The notes under the pieces: model-generated
The model's database searches: none
The model's input: the letters and a program-made list of their open reading frames with translations, nothing else
Told to the model about the DNA's origin: nothing
Assembly (NCBI GenBank): GCA_037308085.1
Contig: CP147779.1
Coordinates: forward strand, 800,001 to 864,000
Origin: Promethearchaeati archaeon SRVP18_Atabeyarchaeia-1
GTDB lineage: Archaea > Asgardarchaeota > Atabeyarchaeia > Atabeyarchaeales > Atabeyarchaeaceae
Direction: 5' to 3'
Length of the DNA: 64,000 bases
Shown here: one piece after another, positions 1 through 64,000 of the stretch
Layout of the letters: the number at the start of each line of letters is the position of its first letter
Position numbering within the stretch: position 1 is the first letter of the stretch
Position numbers and translations under genes: made by a program

Positions 1-101
1 CAGGCGGTATGCAAGTTGATGACGTTGAGATTGGACTGACACACAACATTAGTGGATTCGGTTCGCGAGCGACAGTCGGGATACTGAAGAGACTGTCATG
101 A
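1..101 (+). CDS. 3' end of an archaeal thiolase (acetyl-CoA acetyltransferase), partial
   Basis: Reads ...QVDDVEIGLTHNISGFGSRATVGILKRLS*, resembling the thiolase C-terminal GLTHNxGG motif; directly upstream of DUF35 and HMGR. Confidence 0.75.
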   Translation, partial: GGMQVDDVEIGLTHNISGFGSRATVGILKRLS

Positions 102-120
102 TAGGAGGCTTGCCCTCAGA

Positions 121-537
121 ATGAGCTCAGCAAAGATTTGGAGAGAAATAGCACAGCGTTACCGGCTCGAAGGGTCAAAGTGTGCGAAGTGTGGAACAGC
201 AGCGTTCCCCCCTAGATCTACGTGCCCGAAATGCGGGTCCACCGATATGAAAATGTACGCTTTGCCGAGGTCAGGCAAGGTTCTAACCTATAGCCTAATA
301 CATTCAATACCGAAAGGATTTGAAGCGAATGTTCCGTACCCGATTGCGCTCGTTGAACTCGATGACGGGACCAAGATAACATCTCAACTCACCGACTGCG
401 ACGGCTCAGAAATAGCCATTGGGATGCCTGTCGAAATGACGGTAAGGATAATCAGAGAGGATAGTCCATCGGACATCATAATCTACGGGTACAAGTTCAG
501 ACCCAAGATTATGAGGGAAGATAGAAAATCAGATTGA
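121..537 (+). CDS. DUF35 Zn-ribbon/OB-fold protein (thiolase/HMG-CoA synthase scaffold)
   Basis: CAKCG..CPKCG Zn ribbon plus OB fold (PYPIALVELDDG); follows thiolase. Confidence 0.9.
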   Translation: MSSAKIWREIAQRYRLEGSKCAKCGTAAFPPRSTCPKCGSTDMKMYALPRSGKVLTYSLIHSIPKGFEANVPYPIALVELDDGTKITSQLTDCDGSEIAIGMPVEMTVRIIREDSPSDIIIYGYKFRPKIMREDRKSD

Positions 538-573
538 AACCATTATGTTCCCAGTGGGAAAGGCGGAATCACT

Positions 574-1842
574 TTGAAAACTTCTCGAATAGCCAACTTC
601 TACAAGTTGAGCATAGGTGAGAGACTTGAAGCCGTTAAGGACTTTTCTGGTCTCACCGACCAGGAAGTTGAGACTCTGAAAGCTTGTGGCGGCCTCAAGC
701 TTGAAGACGTAGACCGAATGATTGAGAATGCTGTTGGTGGCTTTTCGATTCCAGTGGGAATCGCCGTTAATTTTCTGATTAACGATAAGGACTATCTTAT
801 TCCCATGGCGATTGAGGAACCCTCAGTGATCGCTGGTGTGTCCAACGCCGCGAGGATTGCAAGGGAGAGCGGAGGATTCCACACCAGTAGCACTGAACCG
901 ATCATGATCGGCCAAGTGCAACTTGTTGGCGTCCTCGATCCATTTAGGGCAAGAACCGAGATCTTGTCAAGGAAGGATGAGATCCTGAAAATCGCGAACG
1001 ACCAAGACCCTGTCCTGTTGGGTCTGGGCGGTGGCGCCAAGGAAGTGGAGGTAAAGGTCCTCGACTCTGGAATGGGGCAAATGGTCATAACCCATCTTCT
1101 CGTCGACACTAAAGATGCCATGGGCGCAAACGTCGTTAACACGATGGCTGAGGCCGTCGCCCCTAAGATAAGGGGGATAGCTGGTGGTGGAACCGTCTAC
1201 CTGAGAATTATCTCAAACCTTTCTACGCGTCGTCTTGCGAGGGCTTGGGCTGTATTTCCAAGTGAAGTTCTGGGCGGCGAAGACGTCGTCGACGGAATAC
1301 TCTATGCGCACGCTTTCGCTTCAGCTGATCCCTATCGTTGCGCAACCCACAACAAAGGCATCATGAATGGCGTTGCGGCAGTGACTCAAGCCACAGGAAA
1401 CGATACCAGGGCAATTGAGGCGGGCGCTCACGCATACGCAGCTTCCAAGGGCGGGTATGCGCCCTTGACTTCTTGGGAGAGAAATGAAAACGGGGACTTG
1501 GTGGGAAGCATCGAGATTCCCGTGGCTGTTGGAATCATAGGGGGTGCGACGAATCACCCTCAGGCCAAGGTGAATCTTAAGATACTTGGCGTCAAGAGCT
1601 CAAGGGAACTGGGAGAAGTTATGGCTGCAGTTGGGCTGGCCCAGAATCTAGCGGCATTAAGAGCATTGGCGACAGTTGGAATCCAAGCCGGCCACATGAA
1701 GCTTCATGCGAAGAACGTTGCAGTGATGGCGGGGGCGAAGGGTGAGTTGATCGATAAGGTTGCTGAGATTATTGTTAGGGAGAAGAAGATACGGGTCGAT
1801 AAGGCGCGTGAAGTGCTGGAGAATCTGGTCTCCAAGAAGTAG
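574..1842 (+). CDS. mvaA: HMG-CoA reductase, class II type
   Basis: ENAVG, EEPSV, DAMGAN, THNKGIMNG and GIQAGHMKLH motifs. Confidence 0.93.
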   Translation: MKTSRIANFYKLSIGERLEAVKDFSGLTDQEVETLKACGGLKLEDVDRMIENAVGGFSIPVGIAVNFLINDKDYLIPMAIEEPSVIAGVSNAARIARESGGFHTSSTEPIMIGQVQLVGVLDPFRARTEILSRKDEILKIANDQDPVLLGLGGGAKEVEVKVLDSGMGQMVITHLLVDTKDAMGANVVNTMAEAVAPKIRGIAGGGTVYLRIISNLSTRRLARAWAVFPSEVLGGEDVVDGILYAHAFASADPYRCATHNKGIMNGVAAVTQATGNDTRAIEAGAHAYAASKGGYAPLTSWERNENGDLVGSIEIPVAVGIIGGATNHPQAKVNLKILGVKSSRELGEVMAAVGLAQNLAALRALATVGIQAGHMKLHAKNVAVMAGAKGELIDKVAEIIVREKKIRVDKAREVLENLVSKK

Positions 1843-2026
1843 CTCTCCTGGCGTCTTTGCGTCTCTTCTTTTTGCGCACGGAAGGTGCACCTATTTTAGT
1901 CCGTCTTGGAGGATATGCTCTTTCCAGAGGCTTTCCACGCTACTAGGCTGGGCAGGCACCCGATCGTTAATTAAGTGGCTACAACTTAGTGTATTCTTGT
2001 GGTCCGGGTAAGGAAGTTGATCAGGA

Positions 2027-4333
2027 ATGGAGAAGGAGAAACTCGTAACCTCAGTTCTATCATCTCTTTCTAGCCAAATTAGAGTTGAAGTTCTGAAGCT
2101 TCTAAACCGCAAGGAGACTGCCTCATTCACAGAGATCATGCAGTCTCTGGGACTCAATATTCGAACTGAAGCTGGAAAGTTTGCGTACCACTTGCGCGAG
2201 CTAACCAACGCGGAGCTTGTGACCGGCTCTTCGTACAAGGGTTACTCTCTGACTCCTCTGGGTGAAAGGGTTGTCGATTTCATCTACGTTTTGGAAGAAA
2301 CAGCCTTGAAGCGCTCCCGAGAGATGTTCGTAAGAACATCTAGGTATTCCATTGAGAACTTCGATAGAAAGAAGATTGCAGAGTCGTTGATCCTCGAAGC
2401 TGGCGTCCCTGAGGAGACAGCGAAGAATATTGCCAAGGAAGTTGAAGAACGACTTCTGAAGATGAAGGTAAAGTACCTCACAGCCCCACTCATCAGAGAG
2501 TTTGTCAACGCGATCCTGATTGAGAAGGGAATGGAAGACTACAGGCACACCCTTACTCGACTCGGTCTTCCGGTCTATGATGTGACCGAGCTAATCGAGA
2601 AGAATCCCGGTCGATCTTACAGGAGTCCTGAGCAAATCCACTCGAAGTCTGGCGACGCTGTACTTGAACAATACATGTTACTCAAAGTTCTGCCAAGAAG
2701 AGTTAGCGATGCTCATCTCTCAGGATCTATACACATACCAAATGCGAACTACTGGGTGCTGAGACCAAACAGCATCCAGCACGATCTTCGCCTAGCCATT
2801 GGAGGGTTCAAGCCACAGTCGAGTGTTTTTCCCCCGCTCCTTAGTGGGAAGGTGAAGGATGCCGAGTCAGCTGTCTCAAGAGTATTGAATTTCACTCAAC
2901 TATTTCATCACTACATATCTGGAAATCAATCTCTAGATCACCTCAACACCATCTTGTCGCCATACTTCAATTTGCTGCGCCCTGAGGAAGTGAAGCGGCT
3001 CGCCAGGAGGCTAATTGACGGGCTAAGGGGCATTTCAGGATATGGGATAGATGCTGCGCACTCTGTTTCAATAATCCTAGAAATCAACACTCACAGGGCC
3101 TTGAAGGAATATCCCGCGATCGGCCCCTCTGACAAAGGCTCTTATCAGGAATACGAAGGCTCAGCTAGAACCCTTCTTTCGGCGATACTAGATATCTTGA
3201 TCGAAGGTGGGGAAGGCAATTTCCCCTACTTGTCGCCAAGTGTATTTGTCAGGGTATCCCCTGATTGTCTCTCTGAAGAGGAAATCCTGCTTAAGACCCA
3301 CAAACTGTCATCACTTTGGGGTGCACCATTCTATATAAACGAGAAGCCTGAATGGCAGACTGAAAATGTGAACTATGACAGTAATCTCTGCAGACTGGAT
3401 TCAAGCTGGATGCATGACTGGGAGCTTGGAACACTCAGAACCGGTAACCTCGATTCTGTATGCATTAATCTGCCGAGAATAGCCTATGAATCCAAAGGCG
3501 ACGACACTCTGCTTTTCGAGAAACTCAAGGAGACTCTGGAGACCTGCAAGATAGCCCTTGACACCAAAGCACAGGTGATGGAAAACAGGATGTTTAGGGA
3601 CAACGTCCTAGGAGCGCTGGCATATGCCTCAGATTCCGAGCAATACTATAGAGTCCAGAACTCAACCAAAGGAATCAGCTATCTAGGACTGCCGGAAGCC
3701 TCAAAATTCCACATAGGCGCATTGTCTGAGGAATATAAAGAAATCAACAAGTTCTCAGCGAAGATGCTCAAGCAAATCAGAAGCTATACGGATATGCTGG
3801 TCAAGAGCACGAGCCAGAGATGGGTCGTGACGCAGACTCCCTTCAGCTACTACTCATCGCGTTTAGCAAGACTCGATCTCGAGAGATTCGGTAAGGAAAC
3901 CGTTGGCTCAGATAACCCAGATGAGGTCTACTACTCGACCGACAACACATCGAAGAAGCCAAAGTCCCAGATTCAAGAGGTGTTGGAAACGGAAGGCGAA
4001 TTCCACCGGCTTCTGAATGGGGGTCACATTTTGACGATACCTCTACCGAATATTAACGTTTCAGCTGAGCGCATTCTAGAAGTGACAAAGGCAATAGCCA
4101 AAGACTCTGGGCTGGGTCTCTACGCGTTTGGTCGCCAATTGACTCACTGCCTCAGTTGCCAGACTAATCACATGGGTAGCCTTCAAAAATGCAGCACGTG
4201 TGGTGCCTCAGGTAGCCAGTTACTAAGCCTCGATAGTTCAAACGGACCGCAACGTCTCTTGGAGAACCTTGCACCAGTTTACAGAGAGAAGTCACCCCCC
4301 CAATGGACTCTAGATATTGGGCAAACAAACTGA
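2027..4333 (+). CDS. ArsR-type wHTH + ATP-cone + class III ribonucleotide reductase (NrdD)-like fusion, catalytically degenerate
   Basis: N-terminal wHTH (FAYHLRELTNAELV); ATP-cone (FDRKKIAESL..LTAPLIREFVN); NrdD-like body (RTGNLDSVCINLPRIA, LNGGHI, CxxC..CxxC). Confidence 0.8.
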   Translation: MEKEKLVTSVLSSLSSQIRVEVLKLLNRKETASFTEIMQSLGLNIRTEAGKFAYHLRELTNAELVTGSSYKGYSLTPLGERVVDFIYVLEETALKRSREMFVRTSRYSIENFDRKKIAESLILEAGVPEETAKNIAKEVEERLLKMKVKYLTAPLIREFVNAILIEKGMEDYRHTLTRLGLPVYDVTELIEKNPGRSYRSPEQIHSKSGDAVLEQYMLLKVLPRRVSDAHLSGSIHIPNANYWVLRPNSIQHDLRLAIGGFKPQSSVFPPLLSGKVKDAESAVSRVLNFTQLFHHYISGNQSLDHLNTILSPYFNLLRPEEVKRLARRLIDGLRGISGYGIDAAHSVSIILEINTHRALKEYPAIGPSDKGSYQEYEGSARTLLSAILDILIEGGEGNFPYLSPSVFVRVSPDCLSEEEILLKTHKLSSLWGAPFYINEKPEWQTENVNYDSNLCRLDSSWMHDWELGTLRTGNLDSVCINLPRIAYESKGDDTLLFEKLKETLETCKIALDTKAQVMENRMFRDNVLGALAYASDSEQYYRVQNSTKGISYLGLPEASKFHIGALSEEYKEINKFSAKMLKQIRSYTDMLVKSTSQRWVVTQTPFSYYSSRLARLDLERFGKETVGSDNPDEVYYSTDNTSKKPKSQIQEVLETEGEFHRLLNGGHILTIPLPNINVSAERILEVTKAIAKDSGLGLYAFGRQLTHCLSCQTNHMGSLQKCSTCGASGSQLLSLDSSNGPQRLLENLAPVYREKSPPQWTLDIGQTN

Positions 4334-4387
4334 ATTATCAAACATGGTCCTGTTTGCTCTTGAACGCAGTCAAACGAGCCTAGGATT

Positions 4388-5311
4388 TTATTCTATCGCG
4401 CCTAGGACAAGTCCCAGCAGGGCCATCCTTGTAACTACGCCGTAGAAAACCTGCTTGAAATATTTTGCGTGTGGCGTACTGTCGACTGATGCATCGATTT
4501 CATCGATCCGCGGCAACGGATGAAGTATGATCATGTTTCTCTTCGCGCTTGTGAGCAATTCAGTTGTGATTCTGTATGACCCCTTGACTTTCTCATACTC
4601 TGCCAGGTCTGGAAAGCGTTCCTTCTGTATTCTCGTAAGATATAGCACGTCTATGTCGGGTAGCACCTCATTAATATCAGTTTTCTCCACAAAATTCGTC
4701 CCCAACTTCCTAAGATCACTTGAAACCTCTTCCCTAATTCTTAGCGAAGGAGGGGAAACGAAAAACAGATTCACTTGGAACTTGGAGAGCAGGTAGGCCA
4801 ATGAATGCACAGTTCTGCCATACTTCAAGTCTCCCACTAATGCCACATTCAGCCCATTGACCTTCCCAAGTTCCCTCCAGATAGTATAGAGATCTAGGAA
4901 GGCTTGGGTAGGGTGCTCTTCACTTCCCGCCCCGGCGTTAATTACAGGAATACGGGCATAATCGGCAGCTAAACGGGAAGATCCTTCTAGTGGATGTCTA
5001 ATTACAAGCACATCAGCGTAGTTTTCAACCACTCTAACCGTGTCGGCCAGAGTTTCACCCTTAGATATTGACGACATGCCTGGCTCTGCGAATCCAATAA
5101 CACTCCCACCCAGTCTATGCATAGCCGTTTCAAAGCTAAGTCGCGTTCTCGTACTTGGCTCGAAGAATAACGTCGCGAGAACTTTGCCTTTCAGGAGCTC
5201 AGACCCCGCCCTTGCCAAGGGTTCCATCTTACTAGCAGTATTCAGCACGTCCTCAACTTCTTGTTTCGAGAAATCCGTAACCGACACGATATCCCTACCT
5301 TTGAACCCCAT
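4388..5311 (-). CDS. pyrB: aspartate carbamoyltransferase catalytic subunit
   Basis: FFEPSTRTR, HPTQ, HPLP motifs. Confidence 0.97.
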   Translation of the reverse strand: MGFKGRDIVSVTDFSKQEVEDVLNTASKMEPLARAGSELLKGKVLATLFFEPSTRTRLSFETAMHRLGGSVIGFAEPGMSSISKGETLADTVRVVENYADVLVIRHPLEGSSRLAADYARIPVINAGAGSEEHPTQAFLDLYTIWRELGKVNGLNVALVGDLKYGRTVHSLAYLLSKFQVNLFFVSPPSLRIREEVSSDLRKLGTNFVEKTDINEVLPDIDVLYLTRIQKERFPDLAEYEKVKGSYRITTELLTSAKRNMIILHPLPRIDEIDASVDSTPHAKYFKQVFYGVVTRMALLGLVLGAIE

Positions 5312-5474
5312 TTATACGACTCACCGCCTCTAGAAACATAGGCAACCATATTAACCGATACGAATTCATTAATATTGATGGAACACAACCATAATATAGC
5401 TTGTTCATTCTAAAAGCAGTAACCCCAAGAAAACGCAGCTTTGTGGCAAAGGTCAGTCAGAGAGTGAGTCTAGA

Positions 5475-5951
5475 ATGGAAAACACATTGAGAGCACGCAA
5501 GATCAAGGACGGAACCGTAATAGATCATCTAGACGCTAACACAGCATTTCACGTACTGAGACTCTTAGGCCTACTGGGTGAGACAAAGAATGTCTTGACA
5601 GTCCTGATAAACGTTGAAAGCCAGAAACTCGGTAGGAAGGATCTCATCAAGATAGAAAACAGAGAACTCAACCCTAGGGAAGCTGACCTGATAAGTGTGA
5701 TCTCCCCTAATGCCACTATCAACGTGGTAAGAAATTTCAGCGTGGTTGAGAAGAAAAAGGTTGGACTACCAAACATACTGAAAGGCGTGAAGTGTCCTAA
5801 CCCGACCTGCATCACTAATACTAATGAACCGGCGTCAGCTGAATTCACAGTCATGAAGAACCAGGACACGATATTTCGCTGCAAATACTGCAATAGGCAG
5901 TTTGACATGGCGACGATAAGGAAAGTCATACTTGAAAGGCAGTTCACCTGA
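5475..5951 (+). CDS. pyrI: aspartate carbamoyltransferase regulatory subunit
   Basis: IKDGTVIDH; CPNPTCIT..CKYC Zn site. Confidence 0.96.
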   Translation: MENTLRARKIKDGTVIDHLDANTAFHVLRLLGLLGETKNVLTVLINVESQKLGRKDLIKIENRELNPREADLISVISPNATINVVRNFSVVEKKKVGLPNILKGVKCPNPTCITNTNEPASAEFTVMKNQDTIFRCKYCNRQFDMATIRKVILERQFT

Positions 5952-6000
5952 GCATCTACATATTTCGAATGAATACCATCATAGAGGTGGCTTGCCGAAA

Positions 6001-6318
6001 ATGAAGATTGCCGCAATCGCAGACCCCGACACGATTATTGGGCTGAGGCTTGCAGGCGTCAGAGACTCGTACCCCGTAGAAAACGCCGAGCAAGCCGAGC
6101 AGGCGCTCCGCAAAATATCACAGGATCAGTCGATCGGGCTGGTCATCTTTGCAGAGAAGATTGCCGACAAGATAAGGCGGAGCATAACAGACTTCACTTC
6201 TCAGCGAACTGTGCCCGTCATAGTGGAGATACCTGACAAGCGGGGAGCGGAGCCAGACAGACGGGACCCACTTATGGATATGATAAGACGAGCAGTGGGC
6301 ATAGAGCTGAAATTCTAG
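6001..6318 (+). CDS. atpF: A/V-type ATP synthase subunit F
   Basis: MKIAAIADPDTIIGLRLAG...PVIVEIP...IRRAVGI; ATG at 6001 preferred over 5932. Confidence 0.9.
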   Translation: MKIAAIADPDTIIGLRLAGVRDSYPVENAEQAEQALRKISQDQSIGLVIFAEKIADKIRRSITDFTSQRTVPVIVEIPDKRGAEPDRRDPLMDMIRRAVGIELKF

Positions 6319-6359
6319 AACCTATTCTGTTCGAAAAAGGCTAGGACTGCAGAAAGTAC

Positions 6360-7091
6360 GTGGCGGAGTTGGCTTGTGAGGAGGAGCCTGACGCAATGAC
6401 TGATCCAGAGGCATTGAAAAGAGCGGCTGCAAAGGAGGCAGTGAAGAGCGTTGGTGACGGCGAAGTAATCGGAATCGGAAGCGGAACCACCATCAAACAC
6501 TTCATTGCGGAACTCGCTGGAAGAATCAAGAGAGAGACCCTAAGAATACTTGCGGTACCCACTTCCTACGACACGCTGATGCTGGCGTCAGATTGCGGCG
6601 TCAAACTTACCACCCTCGAAGAACACCCTAACCTCTCAAAATGCTTTGACGGAGCAGACAAGGTTGATAGAGATCTGAACATGATCAAAGGTGGCGGTGG
6701 TTGCCACACCCGCGAGAAAATAGTCGCCGTAGCTTCTGAAAAAGTATGCATACTCGTGGATAACAGCAAGGTAGTTGACAGAATAACTGGAGACAGTCCC
6801 ATTCCGGTCGAAGTCATACCATTCTCGTACAAGCTCGTCTCCCGAAAGCTCAGCGAGGTTGGAGGAACCCTGAAGCTCAGATATGCTGGATCATCAAAGA
6901 TGGGTCCAGTCATCGGGGATAACGGAGGCTTCATAGGTGATGTGGTGTTCCAGAAAAAGAATGAGCTGAGTTATCTAGATAACCTCCTGAACTCAACTCC
7001 AGGGATAATAGAGCATGGACTCTTCCTGAAGATCGCAGATCTGGTATATGTGGCGCATGAGAACCGAGTCGAGCTACTAAAAAGAAGATAG
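6360..7091 (+). CDS. rpiA: ribose-5-phosphate isomerase A
   Basis: GIGSGTT, DGAD, IKGGGG..REK; start may be 6396. Confidence 0.96.
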   Translation: MAELACEEEPDAMTDPEALKRAAAKEAVKSVGDGEVIGIGSGTTIKHFIAELAGRIKRETLRILAVPTSYDTLMLASDCGVKLTTLEEHPNLSKCFDGADKVDRDLNMIKGGGGCHTREKIVAVASEKVCILVDNSKVVDRITGDSPIPVEVIPFSYKLVSRKLSEVGGTLKLRYAGSSKMGPVIGDNGGFIGDVVFQKKNELSYLDNLLNSTPGIIEHGLFLKIADLVYVAHENRVELLKRR

Positions 7092-7155
7092 TACAGCACG
7101 TTGCTGTAGGAGAAACTCCTGTTCAGACCCGGAAACAACGCCTAGTGCCTGATAT

Positions 7156-7962
7156 TTATGCCTCTGCGCGACCAATGAGCCGCTTTAACCTATTCAGCTC
7201 GTCCATCATCTCTCTTCTAAGGTCCGCAACAGTAGGAGTAGACGTCGCGGCTTTAACGGCCGCAGAGAGAGGTTGCTGGACGGGGGCGACAGGAGTCGAA
7301 ATCCTCGGGGCTGCCGGAGCGGTCGCCTCTTCCCCAAATGCCTCCTCCATTCTCTTGGTTGGTATCTCGGGTAACCTGAACGCTGGTTCGGGTGCTCTGG
7401 CGGGCGCCTTGGTGACGGTAGGCGCTGATGGAACTGGCGCGGGTCTAGGCGCGACAGCGACCGACGGTTTGGCCGTGATTGCCCTCTTAGAAAGGTCCTT
7501 GAGTTTGTCCAAATAAGACTGTCTAACCTTTTCTATCTCGCCCTCGAGCTTAGTAATGCCCACCTTGGTTCTCTTCGAGAGTTCAGAGTCGATTTTCCTG
7601 AGTCGCTCACTATAGGTTGCCTTGTGCTTCTCAAAAGTCTCCTTTGTTATTGCCCCTTCCTTGACCGCTGCCTCAAGGGACTTCAACGCACTTTCAGTAG
7701 CAGTCTTCTCCACCTTCAGCCTCACAACATCTTCGTCGACCTTCTCTATTGGAGCTGCAGGTCTCTCAACTTTCACAGGACCTGGAGTCGGAGCAGCTCT
7801 GGAGGGCGCTCTCTTGCGCCTGGAAATCATGAAAAATGCTCCTACACAGACTACGGCTGCAACAACCACGACTATTATGATCAAAAGGGTGTCTGAGATG
7901 AACGGAAGCAGGTCGAGCGGGATCAACACGTACACCTCGAAATTCTGAACTGAACTCTGCAA
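7156..7962 (-). CDS. single-pass membrane protein with SHOCT-like/coiled-coil region, Pro/Ala-rich linker and C-terminal amphipathic helix
   Basis: Hydrophobic N-terminal helix followed by RRKR; LKSLEAAVKEGAITKETFEKHK; PA-rich stretch. Confidence 0.7.
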   Translation of the reverse strand: MQSSVQNFEVYVLIPLDLLPFISDTLLIIIVVVVAAVVCVGAFFMISRRKRAPSRAAPTPGPVKVERPAAPIEKVDEDVVRLKVEKTATESALKSLEAAVKEGAITKETFEKHKATYSERLRKIDSELSKRTKVGITKLEGEIEKVRQSYLDKLKDLSKRAITAKPSVAVAPRPAPVPSAPTVTKAPARAPEPAFRLPEIPTKRMEEAFGEEATAPAAPRISTPVAPVQQPLSAAVKAATSTPTVADLRREMMDELNRLKRLIGRAEA

Positions 7963-8088
7963 GGATATCCTTCAGTTTTCCAACTAACATATCAACCTCT
8001 TTGCCCCTAAAAAAGGTTGCGATCTGATTGCGATCTTGCTCAATTCCACTCCAAAAATGAAGTTGACGCCAAGTTGGTTAGAGCAATC

Positions 8089-8245
8089 TGGAGCCCCAGG
8101 TGGGATTTTCGGCTCCCATTCGAGGCAGCATTCGAACCCACGACCACCGCCTTATTGTACCCCGCGTGGGTTTACCAAGGCGGTGCTCTACCAGGCTTTG
8201 CCGACAAATCGGCGGTCAAGCCGGTTCATCTTGAGCTACTGGGGC
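8089..8245 (-). tRNA. tRNA-Thr(GGU) with three introns (about 35, 20 and 25 nt); CCA encoded
   Basis: Splicing yields GCCCCAG TA GCTC AGCCTGGTA GAGC A CCGCC TTGGTAA GGCGG TGGTC GTGGG TTCGAAT CCCAC CTGGGGC T CCA; strict bulge-helix-bulge (BHB) at the T-loop intron. Confidence 0.9.
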
Positions 8246-8518
8246 TCATCGAGTCTTCCCATTGTGGTACAATCTCTGATAAACTTGGCAATAAAAGACT
8301 TTCTCACTCCGACACAGCCGGAAGTTCCTGCAACGTGCGGGCATATCTCAATTGCTGAGTGGCAGATTGTTTCGCGATGCTGAGCAACATATAAAAGCAA
8401 TCGCGTGCATCGCAGACAAGAAGGTGTGCAGTCGTCGCTCTAAGGTTCAGGTGACCAGCGGAGATTACTTCTCCAGTCTTGTTGTGATTTGAGGGCGAGA
8501 TACTCAGGGGTTCTACTC

Positions 8519-9970
8519 ATGAAATACAAATGGGTTGTCCTCTCAAATACGACCCTGGGCGTACTCATGTCTTCAATCGACGGCAACATCGTACTGATCG
8601 CGTTACCAACGATTGCTGTGGAGCTTCCTGGAACGGATCTCTTTGTGCTCCTGTGGATCCTACTTGGCTACCAACTTGTGACAGCAGCCGTGCTCGTGAA
8701 TTTTGGGAGACTCGCTGACATGTTTGGAAGGGTCAAGTTGTACAATTTCGGATTCGCCCTGTTTACGGCGGGTTCGGCGCTTTGTGGATTCTCGCAGAGT
8801 GGACTTCAGCTGATACTTTTCAGAATAGTCCAGGCACTTGGTGGCGCCTTTCTCTTCGCGAACAGTGCCGCCATAATCACCGACGCTTTTCCTGAGAATG
8901 AGCGAGGAAAAGCACTGGGAATGAACCAAGTTGCCTTCGTCGCGGGATCGGTGGTAGGTCTTGTACTTGGAGGATTCCTAACCACTGGATTTGGGTGGAG
9001 ATCGATATTTCTGGTCAACATTCCCATTGGGGTTTTCGCCACAATCTGGTCCCACTATCGACTCCATGAACTAGCCACAATAAAGGATCGCCAGAGACTG
9101 GATATTGCGGGAAATGTGACGCTGGCGGCTGGTCTGGCAATTCTTCTTGTCACGATCACCCTAGGGGCGCTTGCAGTAATCAACCCGCCACAGTTCTATT
9201 TTCTCACATCGGTCGGGATCTTGATCATTACGGCATTCGTCTTGATTGAAAGAAGAGTCGAGGACCCAATGCTAGATCTCAGTCTTTTCAGGAATCGCCT
9301 TTTTACGGCTGGAAACATAGCTATCTTCCTAAATGCTCTTGCTCGAGGGGCTGTCTCTCTCGTTCTAATCTTCTACCTGCAGGGTCCGACTATGGGCCTT
9401 GATCCTCTGACAGCAGGCATATATCTTGTACCCGTTTCCGCTTTCCTGGCGCTCTTCGGACCGATAAGTGGATGGATCTCGGACAGACATGGAGCTAGAG
9501 TGCTGTCAACAGTTGGTCTCCTGATCTCCTCCATCGGGTTCTTGCTACTCACCCAGATTGGACCAACTATTACTTTTGGAGGGCTCTTCATTCCTCTGGC
9601 TCTTGTTGGAACTGGAATGGGGATATTCGCGTCGCCGAACAGGGCTTCGATTATGAACTCTGTTTCACCTGCGGCTAGAGGTCTGGCGTCCGGGACAAGT
9701 GCAACCTTGATCAACGTCGGGGCAACATTCAGTCTGGGCATATCATTCGCAGTCATGGCTTTTAGCACGCCAATCAGCGACCTTTCAGAGATATTTCTAG
9801 GAGCAAAGGGTCTGGGCAGCGCTCCTTGGATTGGCGATTTCATTGTATCGATTCATTCGGTGTACCTGCTTTCGACGATTTTCCTAATGGTCGCAATCAT
9901 ACCCTCTCTGATGCGGGGACCGCCGGTGATTAAGAATAATTCAAAAGCTCTCCTAGCATCGGAGCACTAA
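8519..9970 (+). CDS. MFS transporter, DHA2 (14-TMS) family
   Basis: GRLADMFGR motif A; WRSIFLVNIPIG; many TM helices. Confidence 0.92.
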   Translation: MKYKWVVLSNTTLGVLMSSIDGNIVLIALPTIAVELPGTDLFVLLWILLGYQLVTAAVLVNFGRLADMFGRVKLYNFGFALFTAGSALCGFSQSGLQLILFRIVQALGGAFLFANSAAIITDAFPENERGKALGMNQVAFVAGSVVGLVLGGFLTTGFGWRSIFLVNIPIGVFATIWSHYRLHELATIKDRQRLDIAGNVTLAAGLAILLVTITLGALAVINPPQFYFLTSVGILIITAFVLIERRVEDPMLDLSLFRNRLFTAGNIAIFLNALARGAVSLVLIFYLQGPTMGLDPLTAGIYLVPVSAFLALFGPISGWISDRHGARVLSTVGLLISSIGFLLLTQIGPTITFGGLFIPLALVGTGMGIFASPNRASIMNSVSPAARGLASGTSATLINVGATFSLGISFAVMAFSTPISDLSEIFLGAKGLGSAPWIGDFIVSIHSVYLLSTIFLMVAIIPSLMRGPPVIKNNSKALLASEH

Positions 9971-10062
9971 GCAGAGCATCTGGAAATTCGTGCTAAGATC
10001 CATTTTCCGCCATGATAAGTGGACTCGCTTGCACAATGAAAAAACATGCTACCCCATATGAG

Positions 10063-10246
10063 TGCGGGGGGTGGGAATTTCATTCGAGTCTAGTCTGCGC
10101 CCCGAATTTCGAACCCACGAACTCCTTCTCGGAGTGCACAGGATCCATTTTCAACCGAGTGTATTCTGAACCCCTCTTTCGAGAGTGGATCTTAAGTCCA
10201 CCGCCTCTGGACGAGTCGGTCCTTGTCCGGTCTTGGCGACCCCCGC
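10063..10246 (-). tRNA. tRNA-Leu(UAA) with three introns (D-arm about 17, variable arm 52, T-loop 31 nt)
   Basis: Spliced: GCGGGGG TC GCC AAGACCGGACAA GGC G GTGGA CTTAAGA TCCAC TCTCGAAGGAGTTC GTGGG TTCGAAT CCCAC CCCCCGC A; BHB motifs at the variable-arm and T-loop introns. Confidence 0.88.
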
Positions 10247-10340
10247 ATTTATGATTGAAGTTTCTATCAATAGCCGCCCTCTCTTTAAGCTTGCGTTAAA
10301 CGGGCTTCGACTAACTAAGACCACTAACCTAACCGAAACG

Positions 10341-10353
10341 AAAATGATTTATA
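10341..10353 (+). promoter_or_regulatory. putative BRE/TATA box of tRNA-Met
   Basis: AAAATGA-TTTATA about 40 nt upstream of the tRNA 5' end. Confidence 0.5.
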
Positions 10354-10393
10354 GCGCGCGCCGATTAATGAATGAAATACAGAGTTGTTCTGT

Positions 10394-10565
10394 GCCGAGG
10401 TAGCTCAGCTTGGTTAGAGCGCCGGATCAAGTCAAGGAACAAGGCGAAACTCATAATCAGCTCTAATCGGGGTCAGGTAAGATATCCGGAGATCGCGTGT
10501 TCGAAAGATCGCGCATCCTCATCTTTCCGGGATCGCGCCATCCGAAGATCGCGCCCTCGGCACCA
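10394..10565 (+). tRNA. tRNA-Met(CAU), probably elongator, with three introns (23, 28, 43 nt); CCA encoded
   Basis: Spliced: GCCGAGG TA GCTC AGCTTGGTTA GAGC G CCGGA CTCATAA TCCGG AGATC GCGTG TTCGAAT CGCGC CCTCGGC A CCA. Confidence 0.88.
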
Positions 10566-10704
10566 GTTTTCCTCCCGTCGGCGCCAACTGATCCATCTCC
10601 AATCGGCTTAGCACAAAATTTATCGCTTTAACCTCACTTAGTTTCTATCGTGCACATTGCATGACTTCAAAACGGTATACTGAAATCCTGAAGAGAGGAG
10701 CAGA

Positions 10705-11346
10705 ATGTCGTTCTCTTTGTCACAGGAAGAAGGGGAGTTTCTCGTCAAGCTGGCAAGAAAAGCTATGGAAAGCTACGTCAGCGGGAGAATCAGAGTGCAA
10801 GTTCCAACGGACACTCCAGAGAAACTTATGAACCGGAGCGGCGTTTTTGTCACGCTAGAGAAGATTACTGAAGGAGTGTCAGATCGGGAGTTACGAGGCT
10901 GCATCGGGAGACCTTTGCCGGAGGCTCCACTGGTCGAGGCAACAATCGACTCGGCAATAGATTCATGTAGCCAAGACCCAAGATTCCCACCAGTCAGACC
11001 TGCAGAGCTGCAAAGGATTCTTGTAGAGGTCAGCGTCTTAACCCCGCCAGAGCTAATCAGAGTCGATAACCCAATGGAATATCCCCTGAAGATCAAGTGC
11101 GGCGTCCATGGTTTACTGGTCGAGCGCGGATGGAACAGAGGTCTGCTTTTGCCACAAGTTCCCATAGAATGGAAGTGGAGTGAGGAGGAATTCCTCGGGC
11201 AATGCTGCATTAAGGCAGGGCTACCCCTCAATGAGTGGCTCAAGAAGACGATCAGAATCTATAGGTTTGAGGGGATAGTGTTTCAGGAAGTTGAGCCAAA
11301 AGGCAAGATCGTTAGAAGAGATCTCACGTCGGAGAAAAAGGATTAG
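10705..11346 (+). CDS. AMMECR1/AmmeMemoRadiSam A family protein
   Basis: GVFVTL, LRGCIG, DPRF, GLLLPQV motifs. Confidence 0.93.
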   Translation: MSFSLSQEEGEFLVKLARKAMESYVSGRIRVQVPTDTPEKLMNRSGVFVTLEKITEGVSDRELRGCIGRPLPEAPLVEATIDSAIDSCSQDPRFPPVRPAELQRILVEVSVLTPPELIRVDNPMEYPLKIKCGVHGLLVERGWNRGLLLPQVPIEWKWSEEEFLGQCCIKAGLPLNEWLKKTIRIYRFEGIVFQEVEPKGKIVRRDLTSEKKD

Positions 11347-11412
11347 CAGCCGAGACGTGCTGTTGCTTACCACTAAATGAGATGCCCCGATTATTCTGCG
11401 AGGTGTTTAACC

Positions 11413-12285
11413 ATGCCGGATGAGCTGGAGGCAAATCTGCTAAGGGAGGCGCTACTGCAGTACCTGCGGGAGGACATTGGCTTCGGGGACTTGACAACCG
11501 AATCCATAATTCCATCCAATCTATTCGCCGAAGCAACTATCACATCAAAGTCAGATGGAGTCGTCGCCGGAGTAAGAGAATCGCAGATTCTGTTTCAGAC
11601 AGCCGATGTTAAGGTTGCGGAGTCTCTCGATGATGGGACCGAGGTTCGAAAGGATCAAGTGATAATGAAACTTAAGGGACGCGTAAGATCGATTCTCACA
11701 GTAGAGAGAACCGTCCTCAATATATTGATGAGAATGAGTGGAATCGCTTCGTTGACTCGGAAGCTTATCGACGACGCTCGATCGGTAAATCCGAAGATTA
11801 GAATCGCTTCTACAAGGAAAACTACCCCCGGGTTTAGGTTCTTCGAGAAGCGTGCAGTCGGGATCGGCGGGGGAGATAGCCACCGACTCAGACTAGACGA
11901 TCTCGTGCTGATAAAATCCAATCACATCACGGCTATTGGAGGAGTAGAGGAGGCAATCAGAAAAGCCAAGGCATTCACCAGCTTCACCAAGAAGATCGAG
12001 GTGGAAGCCGTGTCTCTGGACCAGGCAATCACAGCCGCCAAATGCCGCGCAGACATAATCATGCTCGACAATATGACGCCAAATGAAGTCGAGAAAGTGG
12101 TTGTGACACTAAACGCGATGGGGTTGAAAGCTGGGACACTATTAGAAGTCTCAGGCGGAGTAACCCCCGATACACTAAAAACATACGCGAAAACTGGAGT
12201 CGACGTTATTTCAATGGGATTGCTTACACACTCGGCTAAGGCCCTCGACATAAACCTGAAGATATCCAAGACCTGGAAGGAGTGA
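11413..12285 (+). CDS. nadC: nicotinate-nucleotide pyrophosphorylase (QPRTase)
   Basis: EDIGFGDLT, TRKTTPG, IMLDN, EVSGG. Confidence 0.95.
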   Translation: MPDELEANLLREALLQYLREDIGFGDLTTESIIPSNLFAEATITSKSDGVVAGVRESQILFQTADVKVAESLDDGTEVRKDQVIMKLKGRVRSILTVERTVLNILMRMSGIASLTRKLIDDARSVNPKIRIASTRKTTPGFRFFEKRAVGIGGGDSHRLRLDDLVLIKSNHITAIGGVEEAIRKAKAFTSFTKKIEVEAVSLDQAITAAKCRADIIMLDNMTPNEVEKVVVTLNAMGLKAGTLLEVSGGVTPDTLKTYAKTGVDVISMGLLTHSAKALDINLKISKTWKE

Positions 12286-12354
12286 GCCATCAGCTCCTTG
12301 CAGGGTGTGGGCTTTCTGCTTCGATTTGGTAAAGAGGCATTCTCTGCAGAGCGT

Positions 12355-13518
12355 TCAGGCATCAGGTTCCACTCTAGCGAGAGCGGTCATGACCAGCTCC
12401 CTGATTTTCTCTTGATAGTGCCTGGCAATGGAATCTGGTTCACAAGTGGCATTGAAATCGCTGTCTTCTTTCGATTCCTGGATTGAATAACACTTATCAC
12501 CAATCTTCGAAGACAACGCGCTACCTCCTATTCTTTCAGCCAGGCTTCTGAGATAAATGCTATCAAATCCCACTAGTGGATAGAAAACTGGGAAGTCAGC
12601 AATGCCAACGTATTTCCTAATAAGCTCGATCTGAGAAGCGTCGGAAGGATCCAGTCTTCTAGATGAGACGATGCCATGGGCACTCTGTAGCCTGGCAATT
12701 TCAATCATAATGAGATATTTCAAACACTCCTGGAGGGGTGAATTCTTGTTCGCCTCCAGAATGGCCTTGCCGAGAGGCACCTCAATTACAGGTAGGTCCG
12801 CCCCGACATACGGACGAAGCGAGGATTTAGCGGTACTAATCAATTCGCCGCTCTCTGGATCGAACTGCACAAGGATCGGCATGCAGCCCCTCTTCATCAT
12901 CATCCAAACCGCAAGGATGCTCTCATAATCATCCAACTGAGACACGACTTTTCCTTGGCTTCCAAGAGGAAGACCTCCTACCCCGCGAATTACCGTGGTG
13001 TATATGAAAGTTCGCCCCTCTCTTATTTCAACAAAGAACTCATGATCTGGCGAATCAAGATTCACCTTGATCTTGGCGCCACTCCTCTTTAGGGTCTCAA
13101 TAACGGACGAGCCACATCTTACTGCAACCTCATTTGTAGTGAATCCATGCTTTCCCACTCTGCGAACACGGATAGCGAAGCTGTTCCCGTTCTCCAGTGT
13201 CTCTCCAGCCATGTCGGAGACGATTCTTGATATGGTATCGATCTCCGAAACGCATTCGGTAGCGGGGCTTGCGGAAGCTACGCCGAATACCCTAGAGCTG
13301 GCATTCGCAGCTTTTTCACTTTCATTTGTATGGATTATTAGTCTCTCCCAGGTATCCTCAATTCTATTGAACACTGCTACATTCATCTTGAGCGCAGCCA
13401 ATATGTTGTGTCTCAGTAGCCCCCTGAGTGCGGACCGCGTACGTTTGCTTTTCAAGGCGATCTCGTTGAACCTAACTAACACAACCGGAAGATCCATCAC
13501 AAACCCCCCGTAACACAA
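12355..13518 (-). CDS. ThiI-like THUMP-domain protein with degenerate PP-loop
   Basis: VRFNEIALKS, THUMP, GVGGLPLGSQGK..WMMMKRG; the SGGxDS motif is absent; likely start 13497. Confidence 0.8.
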   Translation of the reverse strand: MCYGGFVMDLPVVLVRFNEIALKSKRTRSALRGLLRHNILAALKMNVAVFNRIEDTWERLIIHTNESEKAANASSRVFGVASASPATECVSEIDTISRIVSDMAGETLENGNSFAIRVRRVGKHGFTTNEVAVRCGSSVIETLKRSGAKIKVNLDSPDHEFFVEIREGRTFIYTTVIRGVGGLPLGSQGKVVSQLDDYESILAVWMMMKRGCMPILVQFDPESGELISTAKSSLRPYVGADLPVIEVPLGKAILEANKNSPLQECLKYLIMIEIARLQSAHGIVSSRRLDPSDASQIELIRKYVGIADFPVFYPLVGFDSIYLRSLAERIGGSALSSKIGDKCYSIQESKEDSDFNATCEPDSIARHYQEKIRELVMTALARVEPDA

Positions 13519-13677
13519 AAGCGAAGACTGGGCTTAAAGAGAACGCGCAGACTAGACGACGTACTAGCACTAGTATCCAGGGTATCCCGGTCACTAGGAT
13601 AGGATTCTTTATACACTTCGGTTCTGTTACCTCTTCGGTTGGTGAGTTTAAATAAGAGTTTTGGCTTGTAAAGTTTT

Positions 13678-14840
13678 GTGCAGGCATTTAGGACGGTGCA
13701 AATACCGTACGAGCCTGGAAGCAGAGTTCTTGGTCTCCTTGAAGCTTTCAAGGACATGGTGAACTACTGCATCCACGTCGGTCTCGAGAAGAATGTGAGC
13801 TCCAGGCTCAGACTGCAGAGCGAGGTCTATCACCGGCTAAGCGGTTACGGTTTCCACACCTGGTACACCCTATCCGCCATCGGGACTGCCACCGCCATCC
13901 TGAAGAACTACCGGAAAGCGAGAAGAAAGCGGCAGAATGTTCGAGTGCCGAGAGCCACGAAACTCGTGGCTAAACTGGGAAACCAAGCCTACAAGGTTGT
14001 CGACGGCAAGCTGAGAATTCCGATCAAGCCCAGAGAGTATTTCTACGTCCCCCTATACGAGAGGGTATCGCAGTTCCTGTCGGATGCCGCGCTCAAGTTA
14101 GGCTCAGTGACATTGACTGCTTGCACGGTTTCAGTGGCTTTCTCGAAGACCGCTGAGACTGCCGAACCAGGGAGCTACGTGGCGTATGACACGAATAAGC
14201 GCTCAATAGACGGAGCTTACGTGAGAGAAGATGGAGAACTGGCTGTTGAAAGTCATGACTTATCAAGGGTTTCAGAGGTTGGGCATGGATACTTCGAACG
14301 GGTGCGGAGGGCTCAAGCCAAGTACGCGAGAGACAGGCGGGTAGCGAAGAAGATTCAGAGAAAATGGTTCGCTAACCAGAGCAACAAACTCAACACAATG
14401 CTGCACCAGGCAAGTTCAGCAATAGTTAGGCAAGCGAAGAACCGGGGGCAAGGTATTATCCTCGAAGACCTTAAACATATCCGCAGGGCAACCGACAGGA
14501 AAGCACTAGGCGTCAACAGTTACAACGGGAAAATTCAGATGATCAGCGTGCACTCTAAGAGCCTGAAGCGGAGGCTGAACTCGTGGAGCTTCCGCAAGCT
14601 GCAGGGCTTCATCGGGTACAGGGCTCTCTGGGCGGGAGTCAAAGCCCTCAAAGTGAGTCCCTGGAATGCTGCGGAATAAACCGCCACGTAAATGCCTGCT
14701 TGAACATGCTTAAAATCCAGGATGAAAGCCTGCGGTTCAGGCTGGATCGCTCCGCACATGTAGCCGTGATTAGTCCCCTAAGCAAGGCTATGAGCCAAAG
14801 CGGAGAAGTTAACCAAACTGGTAAACAACCGAAGAGGTAA
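13678..14840 (+). pseudogene. tnpB: IS200/IS605-family tnpB, broken by deletion/frameshift of the Zn finger
   Basis: RuvC-I YDTNKRSIDG; RuvC-II IILEDL; WSFRKLQ..YRA; C-terminus NRHVNACLNML continues in another frame after ~14667. Confidence 0.85.
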
Positions 14841-14904
14841 CAGAACCAATATGTTTCAGATTGAGGGCGATGGCTTGACGAAGGATGACGAGATGGGGGA
14901 TTGA

Positions 14905-15498
14905 GTTCTAACGTATGAGTTTGAGCTTCGATACGCCGTAGAGGATCTTGAAGTAATTCAGAAGTCACTGAATCGAATGAATGCGGAGTTCAAGGCGAAA
15001 CTCATCCAGAAGGATTGCTACTTTTCCCCGCCGCCCGCCAGAACAATTGGGAGAGGCTCAATCCTTAGAGTTAGAGAAGAGACGTACGAGCGAGAAATAA
15101 AGAGGATAGTACTCTCGTACAAAACCCCAAATATACTTGACAAGGGCGTTGAGACTCGGGAAGAGACCGAGGTGGAAGTTCTAAGCGACATCCAAACGGT
15201 CACAGGACTGGTCGAGCGACTCGGAGCCAAGCCTCTTGTGACAGTCACAAAAGAAAGGACAGAATACACATTAGGGTACGAAGGTGCTAGTTTCAACATC
15301 ACTTTGGATCGAGTTGAAACACTTGGATCCTTCGTAGAGATCGAGATCGTCTCAAGCAGGAAAGACGATGTCAACGAGCTCATCATGTTAGGTGGGCGGC
15401 TAGCAAGAAAAATAGGTATTGATGTCTCAAAGAAGGTAGTTCTGGGCTATCATGAGATGGCGCTGGAAAAAAGTGATAACCCCGCAGCACTGCAGTGA
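14905..15498 (+). CDS. CYTH-domain protein (class IV adenylate cyclase/triphosphatase-like); start uncertain
   Basis: In-frame upstream YEFELRY (ExE motif), QKDCYF, LRVR, LSYK, REETE, VTKER, GSFVEIE. Confidence 0.8.
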   Translation, partial: VLTYEFELRYAVEDLEVIQKSLNRMNAEFKAKLIQKDCYFSPPPARTIGRGSILRVREETYEREIKRIVLSYKTPNILDKGVETREETEVEVLSDIQTVTGLVERLGAKPLVTVTKERTEYTLGYEGASFNITLDRVETLGSFVEIEIVSSRKDDVNELIMLGGRLARKIGIDVSKKVVLGYHEMALEKSDNPAALQ

Positions 15499-15532
15499 AT
15501 AGGCGTGGTCCAGGCGGTGTCTTATCAACCCA

Positions 15533-16312
15533 ATGAAGACCAAGAGTAGTCCTGTTAACGTCGTGTTCCTGGGTACGGCTGGCAGTGGCAAGACAACAAT
15601 GGTTCATCGGCTAGGGAGGTGGCTGAAAGAGAGCCGTGGCTACCAGGTGATACACGTCAACCTAGACCCCGCTTGCCTTGATACCCCCTACCGACCAGAC
15701 TTCGACATACGCTCTATCTTTACCACCGAAGATGTCATGAGAAGAGAGAAACTAGGACCAAATGCGGCAATAGTGAGATGCTCCGACCTGATGGCAGAGC
15801 GAGCAGACGAGATGGCTAGATTCATAGGCGATCTTGAAGGGGATTTTCGCCTGATAGATACCCCAGGGCAGACAGAGATCTTCGTTTTCCGCGAATCTGG
15901 TCCGAAGATCATGAAGGCTCTAACCAACTACGGTTACACCTTGTCCGTCATGCTTTTCGACAAGGCACTTGCGTCCACTCCAATTGACATAGCCACAGCA
16001 CAGCTTATGACTTTGGTTGTGCAACTGAGAATCGCCGTCCCAATGATAACGGCGATAAGCAAAGCAGACTTGTTGCCAGACTCAAGTATTGACTCCTTGC
16101 TCTCGAACCAAGCTCTACTAACGAGAGCCATCGAGGAAGAGGTAAGGGAAGGAGGCGTCTACAAGGATCTATCACTGGAACTGCCTTCCTTGATCAAGAC
16201 CTTCAAGCCGCCGGCCAGGATCATAAAGACTTCGGCTTTAACAGAGACAGGATTTACCGAACTACTAGACATAATCAACGAAACGTACTGCGCATGCGGG
16301 GATCTCACATGA
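15533..16312 (+). CDS. GPN-loop GTPase
   Basis: GTAGSGKT, NLDP, LGPN, DTPGQ, KAD. Confidence 0.93.
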   Translation: MKTKSSPVNVVFLGTAGSGKTTMVHRLGRWLKESRGYQVIHVNLDPACLDTPYRPDFDIRSIFTTEDVMRREKLGPNAAIVRCSDLMAERADEMARFIGDLEGDFRLIDTPGQTEIFVFRESGPKIMKALTNYGYTLSVMLFDKALASTPIDIATAQLMTLVVQLRIAVPMITAISKADLLPDSSIDSLLSNQALLTRAIEEEVREGGVYKDLSLELPSLIKTFKPPARIIKTSALTETGFTELLDIINETYCACGDLT

Positions 16313-16459
16313 GCATAGCGCTGACGCTGATCAAGATGAATTAGCCTTAACATTTCGGAAGAGGTCGTTACGGTTATCCATAACTCTTATATTACCTTCC
16401 CCCTACTTGAAAGATAATCTTCTGAAGTTCAAGTGTATCTCTTAAGTAGGCGATGAATC

Positions 16460-16738
16460 GTGAGTGCAGTTCCAAAGGGAACCAAAGGAATCTTTGCTGA
16501 ATTCGCCCGAAGTAGGAGGGTCCAACAGAACAACGTCATTTTAATCAGGTTTCCCACGATAGGCGACTTTGGCCAAGCCTCAAGGCTTGTTGGGCGCACG
16601 GTTGCTTGGACCTCTGAGTCAGGACACAAGCTCCGCGGAAAGATATTCACTGCTCATGGCAAGAACGGCGTTGTAAAGGCCAGGTTTAGACATGGATTGC
16701 CAAGCCAAGGCATCGGAACAGAAGTGATCCTTGAGTAA
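16460..16738 (+). CDS. rpl35ae: 50S ribosomal protein L35Ae
   Basis: GKIFTAHGKNGVVKARFRHGLP motif. Confidence 0.9.
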   Translation: MSAVPKGTKGIFAEFARSRRVQQNNVILIRFPTIGDFGQASRLVGRTVAWTSESGHKLRGKIFTAHGKNGVVKARFRHGLPSQGIGTEVILE

Positions 16739-17000
16739 AGCACTTTCCAACCTACACGTCTAGTTACGTGACGGAAAGGCAGCCTGCTGCTCTTCTATAT
16801 GATTCGGCTTTTTCCCGGTCTAGTGGATTAAGGAGTCAACTACCACCTATTGAAAGAGGTATCAGATAAAGGTGACATTCGCAACAAATCAATAGGTTAA
16901 GCCCTCCCAGCGAAGGTTTGATAGGCATTAAGAAAACTGGGAGAGCCTAACCCAACAAAACAAATAGCATTCAGCCTGTTATTTCTTGGCTTAAGACACG

Positions 17001-17273
17001 CTAAGGTTTCCGTTTCTTCTTTCCTCCGATACTTTCAGCTTTCTTTCCTTCGGATGGTGCCAATAGGGGATCTGTCCACATATGACTGTTCTTCGGGTCG
17101 TATACACGACCGCAAAGGACGTCCGTAACATCGACAGCCCTGAGGGCTTCCTCAAAGATCTTACGTTGCTCAGCTTCAGAGAGAACGGCGACCATGATCC
17201 CTAGTTTGTGAAAGAGTTCATTTCTTCTTGTTCTGAAAATCTCAACGGTCTTAGCTTCTTGCTTTGATAACAT
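17001..17273 (-). pseudogene. probable 3' fragment of a HEPN-like gene
   Basis: FRTRRNELFH (RxxxxH) near the ORF start; abuts the iscB truncation point. Confidence 0.35.
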
Positions 17274-18313
17274 GCCAAGACGTCAAAAGAAAGATGGACA
17301 TGCGAAAAGAACTGCGTGATCGCCGCAGAGAGAGAAAGACGCGCTACAGAAAGCCACGATACAACAATAGAAGACGGCGGGAAGGATGGCTACCGCCAAC
17401 CATAGCCCAACGAGTCGAATCCATCACCCGAACAACAAAGGCCCTAAAGAAAATGACTCCGATCACAAGCGCAGTCGCCGAGATCGGCATGTTCGATACA
17501 CAAAGAATAACCAACCCGCAGATAGCAGGGGACGAATACCAGCGAGGACCAAGCTATGGCTTCAAAAACAAGAGACAAGCCACGCTAGCGTACTTCAAAT
17601 ACAGGTGCCAATACTGCGGAAAAACCAAACGGATAATGACCGTGGACCATGTCATACCCAAAGCAAAAGGCGGCACAGACGCATGGAGCAACTTAACCTG
17701 CGCCTGCAAGACATGTAACGACAACAAAGGAGACAGAACACCAGAAGAAGCAAATATGCCAAACCCCGAAACAGTGAGACTCGACACAAGCTTCCTCAAG
17801 TTCTGCGCCCTTACGCAATCAGGGAAAACCAGGCTCATCGAAGAACAACGGCAACTCACACCCACTCAAACGGTATACGGATGGCAAACCAAACAGAACA
17901 GAGAAACAGCAGGATTACCGAAGACCCACTATTATGACGCGCTCTGCACCAGGGACGTGACCAAGAAACCAATCAGACTGACAGACACCGTCCACGAGAT
18001 CAGGCTCAGGAGACGCAACACACGACGAACACACATCCCAAGTCCGAAGAAAGGAGGAGGAAGACAGCCCTACAACGAGAACAGGAGCCTCAGAGGATAC
18101 AGAAAAGGAGACCTAATACGAACACCGCACGGAATAGCATACATTAGAGGAATAGGAACACGGAAACGACTTAGCTACCGCACTATTCAAGGGCAAACGT
18201 CAGACATCATCCCAGAGAAAGTCAAACTAGTCGAAAGAACCAAAGGCATTCAGTTCTTCCCTTTGTCAAAACCTGAGAAACCTAGCGAAACCGAAATCAA
18301 TGAACATCGATGA
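17264..18313 (+). mobile_element. iscB: IscB (RRXRR/HNH) OMEGA nuclease, 5'-truncated (no PLMP domain or RuvC-I)
   Basis: Arg-rich bridge helix, WLPPT, RuvC-II EIGMFD, HNH (CQYCG..DHVIP..GG..NL.CAC..CN..K), RuvC-III THYYDA; strongly A/C-skewed composition. Confidence 0.88.
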
Positions 18314-18325
18314 CAATGTCCGACT

Positions 18326-18605
18326 GTCAAAAACCCTCATCAGGTTTGAGACTAGGGTTAGTGATGTCCAATCAGGCGTTGGGCAAATGAACTACGTTCG
18401 GGAGATCAGCTCAAGTACCACCTGCAGATGCATGCTCTAGTCTGCAGCTCTGGGAGTCTGGGATGGACGAAAGCTCCCACCAAGCCCAGGGGGCTCAGAC
18501 CCGGGTGGCAACGCAAGGGCAACATCACTCAGACATGCGCTACTCCCAACATACCCGAAGGCCAACCTAACCCCACTGCCTGTCCCAACCGACAACAGTG
18601 GGAGA
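18326..18605 (+). ncRNA. omega RNA (HEARO-like)
   Basis: Ordered HEARO hallmarks: GTCAAAAACC..GACTAGGGT, AACTACGTT, ACC-TGCAGATGC..CTAGTCTGCAG-CTCTG, AACATACCCGAAGG, terminal hairpin CCCACTG..CAGTGGG; GGGT/ACCC pairing. Confidence 0.8.
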
Positions 18606-18801
18606 CACTAGCCACCGACGCCCATTTGAGTTTGCCTGCAAAAAACCGCCTTCGGAGCCCATCAATCGATCCGAATTCTCCAATACGCTACACAAAGATA
18701 TAAGACAAAGTAAACGGAAAGTACTACGGTCGGACCTCGAATGGACTCGATGACCGCGTCCGACAAAGTTGATGTCTCTCTTATGAGAGGCAGGATGATG
18801 A

Positions 18802-19005
18802 CTTATAGTTACGCGGAGAGTCTCCGAGAGAGTCCGCCATCCCCAGATGGCTAGCGATGTCGTTGCTTTCTTTTAGAATGGAGAGGTGCCACAGTGGAGT
18901 TGCTCATTTGTTGTTTGAGCCTAGGGCGCGCACAAGTTTGGCGTTTCCCGAAAGGTGAAACGATATGAAAGCTTATAGTTAGTTGGAGAGCTCTCGAGAG
19001 AGTCC
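18802..19005. repeat. two imperfect 34-bp direct repeats (18802-18835 and 18972-19005)
   Basis: CTTATAGTTAnnnGGAGAGnnnnCGAGAGAGTCC, 27/34 identical. Confidence 0.75.
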
Positions 19006-19103
19006 ATCGCTCTTCACAGTGCTTTGAGCGGTCGATAACTCCCAAAAATAGAAGAGATAGCAGGCTGGGGAAATCCGTTCAGGACATGTACGTCCCCAGT
19101 TCT

Positions 19104-19562
19104 CTACTTCTTGAGTCTTTCGACTACTTCTTTCTCCATCCACTTCTTAACTGCATTTCCCGTGATCAAGGTTTTCAGTTCCTCATCCAACTTCGAAGGT
19201 TGCACGACGAGAAGCCATCCCTCGCCATAAGGGTCGGTGTTAACCAGTGATGGCGCGCCTTTGATCTTGACGTTGACTTGGACTATTGTGCCAGATACTG
19301 GGGCCTTCAAGTCGCCCACCCACTTCCCCGATTCCAGTTTTCCGATGCTCTCGCCTTGACTTACAGCCTTCCCTTCTGGTCGGAGTCTTATGAACAGTAT
19401 CTTCCCTGCCGTAGCTTGGCCGAAATCGTCCAAGCCTACCTTCACGTTTTTCCCCTCAGCCTTCGCATATGTGTGGTCCTTGTGATAGTGGAGATTTGCT
19501 GGGAGCTTCACCGTAGCCTTCTCCCCATTCTTGTCGAAAGTAAAGCTATAAACCTCACTCAC
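19104..19562 (-). CDS. gcvH: glycine cleavage H-like lipoyl carrier protein
   Basis: LESGKW lipoyl-Lys; APVSG; NTDPYGEGW. Confidence 0.85.
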   Translation of the reverse strand: MSEVYSFTFDKNGEKATVKLPANLHYHKDHTYAKAEGKNVKVGLDDFGQATAGKILFIRLRPEGKAVSQGESIGKLESGKWVGDLKAPVSGTIVQVNVKIKGAPSLVNTDPYGEGWLLVVQPSKLDEELKTLITGNAVKKWMEKEVVERLKK

Positions 19563-19851
19563 TGCTTCGCAACACTCTCCTCACGACGATTCAATTACAG
19601 AATTGCGCCATTATACTCGACGCAGTCAGATAATTCTTTGCTGTTCCTATGGTTCCTCACCTAATATAAACCAATGCGTTTCCGGCAAGGCGATCTTCCC
19701 TGAAAGAATGTCAACTGCAGGGCGGTCTTCTTGGTGAATCTTTATAAACCACATAACATTACTGTCTTGCCTATCAAATGGTAAAATATAAATGCATCTG
19801 GCAAGCGTAGTGAAGAGCGAAACGGAACGAAGCTGAACGGGAGGCTCCAAC

Positions 19852-20862
19852 TTGGCTATTGAGATCCTTTTCTACTTCCGCGACCTATTCCTACTATTTG
19901 TGTTTCCAGGAATTGTGTTCTGTATAGGCTATTCCTTGTTTCTTGAATGGATTTATAGGAAATTCTTTGCTGATCTTCAGAACAGGATCGGTCCCAAGTA
20001 CACTGGTCCTCGAGGTGTTCTGCAACCTCTTGCCGATTTTATAAAGTTAATGGCCAAGGAAGATATCGTTCCAAAAGGAGCTGATCATCTCGGTTTCACG
20101 GCCACGCCGATACTCATGTTGACGCTGTCTCTGACGGCTCTCCTTTTGGTTCCAATATCGGGTCTGACGGGCCTAATTAGTTTTCAAGGAGACCTGATAT
20201 TTGCCATATTCCTCATGACATTGATGGCTATCTCCATAGTTCTTGCAGGATGGTTCTCTGCGAACAGATTCAGCGAGACAGGGTCAGCTAGAGCAGGCAT
20301 GCAGCTAGTTGGGTATGAGATACCATTGACGCTGGCGTTGATCTCGCCGGCAATAATCGCTGGGCGCCTTGACATAGCTGGAATACTGTCGTATCAGACT
20401 ACCCATGTATGGCTGATTGAATATGCACCTCTTGCATTCGGAATATTCATGATCTGCCTCCTAGCAGAGTTGGAGAAACTCCCATTTGACATACCGGAAG
20501 CACACACCGAGATTGTTGCAGGGTGGCTGACCGAGTTCTCTGGCAAGAAGTACGCTTTCTTCCACCTCTCCAACGATTTGGAGATGCTTTTCGGCGCCGG
20601 ATTAGCCGTAGCCCTATTCCTAGGAGGACCAGCACCACCAGTAAGCATACTGGCATTCGGAGTGGGGCTTGAGTGGTTGACTTATTCCGTCTGGTTCATG
20701 TTCAAGACCTTCCTTCTCGTGCTGTTGTTCTCCGGTATAAGCGCGCTACTTGGAAGGTGGAGAATTGACCAGATGATAAGAGGGAGCTGGAGGTACTTGA
20801 TACCACTGTCCGTTGCACAGTTGGTTTTGATTGAATTGCTGATGATACTAAGATTCTTATGA
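19852..20862 (+). CDS. NuoH/HyfC-like membrane subunit (complex I/group 4 hydrogenase)
   Basis: QNRIGP, GVLQPLADFIKLMAKE, PFDIPEA..EIVAG..EFSG. Confidence 0.92.
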   Translation: MAIEILFYFRDLFLLFVFPGIVFCIGYSLFLEWIYRKFFADLQNRIGPKYTGPRGVLQPLADFIKLMAKEDIVPKGADHLGFTATPILMLTLSLTALLLVPISGLTGLISFQGDLIFAIFLMTLMAISIVLAGWFSANRFSETGSARAGMQLVGYEIPLTLALISPAIIAGRLDIAGILSYQTTHVWLIEYAPLAFGIFMICLLAELEKLPFDIPEAHTEIVAGWLTEFSGKKYAFFHLSNDLEMLFGAGLAVALFLGGPAPPVSILAFGVGLEWLTYSVWFMFKTFLLVLLFSGISALLGRWRIDQMIRGSWRYLIPLSVAQLVLIELLMILRFL

Positions 20863-20898
20863 GTGTTTTACTAATGGTCTAGAAGGAGAAGACGTACA

Positions 20899-21252
20899 AT
20901 GCCTCGTCAAGTTCCAGGTAGAATCTTTCGGGAAGCAATACGTAAGAAGAGTCGGGCAACGATAATGTACCCCTTCGAGAAGCCAGAGGTCTTTGAAGGT
21001 GCAAGGGGTCTAATAGAGCACTTTATCGAGAAGTGTTCTGGATGCGGCCTATGCGCACGGGATTGCCCGGCGAAAGTAATTACCATGGTTGAAGACACCA
21101 GAACCAAAACTAAGAAGAAGCCTGAATTCCACTATGACAAGTGCACCTTCTGTTCTCAATGTGAGGAGAGTTGCCCGACAAAGGCGATAAAGCTCACAAC
21201 ACAGTATGAACTGGCGGGAACAGATCGCTCCAAGATGGTCATATCAACGTAG
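20899..21252 (+). CDS. NuoI-like 2x[4Fe-4S] subunit
   Basis: TIMYPFE..RG; CSGCGLCARDCP; CTFCSQCEESCP. Confidence 0.9.
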   Translation: MPRQVPGRIFREAIRKKSRATIMYPFEKPEVFEGARGLIEHFIEKCSGCGLCARDCPAKVITMVEDTRTKTKKKPEFHYDKCTFCSQCEESCPTKAIKLTTQYELAGTDRSKMVIST

Positions 21253-21479
21253 GGTGATTTTGACCCTTCCTTAAACTGCTTTTGTTTCGATTGACGGAAG
21301 GTTCACTAGTAGATAGCCAAAGAGCTTTAACTGGCAGTACTTTCACACTTGACATCGTCTTCAGCTCTACCAAGTTTGATTTCGAAAGCGATCGCAATAT
21401 ATTGGGTATCTTACTAACCGTAATCAACCCGGATCTTGAATCCGTTTCTGATCCTAGAAAGTGAAGTGAGGTCTCCGCG

Positions 21480-22268
21480 TTGAACATAATTGTCTGCATT
21501 AAGCAGGTTCCCGAGATAACACAAGTGAAACTTGACCCAGTTACACACAACCTTGTTCGCGAAGGCGTCCCATCTATAGTTAATCCCTTTGATGAGATTG
21601 CTCTTGAGGAAGCCCTCAGAATAAAGGAGAAACACGGCGGGCAAGTCACAGTAATAACAATGGGCCCACCACAAGCAAAAGACGCCATACTAAGATGCCT
21701 AGCCATGGGCGCAGACAAAGGAATAATCCTAACAGACCGCGCCTTCGCAGGAGCAGACACATGGGCCACTTCATTAACACTAGCAAAAGCCATCGAAAAA
21801 CTGGAATACGATCTCATCCTCTGCGGCAAGCAAGCAATCGACGGCGACACCGGACAAGTTGGCCCTGAGATTGCGGAGCATCTTGGTATTCCGATAATAC
21901 CTTACGTGAAGAACGTGGTGGTTGATCCTGGCCAGAAGAAGGTTACCGCTCATTCAGAGACGGATGTGGGGTACGATGCCATCGAATGTAAATTCCCAGT
22001 CATACTTACAGCTATAAAAGGTTTGAATGAACCTCGGTTGCCTTCTGTTCTAGGGATAATGTCTGCCAGGAAGAAAGAGATAAAGATGTGGGGTGTCGCA
22101 GATATAGGCGGGGATGCGGGGGTCTACGGTCTGAAAGGTTCTCCCACGCAAGTGGTGAAGGTAGCTACGCCAGAACCTAGAAGCAAAGGCAAGATGATAA
22201 ATGAGGAGGACCCAAAGGTCGCTGCCAAAAAGCTTGTTCAGGTGCTTACCGATGCTCATGTGCTGTAG
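21480..22268 (+). CDS. etfB: electron transfer flavoprotein beta subunit
   Basis: IIVCIKQVP, FAGADTWAT, GKQAIDGDTGQVGP, GLKGSPT. Confidence 0.95.
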   Translation: MNIIVCIKQVPEITQVKLDPVTHNLVREGVPSIVNPFDEIALEEALRIKEKHGGQVTVITMGPPQAKDAILRCLAMGADKGIILTDRAFAGADTWATSLTLAKAIEKLEYDLILCGKQAIDGDTGQVGPEIAEHLGIPIIPYVKNVVVDPGQKKVTAHSETDVGYDAIECKFPVILTAIKGLNEPRLPSVLGIMSARKKEIKMWGVADIGGDAGVYGLKGSPTQVVKVATPEPRSKGKMINEEDPKVAAKKLVQVLTDAHVL

Positions 22269-22285
22269 TTTGGAGGTTATGGGAC

Positions 22286-23491
22286 GTGCCAGAGCTATTG
22301 AAAGTTGACAAGAACAGGTGCATTGGATGCAGTATCTGTGTTCAGGTCTGTCCTTTCAACGCTGCTAAGCTCGTTGACAAGAAGGCAGAGATGAATGAGA
22401 ACTGCACCCTGTGTGGCGCCTGTGAAAAAGCATGCCCCGAGCAGGCGATAAGTATTGAACGCAGAAAAGCTACTTCGCCAGAAGAGTTAGCGAAAAACAA
22501 AGGCGTGTGGGTTGTAGTTGAGCACAGCGACGGCGAATTGAGACGCGTCGTGTTAGAGCTTCTGACGGAAGGCAAGAAACTCGCTGCAAAGTTGAAGGAG
22601 GAAGTCGCAGCGGTACTAATTGGCTATGAAGTGACTAACCTCGCCAAGACGCTGGCTGAATATGGTGCTGACAAAATCTATCTGGTGGAAAACGAACTTC
22701 TGGACAAGTACACCTCAGATGGCTACGTTCACGCCCTCGTCGGAGCCATCTCAAAACACAAACCTTCAATAGTTCTGATCGGGGCAACTCCAAGAGGTCG
22801 AGAACTTGCGCCAAGAGTTGCGGCAAGACTTGAAGTAGGACTGACAGCAGACTGCACCGGTCTCGATATTGATGACAAGGGTCAGCTACTCCAAATAAGG
22901 CCAGCTTTCGGCGGCAATATAATGGCCACCATTCTCTCCCCCTACACCAGACCACAAATGGCAACTGTGAGACCCAATGTCATGAAAGTGGGGGAAAGCG
23001 ATGGGAAGAGAGAACCAAGCATCGTGAAGGTGGAAGTAAACATTAGCCCAAGAACTGTGCGGACCAGACTTGGCCAATCAGTCAAAGAGGTAACTGGAGC
23101 AGTTAAGATTGAAGAGGCGAACGTCGTAGTGTCTGCCGGTAGGGGTATTGGATCGCGCGATAACCTGAAAATAGTGGAGGAACTAGCATCAGTTCTAAAT
23201 GGAGCTGTCGGTGGCTCAAGGGCGATAGTTGACGTGGGCTACTTACCTCACCACCAACAGGTCGGCCAGTCAGGCAAAACAGTCTCGCCACGCCTCTACA
23301 TAGCAATTGGCATATCAGGCGCAATACAGCACCTCATAGGTATGCAGAGCTCCGACTTCATAGTGGCGATCAACACAGACCCAGAAGCGCCTATCCTCAA
23401 GATAGCCGACGTTGGAATCGTCGGAGACCTCTTCAAGGTGGTCCCCGCCATAATCGAGGAACTGAAGGCACTTAAAGAAGAGCAAAGGTAG
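22286..23491 (+). CDS. etfA: electron transfer flavoprotein alpha subunit with N-terminal 2x[4Fe-4S] ferredoxin
   Basis: Two CxxCxxCxxxCP motifs; RPAFGGN; QVGQSGK; GISGAIQH. Confidence 0.95.
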   Translation: MPELLKVDKNRCIGCSICVQVCPFNAAKLVDKKAEMNENCTLCGACEKACPEQAISIERRKATSPEELAKNKGVWVVVEHSDGELRRVVLELLTEGKKLAAKLKEEVAAVLIGYEVTNLAKTLAEYGADKIYLVENELLDKYTSDGYVHALVGAISKHKPSIVLIGATPRGRELAPRVAARLEVGLTADCTGLDIDDKGQLLQIRPAFGGNIMATILSPYTRPQMATVRPNVMKVGESDGKREPSIVKVEVNISPRTVRTRLGQSVKEVTGAVKIEEANVVVSAGRGIGSRDNLKIVEELASVLNGAVGGSRAIVDVGYLPHHQQVGQSGKTVSPRLYIAIGISGAIQHLIGMQSSDFIVAINTDPEAPILKIADVGIVGDLFKVVPAIIEELKALKEEQR

Positions 23492-23592
23492 ATTCGGCAA
23501 CTGGCGCGCAACCACCTTCGATCCGACCCCCACCTCATTTTCCCGCAAAAAACAAATACCTATCGGCATCAAGGTGACACCATATAGAGCAA

Positions 23593-24831
23593 ATGGAGAG
23601 AAGAAGAAGAAGAAGAAAGGTTGTGGTTCATTTGGATTTTGGTTTTACCGAAGAACAAGACATGCTGAGACAGACAGTCCGAGAATTTGGCGAGAAGAAA
23701 CTGCGCCCCAGACTAAAAGAAATCGAAGAAAGAAAGGAGATACCTCAAGACGTAATCAAGGGCATGGCTGACCTCGGACTATTCGGGATCAACCTGAAAA
23801 GCGACGTCGGAGGATCAGAACAAGACCTAACCTCCGCCGCAATAGTGGTAGAAGAGCTCGCCCGAGCAGACTTCACATGCGCCACCGCCGTATACTACCT
23901 TGTACAAGTTGGTTGGTCGATGATATTCGACAAGTATGGAACACAGCAGGCCAAAGCTGAGCTGCTTCCGAAGATGATCAGACAGGAGAACTTCTTCGGA
24001 ATTGCGACAACGGAGCCTGAGGGTGGTTCCGACTTAGCTGCAATGAGGACGACAATCAGCAAGAAAGGAAACAAGTGGGTGATAAATGGTGAGAAGGCAT
24101 ACATTAGTGGCGTAAGAGAAGCCATGAGACTAGGGGGAGGATATTTCGGGCTGGTCAAGTCAGATCCGAAGCTCGGACACAAAGGATTCACGTGCATAGT
24201 GCTCCCAATGGGAAAGAGCGTCAAAGGTCTGTCAACAACTCTATATGAGGATATGGGAAGGATGGGTCTCTCAACAGGTGGCTTCACGATGAAGGACGTC
24301 GAAGTCCCAGACTACTACGCAATAGGACAAGTCAATAATGGGTTCTACTTGGCAATGGAAGGGTTCAACGCGGCCCGCGTGCTTGTGGCAGCGGCGTGTT
24401 GCGGAGCAGGTCAAGGTCTCTTGGACTTTGGAATAGACTTCATAAAGACGAGAAAGGCGTTCGGTCAGCCACTGGCGAAGTTTCAGGGAATTCAATTCGA
24501 GCTGGCAGACAATTATGCGCAGCTTGACGCAGCAAGGCTCGTAACCTACCGGTCAGCTTGGATGGTCGACGAGTTCTACAAGAGCAAGAGATTCACATCA
24601 CTCCAATGCAGCAAAGCCGTCGCCGAAGCTAAACTCCTAGCCCCACTGATCGGATTCAAAGCAGCAAACGACGCAATGAGCTGGTTCGGGGCGTACGGGT
24701 ACACTAAGGAGGGCTTGATTGAGGCTGGAGTGAGAGGAATCAGATCATATTCCGTTGGCGCAGAAGGCGCTACGAACATCATGAGGATAATCATAGCTCG
24801 AGAAGTTCTTGGAAAGGAATTTACGAAGTAG
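23593..24831 (+). CDS. acyl-CoA dehydrogenase
   Basis: TEPEGGSD, NGEKAYIS, RKAFG, FQGIQF, GAYGY, EGATNI; true start probably about 9-12 codons downstream. Confidence 0.93.
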   Translation: MERRRRRRKVVVHLDFGFTEEQDMLRQTVREFGEKKLRPRLKEIEERKEIPQDVIKGMADLGLFGINLKSDVGGSEQDLTSAAIVVEELARADFTCATAVYYLVQVGWSMIFDKYGTQQAKAELLPKMIRQENFFGIATTEPEGGSDLAAMRTTISKKGNKWVINGEKAYISGVREAMRLGGGYFGLVKSDPKLGHKGFTCIVLPMGKSVKGLSTTLYEDMGRMGLSTGGFTMKDVEVPDYYAIGQVNNGFYLAMEGFNAARVLVAAACCGAGQGLLDFGIDFIKTRKAFGQPLAKFQGIQFELADNYAQLDAARLVTYRSAWMVDEFYKSKRFTSLQCSKAVAEAKLLAPLIGFKAANDAMSWFGAYGYTKEGLIEAGVRGIRSYSVGAEGATNIMRIIIAREVLGKEFTK

Positions 24832-25115
24832 CTCGGCCTTCTGGTTGCTCCAGCCCCTTTCCTTTTTTGCAGTCATAAACCAAGTCCAAAGGTTTACGCT
24901 TATTGATGAATAAAGGCCATTATGCTTTGCGTTCTAATGGTTTGTGACAAATGAATTCTTATTCTGAGAAGCAAAGCTGGTCAAGGAAAATCATTCTGGT
25001 GATAAAGATAGTCTGACATAGAGGCAGGCGAGTGGGAAAGATCAAGGGTACGTTCACAAAAGGTCTAACTGAGTTCCCTTCTTGTTCTCAGATCTAATGT
25101 CTATTACTATGATCT

Positions 25116-26090
25116 TTATCTCGAGACTCTCTTTTGCTGGTAGTTCTTCTCTGGTCTAGGGATGCCAAGTCTATCACATTTCTTTGCCACCGTTCTATGA
25201 TCGACGTCATATCTAGCGGCGATTTGCCTGAGTGATGTTTTCTGCACTAGCATTCCCAGCTCATCGCATGTGATTCTCATCCATCGAGCATGATGTTGTT
25301 TCCAGATTCTTTTTCCTTCACTTGTTAGCACTTCACGGGATCTCCGTAATTTCTCGTCTTGTGTGCAAGGAAACCAAAGTAGCTTCCGGGGCATACTGTG
25401 TTTGTAATTTTTCCTCATCTGAATGAACAATTCTACGCCAAGAGATACGGAGTAGCTCATCGCCCTTATCTCATCTCCATGAGGTCTGCTCTCGATGCAG
25501 ATCTCTGACGTGTTGTATCTGCTCTTTATTTGTTCCAGAATTTTGTGGTTACTTGAGGTGATCTTGGTCGTATATTGTCTTCCATCGGCGTCGTAGTATC
25601 CTAATAGAAATGCCAATTCCAATCCTCTGTTAGCAAGTGTTGGCAACTCTGTTCTCTTAGTTTTCTTGAATAATACTCCATGGCTTAGCAGGTCGACACC
25701 CATTTTAAGGCATGCGAATCTGATGCCGACGAATTCCGCTCCAGTGCTTCTGTCGATGCCTCGCTTTTTTCTGCTTTTTTCGAGCCCCAAGCATTTGCAG
25801 AACATGTCAATAACAGATTCGTCTTGCCGGGAAAGTTTGAGTTGGATGAGTATTGAGCCATAATGGTCGCAGATGTGTCCGTCCCCATATAGAAATCCAA
25901 GCCAATAGGCTTTCTCTTTGGTATCGATCTTCTGAAAGTAGTTGGTCCTCAGATTCGGGTGAGCTGTGCGTATCTTCCACCTCTTATGCCATTTCTGCCA
26001 TCTCTCCGGCGAAGCATCGTCAGACATCTTAGGTTCCTCTTTCTCACCCATGCCGAAATGTCCCCCCCTTTCTTCCATACAGATTATCAC
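25116..26090 (-). CDS. free-standing two-motif LAGLIDADG endonuclease-like protein with C-terminal HTH
   Basis: AYWLGFLYGDG and AFLLGYYDADG; SLRQIAARYDVDHRTV HTH. Confidence 0.85.
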   Translation of the reverse strand: MIICMEERGGHFGMGEKEEPKMSDDASPERWQKWHKRWKIRTAHPNLRTNYFQKIDTKEKAYWLGFLYGDGHICDHYGSILIQLKLSRQDESVIDMFCKCLGLEKSRKKRGIDRSTGAEFVGIRFACLKMGVDLLSHGVLFKKTKRTELPTLANRGLELAFLLGYYDADGRQYTTKITSSNHKILEQIKSRYNTSEICIESRPHGDEIRAMSYSVSLGVELFIQMRKNYKHSMPRKLLWFPCTQDEKLRRSREVLTSEGKRIWKQHHARWMRITCDELGMLVQKTSLRQIAARYDVDHRTVAKKCDRLGIPRPEKNYQQKRVSR

Positions 26091-26559
26091 GGGATATTGT
26101 AACTACTCACCCTACTACAGCATTGAGAACAGTGGCCTCAACTAACTAGTTGCTCCTTTAGTGTTGTTCCCTGCTACCGCCATCAACTGATGGATGCCTG
26201 TGGATTTCAGGAGTGGGTCACTTGCCCGTCGCTTATGAGGCTTAAGAACGCCACGAATCATATTTGCACTAAAAAGGGGTTCATTGAATCGGTGGTCAGA
26301 GGAATTCGTTCCTGTTCATGGGCACCGAGGGTGCCCAGAATATCATGAGGAGAATAATCGCCTGGGAAGTCTTGGGTAACGAGTCCATCAAGTCAATCGT
26401 CATGGGGCTTTCGGTGGCGACCTTTCTCTCTTTATTCCTGATCTCTCTTGCTTGAGAAGAGAGATTTCGGCGAAAAATGAAAGCCAGACATTCCAAGACA
26501 GACAAAGAGAGAAAATGATCGGAATCCATTTCGGGTTCCGAAAGCTAGGCTTCTGGGTT

Positions 26560-26965
26560 GCCTTCGTCAAGACTTCGAGGAGTTCGAGGACCTGCATGTT
26601 GCTTCCCATTTGCTTCACACAATCTGAGAGATTCAGGTAGCAGAATGGGCATGAAGTGACTATGGCTAGGGCACCAGTTGCTTGGATCTCGACTATCGTT
26701 CTTTCGTAGTGTCTATTGCAAGTTCAGGATACTGACTCTTAACGCCACCGCCAGAACCGCAGCACCATGAATCTTCCTTGATGCGGTACATCTCTACGAA
26801 TTGTAGGCCTGGTATTGCTTTCAAGACGCGCCGGGGTTTCTCGTACCATTCCTGTTTTGCTTGGTCGGCTTTTCTTTAATCAATGAGCCAGTTGTTTGAT
26901 CCTTCAAGGATCTTCCTTTCGATTTGCTTGCCTATGTGTCTACCTAGTGGCTTGGATCATACCAG
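26560..26965 (-). pseudogene. degenerate copy of the 3' end of the CCG Fe-S oxidoreductase gene at 28681-29961
   Basis: Encodes ..HIGKQIE..WYEKPRRVLKAIPGLQFVEMYRIKEDSWCCGSGGG..TSCPFCYLNL with a stop and a frameshift. Confidence 0.9.
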
Positions 26966-27148
26966 TCCGTTTCTTTGCCGGTAGGAACTACAGAAGTGGA
27001 ATAGATGCACACCAGCAGCCCTATCTGGTGAAGACTCTGCTACACATTCTAGTCTCTGTTGAGCCTATCGGATATGGTAGTATAAAGTGAACGAAAAGAT
27101 AGGTCTAAATACGCGAGTATTCTAGGACCAATAGGGGTCGATCTGATT

Positions 27149-28405
27149 TTGTCGTCTGAGAGGAGTGAGGGGATGAAGGCGGTTGCCGTTGTAATGGTGT
27201 TTTTTGTCGCCTTCGTGGGGATTACTATTCACGCTGTGCCTGTGTCTCCTCCTCGGGCAGATGATAGTGGGGCGACCCCAGAGGGGATAAGAAGCGTCGC
27301 GAACGCTATTAGTCAGTTCGCCTTGGAGCTTTACTCGAACATCAGGAACGGCGATGGGGGTAATATCTTCTATTCACCGTATAGCATTTTCGTGGCTCTG
27401 GCAATGGCGTATGAAGGTGCAAGAGGGCAAACCGCTGATGAAATCCGATCAGTTTTCCACTTCCCCAGCGATAATGCCACGCTTAGATCATCAATGGCGG
27501 CAATCTATAACGAATTGAACAGAGAAGACGGTAGCGATCTGCTTCGTACAGCCAATGCTCTGTGGGTCCAAAACGACTATCCACTATTGGAAGAGTACCT
27601 ATCCACGATTGATAGATATTATGTTGGAAGAGCAGGCAATGTTGATTTCAGGTGGGCAACTGAGCAGGCGCGTCAGACGATAAATGGATGGGTTCAGGAC
27701 GAGACAAACAATAAGATTCGAGATTTGCTGCCTCCGGGTTCCCTGGATCCGTCGACCCGCCTCTTTTTAACCAATGCAATCTATTTTGAGGGAGCATGGG
27801 TTACACAATTCCCCGTAAGCGAAACGCAAGAGCAGGATTTTAGGGTAAGTGAAGGCCAGACTGTCAGAGTTCCAATGATGAATCTCTTGGGTCATTATGG
27901 AGCGGTCTTTAATTACTTTGAGGACGAGAATCTGCAAGTCCTCGAAATGAAATATGACAGCGGAGACTTGTCCATGCTTATCTTGCTGCCTAAGAACGGT
28001 AATCTAACATCTCTCGAAGATTCCCTCACATTAGAGCATCTTAACCAGTGGAGGAATGGGCTCACCGAGCAACGTGTCGATGTCTCTATCCCTAGGTTTA
28101 CTTTCACTGCAGAGTATTCTTTGGCTAGGAATCTGGCAGAAATGGGGATGCCAACGGCTTTCTCTGGTGCGGCAGACTTCTCTGGAATAGATGGAACAAG
28201 GAATCTTTGCATTCAGTACGTTGTTCACCAAGCATTCATTGACGTAAACGAGAAAGGAACAGAAGGCGCGGCCGCAACTGGTGTAGGAATGTGTTTGATG
28301 TTACCTCCTTTATTTCTTGCTAACCACCCGTTCATGTTCCTGATTCAGGATAGGGGAACAGGAAACATTCTGTTCTTGGGTAGGGTTATTGATCCCACGC
28401 AATAG
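27149..28405 (+). CDS. serpin (serine protease inhibitor) with signal peptide
   Basis: NIFYSPYSI, NAIYFEGAW, EKGTEGAAAT hinge, NHPFMFLI, LFLGRV. Confidence 0.95.
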   Translation: MSSERSEGMKAVAVVMVFFVAFVGITIHAVPVSPPRADDSGATPEGIRSVANAISQFALELYSNIRNGDGGNIFYSPYSIFVALAMAYEGARGQTADEIRSVFHFPSDNATLRSSMAAIYNELNREDGSDLLRTANALWVQNDYPLLEEYLSTIDRYYVGRAGNVDFRWATEQARQTINGWVQDETNNKIRDLLPPGSLDPSTRLFLTNAIYFEGAWVTQFPVSETQEQDFRVSEGQTVRVPMMNLLGHYGAVFNYFEDENLQVLEMKYDSGDLSMLILLPKNGNLTSLEDSLTLEHLNQWRNGLTEQRVDVSIPRFTFTAEYSLARNLAEMGMPTAFSGAADFSGIDGTRNLCIQYVVHQAFIDVNEKGTEGAAATGVGMCLMLPPLFLANHPFMFLIQDRGTGNILFLGRVIDPTQ

Positions 28406-28680
28406 AAAGATGTTCATCAGCCACCCCATCGATTGCGTGTGGAACCACTCGAACTATGCTCAGGAGTTCTGCTCATAGAGTAGCTTGGATGTGAGTCGCT
28501 GGAGCTAATAGGATCATGTTGGCGGAGTTGGGAAAGACGCCTACTTGACTCAGAAGGTCAGGGCTAAAGGTCTATTTGAAGGGCGCATAGGCTAGCAACA
28601 GGTGGAGAGGAGACCCAAGAATGCTGACAAAAAGAAAGAGGGAAATCTGGATTCAAACTTGCTCTCGGTGTGTTCGAATC

Positions 28681-29961
28681 CTAGATTACTTTGGTTAAGA
28701 CTTCCAGAAGTTCGAGCACCTGCATGCTACTACCCATCTGCTTCACGCCGTCTGACAAGTTGAGGTAGCAGAATGGGCAGGATGTGACTATGGCTTGGGC
28801 GCCTGTGGCTTGGGCTTCGATTATTCGTTCTTTCGCGGTGTCTATGGCGAGTTCTGGGTATTGGCTTTTTACTCCTCCGCCTGAGCCGCAGCACCACGAG
28901 TCTTCCTTGATGCGGTACATCTCTACGAATTGTAGGCCTGGTATTGCTTTCAACACGCGTCTTGGCTTCTCGTACCATTCCTGCTTTGCTTGGTCGGCTT
29001 TTCTTTGGTCCGCGAGCCAGTTGTTTGATCCTGCGAGGACTTCCTTTTCAATTTGTTTTCCAATGTGTCGGCCTAGGTGGCACGGGTCATGCCAGGTTAC
29101 CTTCATGTTGAAGGGTTTGGTGATCTTCAGCTTGTTCTGGGCTATCAGGTCGGACACAAATTCCATCGTGTGTTTTGTCTCGAATGGTAGCTTGTTTCCT
29201 GTGATCTTTGGGTAGTCCACTCTGAAAGTCCTGTAACAGCCTGCGCAAGAGAAGAGCACCTGCTTGTACGGTTTGAATAGCTTCATATTCTTTTCTACGA
29301 CTTTCTTGGCGACTCCGATCTGGCCGGTTCTGATCATCGGGGATCCGCAGCATGCTTCGTCTGTGAGTACTGTGTAGTTGACTCCGAGCTTGTCAAGTAT
29401 TTGCTGAGTGGCCTTGGCGATCTGCTTCTGCCTATATGATGCCGTGCAGCCTACGAAGAAGGCTGTGTCAGCGTTCTTGAGATTCTTCCTTTTGCCGTCG
29501 TACCATGCTGTTCGATCGCTTTGCTTCTCTTTGTATGGATTCCACATTGTAGGATCGTCTACTGCATTGCGCATCGCAAGATGCTTCGCGAGTGCGGGCG
29601 CTCCAGACTCAATGTAGGCAGCCCTCATAGCTTCGATGACATCTACTGTCGAAATCTTGTTTTCACATTGGGCTTCGCAGCTTCCGCAGGTGGGGCACTT
29701 ATAGAGCATGTCAGCCATTTCGGGTGAGAACTCAAGGTCTCCTTCGAGGACGGCGCGCGCCATCCAGATCTTGCCTGCGTTCCAGAATGCCTCCCAGCCA
29801 CCTTCCTTTCCGGCAGGGCATCCTACCATCGTTCCTTCGTAGAGCTGTCCTTGGTACTCACCTATGCCTTGTCTGTCCGGCTCACCAGAATATGCGAATC
29901 TGCATGCCTTACAGTGGATGCAACGGTAGATTTCCTTGGTCATTTGCTTTAGATTTTCCAT
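28681..29961 (-). CDS. HdrD/GlpC-like Fe-S oxidoreductase (4Fe-4S + two CCG domains)
   Basis: CIHCKAC, CPTCGSCEAQC, ACCGSP, HDPCHLGR, CCGSGGG, SCPFC. Confidence 0.9.
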   Translation of the reverse strand: MENLKQMTKEIYRCIHCKACRFAYSGEPDRQGIGEYQGQLYEGTMVGCPAGKEGGWEAFWNAGKIWMARAVLEGDLEFSPEMADMLYKCPTCGSCEAQCENKISTVDVIEAMRAAYIESGAPALAKHLAMRNAVDDPTMWNPYKEKQSDRTAWYDGKRKNLKNADTAFFVGCTASYRQKQIAKATQQILDKLGVNYTVLTDEACCGSPMIRTGQIGVAKKVVEKNMKLFKPYKQVLFSCAGCYRTFRVDYPKITGNKLPFETKHTMEFVSDLIAQNKLKITKPFNMKVTWHDPCHLGRHIGKQIEKEVLAGSNNWLADQRKADQAKQEWYEKPRRVLKAIPGLQFVEMYRIKEDSWCCGSGGGVKSQYPELAIDTAKERIIEAQATGAQAIVTSCPFCYLNLSDGVKQMGSSMQVLELLEVLTKVI

Positions 29962-29975
29962 TTTTGCTAACCTCC

Positions 29976-31469
29976 TCATGGCAACGCGAGTCTGCCGGGG
30001 TGCAGAATCCCGTTCGGGTCGATTAGTTTCTTAATCTTCCTCAACAAGTCGTGATAGGGCTTCGCTTTCGCGAAGGTCAGTGGCGAGTGGCAGAACGGAT
30101 CTGGACGATAGTTCAGCCAGCCTTTGTCAAGGAGGATCTCTGTTGTGTCTCTATTCAGCTTCTTTACCTGCTCTATTGACTCTTTGCTTGTAGCATCATA
30201 ACAAACAATGGGCATGCATATGGCTTCTCGAGCATGGTCAATTGAGGCAACCCACATCACTGGCGGGAACCCGTATTCCTCCATCTTCTGGCAGTAGATC
30301 TCGCTGAATTCAGCACATCCCTTCCATGGTGTATACCATGTTATGAAGAGAAATCCGGCATCCCACAGTGCGTATGGGACCGCGATCTTGTTTGGCTTCA
30401 GTAGTCTTGACGCTATTTGCTTCGGATGGAGTTTCCACTGCGGAGTCTTGTGTCCACTCTTCTGCTCGTAGCTCTTGGCTACCTCGTCGATCTTCTTGAC
30501 TGTGAAGTCTAGTTCCTCTTTGGTCCAAGCCCAGACTTCGAAGTTCATCCACCATTGAGAGATCCCCATCTTCTCGTATGCATCGTAGTTAGTGGGAACT
30601 CTCTCTTTTGGCCACCTCGTCATCATCAGTGGCCAGTTTCCTCCTTGAACCATGACACAGTGGTCAGATATCCCCATTTCGTACTTGGAAATGTCAAGCG
30701 TGAGGTCCTGCATGTCGTACGGATTATCCATTCCATATGCGACAACTGTCTTGTGCTCCAAATGTGGCATTATCTTGATAGCGCACTTAGTTATCACTCC
30801 CATCGTGCCCTGCGAACCGAGGAACAGTCCACCTATGTCGGGCCCGAGGCCCCACTTGTAGAATGGCTTCGCACCCGGCAAAGCCCAGCTTCCTGTTCGT
30901 ACAACGTCACCTGTAGCCAGTACAACCTCCATTCCCATGACTGTGTCGGCTTGAGGCCCATATCTGCCAGTGACGAGGCTGAAGCCTCGTTCTATTGCGT
31001 CTCCGAGGATTGTGGCTGCAGGCGGTGCTCCATCTGGCACCGGTGGCGCCCAGCCTGGGTACTTCTTCTTCATATATGCCCAGACTTCGCCAGACCTGAC
31101 GCCAGGCTCGACTACTATGTACCTAGCGTCGGTGTCGACCTCGATTATCTTGTTCATCTCCGAGAGATCCATGAGGATCCCGCCGGGTTCAATTGTAGGA
31201 CAAGCAAATCCTCCACTCAATCCACCGGCTGCTGGGGTGACAGGGATTACTTCCTCGTTGGCGATTGTCATGACTCTTTGCACTTCGTCGACGCTCTTTG
31301 GTCTGACTACGCAGTCAGCGACGGTAGCTTCAAGTCCCATGATGCCCTTCGAGAGATAAGAGTACAAGATTGGCTTGCTCGTTGTAACGTACTTCTCGCC
31401 GACAACGCCAGCAATCCTCTTCACGATCTCCGGAGTCACTTTGCTGTATTCTCGCTTCTCGAAACTCAT
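29976..31469 (-). CDS. FAD-linked oxidoreductase, VAO/PCMH family
   Basis: GMEVVLATGDVVRTG, KWGLGPD..GLF..GVITK, DPNGILHPG. Confidence 0.88.
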   Translation of the reverse strand: MSFEKREYSKVTPEIVKRIAGVVGEKYVTTSKPILYSYLSKGIMGLEATVADCVVRPKSVDEVQRVMTIANEEVIPVTPAAGGLSGGFACPTIEPGGILMDLSEMNKIIEVDTDARYIVVEPGVRSGEVWAYMKKKYPGWAPPVPDGAPPAATILGDAIERGFSLVTGRYGPQADTVMGMEVVLATGDVVRTGSWALPGAKPFYKWGLGPDIGGLFLGSQGTMGVITKCAIKIMPHLEHKTVVAYGMDNPYDMQDLTLDISKYEMGISDHCVMVQGGNWPLMMTRWPKERVPTNYDAYEKMGISQWWMNFEVWAWTKEELDFTVKKIDEVAKSYEQKSGHKTPQWKLHPKQIASRLLKPNKIAVPYALWDAGFLFITWYTPWKGCAEFSEIYCQKMEEYGFPPVMWVASIDHAREAICMPIVCYDATSKESIEQVKKLNRDTTEILLDKGWLNYRPDPFCHSPLTFAKAKPYHDLLRKIKKLIDPNGILHPGRLALP

Positions 31470-31699
31470 ACTAATGCTTCCTCCAAAAAATGCCGCAAAC
31501 TCTCACGGCTAGGTAGCAGTTCTCATAAGATTGATGTCGTAAACGAGAGTTTGATTAGTATTTAAGATTTGGCGTCTCACTGCATCTCAGTTTGGAATTA
31601 CGGATCAAAGAGCACGCTGCCGCAGTTTTCGAGAATACTCGAAAAAGGTCTGAGGAGGATAAGTTGAGGGCAAGAAGGCGCAGAAACCAATGAACATCA

Positions 31700-32025
31700 A
31701 TTTTACCACATCAGCGCCGCGAGGAAGCCCAAATCCCTTTAGGGGTGGGAGGAACCACAGCGAGGCTCCAGTTGGGAGCCTTAAGTACTGCCCCTCCTGA
31801 CATCCTTCGGGAGGTACCATGACGAAGTGCCTACCCCTAAACATCCTCGAACCCACGGAAGCAACGAGGAGGATGCTCAAGCAGACCACCATCGTATTCC
31901 TCTGCATCGTGAGGGCGGCCCAAACACAAGACACATCAGGCACCTACAAGATGGGCCAGTTACCTTGGGGGAGCGCCTCCGTCAGTAAGGTAAACAATAA
32001 GGTCACTTCGCAAGTAGTCGCATAG
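31700..32025 (+). mobile_element. probable IS200/IS605 remnant (end hairpin + tnpB-like 5' fragment)
   Basis: GAAGCCC-AAATCCCTTTAGGGG-TGGGAGG resembles IS605 terminal hairpins; further hairpins; short ORF MTKCLPLNILEPTEATRRML.. Confidence 0.4.
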
Positions 32026-32386
32026 AGGGTACACTCATCTAGCAGGTATCAAGCGGAGCGTGATAGCGTCCTCCTATGCTTTTGAACCCAATACTATGAA
32101 CACGCTCTACCCTAGAAATAGTGAAAGAATTGATCCCCTTCACTTCCCGCTCGATCCTTTGCAGGCTTCTTCGCGCTAATTTCTCTGCCAGGAAAGAACT
32201 GTAGAAAGAAGCGTGTTAAGACTGTTAACCTTGACACGTTTACTTCGCACAGACTGGCATATTGGAGCGTGTGCCAAGATTTAAGTAGGCTCGGAAGAGG
32301 AGAGTCATTGTGTTTAGTCTCTCTGTGGAATCTGCTATTATCGTGTCTGTTGGTGGTTGAGGAGCCACCTATTCGGGGGTGACAAC

Positions 32387-32935
32387 ATGAATGAAGCAGC
32401 AACCAAGTATAACAAGAGAGTAGCAACGATGTCGGCGGCATTCATTATGATATTCAGCGCATTCGCAGTCCTATCGGTTTTCGCCCCTTGGCTCACAGTG
32501 TTCATGCGCTATGGAGTCTATCAAGGTATGACCTTTGATTATAGTGGATTGGGGTTTGCAACAGGGTCCTTCACTCTCCTGGGCTATTCGCTTACTGTTG
32601 AAGCAGTGCTCCTATTTCGGATGGCAATTGCTTATGTGGTATCCTGTTTTATACTAGGCATAGTGGGAGTAGTCTCTCTCTACCTAGCAGGAGGTAGGGG
32701 AAAGCCTATAGCGTTCATAATTGAATTCGTGTTCGCAGCAATTTCCATCATTGGAATATTCCTAGGAAATGCGGAGGGTCTGATTCAGCGTTTGGGGTTC
32801 ATTGACTTTGGTGGTTCTAATACTGGATACATGCTTCTTGGGTGGGGATTCTGCGGGGAGATACTGGTGTTGGTGTCGTTGCTTGTAGCTCTTGCTGCGT
32901 TCTGGCTTGTACCACGATCAAAAGGAGGAGAGTAG
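32387..32935 (+). CDS. hypothetical 4-TM membrane protein
   Basis: Four hydrophobic helices; APW and GWGF motifs; GGGGTGA RBS. Confidence 0.7.
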   Translation: MNEAATKYNKRVATMSAAFIMIFSAFAVLSVFAPWLTVFMRYGVYQGMTFDYSGLGFATGSFTLLGYSLTVEAVLLFRMAIAYVVSCFILGIVGVVSLYLAGGRGKPIAFIIEFVFAAISIIGIFLGNAEGLIQRLGFIDFGGSNTGYMLLGWGFCGEILVLVSLLVALAAFWLVPRSKGGE

Positions 32936-33217
32936 CGTCTGCCTGTCTTTATCACGATCCTACCAGAAACCGTTTTCTCTGGTAGGGGCAGTGCCCACCA
33001 AGCCAAGGCTCCCAAGATATCTTGTGCCGATGCCAAATCTGTCAACCCCCTCCCAAATCATTGCTTAGGACGCTCCCTTTTCTCTTCATGATAAACTAGA
33101 GAATATTGATATGAAGGATTATACTCGTAGGTCGGATGCTGTTAAAGATGCTTTATTGATGGCGAACAAAGCTGGAATAAAGGTATTAAGAAGGCGAGAT
33201 AAAGATGGTTAGAAAAT

Positions 33218-33726
33218 CTAGGATGAGGAAGGGCGAGAGTAAAGCAAATTATGAACTGAGGAAAAGAAGAAGAAAAGGGGTGTGATTGAATGAGGAGAGA
33301 CTTGAAGTATAGTCTTGAAATACCGAAGTAACTTACTTCTCTCCTGTCTAAACTTTTTACCTGATAATTGTTTGGAGAGATAAAGCCTATTCAAACATCT
33401 AAGCTCTAAGATTCTGTCTCTCCTATTCTTAAATCCACCCACCTTAACCGTCCCCTACTTTTTACCTGTTCCGACTTTAACTTGCTTATTCTTCAATTCG
33501 GCTTCTAAACGACCAATTTCACTATCAATTCTCTTAGCTTCCTCCAATCCTCTACACTGGCTTCGCTTCCTACGGAGCATCTTTATTTTAGATTCTGTTT
33601 CATCCACACTCATTTTTTAGATGTCCCTCCATACCTTTAATCCTCTCAAAGCAACTTAAACAATATTGCTCCTCTCCCCCAGAAACTACATCCACAACCT
33701 TGACAAACTAATTTCTGTCTATTCAA
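33218..33726 (-). mobile_element. AT-rich cluster of tiny, tightly packed ORFs (virus/MGE-like remnant)
   Basis: Frameshifted Zn finger (33600-33726), 52-aa coiled-coil ORF (33455-33613) and 74-aa ORF (33218-33442), each with a purine-rich RBS. Confidence 0.5.
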
Positions 33727-33848
33727 ATCCTCCCCCCCTCCATTCTCCCCAACTCCCTAAGAGAAGTAACTATAACTCTCCCCTGTTCTCATCATTGTAT
33801 TGCCTAAAAGCTCCGTTCTAATTTCCCTGACAATTCATTAGAACCAAC

Positions 33849-34442
33849 TTGATGCCAATCATAGAGAAGCTTGATATTGAAGACTCTAGTATCGCAAATA
33901 TACGTGGCCCGAACAGAGACTACGTTAGATTCAGAGCGAATATTGATGATTCAGCAAACAAGGCTCTGATGGAGTGTTTCGATGACTGGAGAGGCAGACT
34001 CATCAAGGATTACTCGTATGAAGAATGGAATCCTCGAAAAGAGGTAGTCGATTCGCTGCAAGGGTGTAGAAGATTCTTCGAGCAAGTGTTAGGAGAGAAA
34101 ATCGAGTCGGAGGGTTGGAAGGCTGTTTTTGATGTGTCAGGGCTCCTGCACTTGTTGGATCCCTCGAGATTCCAATTCTCACCTCCACTGAAAATCGCAG
34201 AAACTGACTACGAGGTAAAAGTCAAAAGCCTAATGGCAGTGGAAACGTTAGCTGGGAAAGTGGCGGCTGCTTTCATGAAGGAATTTGAAGCGGGACCTGA
34301 CGACGTGTCACTGATCGGCGATTTCATACATGAGATTCTCAATTCCTTGGGTTACAGCCACCCCGAGGAATGGGCGATCAGAGCCATCAGGAGTCAGAAT
34401 GTGCGACTTGCAGGGACTCCAAGTGACCTCAAGGAAGGTTGA
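33849..34442 (+). CDS. hypothetical protein
   Basis: 197-aa ORF with globular composition; no recognised motif. Confidence 0.55.
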   Translation: MMPIIEKLDIEDSSIANIRGPNRDYVRFRANIDDSANKALMECFDDWRGRLIKDYSYEEWNPRKEVVDSLQGCRRFFEQVLGEKIESEGWKAVFDVSGLLHLLDPSRFQFSPPLKIAETDYEVKVKSLMAVETLAGKVAAAFMKEFEAGPDDVSLIGDFIHEILNSLGYSHPEEWAIRAIRSQNVRLAGTPSDLKEG

Positions 34443-35045
34443 ATGAGCTATTCGAGATGGAAGAAAGGTCACTAGGGAGGACGTGATTCGTTTTCACCTT
34501 GCCCCGAGATAGGGCGCCACCTGCTCCAAACTTTGGATAAACAACCGTCTATGTTAATAGACCACAGGTGCAACGTAACTGGGAGAGCTGTTCGCCCATG
34601 AACAAACTGAGATCTAATCGACTTAGAAGCTTTGCAGGACAGGCGGAAGGATTGGTCAGACAAAAGGCCGTTTCCGCGTTGGAGGCGGGTCTCGGTAGAT
34701 CGAGGAGCTATTCAAGACAAGCTACGAGATCAATGGAGCGCGCCGCGACAAGGTTGAAACCAGTCGTAAATCAGAAGACTATATGTACGTGTGTCGGGGT
34801 CGGGGCTCTTGCGGCTCCAAGTAACCCAGCTTTGTGGGGGCAAGTCTGGCATGTACAACCAAATCGGTGTACGACTCAATTATTTCTGCCAGACAAGATA
34901 AGCCAATGCCGAGAAAACGTAGAAGAACGTAGGTTTCCCTACCTAAAAGGCAGTCTCTCTGCACAAATAAACGTGGAAAAGCCAATCGTAACTATACTCC
35001 GTCTCGGTCAACGGGTCGTGCCTGTTCTCCGGCTTGTTCTTCTGA

Positions 35046-35387
35046 TCAGTAGTTACCCAACCACCCTTCATTGGCGCCGTCTTCGGTTATGATGTGTATG
35101 AATGTGATTATTCTTTCTTTGTGCTGTGAACCGCCGTATACGTTCTCGCATCTAATTGTGAAGTTGTAGTCGCAGTTGCCGCAGCTTACGTCATACTCGT
35201 CGACGGTTATAGTTTGAGATGCGGAATCTGAGTTCCTGTGTTCACCTGATCCTTTCCTCTTGCTCACAAGGTTTAGTTTCTCGGTCCTGTTGTTTCCGCA
35301 TCTTGGGCACTCTTTCAATGGCAATGGTTGCACTCCTCTTGTTCCGAGAGGTGCGTATACAACGTCAGGTAGCTCGTCCAAGCTCAA
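35046..35387 (-). CDS. hypothetical Zn-ribbon protein
   Basis: CPRC and CGNC pairs. Confidence 0.65.
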   Translation of the reverse strand: MSLDELPDVVYAPLGTRGVQPLPLKECPRCGNNRTEKLNLVSKRKGSGEHRNSDSASQTITVDEYDVSCGNCDYNFTIRCENVYGGSQHKERIITFIHIITEDGANEGWLGNY

Positions 35388-35464
35388 TTCTCAGGCCCTC
35401 CGCAGAGAAGTGATTAGAGAGTTGATGCGCCCCGTCTAACTTCCCTCTCATCCATCCGTTCTGC

Positions 35465-35578
35465 TATACTACGGTGGAATTAGGATTTCTGAAATAAGGT
35501 TTTACCTTTCAACTGGCAGCTGTATACTACTGGCGGGGGTAGCAAGTGTATACTACTGGGAGTAGTAGCTTTTATATA
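35465..35578 (+). promoter_or_regulatory. tandem TATACTAC operator-like repeats next to a TATA box
   Basis: TGTATACTACTGG at 35521 and 35547, TATACTAC at 35465, inverted AGTAGTAG, TTTTATATA at ~35570. Confidence 0.6.
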
Positions 35579-35661
35579 CAAGTGGCTTTCTCATGATCCT
35601 TCACTGGTCGGCAATCATCGATCTAAGATTAGGTGCAACAAGTGGTGAATCTCTCACGTCG

Positions 35662-36657
35662 ATGGAAAACATCGTCGATATGGCCAGTCGGATTTTCTTC
35701 AGTGGAATAAGATGCTCCGTTGTCAAGGCGTTGTATGAGGGAGGGCCACTCAATGTCGATTCGCTGATCCAGGGCGTAGGCTTCAATCCTGCGTACACTT
35801 CAAAGTTCAAGCAACGGTACATACGAACTCTTCTGCATGCCAACTTCATCATGAAGAGTGGCGATGTCTTTCTGCTGACTCCAACAGGACTCTCGATAGT
35901 GGACATGGTAGATGAGGCAGGCTGCGAGTTGGCGCTGTTCGGCAAGGTGCAGTATCTTTACGCACTGAAAGAGCCTAGAACAAATGAGCAACTCATGAAA
36001 GAACTAGATATATCGAGGAGGGCCTGTTGGGAACAGATAGAAAACCTCAAGTCACTCGGGCTTGTTCGAACTCTAAGAACCACTTACAGGGTCAGATCGG
36101 ATCTCAGAACGGAGGAGATTGAGAACCTTCCAGCATACCACAAACGGCTCCTGTGGTTGATGATGAATAACGGACCACTTTCGCCGGAGGAGATCTCTTC
36201 CGCAATGAGTCAAAGGTTGAATAGTGTCTACTCTAGGCTTTCTGAGCTGAAAAGAATGAACTTGGTGGAACACTCAGAGTACCTCCCTGCCTCAACGAAC
36301 TCATTTCACATATACCATGAGTTGACTGAAAAGGGAAGGAGCGTTCTTAGGAAACTTGATCAACTCAACCGCCTCAATCTATACATCAAGTTAACCACGG
36401 AATATTTCAAGGCCCGCCACAATGGTAAAGGTTTCAACGGGAATCGCGCAAACGGATCATTCGTAGCCATCTCCTTTGATGAGAAATCGGTTAACGAGCG
36501 GGAGGTCTGGGATTTCATAGCGGGGAGGCTGAGCAAGAGCGACATAGATACCTTCGAAGTCAGAAAGGCATTCAATCTTCTTAGGCGGAGCGGCGTCTTG
36601 TCTGGCCACAAGTACGATGGCTACACCGCATCAGGTGGCGCCGCGGCTACCGCCTAG
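35662..36657 (+). CDS. multi-winged-helix DNA-binding protein
   Basis: At least three wHTH-like units (..LTPTG; ELDISRRACWEQIENLKSLGLV; NSVYSRLSELKRMNLV..ELTEKG). Confidence 0.75.
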   Translation: MENIVDMASRIFFSGIRCSVVKALYEGGPLNVDSLIQGVGFNPAYTSKFKQRYIRTLLHANFIMKSGDVFLLTPTGLSIVDMVDEAGCELALFGKVQYLYALKEPRTNEQLMKELDISRRACWEQIENLKSLGLVRTLRTTYRVRSDLRTEEIENLPAYHKRLLWLMMNNGPLSPEEISSAMSQRLNSVYSRLSELKRMNLVEHSEYLPASTNSFHIYHELTEKGRSVLRKLDQLNRLNLYIKLTTEYFKARHNGKGFNGNRANGSFVAISFDEKSVNEREVWDFIAGRLSKSDIDTFEVRKAFNLLRRSGVLSGHKYDGYTASGGAAATA

Positions 36658-36768
36658 CCTGCACGAAAAAAAGTAGGGAACTGCATTGCCGTAGCAGTCC
36701 AAACCGAGAAAGCATGGGTCCCATGTTCTGCCCTGTTCAATCTGTATGCGCAGCGTTGCCTATGTTCC

Positions 36769-37461
36769 TCACTCAATCTTGCCGTCATGCATGTGAATTA
36801 TCCTACTTGCATATTGCCTTAATTCCTCGTTGTGAGTAACCAAGACTATTGTTGTTCCTTGTTCTTCATTAAGAGTCTTCATCAGGTCCAGTATGTCCTT
36901 TCCAGTTTTGCTGTCAAGGTTTCCAGTAGGCTCGTCCGCGAAAATCACCTTGGGCTTGTTTACGAGTGCCCTCGCGATTGCCACTCTCTGCATCTCCCCA
37001 CCAGACAATTCCCTTGCCCTATGGTCCTTCCTCTCGAGAAGGTCAACGGCTCTCAGCATCTCCATAGCCTTTGTCTCTATATCCTTTGTCTTCATGTCTG
37101 TTGGCAAGAGGGGGGCCATAACATTCTCCACGGCAGTCATATCCTGAATCAAATTGAAGTCTTGGAAGACAAAGCCGACCTTTTCCCTTCGCAACTTGGG
37201 GAACAATCTCTCATCAATCACTGTCGTGTCGACGCCATCAAGGATGACCTTGCCACTAGAAGGTGAGTCCAGTCCACTCAGCAGATTGAGTAGTGTCGTC
37301 TTACCACAGCCACTGGGACCAACCACGGCAAGGAATTCTCCCTCCTTAATCTCTAGTGACACATTCTTGACAGCGATAACCACTTCGCGGCCTCGGTGAT
37401 ACTCCTTTGATGCGTCCTTAGTTACGATTAGGCCAAATGTTGATGATTTTTTAGATGACAT
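36769..37461 (-). CDS. ABC transporter ATP-binding protein (LolD/MacB-like)
   Basis: GPSGCGKT, LSGGE, ADEPTGNLD. Confidence 0.95.
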   Translation of the reverse strand: MSSKKSSTFGLIVTKDASKEYHRGREVVIAVKNVSLEIKEGEFLAVVGPSGCGKTTLLNLLSGLDSPSSGKVILDGVDTTVIDERLFPKLRREKVGFVFQDFNLIQDMTAVENVMAPLLPTDMKTKDIETKAMEMLRAVDLLERKDHRARELSGGEMQRVAIARALVNKPKVIFADEPTGNLDSKTGKDILDLMKTLNEEQGTTIVLVTHNEELRQYASRIIHMHDGKIE

Positions 37462-37479
37462 GTTTCAGACCTCCTATTC

Positions 37480-38064
37480 CTACTGCATTCGAAGAGCTTC
37501 CATTGGTTTTACAGCTAGAATTCTGTAATTCGCCAGCAGTATTCCTGGTATCTGAGCAAGTACCACTACGAAGAACGTCACCAGCAACTGGTTCCTGGCA
37601 AGAAGAACTTCTTGTAGGGAACCTGGCACAAAGAACAAGGGGCTAAAGGGATTCCCGGATAGATAGAAGGCAAGTCCGGTTACGTGAATTCCGATTTCTA
37701 TGAAGATGAGGAATGCAAGGACTGAGACTAGAAGTATCTCACCGACGATTAAGATCCTTATATTGCTGTTCGACCACCCGATGCACTTGAATGTCGCGAT
37801 CTCAGTCTTCCTAAAAGTCGTCAAGAGAAAGCCATAGAGAGTCGCTACTACCACTCCTCCGAGAACTGCTATGACAATCGAAATCGCCTGTCCAGTCATA
37901 AGAAGGTATGTAACCATGTATATTACAACCAAGTATAAGGTGATGAATGCCAGAAACCTTTTCCACGCGCGCCAAGCCAAACGGAATGATTTGAAAAGTA
38001 TCCTTAAACCTGCTTTTACCATTTTGATCAGGTCCTCCTTGTACTGACCATAATCCACCTTCAC
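37480..38064 (-). CDS. FtsX-like ABC permease
   Basis: RKTEIATFKCIGW..E; C-terminal PMEALR. Confidence 0.8.
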   Translation of the reverse strand: MKVDYGQYKEDLIKMVKAGLRILFKSFRLAWRAWKRFLAFITLYLVVIYMVTYLLMTGQAISIVIAVLGGVVVATLYGFLLTTFRKTEIATFKCIGWSNSNIRILIVGEILLVSVLAFLIFIEIGIHVTGLAFYLSGNPFSPLFFVPGSLQEVLLARNQLLVTFFVVVLAQIPGILLANYRILAVKPMEALRMQ

Positions 38065-38161
38065 ACTTAAATCGTCTGCATCACTCTGCTGGTATATAGC
38101 CTTATGTTAATTGCAATATAAAGCCAACTCCATAATTTCGGATCCAAGGTGAGATGTATCA

Positions 38162-39040
38162 ATGGAAAAGAGGATCACTGAACTCACCAGTGTCATTGAA
38201 GAGAATGTGAAGGACGGAGATCTCCTAATCTTCGGAGGCATGAAGGTCAATCGCGTTCCAATTGCATGCGTACACGAAATAATCCGGCAGAAGAAGAAAA
38301 ACCTGAGTGTAATGGGTTTGCCAAACCCCCTCCCCACGGATATGCTATGTGGCGCTGGAAGCCTGAAAAGAGTAGAATTCTGCTACATGGGAATACAAGG
38401 TGACAAGGGCTTCGCTCAGATGCGCAACTTTAGACGTGCTGCTGAGCAAGGCGTCGCCGACGCTATGGAGGAAATTGGTTGGATAACAATCCAGCAGATA
38501 TTGGCTGGCGCCCTCCAAATCCCCTTCATTCCAGTTAGAGGTCTTGCAGGCACTGGAATATTGGAGGTGCGAAAAGACTTCAAGTCAATCGAAAACCCAT
38601 TTGGAGAAGAAAAGCTGATTGCTGTTCCAGCCGCCAACCCCGATGTGGCGATCCTACACGTGCAGCTTGCAGACGAATACGGGAATGCCAGACTCCTCGA
38701 TCCAGGGTTCGCAGAAGCGGAGAAACTCATCGCGCTTGCCGCGAAGAAGGTGATAGTGACAGCTGAAGAAATAGTCCCGCACGAGAAGCTACGCGGAACA
38801 GTCACTCTGCCTTACTTCATGGTTGACGCTCTCGCGCATGTTTCCTATGGTGCTTACCCCTCCGCCTGCTACAAGTACTATGGAGTCGACTGGGAGCATA
38901 TGAACACGTACCTTGAATCAAATGCGTCTCCAGAGAGCTTCGCAAACTATCTTGGCACCTACGTCTATGGGACCAAGGATCATCAAGAATTCATCGAGAG
39001 AGCTGGAGGAAAGAAGGTAATCGGTAAATTGAAGTGGTAG
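38162..39040 (+). CDS. class I CoA-transferase alpha-like subunit (GctA/AibA-like)
   Basis: VKDGD..GG; GALQIPFIP; PDVAILHVQLADEYGN. Confidence 0.88.
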   Translation: MEKRITELTSVIEENVKDGDLLIFGGMKVNRVPIACVHEIIRQKKKNLSVMGLPNPLPTDMLCGAGSLKRVEFCYMGIQGDKGFAQMRNFRRAAEQGVADAMEEIGWITIQQILAGALQIPFIPVRGLAGTGILEVRKDFKSIENPFGEEKLIAVPAANPDVAILHVQLADEYGNARLLDPGFAEAEKLIALAAKKVIVTAEEIVPHEKLRGTVTLPYFMVDALAHVSYGAYPSACYKYYGVDWEHMNTYLESNASPESFANYLGTYVYGTKDHQEFIERAGGKKVIGKLKW

Positions 39041-39054
39041 AGGTTGAGAAGAAA

Positions 39055-39867
39055 ATGAGCCAAAACGCAAAAGACTACTCAATAGATGAACTCATCTGCT
39101 CCGCGATTGCGAGAATGTTGAAGGACAGAGAGATTGTGTTCACTGGCGTTTCTTCTCCAGTGCAGATAGTCTCAATCTACCTTGCGAAAGCCACTCATGC
39201 TCCAAACCTGACTCACCTTACTATCATGGGCGCCATCGACCCAACCCCAAAGTCGCCACCAGTCTCCAGTGCTGATCCTCATTTACTTGAAGGAGCCCTT
39301 GGAGGGATCACCCTGTCAGACGTCTTCTCCCTCGGCTACAAGGGAAGAGTGGACGTTGGTTTGTTCGGGGCAGTTCAGATTGATCAGTTCGGCAACTTGA
39401 ACAATAGCGTGATAGGCCAGTACGACAAGCCCAAAGTTCGGTTACCCGGCGGAGCAGGATCGGGGGTGATGCTCAAGATATTCAAGAGATCAGTAATATT
39501 CAGATCGAGTCATGACAAGCGGGCATTCGTTGAGAAACTGCCATTCGTCACGGCTTGCGGATGGACGGAGGAGAGTGGGCTGAGACCCGGAGAAAAGGAT
39601 GCCTTCGGCTTCGTTCGCGCTGGCGGTCCAGATAAGATCATCACCAACTTGGCAGTGCTCGGCTTCGAGGAGCAGAGTAGAAGGATGAAGATAGAAACTG
39701 TACACCCTGGGGTAGAAGTGGAAACGGTTGTAGAGAACACAGGATTCGAACTAGTCATACCGAAAGTTGTTCCGGAGACGCCGCCACCTACGCAGATCGA
39801 AGTCAAATTGCTTCGGGATAAAATCGATCCGAAGGATATGCGGAAACTCGCCTTTAAGGAAAAATGA
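39055..39867 (+). CDS. class I CoA-transferase beta-like subunit (GctB/AibB-like)
   Basis: GAVQIDQFGNLN, RLPGGAG, HPGV..NTGF. Confidence 0.88.
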   Translation: MSQNAKDYSIDELICSAIARMLKDREIVFTGVSSPVQIVSIYLAKATHAPNLTHLTIMGAIDPTPKSPPVSSADPHLLEGALGGITLSDVFSLGYKGRVDVGLFGAVQIDQFGNLNNSVIGQYDKPKVRLPGGAGSGVMLKIFKRSVIFRSSHDKRAFVEKLPFVTACGWTEESGLRPGEKDAFGFVRAGGPDKIITNLAVLGFEEQSRRMKIETVHPGVEVETVVENTGFELVIPKVVPETPPPTQIEVKLLRDKIDPKDMRKLAFKEK

Positions 39868-39894
39868 GCCAGATAAGAGTAGGTTACCCAGAAA

Positions 39895-40386
39895 ATGTCC
39901 CTGAAGTACCCGGCGACTAGCTTCCGATGCATCAAATGCGGGATGTGTTGTAGAAATGATGGCAGACACCTGAGGAGAATAGTCTTAACCCCACTAGACG
40001 CTGATAGAGTAATACAGGCAACAAGCCTATCTATAGAGGGGTTCTCAAGACCATCCCACAATGCTTCCTTTCCTTTCTTTCGTATCATGAGGAAGGAATC
40101 TGGGGCATGCGTATTCCTTGGCAATGATTCAATGTGCAGAATATATGATTCAAGACCGATTGTATGCCGCTGCTATCCCTTCCCGATTGAATTTGATGAG
40201 CAAGGTGTTACCTTCTGTCCTCCTTCCAAGCACTGCCCTGGCTTAGGTCGTGGAGAAAAGTTGGAAAGAGAATTCTTTGAAAAGCTAGCCCGAGAAGTGA
40301 TCAACAATCACAGATCATGCAGGAAGATGCAAGCCGGCCCGCGTTCTCGGGAGTACCCCTTAAATAAACGTGCTCAATCTCTATAG
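39895..40386 (+). CDS. YkgJ/CxxCxxCC cysteine-cluster protein
   Basis: CIKCGMCC, CVFL, CRIY..RP..CRCYPF, CPG. Confidence 0.9.
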   Translation: MSLKYPATSFRCIKCGMCCRNDGRHLRRIVLTPLDADRVIQATSLSIEGFSRPSHNASFPFFRIMRKESGACVFLGNDSMCRIYDSRPIVCRCYPFPIEFDEQGVTFCPPSKHCPGLGRGEKLEREFFEKLAREVINNHRSCRKMQAGPRSREYPLNKRAQSL

Positions 40387-40437
40387 CCAATATGAAAACA
40401 GATAACACCTTCGATCATACTTTTCCTTGTAGGAGTC

Positions 40438-42390
40438 ATGTCTCCTGAGTCGAGTCAAGATCCCGGAGGGCAAAAAGAATTGTCAGCAGAGTACGCTGAT
40501 ATTGTTGCTGAGTCTCCTGGGAGGAAAGTGTTTCTTCTGGGGAATGAGGCCATAGCCAGAGGCGCCATCGAAGCTGGTGTGCAGGCTGCCGCAGTGTACC
40601 CTGGCACCCCGGCGTCAGAGATAGGTGACACGCTGGCCGCTGTTTCGAAAAAGGCCGGACTGTACTTCGAGTATTCTGTAAATGAGAAAGTAGCTCTTGA
40701 AGTGGTTGCGGGTTCATCCTTTCTTGGTCTGAGAGGAATGACGGCCATGAAACATGTTGGTCTTAACGTTGCTTCAGACCCGTTCATGGCGTTGGCGTAT
40801 AGCGGTATTAGAGGGGGGTTAGTCCTAGTGTCTGCTGACGACCCCGAGTGCTTCTCAAGTCAGAATGAGCAAGACAACCGTTACTATGCTCTCTTCGGAT
40901 ACTGGCCTGCGGTAGAGCCTTCAGATGCTCAGGAATGCAAAGACTTCACGGTAAAAGCTTTTGAGCTCTCAGAGAAGTTTGAACTCCCGATCATGATTCA
41001 TACCGTGACTAGGATAAGTCATTCGCGAGGGGATGTGACGCTAGGGGCGATCAGAAAGAATAGAAACAAGGCCGAATACGTAAAGGACACTTCACGCTTC
41101 GCGCTGCTGCCAGCAAACGCTAGGAAGAGACACACTGTCCTTCTAAAGAAGTTTGATGAAGTAAAGAGGTACTCAGATGAGACTGAATTCACGAAGATGT
41201 TCAATGAAGATGCAGAGGAGAAAACCGGGGTGATTACTTCAGGGGTTTCCTTCGGCTATGTCATGGATTCACTCCGCGCCCTTAACCTAAGACTTCCCGT
41301 CATGAAGATTGGAATGATCAATCCTCTGCCTGAGAAGCGCTTGAAGGATTTCATATCAAAGCTCGAGCGGATAATCGTAGTTGAGGAGCTTGAGCCATTT
41401 ATTGAAACACAGGTTGCGGCGCTCGCTTCCTACGGAGATATGAAGGTCGCCATCTTCGGCAAGCATTCTGGCCACATACCACGGGAGGGCGAGCTCTCAG
41501 TTGGAAAAGTCGCTAGCGCAGTTTCAGAAGTAACAGGCAAACCTTCACCGATTAACCTAGCCAAAACTGCAGCGAAATTGACCGAGGTATCTGGGATGCT
41601 CCCTCCCAGGCCTCCTGTTCTGTGCCCAGGTTGTCCCCACCGCGCATCCTTCTACGCAATAAAGATGGCCACAGGTGGAAAGGCGATCTATGGCAGCGAC
41701 ATAGGCTGCTACAGCCTGGGCATATTGCCACCGCAAGAAGTAGTTGACTATCTCATCTGCATGGGATCTGGGATAAGCCTCAGTAGTGGGATCAGCCACT
41801 TCACGGAGCAGCCATTGGTCGTTACGATCGGCGACTCGACATTCTTCCACGCAGGGATACCTGCACTGATTAACGCCGTATATAACCGCGCTAAATTCGT
41901 TCTGGTGGTCCTAGACAATCTTGTCACAGCCATGACAGGACATCAACCGAACCCAGCAGTGGGTGTTACAGCTGAAGGCGAGAAATCAATAAGAGTCATG
42001 ATCGAGGACGTTGCAAAAGCATGTGGCGCGGGGAAGGTTGTTGTAGTAGACCCCTTCCGTGTCAAAGAGATGCGAAAAGTGATAAGGGAGTGCATAGAAG
42101 GGGGAGAACTCTCAGTGATAGTCGCCAGGCAAGCCTGCACTCTTCAGACCGTAAGAGATAGGAGAAGGATAGGCGAATACGTCCCAACTTACTCCATTGA
42201 CAAAGAAATATGTAAGGACTGCAAGGTCTGCTACAAGGTCTTTGGTTGTCCGGCAATATCTAAACTAGGCGAAAAGGAGAAACCCGAGATAGACGCTCTA
42301 CAGTGCCTGGGTTGCGGCGTCTGCGCAACCCTCTGCCCGTACGGCGCAATAAAGGAAAGCAAGAAGGAGGCCAAAGCTAAGCAAACCTGA
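40438..42390 (+). CDS. iorA: indolepyruvate:ferredoxin oxidoreductase alpha subunit
   Basis: GNEAIARG, MKHVGLNVA, SSQNEQD, CPGCPH, GDSTFFH, C-terminal ferredoxin. Confidence 0.96.
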   Translation: MSPESSQDPGGQKELSAEYADIVAESPGRKVFLLGNEAIARGAIEAGVQAAAVYPGTPASEIGDTLAAVSKKAGLYFEYSVNEKVALEVVAGSSFLGLRGMTAMKHVGLNVASDPFMALAYSGIRGGLVLVSADDPECFSSQNEQDNRYYALFGYWPAVEPSDAQECKDFTVKAFELSEKFELPIMIHTVTRISHSRGDVTLGAIRKNRNKAEYVKDTSRFALLPANARKRHTVLLKKFDEVKRYSDETEFTKMFNEDAEEKTGVITSGVSFGYVMDSLRALNLRLPVMKIGMINPLPEKRLKDFISKLERIIVVEELEPFIETQVAALASYGDMKVAIFGKHSGHIPREGELSVGKVASAVSEVTGKPSPINLAKTAAKLTEVSGMLPPRPPVLCPGCPHRASFYAIKMATGGKAIYGSDIGCYSLGILPPQEVVDYLICMGSGISLSSGISHFTEQPLVVTIGDSTFFHAGIPALINAVYNRAKFVLVVLDNLVTAMTGHQPNPAVGVTAEGEKSIRVMIEDVAKACGAGKVVVVDPFRVKEMRKVIRECIEGGELSVIVARQACTLQTVRDRRRIGEYVPTYSIDKEICKDCKVCYKVFGCPAISKLGEKEKPEIDALQCLGCGVCATLCPYGAIKESKKEAKAKQT

Positions 42391-42471
42391 CTTCTGGTGC
42401 CGGTCATCCAAGCGGGCGGATTTCGAGTAGTTGATACACGAAGGGAATGGAGTCTCGCCGGAGTTGAGTGT

Positions 42472-43077
42472 GTGAGCAGAGATTGGCAGTATAACGTTCT
42501 AGTATGTGGAATTGGTGGGCAGGGAATTCTGACGACGGCTCAGATTCTGGCTAAGGCAGGCATGTATGAGGGATTCAAGGTGCTTATGGCGGAAATCCAC
42601 GGGATGGCTCAGAGAGGGGGTAGAGTGCCTTGCAGTGTGAGGTTTGGGGACTCGATCAGCTCACCGACTATTCCGGAGGGTGGTGCTAATCTTGTGATCT
42701 CCTTGGAGTTTGCTGAGGCCTTAACAGCACTACCGTTTGCTTCTTCGAAGACCGTGCTTGTTTTGAACAAGCAGATCAGCATTCCACCGATGATTGTGAT
42801 TGGATTAGGTAGGTACCCGACAGCTGATGAGGTTCTGGGTATGGTGAAAAAGACTTCAACGATGGTACTTGTGATTGATGCTCCCAGGATCGCCACGGAG
42901 TTAGGTTCGCAAGTGGCGGCAAACAGCGTCATGCTAGGGGCTGGTGTTGCTGCCGGGAAAGTCCCGGTCAAGAGAGAGTCTGTTGTGGAAGCCATGAAGG
43001 GTGTTTTCTCCGGGAGGAATCTCGAAGTCAATATGAAAGCTTATGAGATGGGTCGGGCCGAAGCCTTGAAAGAATAG
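42472..43077 (+). CDS. iorB: indolepyruvate:ferredoxin oxidoreductase beta subunit
   Basis: GIGGQG, EIHGMAQRGG; start chosen at GTG 42472. Confidence 0.93.
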   Translation: MSRDWQYNVLVCGIGGQGILTTAQILAKAGMYEGFKVLMAEIHGMAQRGGRVPCSVRFGDSISSPTIPEGGANLVISLEFAEALTALPFASSKTVLVLNKQISIPPMIVIGLGRYPTADEVLGMVKKTSTMVLVIDAPRIATELGSQVAANSVMLGAGVAAGKVPVKRESVVEAMKGVFSGRNLEVNMKAYEMGRAEALKE

Positions 43078-43086
43078 CATCTGCGG

Positions 43087-44331
43087 ATGGGAATCTGTGC
43101 TGGCAAACCTTTTAATTCTACATCCCTCTTCAGTTTCCAGTGCTTCGTTGCTGGTCATGCAGGTCAGTCTGTGAGTGGAGTTGTGCCGAGATTGGGTACA
43201 GATGAAGTCGCGATAATCACGACTAAGGAAGTCTCATTAGAGGACGCTCTTAGGAAGGCAATCGATGCCATAGGTGGCGTCAAACGGTTCATCAGTAGAC
43301 ACGACAGAGTTTTCATCAAACCCAATGCAGTCGTGCCATTGTCAAGTAGCTCCGGGGTCGTGACAAATCCTGCAGTAATCAATGCCCTTGTGAGGATTGT
43401 GCTGGAAGCGGGGGCTGAAAGAGTTATTGTGGGCGATTCGCCTTTCATTCCATACAAGTCGAGAGAAGTTCTTGCAAAAACAGGAATAGAAGAAGCGGCA
43501 AGAGATGCAGGCGCCGAGATCGCCTACTTGGACGAGGAGACATACACTGAGGTCAACGCGCCCGACGCAAAGATAATGAACAAGACCCGACTTCCGAAGT
43601 CTTTCCTTAGTTGCAACGTATTCATCACAGTACCAAAAATGAAGACACACAATCAGACTGTCGTTTCGCTCTCAATCAAGAACCAGCACGGGCTTCTAAG
43701 GTCAGAGGACAAGAGAATAATGCACAGGGATGACATACACCAGAAGATCGTGGACATAACGAGCGTTGCGAAGCCAAACCTGATAGTAATTGATGGAACG
43801 ATAGCCCTTGAAGGACAGGGTCCAACTTACGGGTCACCGGTTGAAGCTAATCTGTTGGTGGCAGGCACCAACGTAGTCTCAACTGATGCTGTCGCATCTT
43901 CCCTCATGGGATTCGATCCAGAAACCATTCCATCTCTCCGACTCGCACAAATTCAAGGACTAGGTACAATGGATCTAAGCAAGATCAACATCAAGGGCGA
44001 AGACCTAAAACGCACAAGGAGACAGTTTGCGAAGCCATCTACAGAGATCGTTGGGATCTTCCCCCACGTGAACGCCTATGTCGGAGGTCCTTGCCAAGGT
44101 GGCTGCTGCGCATGGACACGTGTTGGACTTGATGGAATGAAGAAGTATGGCATATTTGACAAACTTACAGAGAATGTGAACATAATAGTGGGGGTCACGC
44201 CATCAACACCTCAGAGGCTCAGCGGAAAAACATTTGTGATCGGGGACTGCGCTGCTAAGCATAAGGACAAGGGGGTATTTATCGCGGGTTGTCCTCCATT
44301 TGATACTTGGAAGATGCGAAACTACTTCTGA
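43087..44331 (+). CDS. DUF362 Fe-S protein
   Basis: IKPN, PKMKTH, LSIKN..G, EGQGP, C-terminal Cys motifs (GDC, GCPP); true start probably ~43183. Confidence 0.85.
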   Translation: MGICAGKPFNSTSLFSFQCFVAGHAGQSVSGVVPRLGTDEVAIITTKEVSLEDALRKAIDAIGGVKRFISRHDRVFIKPNAVVPLSSSSGVVTNPAVINALVRIVLEAGAERVIVGDSPFIPYKSREVLAKTGIEEAARDAGAEIAYLDEETYTEVNAPDAKIMNKTRLPKSFLSCNVFITVPKMKTHNQTVVSLSIKNQHGLLRSEDKRIMHRDDIHQKIVDITSVAKPNLIVIDGTIALEGQGPTYGSPVEANLLVAGTNVVSTDAVASSLMGFDPETIPSLRLAQIQGLGTMDLSKINIKGEDLKRTRRQFAKPSTEIVGIFPHVNAYVGGPCQGGCCAWTRVGLDGMKKYGIFDKLTENVNIIVGVTPSTPQRLSGKTFVIGDCAAKHKDKGVFIAGCPPFDTWKMRNYF

Positions 44332-44365
44332 ACGCGAGGTGCGGAACGGGTCGGTTGCTTTTCAG

Positions 44366-45403
44366 TCATTGCAGAATGACCTTATTTGTTTTCCTGCTGG
44401 CGAAGAGCTCGAAAGCCTCGTTTATCTTCTCAAGTGGGAGTCTATGGCTAATAAGAGGTTCAAGCTTGACTCTACTATTTTGAACCAGTTCGATAAACTT
44501 GTCAGCTTCACTGGCTACATGGGCAAAGCTGCCTATGATTGAAATCTCTCTCCACATTATTGCTCTAACTGCGGTTTCGACTGGTTTATCGTGCACAGCT
44601 ACAAGAAGGAATTTGCCTCCTTTTGCAGTTGCATCGAATGCCTGCGCGTAGGTTGCTGGCGCACCAGCTGCGTCGACAGTGAGGTCAACGCCGCGCCCAT
44701 TAGAGTCCTCCTTGATGAATTTGACAGGGTCGTTTTCCTTCGAGTTCACCGTGGTGTCGGCGCCTAGCTCCTTTGCCAGCAACAATCTATCTGGAACAAC
44801 ATCAATAGCAATTACTCTACCTGCACCAGCCACCCTCGCCATCTGCAACAGACACTGCCCTACAGGACCTAGACCCCATATTGCCACGGTGTCTCCAGGC
44901 ATGATATCTGCCCTGCGCAACGCGTGGGCAGCCGTGCTCAGCGTGTCACCCATTAATGACCCGACTTCATAGCTGATTCCTGAAGGTAAGTTGTAGAGAG
45001 AAGAGCTGGGAGCCATGACATATTCAGCAAAGCATCCTTCACGCGGCCCGATGGCTCCAAACACGCCTCTCTGGTCACAGAGGTTCTCTCTTCCGCTTCT
45101 ACAATAGTAGCAGACGCCACACGAGTAATGGGGCGCCGAGAACACGCGATCTCCTTTTCTGAATGACTTAACACTGGTTCCAGTCTCGACCACATCTCCG
45201 CCCCATTCATGGCCCATTATCATTGGAATCCTTGGAGCCTTCATTCCCCCTTCATACAAGTGCAGGTCCGTGCCGCATAGTGCCGCGGCTCTGACTCTCA
45301 CGAGCACTTCATCTTCTTTCGGCTGGGGAAGCTGGGTCTCCCCGATCACGAATTTGGGTTTCTTGTCAGGACCCTGAAATAGTGAAGCCTTCATCCGGAC
45401 CAT
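44366..45403 (-). CDS. Zn-dependent alcohol dehydrogenase (MDR family)
   Basis: LCGTD, GHE, CGVCYYC..C, GLGPVG. Confidence 0.95.
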   Translation of the reverse strand: MVRMKASLFQGPDKKPKFVIGETQLPQPKEDEVLVRVRAAALCGTDLHLYEGGMKAPRIPMIMGHEWGGDVVETGTSVKSFRKGDRVFSAPHYSCGVCYYCRSGRENLCDQRGVFGAIGPREGCFAEYVMAPSSSLYNLPSGISYEVGSLMGDTLSTAAHALRRADIMPGDTVAIWGLGPVGQCLLQMARVAGAGRVIAIDVVPDRLLLAKELGADTTVNSKENDPVKFIKEDSNGRGVDLTVDAAGAPATYAQAFDATAKGGKFLLVAVHDKPVETAVRAIMWREISIIGSFAHVASEADKFIELVQNSRVKLEPLISHRLPLEKINEAFELFASRKTNKVILQ

Positions 45404-45440
45404 AGGTTGAAAACACTCCAGATCTAGAAACTGATTGCAA

Positions 45441-45668
45441 CTAAGTGCGAGCTCGTTTCCACTGACTATAGGCCAGTCTTACATCCTTGTCGGTAATAGT
45501 TTTCCTGTTGGCATGCTCCGACAGTTCCCTTGCAATTCTGGAGATCTCAAGCCCGATCTCTTCTAGTGCAACAGCCAGAGCGACTGACGCCTTATCGCCA
45601 ACTCTCTCAGCTCCTGCCTTACGGATGATGCGATCGACAGAGGCCTTGGGTAGAATTGTTTCTGGCAA
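45441..45668 (-). CDS. archaeal histone (HMf-like)
   Basis: LPKASVDRIIRKAGAERV...HANRKTITDKDVRLA. Confidence 0.95.
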   Translation of the reverse strand: MPETILPKASVDRIIRKAGAERVGDKASVALAVALEEIGLEISRIARELSEHANRKTITDKDVRLAYSQWKRART

Positions 45669-45885
45669 ATCATACGTCCCCCGATTTGAGATTTAGAAGT
45701 ACTGATCGTCCCGATCGGATAATAAAGGTACCTCACTTTCTCTTTTCCTTAAAAATCCTTGTCTTTCTGAACGGCCTGATCACTTGAGTTAAGCTCCTTC
45801 AAGTCGTGATCAAAGCCAGGGGGAAGCGGTGTACCTCAGAATACGGGCTGATGGAGTTCAGGTCAACCCGCCTCCAACGAGAGAT

Positions 45886-46464
45886 TCAGCTTCTCTCATC
45901 CTGCGAGCGAATAGTGAACTCACAGAATCCTTTTTCGCATATCTTTGCCGTGTTCTCGTGCCTGGTGGCCATGCCAAGCTTACTGAACAGCGTATCGGTG
46001 TTGGCAAGGCATCCGTGTCTGCAAGGCAAGAACTTGGACTCCTTATCTCCGAGCTTATCCTTCAATTCGGCAAAAGCAGCACAGTTTGCGACCCTCAAAA
46101 CCAGCGTTTTGGGGTTGCTTTCTGCGACACTTAACTTGTCCAGCGGTCTTGTTGCCATAAACCCAAGTTCAAGGAGACGTTGGGGGACGCTGGGGAACTT
46201 CATACCGGTTTTCTCGGCCACTTGATAGATAATCACGCCAGAGCGATCCAGCGAATCCCTTTCTGACTTGGCGAGGGATACTGACAATTCGTTCACGTAT
46301 CGTCCCAGCGATTTTTGGGCGATGCCGTCAATCTCTTTGGCGTTTTTTCCCTTACATAGGGAAATGAAATCGCTAATCGCCCTGTCCATGTTGAAACTGT
46401 GTGAGAAACGTGACAACAGATCTTCTGGGAAGTAGTAATCGTACAGCTCTTCTTCATTACTCAT
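45886..46464 (-). CDS. hypothetical protein with V4R/ATC-hydrolase-like Cys pattern
   Basis: ATG at 46464 overlaps the upstream stop; VANC..LPCRHGC..GFCEFTI. Confidence 0.6.
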   Translation of the reverse strand: MSNEEELYDYYFPEDLLSRFSHSFNMDRAISDFISLCKGKNAKEIDGIAQKSLGRYVNELSVSLAKSERDSLDRSGVIIYQVAEKTGMKFPSVPQRLLELGFMATRPLDKLSVAESNPKTLVLRVANCAAFAELKDKLGDKESKFLPCRHGCLANTDTLFSKLGMATRHENTAKICEKGFCEFTIRSQDERS

Positions 46465-46733
46465 TGTCCCTTCTTCTCCTCTTGGGGTACTAGCCTTATT
46501 GCGCCCTTTGGGCAGACAGAGGTGCAAAGGTTGCAGAGAACGCACGCTGCCTGAAAGGGTGCGAATAGGAAGAACTCTTTGCTCAATGCATACTTCTTCA
46601 CTTTTGTGGGTATTGCCGCAAAAACCGCTTCTGGGCAGACTTGCATACATTTCTTGCACTCCATGGGATTTCTGCACTTCGAGGCGTCCACCTCAATCTT
46701 GACGCTTCCCAGCTTCTTCATTGGCCAGTTCAT
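46461..46733 (-). CDS. ferredoxin 2x[4Fe-4S]
   Basis: CRNPMECKKCMQVCP; CVLCNLCTSVCP. Confidence 0.85.
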   Translation of the reverse strand: MNWPMKKLGSVKIEVDASKCRNPMECKKCMQVCPEAVFAAIPTKVKKYALSKEFFLFAPFQAACVLCNLCTSVCPKGAIRLVPQEEKKGQ

Positions 46734-46748
46734 CCTCCAAGCCTCGAC

Positions 46749-47564
46749 CTACCACGAGTCTGCAAGAATAGGAAACTTTGACTTTGGTTCTAGGTGAATT
46801 GCCTGTCTAGAGCATCCAGTTTGGCATAATCCACAACCAAAACATCTGAACATATCTATTGTTACTTTCTCAGAAGACGGGGAATACTTTAGCGCGCCAA
46901 ATTGGCAGCGCGAAACGCAAGCTCTGCAGCCGTTACACTTGCTAGTATCTACGAGGGCCACGTAGTGCCCCTTGACAAGAGCTTTGACGTCGTAGTCGAG
47001 TCTCCCGCGAAGCCCAATACATGACTCATACTCGCAGTTGCAGATGCCGCCAATGAAGGGCGTGCCGAAGGTCCAAGTTGTGTGGACAACGCCTTTTCTA
47101 TCTAGCTTCTCGATGAACTTTTTGGCCTCGCCTGGAGATATGAAATCGACGCCTCCTCGGTAAGTGTCGGGCCAGCGCTCCCATTTATACATCCCAGCGC
47201 CGATGCCTAGGCAATAGAAGTTCTCCTCATCAGGCATTCCTCTTGCCTGTCTTCTGCAGGCACACGTAATGGTTGCTATCGGCCACGCTATGTCTAAGAT
47301 TCTCTCCATGTCCTGTAAAGGGACTACCTGTCCAAAATGTGTGCGGTGAAGAAAACCTTCAATGTTCTTCTTTACTGATGGCCATTGCTCAGTGTTAATT
47401 TTAGAAACGGCATCCTTTAGCTGTTCAAGGACGACACGTTGGAAATCGACGTCACTCCCGCCCTTTGCTTCTGCCTTTCTCTCTTTGTATATCTTCCTAG
47501 CGTAGTTTTTTGCGTTAAGGTACCATAGCTTTCCGTCCCCGTGTTGGATACACCAGTCACACAT
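46749..47564 (-). CDS. 4Fe-4S binding protein
   Basis: MCDWCIQHG, CACR, ICNC, two C-terminal ferredoxin motifs. Confidence 0.85.
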   Translation of the reverse strand: MCDWCIQHGDGKLWYLNAKNYARKIYKERKAEAKGGSDVDFQRVVLEQLKDAVSKINTEQWPSVKKNIEGFLHRTHFGQVVPLQDMERILDIAWPIATITCACRRQARGMPDEENFYCLGIGAGMYKWERWPDTYRGGVDFISPGEAKKFIEKLDRKGVVHTTWTFGTPFIGGICNCEYESCIGLRGRLDYDVKALVKGHYVALVDTSKCNGCRACVSRCQFGALKYSPSSEKVTIDMFRCFGCGLCQTGCSRQAIHLEPKSKFPILADSW

Positions 47565-47767
47565 TGCCTTATGGCAAGCCCCCGAGCTGCGCGTCTACTA
47601 CCTAGTTGGGTAATGATCATAATGCTATTTAGCTATTCTTGTGTTCCGGGTCCGGCGACTGGGAGCCAGAACCCGCTCGATATTGAAGCCATAGCGGCAA
47701 GGTTCGCCGGAAGTATTGATTTCAATTCTCTCTTCCTCGTGCAAGACTATATATCCGGGGTTTCAAC

Positions 47768-49071
47768 CTATGTAGGCGTAGGTAGGTATGCGTCAGCGTA
47801 CCTATCGTATGCTACGTAGATCTGGGGCTTCACAGCATCATGTAGGAGCCTCACGAGTTCATCGGTTCCCCTCCGCTCCGCCCCCGTCAGGACGTACCCA
47901 CCCGCAAGGAGCGTAGGCAGGATGGTTTCATCCCACCGCTTCTTCTCATGGGGAACGCCCTCCATCCTCAGGTACAGGTTAATGGCGGCGTTGAGCTGCC
48001 TATCTATCCGCAGCCCACAGCTCCGGCACTCGAAGACTGCTGCTCCTCTTAGGTCTTTGTTTATCCACCCGCATCTGGAGCACCTCTTCGAGGTGAACTG
48101 GGGAGGCACCTCAACTCCTCCTGCAAGCCTCCTTATTTCGCGCCAGTCCGTGCGTGCTATCCGGCGATTCCACTTCCTGGAACGCGTATACAGCCTCTCC
48201 TTTCTTAGAGCTTCGAATCCGTTGGCGTCTGAGAGAGATCGCATCACCCTCGCCACTTCAACCTGGTGCTTCCTCGCACGGTTCCTCTCCCTTCCACGAT
48301 ACTTTGCGAGGACCCTCTTCGCCCTCTTGGACTTCGAGGTCTTCCTCTGCACGCTGCGCCTCTTCTCGAAGCTCGACACGTGGACCGAGGCTAGCCTCCT
48401 CGTGTCAATCTTCACCCACCCTGTCTCAGGGCTATAGCCGTCCATGGATAGCATATTCGAGTCCCACGCTACCACCTCAGCAGTTTTCTCCTTCTCCTCC
48501 TCTTCTGTCACATGGATGGGTAGGTGTATTTTGTCTGGCGTGATGACAGGTTCTCCTATGCCGTTGGAGGATACGTTGTCGGGCAGCTTGAAGTAGCGTC
48601 TTGACAAGTCGATGTAGGCGAAGAGGTGCGGCTTCAGGGTGATCCTGAGCGTGTCACCCTCAAGTTTGAGGAGGGTCTGCTTGATGCGCAGGAAAAGTCT
48701 CTTCGCTCGCGGGCACACCCGCCGCCTCTCACCCTTGTCGTAGTTCCTCTTCCATGAAGACATGATGCTGAAGGCCGTCTTCGTGGCGGAGTCAACCCAG
48801 TGCGCAGCGTAGACCCAGTTCTGCAGGTACCTGTCTCTCAACCCGCGCTTGAAGGCATTGTCCCTCCTGTACTTTGGAGAGTCTGTGCTACTTCTTGCCT
48901 TTCAGTTGGTGCTTTCTCCACTCTACTGTCCGCCAGATGTCTTGTAGCGAGGTGTTGAGAAGGTCATTGCAGGCAGCCATTAGGCCGCTGAGTGCTTCGC
49001 CCCGGTTATGACTGAGCGAATAGGTTCTTAGCGTCCCGGTCCACCTCACCGTATTCAATCCTGGCTTCACA
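47768..49071 (-). pseudogene. tnpB: IS200/IS605-family tnpB, split by TAG and frameshift near 48890
   Basis: RuvC-I WDSNMLSMDG; FEAL; TSKRCSRCG..CRSCG; DRQLNAAINL; N-terminus in ORF 48888-49112; GC-rich. Confidence 0.88.
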
Positions 49072-49272
49072 TCCACAAGGCTGTGGAACCATAATAATAT
49101 AAACGACAACATTACTTACACATGCCTGCCCAAGCCTACGAAACTTAACTGCTGAATACGGCAAACCTGAATTCGCATGACGTATACGTTCATAGACCCA
49201 TATAGACTGGAACTGCTTAGAGAGACATTCCAGTTATGGCTTGTGAGCCAATGAGTACACGTCTGTTCTTTA

Positions 49273-50604
49273 TTGGTTCAAACAAGGTTCAGATTTGTGG
49301 GGGCATGCGGTCTCCACCCTAGGACGCTGAGAGAAGGTTGTTCTAAGTTGGTCGGTGAGCTTAGGGTTCCATATGGAAACGGAATGCTGTTCTTTGGTCT
49401 GCCCGAAGAATGGAGCCTAATTTCAAATCTCTCTCCGCAAGATCCAGATCCACTACGTGATCTGAGTGCTACCCTAGCCGGCTCCCTTAGGAACCCCATC
49501 GGTTGCCCCGGAATAGCAGAGCTGGCATCAGGTCGGAAGAGAGTTGCAGTCATAATTGATGACAAGACCCGTCCGACCCCTGCAGATCGACTGATCCCCG
49601 TAGTTCTCAAGGAACTGGAAGCGGCCGGCGTAAAGGATAAGGATGTGACAGTCGTCGTGGGCAGAGGATTACACCCCAAGATGACTGAAAGCGAACTAGC
49701 AGCCAAAATCGGAAAAACTGTCTTGGAATCGGTGAACGTTGCGGATCACAATGCAGACTCCGGCTTCATTCCTCTGGGCAAGACATCGAACAACGTACCC
49801 ATATCTGTAAATAGCCTCGTTGCAGGGTCCGATCTGAAGATCGGCCTGGGTTCGATCTTCCCTCACGAGCTGCTTGGATTTACTGGCGGATCAAGTATTA
49901 TTGTACCAGGAGTGGCCTCTCGGGAAACTATAAACAAGAATCACATGCTCGTCGGCAAGTTCGACGCTGAGTTTGGCAGAATAGAAGGGAACCTGATCAG
50001 AAGCGATTCTGAGGAGGCAGCCAGAAAAACGGGACTCGACATCATCGTAAATGTTGTGCTGAACTCAAAGGATGAAGTGATTAACCTCAGCGTGGGGGAT
50101 GTTGTCAGGGCTCATCGAGAAGGAGTCGCCGTCTCACAGAAGGTTCACGGGGTTAAAATAGAGAAGCTTGCCGACGTTACGATCGTCTCCTCGAGTCCAA
50201 AGGGAACCACGTTTGGGAAGGGGCTCAAAGCCATCTTCGCGGCTGATCTTGCCACTAAGCCTAACGGAACAATAATCTTCGCGTCTCCGTGCAACGAGGG
50301 GATCTCATCAAGCGAAGTATTCCGTGAGATGTTGCTGACTAACCCTGGCCCAAAGTTCCTCTTCAAGCTTCTCAAGGGTGGAGAACTTCCTGGAGAAAGT
50401 TGTGTGCTATACTTGTTCTCACTCGTCAAGAAGAGAAAGAAGATAATTCTCGTCTCAGAAGGCGTGTCGTCTACCGAAGCAGAAAAGATTGGAATCAATA
50501 GTGCCAACAGCATTGAAGAAGCAATCGTGGCATCAGGGAAGAAGAAGGCTGATGTATACGTCATGCCAAGGGGATCCATAACACTGCCAATCTTGCGGCG
50601 ATAG
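49273..50604 (+). CDS. LarA-superfamily (NPN-dependent racemase/epimerase) protein
   Basis: DDKTRP, GLH, PHELLGFTGG, NH, GLK; true start probably ~49348. Confidence 0.88.
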   Translation: MVQTRFRFVGACGLHPRTLREGCSKLVGELRVPYGNGMLFFGLPEEWSLISNLSPQDPDPLRDLSATLAGSLRNPIGCPGIAELASGRKRVAVIIDDKTRPTPADRLIPVVLKELEAAGVKDKDVTVVVGRGLHPKMTESELAAKIGKTVLESVNVADHNADSGFIPLGKTSNNVPISVNSLVAGSDLKIGLGSIFPHELLGFTGGSSIIVPGVASRETINKNHMLVGKFDAEFGRIEGNLIRSDSEEAARKTGLDIIVNVVLNSKDEVINLSVGDVVRAHREGVAVSQKVHGVKIEKLADVTIVSSSPKGTTFGKGLKAIFAADLATKPNGTIIFASPCNEGISSSEVFREMLLTNPGPKFLFKLLKGGELPGESCVLYLFSLVKKRKKIILVSEGVSSTEAEKIGINSANSIEEAIVASGKKKADVYVMPRGSITLPILRR

Positions 50605-50630
50605 CGGGAAGCCGTTTAGGAGGCCCATCC

Positions 50631-51542
50631 TTGTCGAAATTTAGAGCTGAACAAACGATAATCGACATACACGGTCTCAAGATCGGAGGGCAACCTGGAC
50701 AACTACCCACACTTGTGATTCCTTGCCTATTCAATCCGCGCATGAAGGAGGTCTCCGACCACAAGGCAGGTGTCTTCGACAAGAATCGGGTTAGGGTCTA
50801 CCTCGAACGCGTTAGAAAGATGAGTGAGAGTACAGGCAGCCCCTATGCGATCGATGTCATGGCGACGACTCCAGAGGCGATGACCCGGTACATTGAGTTT
50901 ATTACTGGAGAACCAGATGAACTGCCATTTCTGTTCGATGCAATAGAGCCCAAGACCCGTATCGCAGCGGCACAACTTGCAAAGTCGATCGGCGTTGAAG
51001 ACAGAGCCATCTGGAATTCTCTTTCCACAACATCCACTGAAGAGGAATTCAGCGCGGTTATTCAGAACGGAATTGTGAACGTAATAGCGCAGGCTTTTGA
51101 TAGGAAGGATCCATCGCCGAAAGGCTCCCTTGCGTGCTTAACTAGCAAAGGCCTACTCAGCAGGGTCACGCGCTCTATGCCGAAGGGCATACTCATAGAC
51201 GTGCCCGTATTCGATGTTGCAAGCATGGGCGCCACCTCAGAAGCCCTCTCGCTTGTCAGGAGCGAGCTCGGTCTACCGGCAGGGTGCGCGCCAGCTAACG
51301 CCACATACCAGTGGAGGGAGAAAAGAACCGACCTCCTGAGAAAGAACTTTGGCTCAGTCCACGCAGCTGCTTGTGTCATAATGCAATTCAGCGGAGCAAA
51401 CTACCTGCTGATTGGGCCGATTGGAGGTGCAACGAGAATATTCAAGGCTTGCGCCATGACTGACGCAATGATTGCTTACGCGGCTATGACCAAAGGCGTG
51501 AGGCCTCTGGTCAAAACACATCCTATCTATAGCATCTTCTAG
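50631..51542 (+). CDS. mtrH: MtrH-like methyl-H4MPT:corrinoid methyltransferase
   Basis: KIGGQPGQLPT, PFLFD, IWNS, GLPAGCAPAN, HP at C-terminus. Confidence 0.85.
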   Translation: MSKFRAEQTIIDIHGLKIGGQPGQLPTLVIPCLFNPRMKEVSDHKAGVFDKNRVRVYLERVRKMSESTGSPYAIDVMATTPEAMTRYIEFITGEPDELPFLFDAIEPKTRIAAAQLAKSIGVEDRAIWNSLSTTSTEEEFSAVIQNGIVNVIAQAFDRKDPSPKGSLACLTSKGLLSRVTRSMPKGILIDVPVFDVASMGATSEALSLVRSELGLPAGCAPANATYQWREKRTDLLRKNFGSVHAAACVIMQFSGANYLLIGPIGGATRIFKACAMTDAMIAYAAMTKGVRPLVKTHPIYSIF

Positions 51543-51594
51543 GAGGAAAAAAGGGAGACCAAGTCAGATGCGAGTCAATCTCTTAGATCGAATT

Positions 51595-52563
51595 CTATTC
51601 AAATGACTTCTTCAGCAGTTCAACATCGACTCGGCCAGCATGGTACAGTTTGCCAGTCTTCAAGTCATTGATGGTTATCTCGGCGGGTGCAAAGAGTCCC
51701 GGGTCGATCTTGTAGAAATCATATCCCGCTGCTTTGAATGTCTGATGGAATGGCCTGCCGTAGTCTTTTGAAGACGATGATGGGACTTTGTTTATTATGT
51801 CTGAGAGATCTTCTTCCTCAGCTTCGACGGTCAGGTATACTCTTCCTGCTGCAAGTATCACGTCGTTTGTTCTGCCCATTGCCTTTGCGGAATTTGGATG
51901 GATCGGTGCTATCGGTGCTACTCCACACGCGTGCCTTATCTTCTTGGGATCAAAGCCGACCTCGGACAGCTTGTGTATCCCAGTTTCCACGACTCTGCCG
52001 GAAATCTGAACGGAACCAACAACAGAGCTGGTGGGCGCGACAATCACATAAAGATCCGAGTACGAAACAAGACACTTGCCTGCTATTGTTTCAACTATAT
52101 CGTTGTCGACGGTGTGGTCCGTCTCAATCACTATCACGGCCTGTTTTGCCTTATCTTCATAGGAGATTTTCTCGTAGATCTCCTTGGGTTCCAGAGATAG
52201 AGCTCTCGCAGGGCCCGAACCCATCCCGAAGATCTTCTTTTCCTTGTCCTTTATTCTCCACCCCGCAAACTGGGAACCCAGCGTGGCGATGGCTGGGTAG
52301 CCTGTCTCCACAAAGATTGAGGGCAGAATTAAGCCTCCGCCGTAGTCAATCATCGATAGACTTGCTGTTCCAAGTCCACCTAGACAAACCTCAGTCACAA
52401 ACCTCCCCGCATTGAAGCTTCCCTTCGCTTCTATACCGGCATCAAGCACGGTAGCTCCGTTTTCCGTTCTTGTTACCTTGATCCTTAACTCATCTGCATA
52501 CTCTATCATTTCCTGCACTATCGGTAGAGCGCTAGAGTTGACACTAACATCATTTTCCGCCAT
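51595..52563 (-). CDS. mch: methenyl-H4MPT cyclohydrolase
   Basis: GSQFAGW, GSGPARAL, GSVQISGRVVETG, GRTND, DFYKID..FAPA. Confidence 0.96.
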   Translation of the reverse strand: MAENDVSVNSSALPIVQEMIEYADELRIKVTRTENGATVLDAGIEAKGSFNAGRFVTEVCLGGLGTASLSMIDYGGGLILPSIFVETGYPAIATLGSQFAGWRIKDKEKKIFGMGSGPARALSLEPKEIYEKISYEDKAKQAVIVIETDHTVDNDIVETIAGKCLVSYSDLYVIVAPTSSVVGSVQISGRVVETGIHKLSEVGFDPKKIRHACGVAPIAPIHPNSAKAMGRTNDVILAAGRVYLTVEAEEEDLSDIINKVPSSSSKDYGRPFHQTFKAAGYDFYKIDPGLFAPAEITINDLKTGKLYHAGRVDVELLKKSFE

Positions 52564-52754
52564 AGAATGGTGGTCTCCTCAAGTTAAGCCAGTTCCTAGA
52601 TTCGCTTCAAACACAAGAAATACCTTTCCTTGGTACCATCCTATATGGCTTTGGTATCGCAGGGATGACACCAGAGCGGCGATGTAGCTTATAATCAGTG
52701 CGAGGCCGCGTCTGCCACAGACCAGAAAAAGTAGAGGCAAGCAAATACATGATC

Positions 52755-53555
52755 CTAGGCTTTCAGGTAGAGTTCCCCTTTTCCACCGTCTGCGAGGTCT
52801 CCGACGAACTTATTGAAGGGTCCACTTATCTCTTCGCCGTCTTCCTCGCTAGTCCTTGTGCTCGGGACTTTTCCTTCGCTCTTGAAAGATGGGAGTACTT
52901 CAGCGATTCTGCCTAGGATGATGATCTTTCCTTTGGTCATCTCTCCGCCGGCTCGAGGAGCAGCGTCTTTGTGTACTACTATGACTCCACCTTTCAGGTG
53001 TATGCCTGCCATGGCGCCGACGCTGCCTTTGACGACTATCGTGCCATTGGACATCCATGAACCGATCTCGTTTCCGGCGTTTCCCTCGACGAGTATGGTT
53101 CCTCCTGAGGTTCCTCTCCACTCTCCGCGGTACGAGGCGCCCAGGTAGCTTCCGGCGTTTCCTTTGATTGTAATCTCGCCGCCTTTCATCAACGCCCCAG
53201 CCCAGTCCCCCGCGTTTCCTTCGACGGTTATCTTGCCGCCTCTCATGTTGTTGCCTACGTGCATCCCAGCGCTTCCTTTAATTATGATTTCGCCGGCAGT
53301 CATGCCTTCGCCGACTCTCTTAACGGTAGGGATGTCTCCCTGTATGACTATGCGGATATCTTCTGGCTTGTCGACCTTTATTCCCTTAACGTCGAAAACA
53401 TCCTTGAGTTTGAGCTGCCTGTTTCCTCTGAATATAGTTAGACCTAGTATTTGTTCTACTGTTTTTCCAGCAACTTTGTCTGGGCTTATTACTTCAGCTT
53501 CGATAGGGACTTTGCTATTGATACTCTTGGGGACGAGAATGATTTCTTGGACCAC
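52755..53555 (-). CDS. fwdC: formylmethanofuran dehydrogenase subunit C
   Basis: GXGXG beta-helix repeats; YRGEWRG. Confidence 0.95.
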   Translation of the reverse strand: MVQEIILVPKSINSKVPIEAEVISPDKVAGKTVEQILGLTIFRGNRQLKLKDVFDVKGIKVDKPEDIRIVIQGDIPTVKRVGEGMTAGEIIIKGSAGMHVGNNMRGGKITVEGNAGDWAGALMKGGEITIKGNAGSYLGASYRGEWRGTSGGTILVEGNAGNEIGSWMSNGTIVVKGSVGAMAGIHLKGGVIVVHKDAAPRAGGEMTKGKIIILGRIAEVLPSFKSEGKVPSTRTSEEDGEEISGPFNKFVGDLADGGKGELYLKA

Positions 53556-53607
53556 GAGATTTCTTCCTCCATCGAGTAGAATTCGGCGCGATCTACTATA
53601 TTATCCC

Positions 53608-55335
53608 TTACTTCTTTAGTTCCATCTTCACAGGAGCTGGGTTGACTAGGTATTCATCCTGTACAGGGTAGTTCTGGAGGTTTACCGTGTAGTATTTCAT
53701 GAATTTGTCCTTAAGATCTTCGTATACTGCCTTTGTCCAGTCATCAGGAACCTCTATGTCGAGCCAGTGGGTTCTGCCAATTGGCGAAGCTACAACCTCA
53801 CCATCCTTGACTACGATCTGGCCACGAGCAATTGTGTATTTGGCGTTCTTGAAGGCTTTCTCGACGGCTTCAGGGTTCTGGGATGGATTAATCTTGACAG
53901 GATCTAGATCATAAATCGCTACATCAGCGTCGGCACCCACACCTAAGTGCCCCTTATTCTTCATTCCAACGGCCCTGGCGATCCCCGCTCTTGTGATTAT
54001 GGCGATTTCGGAGATGCTGTATTCTCGGTCATAGTTGGGTAGTGTTGTCTTCGATGTCGCCCGCTCGTGTACTTCCTTTAGCATGGCTTCCCTTTTTTTC
54101 TTGCTGACTAACCAAGATATAATGGTTGGATAACTCGTGAAAGGTCCACCATTGGGATGATCAGTCGTCAAGTACATCCTCCAAGGGTCTTTGACTCCTA
54201 GCGCGATTTCGAGTCCCACGGCCCACTGGATTGCGTTGACTCCGGTTCCTTTCTTAATATAGACATATGGGACTATTCCTGCACTTGTTTCGAGTTCAAC
54301 GTCTGCGTTAACCCATTTGAGCCCAGTCAGTTTGTGCAGGTTATACTCCATTGGTCCATCGGCTGTCATAGTTGTTGTGTCGCCGAAGACAACCTGCCCC
54401 ATATCGACTGTGACGTGCTTGTGAGCATTAACATAATTAACTAGTTCATCCGCTGCAGATGAGAAGGTTTTCCAGTCTTCCCCCGCGTAAGCGTGGAACT
54501 GGGCGTGAGTCAGGTGAATGACGGCATCTCTACCGTTCCCTGATGAGTGCGCTATACCCTCCACAGAATTGAGTGTGTCTAGGGTTACTTTGATGTTGCC
54601 AGGGTGACCCAGGTTATTGGGGTGGACATGGATGGTGTGAGGCAGACGTAGTCTCTCATTGACCTTTGCAAGATTTGTTATAACCTCTCTTGGGCTGATG
54701 TCGAAGTAGGGCACCCGATCATCTATTGTATCGCAGTTCTTTCCCCACTTCCAACTCTCAACTCCACCAGGGTTGACCATCTTAATGGCATATCCCTTGG
54801 TAGCTTTGAGCATCCAAGCCACGAAGGCAGTTAGTTTATCAAGATCCTTGTCTTTTATGTAGTCGATTACAAACCAGTTTCCTCCGAAAAGAGGATAGCA
54901 CGCCTTGTCGACAATAGGCATGTCATTAAACTCTTCGTGGACATGTCTTGCTTTTAGCGGTGGCACCGCGGGCTCGATGACAGTCGTCCAACCCATTCTG
55001 GCGTACCTGTAGCCTGTGGTGTAAGTGGAGGGAATTGAATAACCGACACCGGATCTCATGCCTTCTTTCTTGAACTCAAAATCCTTTCTGTGATCCTCAG
55101 GTCTCAGGAGTCTTCCAGCATCAACCTTTGGTCCCGCAATATGAGTGTGAACGTCTACTCCTCCAGGCATTACGATGCATCCACTCGCATCTATGACCTT
55201 AGAATCAGTCGCTTTGACATGAGTCTCATCGACGATCCTGCCATCCTTGATGCAAACAGTGATCTTCTCTCCGTCGGCATTGTTCGCTGGATCGTAAACA
55301 AGACCATTCTTGATTATTATGGCATTGTTCGGCAT
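53608..55335 (-). CDS. fwdA: formylmethanofuran dehydrogenase subunit A
   Basis: DVHTHIAG, KMVNPGG, TTMTADGP, TTDHPNGGPF. Confidence 0.97.
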   Translation of the reverse strand: MPNNAIIIKNGLVYDPANNADGEKITVCIKDGRIVDETHVKATDSKVIDASGCIVMPGGVDVHTHIAGPKVDAGRLLRPEDHRKDFEFKKEGMRSGVGYSIPSTYTTGYRYARMGWTTVIEPAVPPLKARHVHEEFNDMPIVDKACYPLFGGNWFVIDYIKDKDLDKLTAFVAWMLKATKGYAIKMVNPGGVESWKWGKNCDTIDDRVPYFDISPREVITNLAKVNERLRLPHTIHVHPNNLGHPGNIKVTLDTLNSVEGIAHSSGNGRDAVIHLTHAQFHAYAGEDWKTFSSAADELVNYVNAHKHVTVDMGQVVFGDTTTMTADGPMEYNLHKLTGLKWVNADVELETSAGIVPYVYIKKGTGVNAIQWAVGLEIALGVKDPWRMYLTTDHPNGGPFTSYPTIISWLVSKKKREAMLKEVHERATSKTTLPNYDREYSISEIAIITRAGIARAVGMKNKGHLGVGADADVAIYDLDPVKINPSQNPEAVEKAFKNAKYTIARGQIVVKDGEVVASPIGRTHWLDIEVPDDWTKAVYEDLKDKFMKYYTVNLQNYPVQDEYLVNPAPVKMELKK

Positions 55336-55490
55336 GTGTCCAAGACCACCCTATGTACGGTCAGCTTTTCTAGAAGGAATCTTTTCTTAATTGATAAGGG
55401 TTATGCTGCACGCCATAATCATTGTGCGCATTCATCATGACGACTCAGGCGATAATCTGAATTATCAAAGTGATAAACTTTTGTCAACTC

Positions 55491-56699
55491 TTATGTTTTG
55501 CCTAGGATGACCTGACCTGACCTTTGTGAAGGCTGGTGTAGGGCAAGTCCTGGCTTGTACCCCGTGAGCTTGCCGAGTTCAGATGCAAATCCATAAAATA
55601 TCCTCGATAGCTGGATGCCCTTTGGGCAGTTTTCGTCGCACTTTCCACAGTTGACGCACGTATCTCCCATGTGTACTAGTCTTGTTGCATGCAAGAGTAG
55701 TGGGTCAATGGTTTTTATCTTCTTAAGAAGAATACAGTCCTTGCACCAGCAAACTGGGCAGGCACGTACACAGAGTCCGCATTTGGTACAGGGGTCGAGC
55801 ATTGCTTTCAATTGAGCGAACCGCTTGTTTCCTTCAAGTCTGGCAAGTTCCTCATTCTGTTCTTCAAGTCTTTTGTCGGCGCCCTTCTCCATGTCCCTAA
55901 TGACTGAGTCTTTCTGCTCCTTTTCTGAGACATCCGAACTGCTTAGAGAGATTAGCATTCCTTGGCTTTTTGCCAGCTTGATACTCGTAGCCCCCCTCTC
56001 TGTGACGGGTCTAATCAAGATGTTTGGGTTTGCCGAGGGGCTCCTGCGCCAAGCTGAGATGCTGATGTCGCACGTAGGTGGCTCACGATTGCCACATCTT
56101 GTGCAGCATTCCCGCAGTCTCACGTCCTTGCCAAGCTTCAGTGGTGCAATAGTCCCCGAAGTTGCTTTGACCGCTATTTCACTGGGTGTTATCTCACAAG
56201 ACTCGATTTTCGATTGATCTATTCCTTGTTTCTTTATAGCGTTGGCTAAGTCTAGGAAAGACACGCTTCCTGGACATTCCAGGCCGATAATGAATAGGTT
56301 CCCAAACGATACCTGATTTCTCTTCGACAGTTCGACAAGCGCCTCAATCTCGCAAGGACGCGCTACTAAGGCGACCTTTTTGTCGAAGCATCCACCAAGT
56401 TGAGAGTGAATAATCTTGGGAACGCTAAGTAGTCTTGGTAGCCCGACCACCAGATATTGTGAGAGGAGACGGTAGTCGAGGCTCGAGACATCAGAAGAGG
56501 CTTCAACTGAGACAGCCTGCATTCCGCCGCCTGGCTTCTTCTCGGTGAAGGTCAGAAATGCATCCACGATCCCACCATCCAGCAATGCTTTGTAGAGCGA
56601 CTTGATCGTGGTTTCCACTGGACGACCGCGGTTTTCGTCACTGATTCGGCATGTGATGTACGATCTGTCCTCACTCACCTTCACCAACTCCATATTCAA
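55491..56699 (-). CDS. FdhB/FrhB-family (F420-interacting-type) subunit with C-terminal 2x[4Fe-4S]
   Basis: ARPCEIEALVELSKRNQ, IIGLECPG, LRECCTRC, CTKCGLCVRACPVCWC, CVNCGKCDENCP. Confidence 0.85.
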   Translation of the reverse strand: MNMELVKVSEDRSYITCRISDENRGRPVETTIKSLYKALLDGGIVDAFLTFTEKKPGGGMQAVSVEASSDVSSLDYRLLSQYLVVGLPRLLSVPKIIHSQLGGCFDKKVALVARPCEIEALVELSKRNQVSFGNLFIIGLECPGSVSFLDLANAIKKQGIDQSKIESCEITPSEIAVKATSGTIAPLKLGKDVRLRECCTRCGNREPPTCDISISAWRRSPSANPNILIRPVTERGATSIKLAKSQGMLISLSSSDVSEKEQKDSVIRDMEKGADKRLEEQNEELARLEGNKRFAQLKAMLDPCTKCGLCVRACPVCWCKDCILLKKIKTIDPLLLHATRLVHMGDTCVNCGKCDENCPKGIQLSRIFYGFASELGKLTGYKPGLALHQPSQRSGQVILGKT

Positions 56700-56704
56700 A
56701 GTTC

Positions 56705-56785
56705 GTAATCATAATCATCGTAAGGTGTATTTGTCCCCGCCATACCCTGGCAAACAGGGTAAGTCCCATTCATGACACATCTCTG
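56705..56785 (-). promoter_or_regulatory. candidate SECIS element in the mvhD 3' UTR
   Basis: GUC-AUGAA...CGAU-GAU tandem G.A-core-like pairing enclosing a perfect UACCCUG/CAGGGUA hairpin, immediately after two UGA-containing genes. Confidence 0.45.
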
Positions 56786-56786
56786 T

Positions 56787-57224
56787 TTACTCATGATGGT
56801 CATCCAGCTTGGCGGGTTCTGCCTTGAAGGGGTTCTGGCCCAAAGACCGGATTATCTCGACGGCTGTCTTGACCACTTCAGCGAATTTCTCTCCTTCTGC
56901 TGATGAGCAATTGTAGAACTGAGCTCTGTCTGCGCCGATTCCCATGAACCCGAGGATCTGCTGTACATGCTTGACTTGGTTCTTCGCGATAATGTTTCCC
57001 TTTTCGTATTCGCAGGTTCCTTCGTATCAGCCTACCACTAGAACGCCATCAGCGCCTTTCCTCAGTGCCCTGATAATCAGATCTCCGTCGACACGCCCGG
57101 CGCAGGGCACACGGATAGTTCTCACGTTCGATGGGTACTGTATTCTTCCGATCCCTGCTGTGTCAGCCGCGCCATACCCTCATTTCCAACAGAGGAACAT
57201 TGCTATCTTTGGTTCGAAAGCCAT
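56787..57224 (-). CDS. mvhD: MvhD/VhuD [2Fe-2S] protein, probable selenoprotein with 2 in-frame UGA (57180-82, 57027-29); absent from the ORF track
   Basis: MAFEPKIAMFLCWK-U-GYGAADTAGIGRIQYPSNVRTIRVPCAGRVD..GADGVLVVG-U-YEGTCEY..SSAEGEKFA; 145 aa ending in TAA. Confidence 0.93.
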
Positions 57225-57250
57225 TTTCACGCGACACCTCTTTCAGTCGA

Positions 57251-59215
57251 CTACTGATCTGCGAATAATGTGTCTATGTATGCTTCGTATTGCTCGTCCT
57301 TGTAGTGTCTAAGAGTAATTGCTGATGAGGGGCATACCGCTGCGCAGGCGCCGCATCCTCTGCAGTCCATTTCATTGACGACGGCAATCCTGTCTTTCAT
57401 GGTTATGGCTCCGTACGAGCATATCTCTGCGCATAGGCCGCATCCAGAGCATCTCTTGTCATCAGCGATCGCGCGTACCAGGGTGATTTCGACTTGCTTG
57501 TTGATCATGGGTGTTCCAGCAGATGAAGCGGCTCCTTTCGCTGTCCCAACCGCTTCGGGGATTGACTTGGGACCTTGGGCAACGCCTGCGATGTACACGC
57601 CAAGCTTCTTTGTATCGACTGGTGCGAGGCACAAGTGGAACTCCTTGACAAAGCCGTCTTTGGCTCGCTCGATCTTCAAAAGTCCTCTTAGGTCATCCTG
57701 CCTTGCAGGGGGAATCATTGCAGTCGAGAGAACCACCATGTCGGCCTCCGTTTCAGAGACTTCGCTAGTGAGAGTGTCTTCAACGGAGAGCAGAAGATTC
57801 TTCGTCAAGGGATCTTCAACAACTTCAGCTACCTTCCCTCGCACGAACCTCACGCCCGCGTTTCTGGTCTCTCTGTTATACTCCTCGTGGTCTCTGCAGG
57901 GGGTTCTGATGTCGATGTAGTAGATCGTGGGCTCAGTATCTGGGTAGTAGTGTTTGACGTATTTGGCGTTCTTGATGGCAGTCATGCAGCAGACTCCGGC
58001 AGAGCAGTACTGATTAGCATCCATGCTTCGTGATCCTACGCACTGTATCATGGCTATTCTTTTGGGGGTCATCAAATCTGAAGGGCGAACTAGCTTGCCG
58101 CCAGTTGGACCATTTGGCGCGGTTATCCGCTCAAGTTCGAGTTGTGTTATGACGTTCTCGTATTTTCCATAGCCGTACTCGCCAATTGGCTTGTACTCCC
58201 TGAACCCTGTGGCAAGCAGGATAACTCCAACGTCTATCTCAACGGTCTTTGGCGCCTGGTCCAGGTTGATGGCATTAGGCTCGCACTTCTTCATGCAAAG
58301 CCTGCACTTTATGCATCTATCCATGTCGATCGTGTAAGTACTCGGCACTGCTTGCGGGAATGGTAGGTAGATAGCCTTTCTTGTTCCAAGTCCTTCGTCG
58401 AACTCGTTCGGCGCGAAGATTGGGCAGACATCGACGCAAGCCCCGCACCCATTGCATTTCTCCCGTTCTACGTATCTCGGTTTTTGTCTGACTGTGACTT
58501 TGAAATCGCCGACATACCCCTCTACTTTCTCAACTTCGCTGTAACTGAGTAGCTCAATGTTATGGTGATGTGCCAGTTCCACCATCTTTGGACCTAAGAT
58601 TCAGATTGAGCAATCATCCGTCGGGTAAGTCTTATTCAGTTTTGCCATATGCCCACCGATGGAAGGTTCACGCTCAACCAGGCACACTTTCATTCCCTTG
58701 TCAGCCAAGTCTAGTGCGGCTTGAAGCCCAGCGACTCCGCCACCAACAACAAGTGCCTTCTGAAGCACTGGTACAATCTTTGTCGGGATGCTCTCAAGCA
58801 ATTTTGCTCGTTCGACTGCCGCCCTGATTAGCGCCTTGGCTTTGATCATTGCTTCTATGGGCTTGTCAGTGTGAACAAAGGTGCATTGCTCCCTGATGTT
58901 TACGAACTCCAAGTAGCTTGGATCTACGCCAGCTTCCTTGAGAATAGTGCGGAACAGTGGTTCGTGAGTCTTAGGGGTACATGCCGCGACTATAACCCTA
59001 TCCAGCTCGTACTCCTTGATCTTGGCCTTGATTAGGGAGGCGCCAGACTCGGTGCAGAGAGAGATATTCTGTGCCGCGATTTTCACTCCTTCCAGTTCAC
59101 CAGCATACTCAACGAGAGCAGAAGTATCAATGACGCCACCGATATTTACTCCTCAACGGCAGATGAAAACACCAATGCTAAAAGATGATTTAGGCTCTCC
59201 CGTTTGTTGACTCAC
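57251..59215 (-). CDS. hdrA: heterodisulfide reductase subunit A, probable selenoprotein with 2 in-frame UGA (59153-55, 58601-03)
   Basis: One 654-aa frame: IGVFICR-U-GVNIGG, GGGVAG, TYPTDDCSI-U-ILGPKM, CVGSR, ferredoxin motifs. Confidence 0.94.
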
Positions 59216-59277
59216 CCCCTAGGCTCCATTGACGTGCTTCGCAGGTAGGTTCCCGCGGAGCTACTTCCAGATTCCTA

Positions 59278-59952
59278 CTATGAGGTCAATTTCGTCGTAA
59301 GCTTCTTGACGGTCTCATCCCAGAAATCAGTGTGTTCTCCAGACCAGGTGACTTCATCGCGTGTGAGCTCCAGTGCGCCCTCCCCTGGGCAGGCATTAAT
59401 GCATGCGCCGCAGAAAAGGCATTTCTTATCGTCGATTGACACTTTCTCTGTCTTCTCCCATGGCTTTGATGACTTCGGAATAGTGATTGCCTTGGTTGGG
59501 CAAATATCCGCGCAAGTTGAGCATCCGCCAGGGCACTTGTCGACGTGTATAGCGATTCTGCCCTTGAAGAACTTGCGTGCCTTATTCCCTGTTCTTTCAC
59601 AGGTAACCTCTTCGTACTTCAACTCAGGAACTGCCTTGCCGTCAACGATCTGAAGCTTCCTTTCGCCGTTTATCTTAAACTCGATTGCCTGAAATGGGCA
59701 GATATAATCACAGACACCGCAGAAAGAGCACTTCCTCTCGTCAACCAGAACTGGAGGTGACTGAACATCCTTTTTCATTGATGCTCCCACAGGACCTCTA
59801 GCAATGGCTTCCTTTGGGCAGGCGGTGACACAGACGCCACACCCGGTGCACTTCTCTCGATTAACGTTAAGCGAAAGCGTAATGTTTAGCATTCTAAGTG
59901 ATGCAGTAACTTTCGACGGATCAACGGTCCTTGTGTATTGGGGTAATGCCAT
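59278..59952 (-). CDS. fwdF: FwdF-like polyferredoxin (4 clusters)
   Basis: Four ferredoxin-type Cys motifs; fwd operon context. Confidence 0.75.
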   Translation of the reverse strand: MALPQYTRTVDPSKVTASLRMLNITLSLNVNREKCTGCGVCVTACPKEAIARGPVGASMKKDVQSPPVLVDERKCSFCGVCDYICPFQAIEFKINGERKLQIVDGKAVPELKYEEVTCERTGNKARKFFKGRIAIHVDKCPGGCSTCADICPTKAITIPKSSKPWEKTEKVSIDDKKCLFCGACINACPGEGALELTRDEVTWSGEHTDFWDETVKKLTTKLTS

Positions 59953-59971
59953 TACTTCACATCCTCCCTAC

Positions 59972-60229
59972 TCACTCTTTGGGCTTTTCGGGTTGTTGAG
60001 AGGGAAACCTGATCTCTAGTGCGTGGCGCGGGCATGCCTCGATGCACATTCCGCAGCCGTCACATAAATCTTGGTTTGTTACTCCGAGTTTGCCGTTCTT
60101 TACTCTCAACACCGCGTTTGATTCCTGTTCTGTAACTATCTTTCCAGTCTTGTTGACTGGGCATGCGATCGTGCAATCGCCGCAGCCGTTGCACTTTCTC
60201 TCAGAGATGGCTATTTGATAGGATGTCAA
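59972..60229 (-). CDS. fwdG: FwdG-like ferredoxin
   Basis: CNGCGDCTIACPVN..V.NG...N.DLCDGCGMCIEACP. Confidence 0.75.
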   Translation of the reverse strand: MTSYQIAISERKCNGCGDCTIACPVNKTGKIVTEQESNAVLRVKNGKLGVTNQDLCDGCGMCIEACPRHALEIRFPSQQPEKPKE

Positions 60230-60715
60230 TCAGGGGCGCCTCCGAGTTGACGCGATAATTCGCACTATCAATAGTGATTTGCGATTCCATTCATATGACG
60301 CTTCCAATAGGTAAGAAACCCTTCGATTGTTCTGCAAGTCTTGTCAGCGCAAGGTAAGCTATCTTTGTGACTTGATTTGGTTTTCGTCATTTTAAGGTTA
60401 ACTAAGAACTTTTCCATCACTCAATTCGGTTCAAGGGAAGCCATTATTCTTCAGATGTTGGAGGTATCGCATCGGCTTTTATACCTTTTTCAGGGGAATG
60501 AGTGTCATTCGTGCCGAGGTGAGAAGTGCGTCTTCTACTCTTGTCGTTCGCAAGTGGCAAGCTCTCGGGACCCGCCTACAAGCGCGTGATAGGAGACCGT
60601 CCAAGTCCTGCGGTGGCAACTGATGTAACAATCCTATGATACACTTTATTAAATCAATCAGTGGGCGAAAGTCATTTATAACAAGACTTCATCTTTTCGA
60701 TGCTGGTTTTATATT

Positions 60716-60991
60716 ATGTGTGGGGTTCTTGATATGGCTAATGATTCAGGTCCCGCTGTAAATACACAGCGATGTCAGGGATGCTCGAATTGCGTTATGG
60801 CTTGCCCAATCAATCAGAAGCTTGACAAGCGCATAATCGAGGGTGAATCACCCAGGTCTGATGACGTTGTGTTAAGGATCAAGAATGGCTCATGCACAGT
60901 CCTCAACAAGAAGCTCTGCCTTCAGAAGAGCTTTGAATGTAAGAGGTGCGAGCAAATCTGTCCGAGGGGCGCCATTCGGGTAATCGAGTGA
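60716..60991 (+). CDS. fwdG: second FwdG-like ferredoxin
   Basis: CQGCSNCVMACPIN..I.NG; second cluster motif with an insertion. Confidence 0.7.
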   Translation: MCGVLDMANDSGPAVNTQRCQGCSNCVMACPINQKLDKRIIEGESPRSDDVVLRIKNGSCTVLNKKLCLQKSFECKRCEQICPRGAIRVIE

Positions 60992-61055
60992 GTTTCTTAA
61001 TATACTAGTATAAGACGCTATAGATGCGAAGAGACGGAAAAGAGGGTTAGTCGGA

Positions 61056-61460
61056 TTGCCTGAGAAGTCGGTTGAGGTTGTCATAATAACTGGCAGAACG
61101 GTGGATCAAGGGGTTGCGATAGAGGGCGGTAAACTCTCGCAGTCCTATGTGAAGGCCGCTGCCATATGCTACATGGATCCAAACGACATGAAGAAGATAG
61201 GGGTCATAACTGGAGACATCATTACAGTCAAGACGAACGCCGGGCAGGTAATACTACGGGCTGTCAAGTCTGAAGATACGCCGCATGTCGGCCTTGTATT
61301 TATTCCCATGGGTCCGTGGGCTAACCAACTTACTAATCCGGAGACCGATAGTATAGGCATGCCATCATTCAAAGGTATGAAAGGCATAATAGAGGCAACC
61401 CAAGGTGGAAAGATACTGGACGCCGCCACACTAGTCAAGACCGCTTTCCACAAGGCGTGA
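61056..61460 (+). CDS. fwdD: formylmethanofuran dehydrogenase subunit D
   Basis: TGRTVDQG, FIPMGPWAN, GMPSFKG. Confidence 0.95.
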   Translation: MPEKSVEVVIITGRTVDQGVAIEGGKLSQSYVKAAAICYMDPNDMKKIGVITGDIITVKTNAGQVILRAVKSEDTPHVGLVFIPMGPWANQLTNPETDSIGMPSFKGMKGIIEATQGGKILDAATLVKTAFHKA

Positions 61461-61489
61461 GTGGCATTAACACGAGGTGTAAGTGAGAT

Positions 61490-62806
61490 TTGTCACAAAA
61501 GGTAATCGACTCAGTCGTATGCCCGTTCTGCGGCTCTCTTTGCGACGATACGGAAGTTGTAGTCAAGGACGGCAGAATAATCGAAACCCGGAACATGTGC
61601 ATCATGGGAACTCAAAAGCTCTTCGCAAGTCAAGCACCCGAAAGAATCAGAAAACCGATGATACGGGAGAACGGTAGCTTCAAGGAGGTCACACTTGACC
61701 AAGCGATCCAGAGGGCTGCGGAGATACTGGTGAAGTCGGAGAGACCACTTCTTTATGGCTGGAGTTCAAGTGAATGTGATACCAGCAGGGTAGGTTTTGA
61801 GCTTGCTGAAGAGGTTGGCGCTATTATTGATTCGACTGCTTCGGTCTGCCATGGACCTTCCGTTCTCGCCATCCAAGATGTTGGTCTGAGCAGTTGTACT
61901 CTGGGCGAGGTGAAGAACCGAGCTGACCTTATAATATACTGGGGTTGCAATCCTCAACATGCTCACCCAAGACACATGAGCAGATACACTTCATTCGTGA
62001 GAGGTTTCTTCAGAGACAAGGGAGTAAAGGAACGGAGCATAGTTGTGGTAGACGTTCGCAGAACTGATACGGCGAAGCTAGCAACCCACTTTATCCAAAC
62101 CGAATATGACAAGGATTATGAATTACTGGGTGCCCTGAGAGCTGTAGTCAACGGCTATGACATTCTCACCGACAAAGTTGCGGGTGTTCCAAAAGAAAAG
62201 ATAATAGAGCTTGCTAGCATGATGAAGAACTGCGGGTTCGGCATAATCTTCTTTGGCATGGGGTTGACTCAGAGCACTGGGAAGCATAGGAACATAGATA
62301 ACGCGATACAGCTTACCACAGACCTCAACAAATACACAAAGTTCCTGATTATGCCGATGCGTGGTCACTACAACGTGACTGGCTTCGGCGTTGTCGCATC
62401 TTGGATCAGCGGGTACCCGTACGCTGTTGACTTCAGCAGGGGGTATCCGCGGTATAATCCAGGAGAGACAACGGCTAACGATGTCCTGCAGAAAGAGGAG
62501 ATTGATGCGGCGCTTGTCGTGGCATCGGACCCAGTTTCTCATTTTCCGAAGAAGTCGATCGAGTTCTTGGCAAAGATACCTTTGATAGTAATCGAACCAC
62601 ACCCGACTCCAACTACTGAACTTGCTGATGTCGTTATCCCTCCGGCGGTATCGGGAGTGGAAGTTGAGGGGACCGCGTACCGGATGGATAATGTTCCAAT
62701 TCGGCTGAGAAAAGTCGTCGACGCGCCAGACGGCCTCCTTCCAGACAGAGAACTAGTTCACAGAATACTCGAGAAGGTTCGGGAACTGAAGAAGAAGAGA
62801 ACCTAG
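61490..62806 (+). CDS. fwdB: formylmethanofuran dehydrogenase subunit B (Cys form)
   Basis: CPFCGSLCDD, ASVCHGP, KNRAD, HPRH, MRGHYNV. Confidence 0.97.
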   Translation: MSQKVIDSVVCPFCGSLCDDTEVVVKDGRIIETRNMCIMGTQKLFASQAPERIRKPMIRENGSFKEVTLDQAIQRAAEILVKSERPLLYGWSSSECDTSRVGFELAEEVGAIIDSTASVCHGPSVLAIQDVGLSSCTLGEVKNRADLIIYWGCNPQHAHPRHMSRYTSFVRGFFRDKGVKERSIVVVDVRRTDTAKLATHFIQTEYDKDYELLGALRAVVNGYDILTDKVAGVPKEKIIELASMMKNCGFGIIFFGMGLTQSTGKHRNIDNAIQLTTDLNKYTKFLIMPMRGHYNVTGFGVVASWISGYPYAVDFSRGYPRYNPGETTANDVLQKEEIDAALVVASDPVSHFPKKSIEFLAKIPLIVIEPHPTPTTELADVVIPPAVSGVEVEGTAYRMDNVPIRLRKVVDAPDGLLPDRELVHRILEKVRELKKKRT

Positions 62807-63016
62807 TCGGGAAAGAACTAAACTAAACGAAAGCGTCTGGTTCTATCCAGTTCCACACACGAGTTTTTCTTCTTTTTCTTAGCTTAAGGAGACTCCATAT
62901 GACTTTCTCTTTGTGCTCCTCGACTATTCGCGCATTGCGATCAAAATGGTTAATTAGAGGCATGGATAGATTGTAGGGAAGACCTTTAGAACGCTTGGAG
63001 GAGGTTCTAGGGTATT

Positions 63017-63868
63017 ATGACAACGCTTGGCACAGAAAATATCGTGAAAATTGGTGTTTTGAAACTTGGGAACATTGGGATATCACCTCTGCTAGATCTA
63101 ATCTTGGATGAACGAGCAGACAGGGGGGACATTGATATCCGCGTTGTTGGGAGCGGGCCGAAGCTCACTCCAGAGCAAACTCAGGAAGCTGCACAGAAGC
63201 TAATTGAACTCCGCCCTAAGCTTGTCATCGTGTCGAGCCCAAATGCCAGTCTGCCTGGGCCAAGCAGGGCTAGAGAATTGCTGAACGAAGCCAAGATACC
63301 GACAATTTCGCTGAGTGATGCACCCGGGAAAAAGGCCACTAAAGATATCGAAGAGAAGGGTCAAGGCTACATAATACTGTTAGGCGACCCCCTGATTGGC
63401 GCGCGGAGAGAATTCCTGGACTCTACTGAGATGGCCCTATTCAACTCCGATGCCATCAGAGTACTTTCCATAACTGGCGCCATGCGACTAATAATGAGAG
63501 AAGTCGATAGCGTTGTTGAGCAGATCAAGCAGGGCAAGTCGATCCAGCTTCCAAAGGTAGTTGTGGACGGCAAAACAGTCGTCAATTCCGCTGAGTTCAA
63601 GAACCCCTATGCTCGCGCTAGGGCCATAGCGGCCTACGAGATGACTGGCAAAGTTGCGGAGCTGAATACCCAAGCATGCTTCATTCTCAAGGAACCTCAG
63701 GAATATATTCAGATGGCCACCGCGGCTCACGAGATGATGCGACAGGCAGCGATGCTAGCCGAGTCTGCGAGGGAGATGGAGAAATGTGGAGACTCAGTCT
63801 ACAGACAGCCACACAAACGTGACGGAACGCTCGTAAACAAGAAATCATTGATGGAGAAGCCCCAATAG
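63017..63868 (+). CDS. mtd: F420-dependent methylene-H4MPT dehydrogenase
   Basis: KLGNIG..LDERADR, SPN..PGP, IGARREFLD..EMALFN, AAHE. Confidence 0.95.
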   Translation: MTTLGTENIVKIGVLKLGNIGISPLLDLILDERADRGDIDIRVVGSGPKLTPEQTQEAAQKLIELRPKLVIVSSPNASLPGPSRARELLNEAKIPTISLSDAPGKKATKDIEEKGQGYIILLGDPLIGARREFLDSTEMALFNSDAIRVLSITGAMRLIMREVDSVVEQIKQGKSIQLPKVVVDGKTVVNSAEFKNPYARARAIAAYEMTGKVAELNTQACFILKEPQEYIQMATAAHEMMRQAAMLAESAREMEKCGDSVYRQPHKRDGTLVNKKSLMEKPQ

Positions 63869-64000
63869 AATAGTGTTATATTCTCCGGATTAGTACAACG
63901 ATGTCCCATAGTTTTTTATGACGATGCACGTCTATACCGATGAACGAAATGGTCTGGAACCGGTACTATCGAATCGAAGTTAGAGAATGCGAAAAGGAGG

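Follow-up and report, generated by a model that had tools for sequence, protein, structure and literature searches.

IscB and IsrB, the transposon-borne ancestors of Cas9, are understood to keep their guide RNA at the transposon end, where it copies its guide from the neighbouring DNA. In the genome of an Asgard archaeon, the omega RNA of an iscB gene lies on the other side of the gene, directly behind its stop codon. Is this order an accident of one damaged locus, or is it an architecture in its own right? An RNA that stands behind its gene, with both under selection, would mean that the guide is defined otherwise, or that an RNA module and a nuclease have entered a new kind of partnership. 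We examined this locus in a stretch of 64,000 nucleotides (hereafter the window), which covers 800–864 kb of a 2.8-Mb single-contig genome (G000), and compared it with related loci in other Asgard genomes and in metagenomes.

The truncated iscB gene and the RNA behind it

The window holds a decayed, 5'-truncated copy of an Asgard IscB locus (Table 1). In alignment with full-length paralogues, its ORF starts at 'QDVK'; some 95 residues are missing from the N-terminus, among them the PLMP motif (present in the related loci L008, L012, and L032) and the RuvC-I stretch 'IDYGAK' with its aspartate. The Pfam RRXRR match likewise covers only profile positions 84–174 of 174. HNH, HNH_5, and HNH_4 are all intact (residues 115–165; E = 1e-15 for HNH and 1e-16 for HNH_5), and RuvC-II ('AEIGMFD') and RuvC-III ('KTHYYDALC') are recognisable in the alignment. 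Both Pfam and the alignment against the paralogues thus bear out the first-pass annotation, made from the sequence of the window, in describing a protein without RuvC-I but with an intact HNH. Nucleotide homology with the paralogue in the same genome sets in abruptly at 17277, and the protein is 66–67% identical to that of L032.

Table 1 Features of the iscB locus, in window coordinates.
Feature	Positions	Strand	Description
Single-copy DNA, rpl35Ae stop to truncated iscB	16739-17276	.	About 540 nt; occupies the place of the missing iscB 5' part
Truncated iscB ORF	17264-18313	+	349 aa; bridge helix, RuvC-II, HNH, RuvC-III, and C-terminal domain kept
Presumed guide segment	18310-18325	+	16 nt (ATGACAATGTCCGACT) directly 5' of the scaffold; overlaps the stop codon; guide position by analogy with canonical IscB omega RNAs
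HEARO-type omega RNA scaffold	18326-18570	+	Rfam RF02033, full model (1-211), 39 bits, E = 8e-6
P1 stem	18326-18352	+	Begins GTCA, an ISC/IS605-type 5' terminus; apical hairpin shorter than in the canonical sister L044
3'-terminal hairpin	18571-18604, then ACACTAG to 18611	+	CCCCACTG...CAGTGGG; the same hairpin and motif directly precede the ORF in the canonical sister
Tail	18612-18697	+	Ends in blocks AATCGATCC.. (18664) and GCTACACAAAG (18687-18697); possible right transposon end
ATAT	18698-18701	+	Where four sibling loci have ATG; expected TAM/TnpA-target position

The single-copy DNA in front of the gene is absent at the syntenic site of a sister-genus genome (G002). It carries a 90-aa ORF on the minus strand (17001–17273) that has no Pfam match and begins in overlap with the TTG from which the truncated iscB frame is read. 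We considered its first part (16739–16830) as a remnant of the 5' end of the iscB ORF and rejected it, the similarity not being significant. Relative to the syntenic site, the window is longer by about 1.9 kb beyond the stop of rpl35Ae, a difference that does not by itself fix the ends of the element. The alignment of the whole region with G002 is marginal, with none of 500 shuffles reaching its score, and the tail alone is not significant; since the window tail aligns marginally with the G002 intergenic region, it may be host DNA. On the plus strand, between the scaffold and gcvH (minus strand, 19104), there is no ORF longer than 51 aa and no similarity to IscB, in agreement with the first-pass annotation, by which no PLMP-bearing ORF follows the scaffold.

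A strain variant in a public run has two 1-nt deletions within the iscB ORF, and no empty-site or excised form of the element occurs among the DNA contigs compared with the region. The genome contains only two iscB copies, which are diverged (70% nucleotide identity) and whose left end is undefined, unlike the numerous copies with shared, sharp ends that mark an ISC/IS200-IS605 transposon. Neither is intact, the other copy (793.4–795.0 kb) having a frameshift and a stop. With a truncated gene of its own and no intact iscB elsewhere in the genome, the omega RNA of the window has most likely been orphaned and so far escaped decay.

The scaffold begins 12–13 nt past the iscB stop (TGA at 18311–18313, GTCA at 18326), as had been claimed from the sequence, and the whole omega RNA extends over 18326–18611. 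A search with the HEARO covariance model had been proposed as a check, and it did return a full-length match to RF02033, although at 39 bits this lies below the gathering score of 83. Since the scaffold of the canonical sister locus also reaches only 42 bits, the low score is a property of the clade and not an effect of the layout. Across the whole 64-kb window no Rfam family reaches its gathering score, and the scan therefore detected neither tRNAs nor any other known RNA genes there.

Comparison with related scaffolds gave a far stronger signal. With nhmmer, the window scaffold matches six sibling scaffolds beside iscB genes at E-values of 1e-68 to 1e-93. We derived a consensus fold from an alignment of ten scaffolds (the window and nine related ones), in which 34 of the 64 consensus pairs show compensatory changes, some of them between members of the clade, and none of 500 shuffles reached the observed values. 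Paired cells amount to 96.4% of this alignment, compared with 85% in the shuffles and about 40% when the partners were slid. The window copy retains 61 of the 64 pairs, as many as the copies beside intact genes; its first-pass description as a well-formed scaffold holds. Judged by its sequence and predicted fold, the scaffold is a HEARO-type omega RNA, clearly homologous to the nine related scaffolds. A search of public runs for RNA data containing the locus listed none.

Gene-then-RNA layout in related loci

The order found in the window is shared by all seven members of its IscB clade, which come from two genomes and several metagenomes: the window copy and L008, the second, frameshifted iscB of G000; L012 (with L013) and L032, from a genome of the same genus; and the metagenomic loci L049, L053, and L050–52. 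In each of the seven, nhmmer places the scaffold 0–90 nt downstream of iscB, and upstream of the genes no HEARO match was obtained in any of them (cmscan to E ≤ 10; nhmmer --max). The first-pass annotation had asked whether intact relatives also have a downstream omega RNA. Three of these loci (L032, L049, and L050) have intact ORFs with ATG starts, and in each of the three the sole omega RNA is the one behind the gene. In phmmer searches, the intact paralogue L032 matches the chains of the solved IscBs TbaIscB, HfmIscB, and OgeuIscB with E-values from 1e-36 to 1e-54.

In related loci outside the clade the scaffold stands in front of the gene. This is so in the closest sister, L043/L044 (59% amino acid identity), where it lies directly upstream, and in 39 other Asgard IscB/IsrB loci, among them 24 retrieved with the IscB query and 13 of the 13 IsrB relatives that were tested. 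In the protein tree, five layout-variant proteins form a clade with L044 (support 100/100). The tree allows the layout to have arisen once, though with weak support (59/89).

Pairwise dN/dS values within the clade range from 0.13 to 0.26 (for L012 and L050, for instance, 0.22 at a dS of 0.83). By these substitution rates the IscB of the clade is under purifying selection, which argues that the gene-then-RNA architecture has been functional. Two copies, one of either layout, show an unusual 5' end: in L012 (2662–2779) and L044 (207–447), no ATG, GTG, or TTG occurs between the preceding stop (or scaffold) and the conserved N-terminal 'TYVFV' strand. Either translation starts there at a non-canonical codon, or the two copies are perhaps not translated in full length.

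The same order recurs in a second nuclease family. The only IsrB of G000, which is intact and lies at 774.6–775.7 kb, has its omega RNA 42 nt downstream of the stop, and its nearest relatives (46–53% identity) have the canonical layout. The IsrB scaffold differs from the IscB type, and neither profile detects the other. Support for a variant architecture, one of the readings offered by the first-pass annotation, thus extends to the whole IscB clade and to an independent IsrB.

The IsrB omega RNA starts with GTCAGTTACCCA and a hairpin. At least nine IS605B/TnpB copies in G000 start identically, and in each the element is sharply set off from unique flanks; a transposon end therefore lies between the nuclease gene and the RNA at the IsrB locus. 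Comparison with an empty site in G002 shows that the IsrB insertion ends at the tail motif, just before ATGG. Three Y1 TnpA genes are present in G000 (PF01797 matches above the cut-off). Of all the loci, only that of IsrB yielded a possible upstream omega RNA remnant (p of about 0.005, and this only with a positional prior); in unrestricted Smith-Waterman searches, upstream remnants were not significant.

The IS605B family itself is 1350 nt long and encodes a 421-aa TnpB on the strand opposite the GTCAG end, with copies at 1958700 (+), 1949581 (-), 2605489 (+), and at least six further places. Its first 12 nt and hairpin are those of the IsrB omega RNA start, and its other end consists of a hairpin and ...GACTACTG, followed by TGA. 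The genome also contains two ORF-less, HEARO-like mini-elements (L009 and L010, at 18596–18706 and 322085–322165 of the genome) that start with (G)TCAAGAAC and a hairpin and that match Rfam HEARO with 32–37 bits over 82 nt.

Origin of the layout and position of the guide

How the RNA came to lie behind the gene can be approached through the junctions. In the canonical sister L044, the 3' hairpin of the scaffold and GCATTAC run directly into ACCTACGTC, the first codons of the ORF. In the variant loci, mutual homology begins at ACCTACGT, and the scaffold ends with the hairpin and ACACTAC. Between the codons for the C-terminal 'QFF' and P1 lies a segment of 0–90 nt, the least conserved part of the locus, which varies even between the syntenic L049 and L053 and within the close pair L012 and L050. 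P1 then starts with GTCA or GTTA in the clade loci; ISC transposons are reported to have 5'-GTCA termini and to insert at N|ATGA (PMC4810608). The apical hairpin of P1, which in relatives (L044) resembles the hairpin bound by TnpA or found at IS605B ends, is trimmed in seven of the seven IscB loci.

Behind the scaffold, every gene-then-RNA locus that extends far enough, IsrB included, has a tail of about 100 nt ending in AATCGATCCC...GGCTACACAA, a motif pair found in no canonical locus. The tail contains no conserved hairpin. ATG follows the terminal motif in four siblings and, in shifted position, in a fifth, whereas the window has ATAT. The stretch from the ORF to P1 shows, in the IscB clade, no recognisable right-end motif that a first element would have left. 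A left end of the composite element was not found either, the homology between copies stopping at the ORF start in some pairs and 76 or about 1280 nt upstream of it in others. There are no solo copies of the window-type omega RNA in G000, G002, or a third genome (G003), so the RNA module was not seen moving on its own.

By analogy with canonical omega RNAs, the 16–20 nt before GTCA that the first-pass annotation had taken as the guide are in the right place. They are, however, the least conserved part of the locus, and they have no detectable target: for the 16- and 20-mers before P1 of three G000 loci, matches in the genome did not go beyond those of shuffled controls, so the guide search proposed at the outset gave no target. 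The 18-mer before P1 of the window had no match in viral contigs. The corresponding 17-mer of IsrB had 10 matches, which we judge to be about chance level for a sequence of this length.

Our best model, towards which we lean with moderate confidence, is that of a docked module: an omega RNA unit without an ORF settled behind a nuclease gene, whose upstream omega RNA was later lost. Of the possible readings it is the simplest one consistent with known biochemistry. The model builds on what was observed, namely the order of the parts, conserved in seven IscB loci and one IsrB locus, the selection on RNA structure, and the purifying selection on the protein; co-transcription, the identity of the guide, its target, and the tandem origin are what we infer. 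In this scheme, an ORF-less ISC derivative, made up of a left end, an omega RNA, a tail, and a right end, would sit behind the nuclease gene. Its docking site would be the former right-end/TAM junction of the nuclease-bearing ISC, which IS200/IS605 insertion leaves intact, and the upstream omega RNA of the nuclease-bearing element would have been lost subsequently. The RNA module would thus read GTCA and P1 (an IS605/ISC-type end), HEARO scaffold, 3' hairpin, and a tail of about 90 nt with the terminal motif and, usually, ATG.

As to function, the omega RNA would be made by read-through, as a 3' extension of the nuclease mRNA. Canonical IscB RNAs have been reported to depend on transcription from upstream genes in the same orientation. 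About 16 nt in front of GTCA, belonging to the gene's end or to the linker, would serve as the guide, and the ribonucleoprotein would recognise the guide sequence together with an ATG-type TAM, which is the joint left if the RNA module is excised or absent. The weak, position-matched upstream scaffold remnant at IsrB fits a tandem origin. The first-pass annotation had likewise considered a tandem insertion remnant. As an origin this is plausible, because the junction reads as the end of a nuclease gene followed by a transposon-type left end; as a one-off accident of the window locus it does not stand, given the clade of seven loci. Several results count against the docked-module model: the missing left end of the composite, the lack of a right-end motif ahead of P1 in the IscB clade, the absence of solo RNA modules, the trimmed P1 hairpin, a tail that has no conserved hairpin and may be host DNA in the window, upstream remnants that fail to reach significance in unrestricted alignments, and putative guides whose targets do not exceed chance.

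A broader proposal, which we offer only tentatively, is that these loci represent a functional OMEGA class in which the 3' untranslated part of the nuclease mRNA would give rise to the guide RNA, while the 3' end of the same gene would dictate the guide. Nuclease genes, and not sites in the flanking DNA, would then be the places to which the module homes and behind which it is reinstalled, and a single Asgard genus would have evolved the arrangement on two occasions, once for IscB and once for IsrB. If true, this would show that an omega RNA need not stay coupled to a transposon end, and would mark a step toward free-standing tracrRNA-like genes.

Several other histories could be imagined. A single element might have been circularly permuted through a circular or tandem intermediate resolved at the junction of omega RNA and ORF, and then fixed as a non-mobile nuclease, its guide hard-wired within the locus, in the service of the host or of another element. 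Homology does end, on its outer sides, at the canonical junction (GCATTAC/ACCTACGTC in L044, compared with ACCTACGT ... ACACTAC in the variant loci), and the low copy number, the lack of solo RNAs, the trimmed P1 hairpin, and the long-lasting purifying selection would all suit a non-mobile nuclease of this kind. A fixed guide should nevertheless be conserved, whereas the guide segment is hypervariable in both length (0–90 nt) and sequence. The conserved tail and terminal motif after the RNA, which are common to the unrelated IsrB locus, and the identity of the IsrB RNA start to the end of active-looking IS605B copies also speak against permutation, and we regard it as unlikely. For the window copy in particular, a role in trans for some other nuclease of the cell (the intact IsrB at 774.6–775.7 kb, for example) would account for an RNA that keeps 61 of 64 pairs beside a truncated gene in a genome with an intact IsrB and no intact IscB. 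That IsrB, however, has its own, different scaffold, with profiles that do not cross-detect, and the RNA may simply have lacked the time to decay, and we consider such a role very unlikely. The stand-alone, trans-acting omega RNA of the first-pass annotation is conceivable for the window copy, its own gene being truncated, but the genome has no intact IscB to use it.

The order of ORF, RNA, and element end is also that of TnpB elements (Meers et al. preprint), and the RNA could accordingly lie on the 3' side of the element and take a 3' guide from the DNA beyond the right end. The likeness to TnpB/IS605 goes further, in that the RNA follows the nuclease and starts where the ORF ends or overlaps with it; the reading frames of L012 and L008 run on into P1. 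Yet the RNA is of another family: the scaffold is HEARO-type, collinear with canonical IscB omega RNAs, and implies a 5' rather than a 3' guide. The guide of canonical IscB omega RNAs lies at the 5' end, as in the solved IscB complexes, which weighs against a TnpB-like 3' guide. In addition, some 100 nt of tail precede the putative end, with 90–115 poorly conserved nucleotides between the scaffold and the conserved terminal motif, and we consider a 3' guide highly improbable. Chance juxtaposition, or a tandem remnant specific to this locus, might be suspected from the truncated, debris-like state of the window copy, but is scarcely credible when seven IscB loci of differing genomic surroundings and an IsrB locus all have this order, and selection acts on the protein as well as on the RNA.

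The docked-module model can also be set against known systems. Canonical IscB–omega RNA systems (OgeuIscB, KraIscB, and GstIscB, of ISC/IS200-IS605 elements) share with the clade an IscB homologue, HEARO-type helices, a GTCA start, and a TnpA in the genome. They differ from it in that the clade has its scaffold downstream of the ORF and none upstream, that the nuclease gene's last stretch, and not flanking DNA, occupies the place of the guide, and that the apical hairpin of P1 is shortened. ORF-less IS200/IS605 derivatives (PATEs or mini-ISC) resemble the segment of about 370 nt from GTCA to the terminal motif, which likewise contains RNA only; the clade segment, however, is never alone and always stands directly behind a nuclease gene. 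Our full-text literature searches found no description of an IscB or IsrB with a downstream omega RNA. A large published survey took HEARO matches only upstream of iscB, and since surveys of this design accept nothing else, the gene-then-RNA layout would be filtered out and real loci are missed. The three intact nuclease–RNA pairs (L032, L049, and L050) are open to direct testing.

Conserved non-coding DNA near the iscB loci

Upstream of iscB in L012 (1461–2740), L050 (1262–2462), and L053 (797–2072), about 1.1–1.3 kb of non-coding DNA is 76–80% conserved, while the flanking genes differ. It contains two perfectly complementary 12-nt segments, GATGCTCGTGAA and TTCACGAGCATC, about 110 nt apart, and has neither an Rfam match nor a conserved ORF. 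A 149-aa 'gene' called there in L050 was discarded, as it is not conserved as an ORF in L012. This DNA may encode a large structured RNA or represent what is left of a gene.

Near the second iscB copy of G000, a tRNA-like gene with a long insert (L066, 2234–2485; genome 792.7–793.0 kb) is 86% conserved in the genome of the same genus. The similarity between the two genomes stops at the 3' end of this intron-bearing tRNA(-like) gene, and the L008 iscB locus lies in the variable DNA beyond.

Within the window itself, behind the iscB locus, a non-coding element of 104 nt (18732–18835) is 87–90% identical in the sister-genus and same-genus genomes and is much better conserved than the adjoining genes. 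It has no Rfam match, includes the sequence ATGATGA, and opens with a hairpin, GGTCGGAC...GTCCGAC. A partial second copy (cttatagtta..ggagag..gagagagtcc) lies 170 nt further on, near 18975–19010, and contigs of related strains skip 18836–19098. The 104-nt element may be a small RNA gene.

Follow-up and report, generated by a model that had tools for sequence, protein, structure and literature searches.

The stretch of DNA analyzed here (64,000 nucleotides; the window) comes from the closed chromosome of Atabeyarchaeia-1, a non-methanogenic Asgard archaeon, and contains the sole fwd cluster of the genome. The formylmethanofuran dehydrogenase (Fwd) catalytic set is complete. FwdA (53608-55335, minus strand; TIGR03121, 840 bits, cut-off 392.75; single copy in the genome), FwdC (52755-53555, minus strand; TIGR03122, 283.8 bits, cut-off 130.65) and the 438-aa catalytic W/Mo-pterin subunit FwdB (61490-62806, plus strand; TIGR03129, 635 bits, cut-off 327.8) all scored above the equivalog cut-offs, and FwdD (61056-61460, plus strand; PF01568) reached 130.9 bits with NF042908, below the cut-off of 175 of that exception model. 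The fwdB ORF has zero in-frame TGA codons. At the two ends of the cluster lie the single-copy mch gene for methenyl-H4MPT cyclohydrolase (51595-52563, minus strand; TIGR03120, 428.5 bits, cut-off 228.8; PF02289), adjoined by a gene for an mtrH-like methyltransferase, and the mtd gene for F420-dependent methylene-H4MPT dehydrogenase (63017-63868, plus strand; NF002162, 392.2 bits, cut-off 297; PF01993). Embedded among these genes on the minus strand is a triad of hdrA (57251-59215), mvhD (56787-57230) and a gene for an FdhB/ElpB-like Fe-S subunit (55491-56699). Intergenic gaps within the cluster are short (19-155 nt). An earlier note on this DNA had described HdrA-MvhD and an FdhB-like protein within the fwd cluster of a probable non-methanogen; our analyses confirmed this arrangement and found no mcrA in the closed genome. 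All of the genes that it named were found where it had placed them, except that its minus-strand “fwdG-fwdF” pair proved to be a split FwdF, with the true fwdG on the plus strand.

The two ORFs of this pair encode a 224-aa protein with four [4Fe-4S] motifs (59278-59952, minus strand) and an 85-aa protein with two (59972-60229, minus strand). The larger protein is a homologue of the C-terminal half of FwdF, and its closest match is FmdF of the solved Fdh-Hdr-Fmd complex of Methanospirillum hungatei (7bkb_K), to which it aligns over residues 162-368 (E 1.7e-59). The smaller one was rejected as FwdG because it matched residues 70-146 of the same FmdF (E 8.9e-20) better than FwdG (5t5i_G, 1.5e-10). 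Only the 91-aa, 2-cluster ferredoxin encoded on the plus strand (60716-60991) has FwdG chains as its best PDB matches (9sfi_U, 1.5e-11; 5t5i_G, 1.3e-9; 7bkb_L, 7e-8). Judged from their sequences, the 85-aa and 224-aa ORFs together are a split, shortened FwdF with 2 + 4 predicted Fe-S clusters, whereas canonical FwdF/FmdF is one chain with four ferredoxin domains and eight [4Fe-4S] clusters. The N-terminal module is also a separate ORF in Atabeyarchaeia G002 and in Borrarchaeum.

The 654-aa HdrA (NF040770, 799.6 bits, profile positions 2-641) is complete in its domains, from the N-terminal domain through the FAD domain and the inserted ferredoxin to the C-terminal ferredoxin, and carries the motifs of a bifurcating type I HdrA (GGGVAG, DDC-S-I-Sec205 and 2 + 2 CxxCxxCxxxC). 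With MvhD on a gene of its own, HdrA does not reach the HdrA2 exception cut-off. The 147-aa, VhuD-like MvhD (NF045873, 148.6 bits) carries the FlpD domain expected of MvhD/VhuD (PF02662, 143 bits over positions 1-123). Each of the two genes contains two in-frame TGA codons, all four of which are, on the pattern of codon conservation, selenocysteine (Sec) codons (HdrA 21 and 205; MvhD 17 and 68). Among about 55-61 Asgard orthologues, 45-53 have TGA at the four positions and the remainder have Cys, as do Atabeyarchaeia-1's own HdrA/MvhD paralogues. HdrA Cys202/Sec205 and MvhD Sec17 correspond to the Cys202/Cys205/Cys16 relay of Methanothermobacter marburgensis (PMC13580544). Sec-containing HdrA/MvhD tandems and hdrA-mvhD-frhB triads have already been reported in non-methanogens (PMC11227280, PMC10667645).

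The third member of the triad, a 402-aa protein of an Asgard type (PF04432, 55.9 bits), has its best PDB matches in M. hungatei FdhB (7bkb_E, 7e-36) and M. marburgensis ElpB (8rvu_E, 9e-32). Its AlphaFold2 model (pLDDT 85) has the predicted FdhB/ElpB fold, with a TM score of 0.79 to FdhB and of 0.75-0.79 to ElpB, its second-best structural match. The subunit keeps 15/15 of the canonical-invariant Fe-S cysteines, in patterns that agree with the 7bkb_E, 9t1s_M and 8rvu_E alignments, and thus the ligands for four predicted [4Fe-4S] sites, the FrhB-type one and the three extra C-terminal ones of FdhB/ElpB. The flavin site reads differently. The protein lacks the GG, AGSLH, NCGG and GNWG invariants of canonical FdhB; its loops read RPVETTI, LLSQYLVV... 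and GLECPGS in place of GGAVT, AGSLHC and GLNCGG, so that G37, G38, A83, G84, H87 and N141 are all replaced. ElpB, by contrast, keeps CGGAVT, CGSLHC and GLNCGG. None of 16 Asgard-type FdhB-like proteins retains A83, G84, H87 or N141, the profile search found no PF04422 N-domain in the window protein, and its alignment to canonical FdhB (hhalign, E 1e-76) begins C-terminal of the GG motif. In FrhB, the FAD-contacting loops are residues 23-30 (QDGG), 71-77 and 131-138 (PMC3930138). Elsewhere the genome has a gene (G000:170443-172029) for a canonical, QDGG-containing F420 reductase of the FpoF/FwdI kind, and this FrhB-family protein is nearer FwdI/FpoF than is the window subunit. The F420 coupling claimed for the module had rested on the FdhB annotation; with the Fe-S wire kept, the flavin-loop residues lost and a separate canonical F420 reductase in the genome, that link is doubtful. 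F420H2 is a possible electron donor, with about one chance in three, and should not be the default.

Docking of the polyferredoxin on HdrA, which the earlier note had taken from methanogens, was also predicted here. Co-folding of HdrA residues 211-654 with the 224-aa FwdF-like protein scored 0.80 in 3/3 runs (best of three controls, 0.00), with at least 97% of contacts in agreement between runs and a partner pLDDT of at least 85; the mark applied is attained by 58/80 solved complexes and 2/110 mismatched pairs. The predicted interface sets the inserted ferredoxin domain of HdrA against the FwdF cluster motifs. Because MvhB docks at the same HdrA site in the solved Elp-Hdr complex (PMC12350162), the pass may partly mirror likeness to solved complexes; the input was a small custom alignment, and the predictor may be reproducing solved homologues that it already knows. 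Since the co-fold puts the FwdF-like protein on HdrA, the module is best read as an Asgard version of the Fdh-, Elp- and Mvh-Hdr-Fmd supercomplexes. We put at a little better than even (about 0.55) the probability that the sole Fwd of this organism is hard-wired to a dedicated Sec-containing HdrA-MvhD via the split FwdF, a reading in which we infer that the complex forms, which way electrons flow, which HdrBC takes part and what the donor is. The FdhB/ElpB-like subunit, with its four Fe-S clusters, would be the point of entry or exit for mid-potential electrons, which would reach the HdrA FAD by way of the N-terminal cluster of HdrA and the [2Fe-2S] cluster of MvhD. From the inserted ferredoxin domain, the low-potential branch would lead to FwdF, FwdG and FwdB, powering CO2 reduction to formyl-MFR or taking electrons in reverse. 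The high-potential branch would most likely use true HdrBC supplied in trans from an orphan hdrCB operon and acting on a disulfide. Counting against this reading, FmdFs outside groups 1 and 2 are predicted not to build the known supercomplex architectures (Sci Adv 2026, PMC13580544).

Among the closest parallels is the Elp-Hdr(-Fmd) complex of M. marburgensis (PDB 8RVU; Nomura et al., 2025, PMC12350162), likewise hydrogenase-free, in which ElpB (FdhB homologue) and ElpC (MvhD homologue) feed HdrA and a polyferredoxin attaches Fmd, the same plan as is proposed here. Its host, in contrast to Atabeyarchaeia-1, is a methanogen with CoM-S-S-CoB, and it contains ElpA, a truncated FdhA scaffold. In methanogen loci an FdhA-like or ElpA-like gene lies directly upstream, but neither the window nor the Asgard loci have one beside the triad; the genome has just one further molybdopterin protein, encoded by an isolated gene (651 aa) near 2.404 Mb. 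[quoted passage not shown] In the fwdDBAC-fdhAB loci of Methanomicrobiales (L143, L147 and L160), fwd genes adjoin those of the donor module, as here. The mvhD-hdrABC-fwdABCDFG cluster of Methanocella conradii, compared by its description in PMC12054007, similarly places Hdr/MvhD genes inside a fwd cluster, and was interpreted as an Hdr-Fwd supercomplex before structures were available (cited in PMC12054007); by the same description, it differs in having hdrBC, no FdhB-like gene and a methanogen host.

In most Asgard loci examined, the hdrA-mvhD-fdhB-like triad occurs without FdhA or ElpA, often followed by a polyferredoxin; only Atabeyarchaeia and Sifarchaeia/Borrarchaeum have it inside fwd, with the same gene order in Atabeyarchaeia G002/G003 and Sifarchaeia/Borrarchaeum (HdrA 56% identical). 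None of the loci has hdrBC within 10 kb of the triad, so an HdrBC-free mode may operate, against our preferred reading. Similar three-gene modules (hdrA-mvhD-frhB) are known from WLP-bearing non-methanogens of the Korarchaeia and Bathyarchaeia and from ANME, with F420 assumed from KO annotation and none described within a fwd operon, as the window triad is (PMC10667645, PMC7886697, PMC12054007). Of these, one locus from Bathyarchaeota (L102) has an FdhB-like protein of the Asgard type, and the ANME/Methanosarcinales versions also contain hdrBC and a molybdopterin protein that is non-catalytic.

Outside the locus, hdrCBA-mvhDGA occurs twice in the genome as a complete cluster and hdrCB once more as an unlinked orphan pair, giving three true HdrBC pairs at 137.4-138.8 kb (the orphan; 423.5 and 196.8 bits, both above equivalog cut-offs), 925.8-927.3 kb and 1817.3-1818.7 kb. 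The absence of true hdrBC from the window was correctly noted. An HdrD-like CCG protein and a GlcD-like partner are encoded at 28681-31469. In methanogens too, hdrA and hdrBC are often unlinked. Given the complete Hdr clusters and the orphan hdrCB, a high-potential partner replacing HdrBC is not required; genes of this kind elsewhere in the genome are what the earlier note had itself named as evidence against its proposal. The model of which it was part, an Elp-like, F420H2-oxidising, selenium-containing bifurcating complex that feeds Fwd, now appears unlikely. It draws on the close relationship of the third subunit to FdhB and ElpB, which oxidise F420H2 (PMC12350162), on the F420-dependent Mtd and Mer and the CofD and CofE encoded in the genome, on the lack of a group 3a Frh among its NiFe hits, and on the triads without nearby hdrBC. 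The HdrBC pairs, the separate F420 reductase, the replaced flavin-loop invariants and undetected PF04422, and the failure to find the FO synthase (CofG/CofH) in the closed genome argue against it.

A non-bifurcating conduit, in which HdrA-MvhD and the FdhB-like protein link Fwd or ferredoxin to a mid-potential carrier without HdrBC, is similarly improbable. Functionally it would resemble FwdI of Ca. Ethanoperedens thermophilum, where a hydrogenase-free Fwd is directly coupled to an FrhB-family module (FwdABCDG-FwdI, PDB 8RJA; PMC11493965) whose chain 8rja_E is among the fold matches of the window subunit, or the Fd:F420 oxidoreductase that the triad of Korarchaeia has been suggested to form (PMC10667645). 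The unlinked hdrBC of the Asgard loci fits this scheme, and the methyltransferase beside mch hints at oxidative C1 flow. However, FwdI has a canonical FAD site, replaces FwdF and needs no HdrA, whereas the window keeps FwdF, interposes an HdrA-MvhD with the complete bifurcating domain set and Cys/Sec relay pair, and lacks the flavin signature, a doubt that holds for a conduit as well. Slightly less probable still is a triad independent of Fwd, reducing for example soluble ferredoxin as it would in most Asgard lineages, with its fwd placement due to co-regulation or chance insertion: the link is not obligatory, which also counts against our preferred reading, since most Asgard loci examined lack fwd catalytic genes within 10 kb of the triad and the FdhB-like and FwdA distributions differ (12/14 versus 3/14 in family f19; 0 versus 30/31 in f11/f12), yet the embedded order is kept across two distant Asgard classes, a polyferredoxin often trails the triad elsewhere, the gaps inside the cluster are short and the HdrA-FwdF co-fold far exceeded its controls. 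In sum, this non-methanogen, like methanogens, has genes for a selenium-containing electron-splitting core alongside those for its sole CO2-fixing Fwd, yet with a presumed F420-linking subunit that is without the usual flavin signature.

ORF listing and Pfam/NCBIfam scans confirmed the cluster of fwd, hdrA, mvhD and fdhB-like genes described in the earlier note. The minus strand carries, in order, mch, fwdC, fwdA, a 402-aa protein with FrhB_FdhB_C and ferredoxin domains (the FdhB-like protein, 55491-56699), mvhD, hdrA, a 224-aa polyferredoxin and an 85-aa ferredoxin, and the plus strand a 91-aa ferredoxin, fwdD, fwdB and mtd. The 85-aa protein, first taken for a FwdG, is closer to FmdF residues 70-146 of the M. 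hungatei supercomplex (8.9e-20) than to FwdG, and the 224-aa protein aligned with FmdF residues 162-368 (E 1.7e-59). The two make up a FwdF split into parts with 2 + 4 cluster motifs, and the split is also kept in Atabeyarchaeia-2 and Borrarchaeum; the true FwdG is the plus-strand 91-aa protein. The Fwd subunits, Mch and Mtd are each encoded once in the genome. A gene of the mtrH family (MtrH/MtgA; 50631-51542, plus strand) flanks mch and is directly preceded by a LarA-like gene (Lar_N/LarA_C, 443 aa; the pair spans 49273-51542, plus strand), a possible route of methyl-group entry into the H4MPT pathway. A TnpB/Cas12f-like ORF (OrfB_IS605 and a Cas12f1-like TNB domain; 47768-48841, minus strand) lies 3 kb from the cluster.

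The best-supported reading of the cluster is an Asgard donor-Hdr-Fwd assembly. Mid-potential electrons would pass from the clusters of the FdhB-like protein to the N-terminal cluster of HdrA, the [2Fe-2S] center of MvhD and the HdrA FAD. The low-potential branch would then run through the inserted ferredoxin domain of HdrA to the split FwdF, FwdG and FwdB, and the high-potential branch would lead to an HdrBC supplied in trans, with a flow that could serve either CO2 fixation or C1 oxidation.

One rival is the model of the earlier note, an F420-linked bifurcating complex with a different high-potential partner in place of HdrBC. The lack of mcr on which that model drew holds genome-wide, as mcrA is absent from the closed 2.81-Mb genome (G000), of which the window covers C1:800001-864000. 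However, the genome encodes canonical Mvh and HdrBC in two complete hdrC-hdrB-hdrA-mvhD-mvhG-mvhA clusters (920.8-927.3 kb and 1815.7-1825.4 kb) and a third true HdrBC pair as an orphan hdrCB (137374-138829) that passes the TIGR03288 and TIGR03290 cut-offs, which argues against the model. The orphan hdrCB adjoins purQS, distant from any hdrA, and is available as a pair that could complete the fwd-linked HdrA. A fused HdrA-MvhD is encoded at 1214.8-1217.2 kb. We found neither FdhA nor ElpA (the truncated FdhA scaffold of the F420H2-oxidising Elp module) in the genome; the sole other molybdopterin protein, at ~2.404 Mb, was rejected as a lone weak match (265 bits, with the cut-off at 666) with no FdhB neighbor. 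Also rejected, as a missing HdrB, was a CCG protein encoded 22 kb away in the window (28681-29979). This HdrD-like protein (432 aa; a ferredoxin domain and two CCG domains) is paired with a GlcD-like flavoprotein (FAD_binding_4, 497 aa) whose gene overlaps its own by 4 nt (pair at 28681-31469, minus strand). The pair is unrelated to the fwd-hdr cluster; HdrD/GlcD pairs have been noted in Bathy- and Korarchaeia, and here a serpin gene (27149-28405) adjoins it.

The F420 link of the rival model depends on the FdhB-like subunit. [quoted passage not shown] The protein retains all 15 cysteines that never vary in canonical FdhB/ElpB, in line with four [4Fe-4S] clusters, but not the canonical flavin-site residues. 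Three loops surround the FAD of FrhB: 23-30, whose QDGG lies at the pyrophosphate, 71-77 and 131-138 (PMC3930138). Where canonical FdhB/ElpB carry the flavin loops GE(C)GGAVT, AGSLHC and GLNCGG, then GNWG, the window protein has RPVETTI, LLSQYLVVGLPRLLSVPK, GLECPGS and SAWRR; the canonical invariants G37, G38, A83, G84, H87, N141, A218, G220 and G223 are all altered, and A83, G84, H87 and N141 are kept in none of 16 Asgard-type sequences. Profile-profile alignment joins the Asgard-type and canonical families (E 1e-76), starting only past the GG motif, with a five-residue insert needed in the second loop. PF04422 (N-domain) was not detected in the window protein and is present in 11 of 24 family members. 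Further, a maximum-likelihood tree separated canonical FdhB/ElpB, as a 100/100 clade, from the Asgard-type proteins, with those of Atabeyarchaeia on a long stem. From these comparisons we conclude that the Fe-S wire is conserved and the canonical FAD/F420 site remodelled or lost; the subunit may nonetheless bind flavin.

Mtd and Mer (G000:905347-906315 in the closed genome) score above their equivalog cut-offs, and CofD (G000:968975-969886) and three CofE-like genes are present, yet neither CofG nor CofH, the FO synthase, was found in the closed genome. F420 biosynthesis thus looks incomplete, which suggests salvage of FO or F420, or an unknown FO synthase. A second FrhB-family protein (G000:170443-172029, plus strand) has an N-terminal 2x[4Fe-4S] domain, QDGG and GSVYS motifs and the canonical QDGG FAD loops. 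It is a stand-alone protein resembling FpoF/FqoF/FwdI, with a ~130-aa C-terminal extension and a TrmB regulator beside it, and this candidate soluble ferredoxin:F420 oxidoreductase could alone link ferredoxin and F420. In the Lokiarchaeum ossiferum family, 12 of 14 genomes encode the FdhB-like protein and 2 of 14 CofD; CofE-like genes occur in all five genomes examined, with scores near the cut-off. The paper describing Atabeyarchaeia-1 annotates gene 55491-56699 simply as fdhB (K00125), and its main text neither mentions F420 nor discusses this module (PMC11291895). It is conceivable, if rather unlikely, that the Asgard-type FdhB-like protein is no F420 enzyme at all and acts as a flavin-free or re-tooled Fe-S input arm connecting HdrA-MvhD to an unrecognised donor. 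This tentative proposal would cover the fwd-embedded copy and the triad (hdrA-mvhD-fdhB-like) copies of Loki-, Hel-, Hermod-, Jord-, Sif- and Bathyarchaeia; in Atabeyarchaeia and Sifarchaeia the arm would feed a methanogen-like, CO2-fixing Hdr-Fwd machine working on an unknown disulfide.

A second rival treats the module as a non-bifurcating conduit, like FwdI (PMC11493965) or the proposal for Korarchaeia (PMC10667645). Two in-frame TGA codons occur in hdrA and two in mvhD. Of about 55-61 Asgard orthologues, 45-53 likewise have TGA there, and the others, like this genome's own paralogues, have Cys; the codons therefore encode selenocysteine. Such Sec hdrA-mvhD(frhD) tandems have been described for Asgard archaea in a paper that also deals with SECIS (PMC11227280). 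An Rfam scan of window positions 51000-64000 returned nothing relevant and no SECIS family. A Cys202/Cys205/Cys16 relay has been proposed to connect MvhD with the flavin (PMC13580544). Its positions correspond to HdrA Cys202/Sec205 and MvhD Sec17, and we infer that selenium sits at the gate of bifurcation.

For the docking of the shortened FwdF in the donor-Hdr-Fwd assembly, we co-folded the 224-aa protein with HdrA 211-654 (the table-11 ORF after Sec205). The pair scored 0.80 in three runs and the best of three controls 0.00; in calibration, 58 of 80 solved complexes attained the 0.80 mark, as did 2 of 110 mismatched pairs, counts that hold only roughly because the co-fold alignments were self-supplied. 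The runs shared at least 97% of contacts, with a partner pLDDT of at least 85, and in the predicted interface FwdF residues 46-47 and 76-80, at the cluster motifs, face the inserted ferredoxin domain of HdrA (fragment residues 53-99). The solved Elp-Hdr complex of a methanogen has MvhB bound to this same domain (PMC12350162); the co-fold pass therefore shows likeness and may in part reproduce solved homologues.

A word-based homologue search with the FdhB-like protein retrieved only the Atabeyarchaeia clade and one distant match, and genome searches, used instead, found it in 181 of 400 Asgard genomes. The Asgard loci examined have the order hdrA-mvhD-fdhB-like, often followed by a polyferredoxin, with no FdhA/ElpA-like gene beside the triad and no hdrBC within 10 kb; in methanogen loci, by contrast, fdhA/elpA lies directly upstream of fdhB, and Methanomicrobiales have the order fwdDBAC-fdhAB. 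Named records with these loci belong to Loki/Promethearchaeia, Hel-, Hermod-, Jord- and Freyarchaeota and one Bathyarchaeota MAG. In the Lokiarchaeum ossiferum family, where most genomes lack FwdA and CofD, three loci (L096, Ca. Lokiarchaeum ossiferum CP104013.1; L063; L064) carry the FdhB-like gene alone, with no adjacent hdrA or mvhD. The last rival is a triad working independently of Fwd. By family, the FdhB-like and FwdA distributions overlap and are not identical, which favors this rival, whereas the embedding of the triad among fwd genes in Atabeyarchaeia (G000, G002 and G003/LC30) and Sifarchaeia/Borrarchaeum speaks against it. The node of the FdhB tree that bears on a single origin of this embedding is unsupported and its branches are long. 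Sifarchaeia/Borrarchaeum also carry, between the fdhB-like gene and fwdA, an extra HdrA-like gene without the N-terminal domain that aligns from residue 155 (L059 12147-13463 and L069 4584-5888, in Ca. Borrarchaeum and a relative). Beside their fwdB lies one more HdrA-MvhD pair.

Precedents exist in Hdr-Fmd supercomplexes, Elp, the Methanocella fwd-hdr cluster, hdrA-mvhD-frhB triads and Sec-HdrA/MvhD. In the literature searched we found neither their combination in a non-methanogen, nor an Asgard-type FdhB subfamily that goes without ElpA and has lost the flavin signature, nor a split FwdF. The residue result agrees with a published proposal that class II methanogens obtained their FmdF from Asgard archaea or Bathyarchaeia. 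Hydrogenotrophic methanogenesis is seen as having Hdr-Fwd supercomplexes at its core, and the probable presence of such wiring, with a dedicated Sec-type HdrA-MvhD, in Mcr-less Asgard archaea bears on the role of Hdr in non-methanogens and on the low-potential electron supply of the archaeal Wood-Ljungdahl pathway. A kept Fe-S wire with a lost flavin signature provides testable ground to doubt the F420 assignment in Asgard, Bathy- and Korarchaeia reconstructions. Were the FdhB-like protein indeed no F420 enzyme, published Wood-Ljungdahl models of the non-methanogens concerned, which presume an F420H2:Hdr link on the strength of K00125, would need revising.

Follow-up and report, generated by a model that had tools for sequence, protein, structure and literature searches.

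A tandem hdrA-mvhD gene pair of Atabeyarchaeia-1 with four in-frame UGA codons, very probably read as selenocysteine under one eukaryote-like SECIS element

The stretch of 64,000 nucleotides analyzed here (the window) is part of the complete, closed genome of Atabeyarchaeia-1 (2,808,651 bp) and harbors hdrA, followed after a 26-nt spacer on the same strand by mvhD and then by a FrhB/FdhB-like gene, a gene order which is the same in relatives. The relevant features are listed below.

57251..59215, minus strand: hdrA, from GTG to a TAG stop; with TGA read through, the frame of 654 codons stays open and includes two UGAs
59153..59155, minus strand: UGA codon 21 of hdrA, context FICR-U-GVN, the second Cys of the N-terminal CxCG motif
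58601..58603, minus strand: UGA codon 205 of hdrA, context DDCSI-U-ILGPKM, the canonical HdrA selenocysteine (Sec) position
56787..57230, minus strand: mvhD/vhuD (FlpD family), with ATG at 57224 as the likelier start and GTG at 57230 as the alternative; stop TAA (56787-56789)
57180..57182, minus strand: UGA codon 17 of mvhD (15 from the ATG), context CWK-U-GYGAAD
57027..57029, minus strand: UGA codon 68 of mvhD (66 from the ATG), context VVG-U-YEGTC
56764..56803, minus strand: eukaryote-like (loki-type, type I) SECIS, overlapping the mvhD stop codon
56803-56800, 56799-56791, 56775-56766 and 56765-56764, minus strand: AUGA, 5' arm, 3' arm with one bulged A, and GA of the SECIS
56790-56776, minus strand: SECIS apical loop of 15 nt, beginning GUAAAC and containing the mvhD UAA stop; sequence GUAAACAGAGAUGUG
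56743..56761, minus strand: side hairpin directly 3' of the SECIS GA-C, UACCCUG / UUUGC / CAGGGUA
56736..56816, minus strand: whole predicted three-way element, in which a closing helix, CCCGCCA (56816-56810) / UGGCGGG (56742-56736), would enclose the SECIS and the side hairpin
55491..56699, minus strand: FrhB/FdhB-like gene with a 2x[4Fe-4S] domain, next in the operon (Pfam FrhB_FdhB_C, E 6e-15, plus Fer4)
61490-62806, plus strand: FwdB, with Cys in TASV-C-HGPS

The hdrA product displays the HdrA domain architecture, with FAD/NAD-binding and Fer4 domains (Pfam), and matches solved HdrA chains of the PDB with E values of 1e-210 to 3e-215, its residues 13 to 650 aligning to Methanococcus maripaludis HdrA (9sfi_A) at 3e-215; its top NCBIfam match is HdrA2, at 800 bits and under the 1100-bit cut-off. 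The mvhD product is assigned to FlpD/MvhD in Pfam (E 4e-45), matches PDB VhuD/MvhD chains at E 1e-38 to 1e-27, and scores 149 bits against NCBIfam VhuD, under the 215-bit cut-off. With UGA translated as U, the hdrA codons lie within FICR-U-GVNIGG (codon 21) and TYPTDDCSI-U-ILGPK (codon 205), and those of mvhD within IAMFLCWK-U-GYGAADTAGIGR and GADGVLVVG-U-YEGTCEYEK. A preliminary description of this DNA had placed the UGA codons at positions 21 and 205 of hdrA and 15 and 66 of mvhD, in frames which stay open through TGA to real stops of TAG (hdrA) and TAA (mvhD), and the reading frames bear this out; the mvhD positions become 17 and 68 if counted from the GTG, which is the less likely of the two start codons.

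The same description held that the UGAs occupy conserved Cys positions, and in alignments all four TGAs indeed fall on columns at which homologues hold Cys or Sec, three of them being the Sec sites of the solved M. maripaludis HdrA and VhuD. U205 pairs with the X in DDCAM-X-ILAPKM of 9sfi_A, which corresponds to Sec197 of M. maripaludis HdrA (PMC13518236), while both mvhD UGAs coincide with the two X of M. maripaludis VhuD (9sfi_K). The U21 column is occupied by Cys in 9sfi_A, 8rvu and 5odc and in four Cys-type paralogues of the Atabeyarchaeia-1 genome, whose four other HdrA-MvhD pairs carry Cys codons at the four UGA sites; the comparison with Cys homologues that had been suggested thus returned Cys at the UGA columns, within this genome as well. 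Among the 30 Asgard orthologues that best match hdrA, codon 205 is TGA at every locus examined (30/30), codon 21 is Sec in 22 and Cys in 6, and the combination of Sec21 and Sec205 is the most frequent HdrA form (22/30). HdrA proteins with one to four TGAs are found across the Asgard phylum, and mvhD with two TGAs occurs in dozens of Asgard genomes, so that two Sec in each protein is not the notable state which the preliminary description had supposed.

All four TGAs are retained in relatives of 80 to 91% protein identity and in Atabeyarchaeia-2. In the comparison with Atabeyarchaeia-2, synonymous and non-synonymous codon differences number 82 and 30, respectively, between the hdrA UGAs, 193 and 74 downstream of the second of these, and 29 and 3 between the mvhD UGAs. 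Because all four lie on Cys/Sec columns of homologues and are kept at this distance, chance is not a credible source of the in-frame TGAs. It could be argued that the UGAs are real stops and that hdrA and mvhD are decaying pseudogenes or fragments (20, 183 and 444 amino acids, and 16, 50 and 79 amino acids, respectively), as TGA terminates 426 of the 1151 long ORFs of the genome (37%), being otherwise an ordinary stop codon in Atabeyarchaeia-1, and as gene callers yield exactly such fragments in relatives. There, hdrA is split into pieces of 129 to 161 and 444 amino acids and mvhD is reduced to 52 to 62 amino acids or missed altogether, as had been stated beforehand for standard annotation. 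Against this stand the persistence of four TGAs at identical Cys/Sec columns in lineages which are hundreds of synonymous changes apart, purifying selection on every segment between the UGAs, the identity of three sites with experimentally solved Sec positions, and the presence in the genome of the Sec pathway, with PSTK and tRNA-Sec as candidates, and of a SECIS whose stem covaries (see below), and we regard termination at these codons as extremely improbable.

Independent DNA assemblies from another study show zero differences at any of the four TGAs; neither TGC nor TGT is seen there, and the Sec machinery is present, these being the two points on which the preliminary description had considered its reading open to refutation. 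In a metatranscriptome library, in which DNA may be present too, one contig is identical from 58476 to 58713, across the TGA at 58601-58603. The RNA contigs cover parts of hdrA only, and hdrA and mvhD are not bridged by them.

Profile searches of the genome identified SepSecS (467 bits) and EFSec/SelB (289 bits), a SelD whose gene carries an in-frame TGA of its own, and a PSTK-like kinase, the identification of which is weaker, at 147 bits versus a curated cut-off of 290. A tRNA-Sec candidate adjoins SepSecS and scores 21 to 31 bits (21.3 in the Rfam tRNA-Sec match) versus a cut-off of 47; its UCA anticodon arm and T arm match perfectly while its acceptor and variable arms are interrupted, making it a candidate for an intron-broken gene, and the score falls below the Rfam cut-off because of this interruption. 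The search for Sec machinery which had been recommended was thus positive for SepSecS, EFSec and SelD and less firmly so for PSTK, and gave a below-threshold candidate for tRNA-Sec. ARAGORN, with or without introns allowed, returned no tRNA-Sec, and two pattern scans, in which a tRNA of 9/4 or 8/5 form had to carry a UCA anticodon, returned noise only; a whole-genome Rfam match at 569375 was rejected as an intron-containing tRNA-Val. A Sec tRNA has been reported in the paper describing the genome (PMC11291895).

The SECIS at 56764-56803 displays the features laid down for type I eSECIS-like elements in an Asgard survey, namely, AUGA immediately 5' of a 7- to 15-bp stem, an apical loop of 8 to 20 nt with an A-rich start, and [G/A]A immediately on the 3' side of the stem (PMC11227280); here, AUGA and GA flank a stem of 9 bp that has one bulge and is capped by a loop of 15 nt. 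In an alignment of 14 Asgard vhuD 3' ends, nine of nine stem pairs covary with changes on both sides and 91% of cells are paired, versus 23 to 44% when the partners are slid; none of 500 shuffles reaches the observed score, and RNAalifold independently predicts the same helix. A covariance model built from vhuD SECIS elements, this one included, gives 52.4 bits at this site, the next best match in the 64-kb window (filters off) being 12.7 bits. Rfam, applied to the whole window at the gathering threshold, matched no family, and it has no model for this SECIS type. An early core candidate, GUC-AUGA at 56775-56769 with GA at 56735-56734, was rejected, as no helix follows that AUGA and as covariation assigns the stretch to the 3' arm of the real stem; the three genome matches of this wrong motif, at C1:751927, 1557221 and 1736705, each mark the 3' end of a TnpB-like ORF and are not SECIS elements. 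A regular-expression search for VhuU (DPUxxC) and for a PrxL gene returned noise only.

Taken together, the machinery, the conservation of the TGAs under purifying selection, the solved Sec sites, the SECIS and the independent assemblies support the tandem double-Sec HdrA and MvhD originally suggested, and the four stop-like UGAs almost certainly encode Sec. The sequence itself is silent on which residue is inserted, and near-cognate decoding might deliver mainly Cys or another standard residue, at least at low selenium, with Sec being one outcome of two; that Cys is functionally tolerated at hdrA position 21 follows from its alternation with Sec among orthologues (6 versus 22). However, the genome retains a dedicated and seemingly whole Sec pathway, with a SECIS where one would be expected, and its four Cys-encoding HdrA-MvhD pairs could serve when selenium is lacking, much as Methanococcus has parallel sets of Sec and Cys isoenzymes (PMC11097638), so that such decoding appears very unlikely. 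Sec insertion at all four UGAs is what we infer from these sequence comparisons.

We consider it highly probable that hdrA and mvhD are intact, co-oriented selenoprotein genes, each of which uses two UGA codons as Sec, and that one SECIS is common to both. PSTK and SepSecS are predicted to produce Sec-tRNA(Sec) with selenophosphate from SelD, and the archaeal/eukaryal elongation factor EFSec would then deliver it. The single kink-turn SECIS (AUGA, 9-bp stem, GUAAAC loop, GA) would direct recoding in both cistrons, acting on UGAs located 226, 379, 1800 and 2352 nt upstream, and so across the UAG stop of hdrA. Such a reach implies that hdrA and mvhD are most likely carried on one polycistronic mRNA, to which the gene spacing also points. 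Within the products, U205 of HdrA would represent the canonical Cys-x-x-Sec partner beside the bifurcating FAD. U21 lies in the N-terminal iron-sulfur domain in place of a Cys and may take over the role of that Cys toward the cofactor, and U17 and U68 of MvhD occupy the positions of methanococcal VhuD, whose [2Fe-2S] cluster feeds HdrA, and presumably have corresponding cofactor roles.

As regards sharing of the element, 1.8 and 2.35 kb with a stop codon in between is a long way for it to act, and hdrA might instead possess a signal of its own, within its coding sequence or its 62-nt leader, with Sec still inserted at all four sites and the mvhD SECIS serving mvhD only. The covariance model recognizes vhuD-type elements specifically and could miss an hdrA SECIS of a different shape; with this model and filters off, no second SECIS was detected in the 64-kb window, in which further matches reach at most 12.7 bits and the best ones near hdrA 6.4 to 7.7 bits. 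In addition, a SECIS is too large for the 26-nt spacer, hdrA does not end in UGA, as is expected if a downstream SECIS reaches it, and published surveys give one SECIS per hdrA-vhuD pair, for all Lokiarchaeota (PMC4989117) and almost all Asgard archaea (PMC11227280). A separate hdrA signal is accordingly considered to have only a slim chance of being correct, and a SECIS common to both genes remains our preferred reading.

The side hairpin is kept with compensatory changes in relatives and in other Asgard families, is present in 13 of 14 single-sequence folds, and recurs in the SelD SECIS of the Atabeyarchaeia-1 genome. Single-sequence folds of other families suggest an equivalent closing helix made of other sequences (CUGCUGC/GCGGCAG, CCGAA/UUCGG, CCGAAU/AUUCGG and AGCU/AGCU), and the three-way layout is predicted at the vhuD 3' ends of several Asgard families as well as at the SelD SECIS. 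The closing helix around the SECIS and side hairpin is inferred from such models, and the two helices together are possibly a small addition to the published description. That the Asgard SECIS is generally a three-way junction, in which a closing helix encloses the kink-turn SECIS stem and, abutting this stem, a side hairpin rich in G-C with a loop that often reads (A)AAGCR, is a speculative and rather doubtful extension of the modeling. If it were true, the side hairpin could dock an SBP2 substitute or EFSec, could explain how a single element serves as many as four to six UGAs that are spread over more than 2 kb and lie in two cistrons, or could be what is left of the GAA_A-type SECIS of Euryarchaeota, which has three G-C pairs. 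A metagenome pattern scan for the side-hairpin motif gave at least 120 chance matches, none adjoining mvhD among the matches listed, and a genome-wide fold-based scan for three-way-junction SECIS shapes was set aside as unspecific, with 287 matches.

The double-Sec HdrA-MvhD pair with one SECIS is the usual, already described Asgard arrangement, and the preliminary description overstated its novelty: two Sec residues are the canonical state of Sec-type VhuD (Wilting 1997, cited in PMC4989117), and multi-Sec HdrA and two-Sec VhuD under a shared SECIS were described in 2016 and again in 2024. The Lokiarchaeota pairs of that report (Mariotti et al. 2016, PMC4989117) likewise have vhuD right behind hdrA, the two sharing a strand and being set apart by a very short spacer, a multi-Sec HdrA which always includes the canonical position near residue 200, a VhuD with two Sec residues, one SECIS of the AUGA...GA kind whose stem has 9 bp and which lies at the vhuD 3' end, overlapping the coding end, and an hdrA stop of UAG or UAA, never UGA, as the published model requires. 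Unlike lokiSECIS, the loop of which has 11 nt and starts AAAAA, the Atabeyarchaeia-1 element has a loop of 15 nt starting GUAAAC and one bulged A in its 3' arm; furthermore, the gene pair resides inside an fwd gene cluster, and its host belongs to a lineage which that report does not name.

Among the selenoprotein sequences of the Asgard survey (Huang et al. 2024, PMC11227280), those of HdrA and FrhD/MvhD/VhuD rank first in number and are always neighbors, with a type I eSECIS-like element common to hdrA and frhD and with G[U/G]AAA loop variants. Its SECIS models comprise a lower stem and an internal loop; the available parts of its text describe no side hairpin and hold no mention of Atabeyarchaeia. 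The paper on the genome itself (Valentin-Alvarado et al. 2024, PMC11291895) lists HdrA, a Prx-like protein, SPS and VhuU as selenoproteins with eukaryote-like SECIS elements and places hdrA among the most transcribed metabolic genes; in the main text, VhuD/MvhD is not named as a selenoprotein. The locus is, then, a further example of a known system in which one eukaryote-like SECIS is presumed to recode several UGAs in two cistrons, a system that bears on the origin of the eukaryotic Sec machinery. While it opens no new question, its closed, complete genome and clean covariation make it a convenient reference locus. Since hdrA ends up in two or three pieces in standard pipelines, and most of mvhD is lost there, metabolic reconstructions of Asgard archaea under-count intact electron-bifurcation modules.

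With respect to methanococcal systems, U205 and the two Sec residues of MvhD align exactly with the Sec positions of M. maripaludis HdrA and VhuD, whereas the U21 position is Cys in methanococcal HdrA, and the methanococcal SECIS is of the GAA_A archaeal type rather than eukaryote-like. FwdB is a Cys protein here, as had been noted beforehand; its Cys column holds X (the unknown-residue code) in M. maripaludis FwdB (9sfi_Q), a position at which Methanococcales carry Sec (PMC11227280), and FmdB/FwdB is also reported to be a Cys protein in Asgard archaea (PMC11227280). The Atabeyarchaeia-1 locus differs further in having a FrhB/FdhB-like gene and no vhuAGU, hdrBC or fdhA, yet its gene neighborhood fits the methanococcal situation, in which HdrA, VhuD and Fwd act together as parts of a single physical assembly.

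The adjacent hdrA and mvhD genes lie within a divergent fwd cluster (window positions 51595-63868) with mch and mtd flanking, the fwd/hdrA-mvhD gene order of which is retained in relatives:

Minus strand: small ferredoxin, FwdF-like polyferredoxin, hdrA, mvhD, FrhB/FdhB-like gene, fwdA, fwdC, mch
Plus strand: ferredoxin, fwdD, fwdB, mtd

The product of hdrA harbors HdrA-type FAD/NAD-binding and ferredoxin domains (Pfam), and that of mvhD, which follows after a spacer of 26 nt, is an FlpD/MvhD protein (Pfam, E 4e-45). Re-reading of the frames with TGA as a sense codon confirmed four in-frame UGAs, along with the residue contexts and stop codons listed in the preliminary description, all of which were correct:

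59215..57251, minus strand: hdrA, a single open frame of 654 codons with TGA read through; start GTG, stop TAG
59155-59153, minus strand: hdrA TGA codon 21 (U21)
58603-58601, minus strand: hdrA TGA codon 205 (U205)
57230..56787, minus strand: mvhD; start GTG, more likely ATG at 57224; stop TAA
57182-57180, minus strand: first mvhD TGA
57029-57027, minus strand: second mvhD TGA

The machinery for selenocysteine (Sec) is encoded in the genome, comprising SepSecS, EFSec/SelB, a PSTK-like kinase, and SelD, the first three of which are located within C1:191-200 kb (C1 being the single contig, on which the window occupies 800001-864000) and scored 467 bits (above cut-off), 289 bits (above cut-off), and 147 bits (below cut-off), respectively, in profile searches. 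A tRNA-Sec candidate adjoins SepSecS, in which the anticodon (CUUCAAA) and T arms are perfect and the outer arms are interrupted (21.3 bits, below threshold), and a Sec tRNA has been reported for Atabeyarchaeia-1 (PMC11291895). In the complete 2.8-Mb genome, ARAGORN detected just 9 tRNA genes in its intron-free mode and 22 with introns allowed, so that the majority of tRNA genes must be interrupted or atypical. SelD (C1:940244-941300, outside the window) carries an N-terminal in-frame TGA (EHG-U-SCK), and its TGA stop is closely followed by a type II eukaryote-like SECIS (AUGA, 8-bp stem, ministem CUAC/GUAG, GA). Also outside the window, a TnpB-like open reading frame of ~440-490 aa is present in three copies (C1:~750600-752040, ~1555960-1557340, and ~1735370-1736830), whose conserved 3' ends fold as a G-C-rich hairpin, RUGAAUACCUGUAC...GGCGGGAC; one copy holds in-frame TGAs, one of these inside the conserved TnpB-homologous part.

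Reassignment of the code is argued against by the frequency of TGA as a stop codon (426 of 1151 long open frames in the genome), coupled with the ordinary Cys codons found at all four positions in the four other HdrA-MvhD pairs of the genome, one of which is fused. These Cys-type pairs are located outside the window at C1:922792-925525, 1214725-1217208, 1815616-1817253, and 1818706-1822640; one constitutes a single fused HdrA-MvhD frame of ~800 aa, and another a shortened HdrA-like/MvhD fusion. Alignment placed U205 exactly opposite the X (unknown-residue code) of the solved Methanococcus maripaludis HdrA chain, a position corresponding to Sec197, which is reported to form a pair with a Cys, positioned between FAD and an Fe-S cluster (PMC13518236). 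Both MvhD UGAs likewise face X in the solved M. maripaludis VhuD chain, and U21 aligns with the second Cys of the N-terminal CxCG motif. Among 30 Asgard orthologues of hdrA, position 205 is Sec in all and position 21 is Sec in 22 and Cys in 6.

All four TGAs are retained in relatives from other samples at 80-91% protein identity, the closest named relative of mvhD being CP147780.1 (80%). Codon differences relative to Atabeyarchaeia-2 (synonymous/nonsynonymous) were 82/30 between the UGAs and 193/74 after the second in hdrA, and 29/3 and 21/19, respectively, in mvhD; this synonymous excess in every segment indicates that both frames are translated through their UGAs. The TGAs are not an assembly error: all four were unchanged in contigs of an independent wetland study, with a metatranscriptome-library contig of 238 nt being identical across 58601-58603. 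Relative to window positions 57037-57056, the independent wetland assembly of run X2 exhibits two substitutions and deletions of 1 and 2 bases, amounting to a 3-nt change that preserves the frame, a few codons ahead of the second Sec position of MvhD, with the TGA intact. The machinery, the Cys/Sec site alignments, the conservation, and the SECIS described below agree with the preliminary reading of a double-Sec HdrA and a double-Sec MvhD, and thus support the prediction that the four UGAs specify Sec.

A SECIS element was identified at the 3' end of mvhD, within a larger predicted fold:

56803-56800, minus strand: SECIS AUGA
56799-56791 with 56775-56766, minus strand: SECIS stem, 9 bp, one bulged A
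GUAAACAGAGAUGUG, minus strand: SECIS apical loop, 15 nt, containing the mvhD UAA stop
56765-56764, minus strand: SECIS GA
56761-56743, minus strand: conserved side hairpin, directly 3' of the SECIS GA-C
56742-56736 (UGGCGGG) with 56816-56810 (CCCGCCA), minus strand: closing helix, whose upstream strand precedes the AUGA
56736-56816, minus strand: whole three-way element, with the SECIS as its middle arm

An alignment of 14 Asgard elements revealed compensatory changes at all nine pairs, with 91% of cells paired versus 23-44% when the partners were slid, values reached by none of 500 shuffles, and RNAalifold recovered the identical helix unprompted. The vhuD loci of other Asgard families present an equal layout in an equal place. 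The last five mvhD codons are conserved at the nucleotide level across four Atabeyarchaeia-type lineages, even where the stop has moved upstream. In three relatives (L172/L026, L023, and L173/L020) the stop occurs 6-7 codons earlier (UAG, or UAA UAG) and is followed by a conserved AAUGAC...CAYGAGUAAAC, homologous to window positions 56790-56806, where these bases encode the last five mvhD codons; its conservation beyond the early stops indicates that it is kept as RNA (SECIS 5' arm and loop) rather than as protein. A core at a second AUGA (56772) was rejected, as no pairing follows that AUGA and RNAalifold, applied to the four aligned lineages, pairs this stretch with the last five mvhD codons.

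A covariance model built from the 14 elements, which is specific to vhuD-type elements, scored 52.4 bits at the mvhD SECIS. With filters off, no other site in the 64-kb window exceeded 12.7 bits, and those near hdrA scored only 6.4-7.7 bits; the model's sole addition across the whole genome was an 18.7-bit match. The UGAs are situated 226, 379, 1800, and 2352 nt upstream of the SECIS. The 26-nt spacer is too short for a SECIS, and the stop codon of hdrA is UAG; the most plausible interpretation is therefore that one SECIS would serve all four UGAs in two presumably cotranscribed cistrons.

As UGGCGGG pairs with CCCGCCA upstream of the AUGA, the whole element is predicted to form a three-way junction. 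In single-sequence folds, the SECIS stem is enclosed by a closing helix and abutted by a side hairpin in 12 of the 14 Asgard vhuD 3' ends; a thirteenth, L189, has the side hairpin and no clean closing helix. Closing-helix sequences differ (CUGCUGC/GCGGCAG, CCGAA/UUCGG, CCGAAU/AUUCGG, and AGCU/AGCU), and the side-hairpin stems vary compensatorily (CCC/GGG, CUC/GAG, CCA/UGG, and CUU/AAG). This layout, a closing helix with a G-C-rich side hairpin whose loop is (A)AAGCR-like, is seen at the vhuD 3' ends of L172 to L200 and across several Asgard families. The SelD SECIS (3' end, C1:~941260-941360) folds alike, with the side-hairpin loop AAAAGCA. No description of such a hairpin was found in the text of PMC4989117 and PMC11227280 or by full-text literature search. 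Within such a junction, the Asgard SECIS may represent the middle arm; this could be a small addition, which we regard as a lead only.

The fwd and hdrA-mvhD neighborhood fits what is known of methanogens, where Hdr, Vhu/Fdh, and Fwd assemble physically, with the difference that no hdrBC, hydrogenase (mvhAG), or fdhA gene is present in the window; this gene content points to an HdrA module coupled directly to formylmethanofuran dehydrogenase. FwdB was correctly described as carrying Cys, at a position facing X of M. maripaludis FwdB. This position is Sec in Methanococcales, and the FmdB of Asgard archaea is of the Cys type (PMC11227280); the Cys-type FwdB of Asgard archaea is thus already published.

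The same holds for the hdrA-mvhD arrangement, which had been presented as notable. In Lokiarchaeota, hdrA and vhuD invariably adjoin as a tandem pair separated by very few nucleotides, UGA is never the hdrA stop, and the only lokiSECIS (AUGA, 9-bp stem, A-rich loop, GA), located downstream of vhuD near or overlapping its coding end, is proposed to serve up to six UGAs across ~2 kb (PMC4989117). A later survey widened this to 227 Sec-using Asgard genomes and reported that loops of hdrA/frhD elements can also read G[U/G]AAA (PMC11227280). In our searches, two-TGA mvhD genes occurred in dozens of 201 Asgard genomes and HdrA homologues carried one to four TGAs, Sec21 plus Sec205 being the commonest pattern (22 of the 30 best loci) and a few adding Sec at Cys54 or Cys79. 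The paper describing the complete genomes of Atabeyarchaeia-1 (2,808,651 bp) and Atabeyarchaeia-2 (2,756,679 bp) lists HdrA among the selenoproteins of the former and reports hdrA to be highly transcribed (PMC11291895); as the hdrA studied here is the only one in the genome with in-frame TGAs, it must be the gene concerned. MvhD is unnamed as a selenoprotein in the main text of that paper. The pair is, therefore, of a known kind, all of its Sec and SECIS features matching those of Lokiarchaeota hdrA-vhuD, and it is of value for correcting annotation and as a clean reference on which shared-SECIS recoding can be tested.
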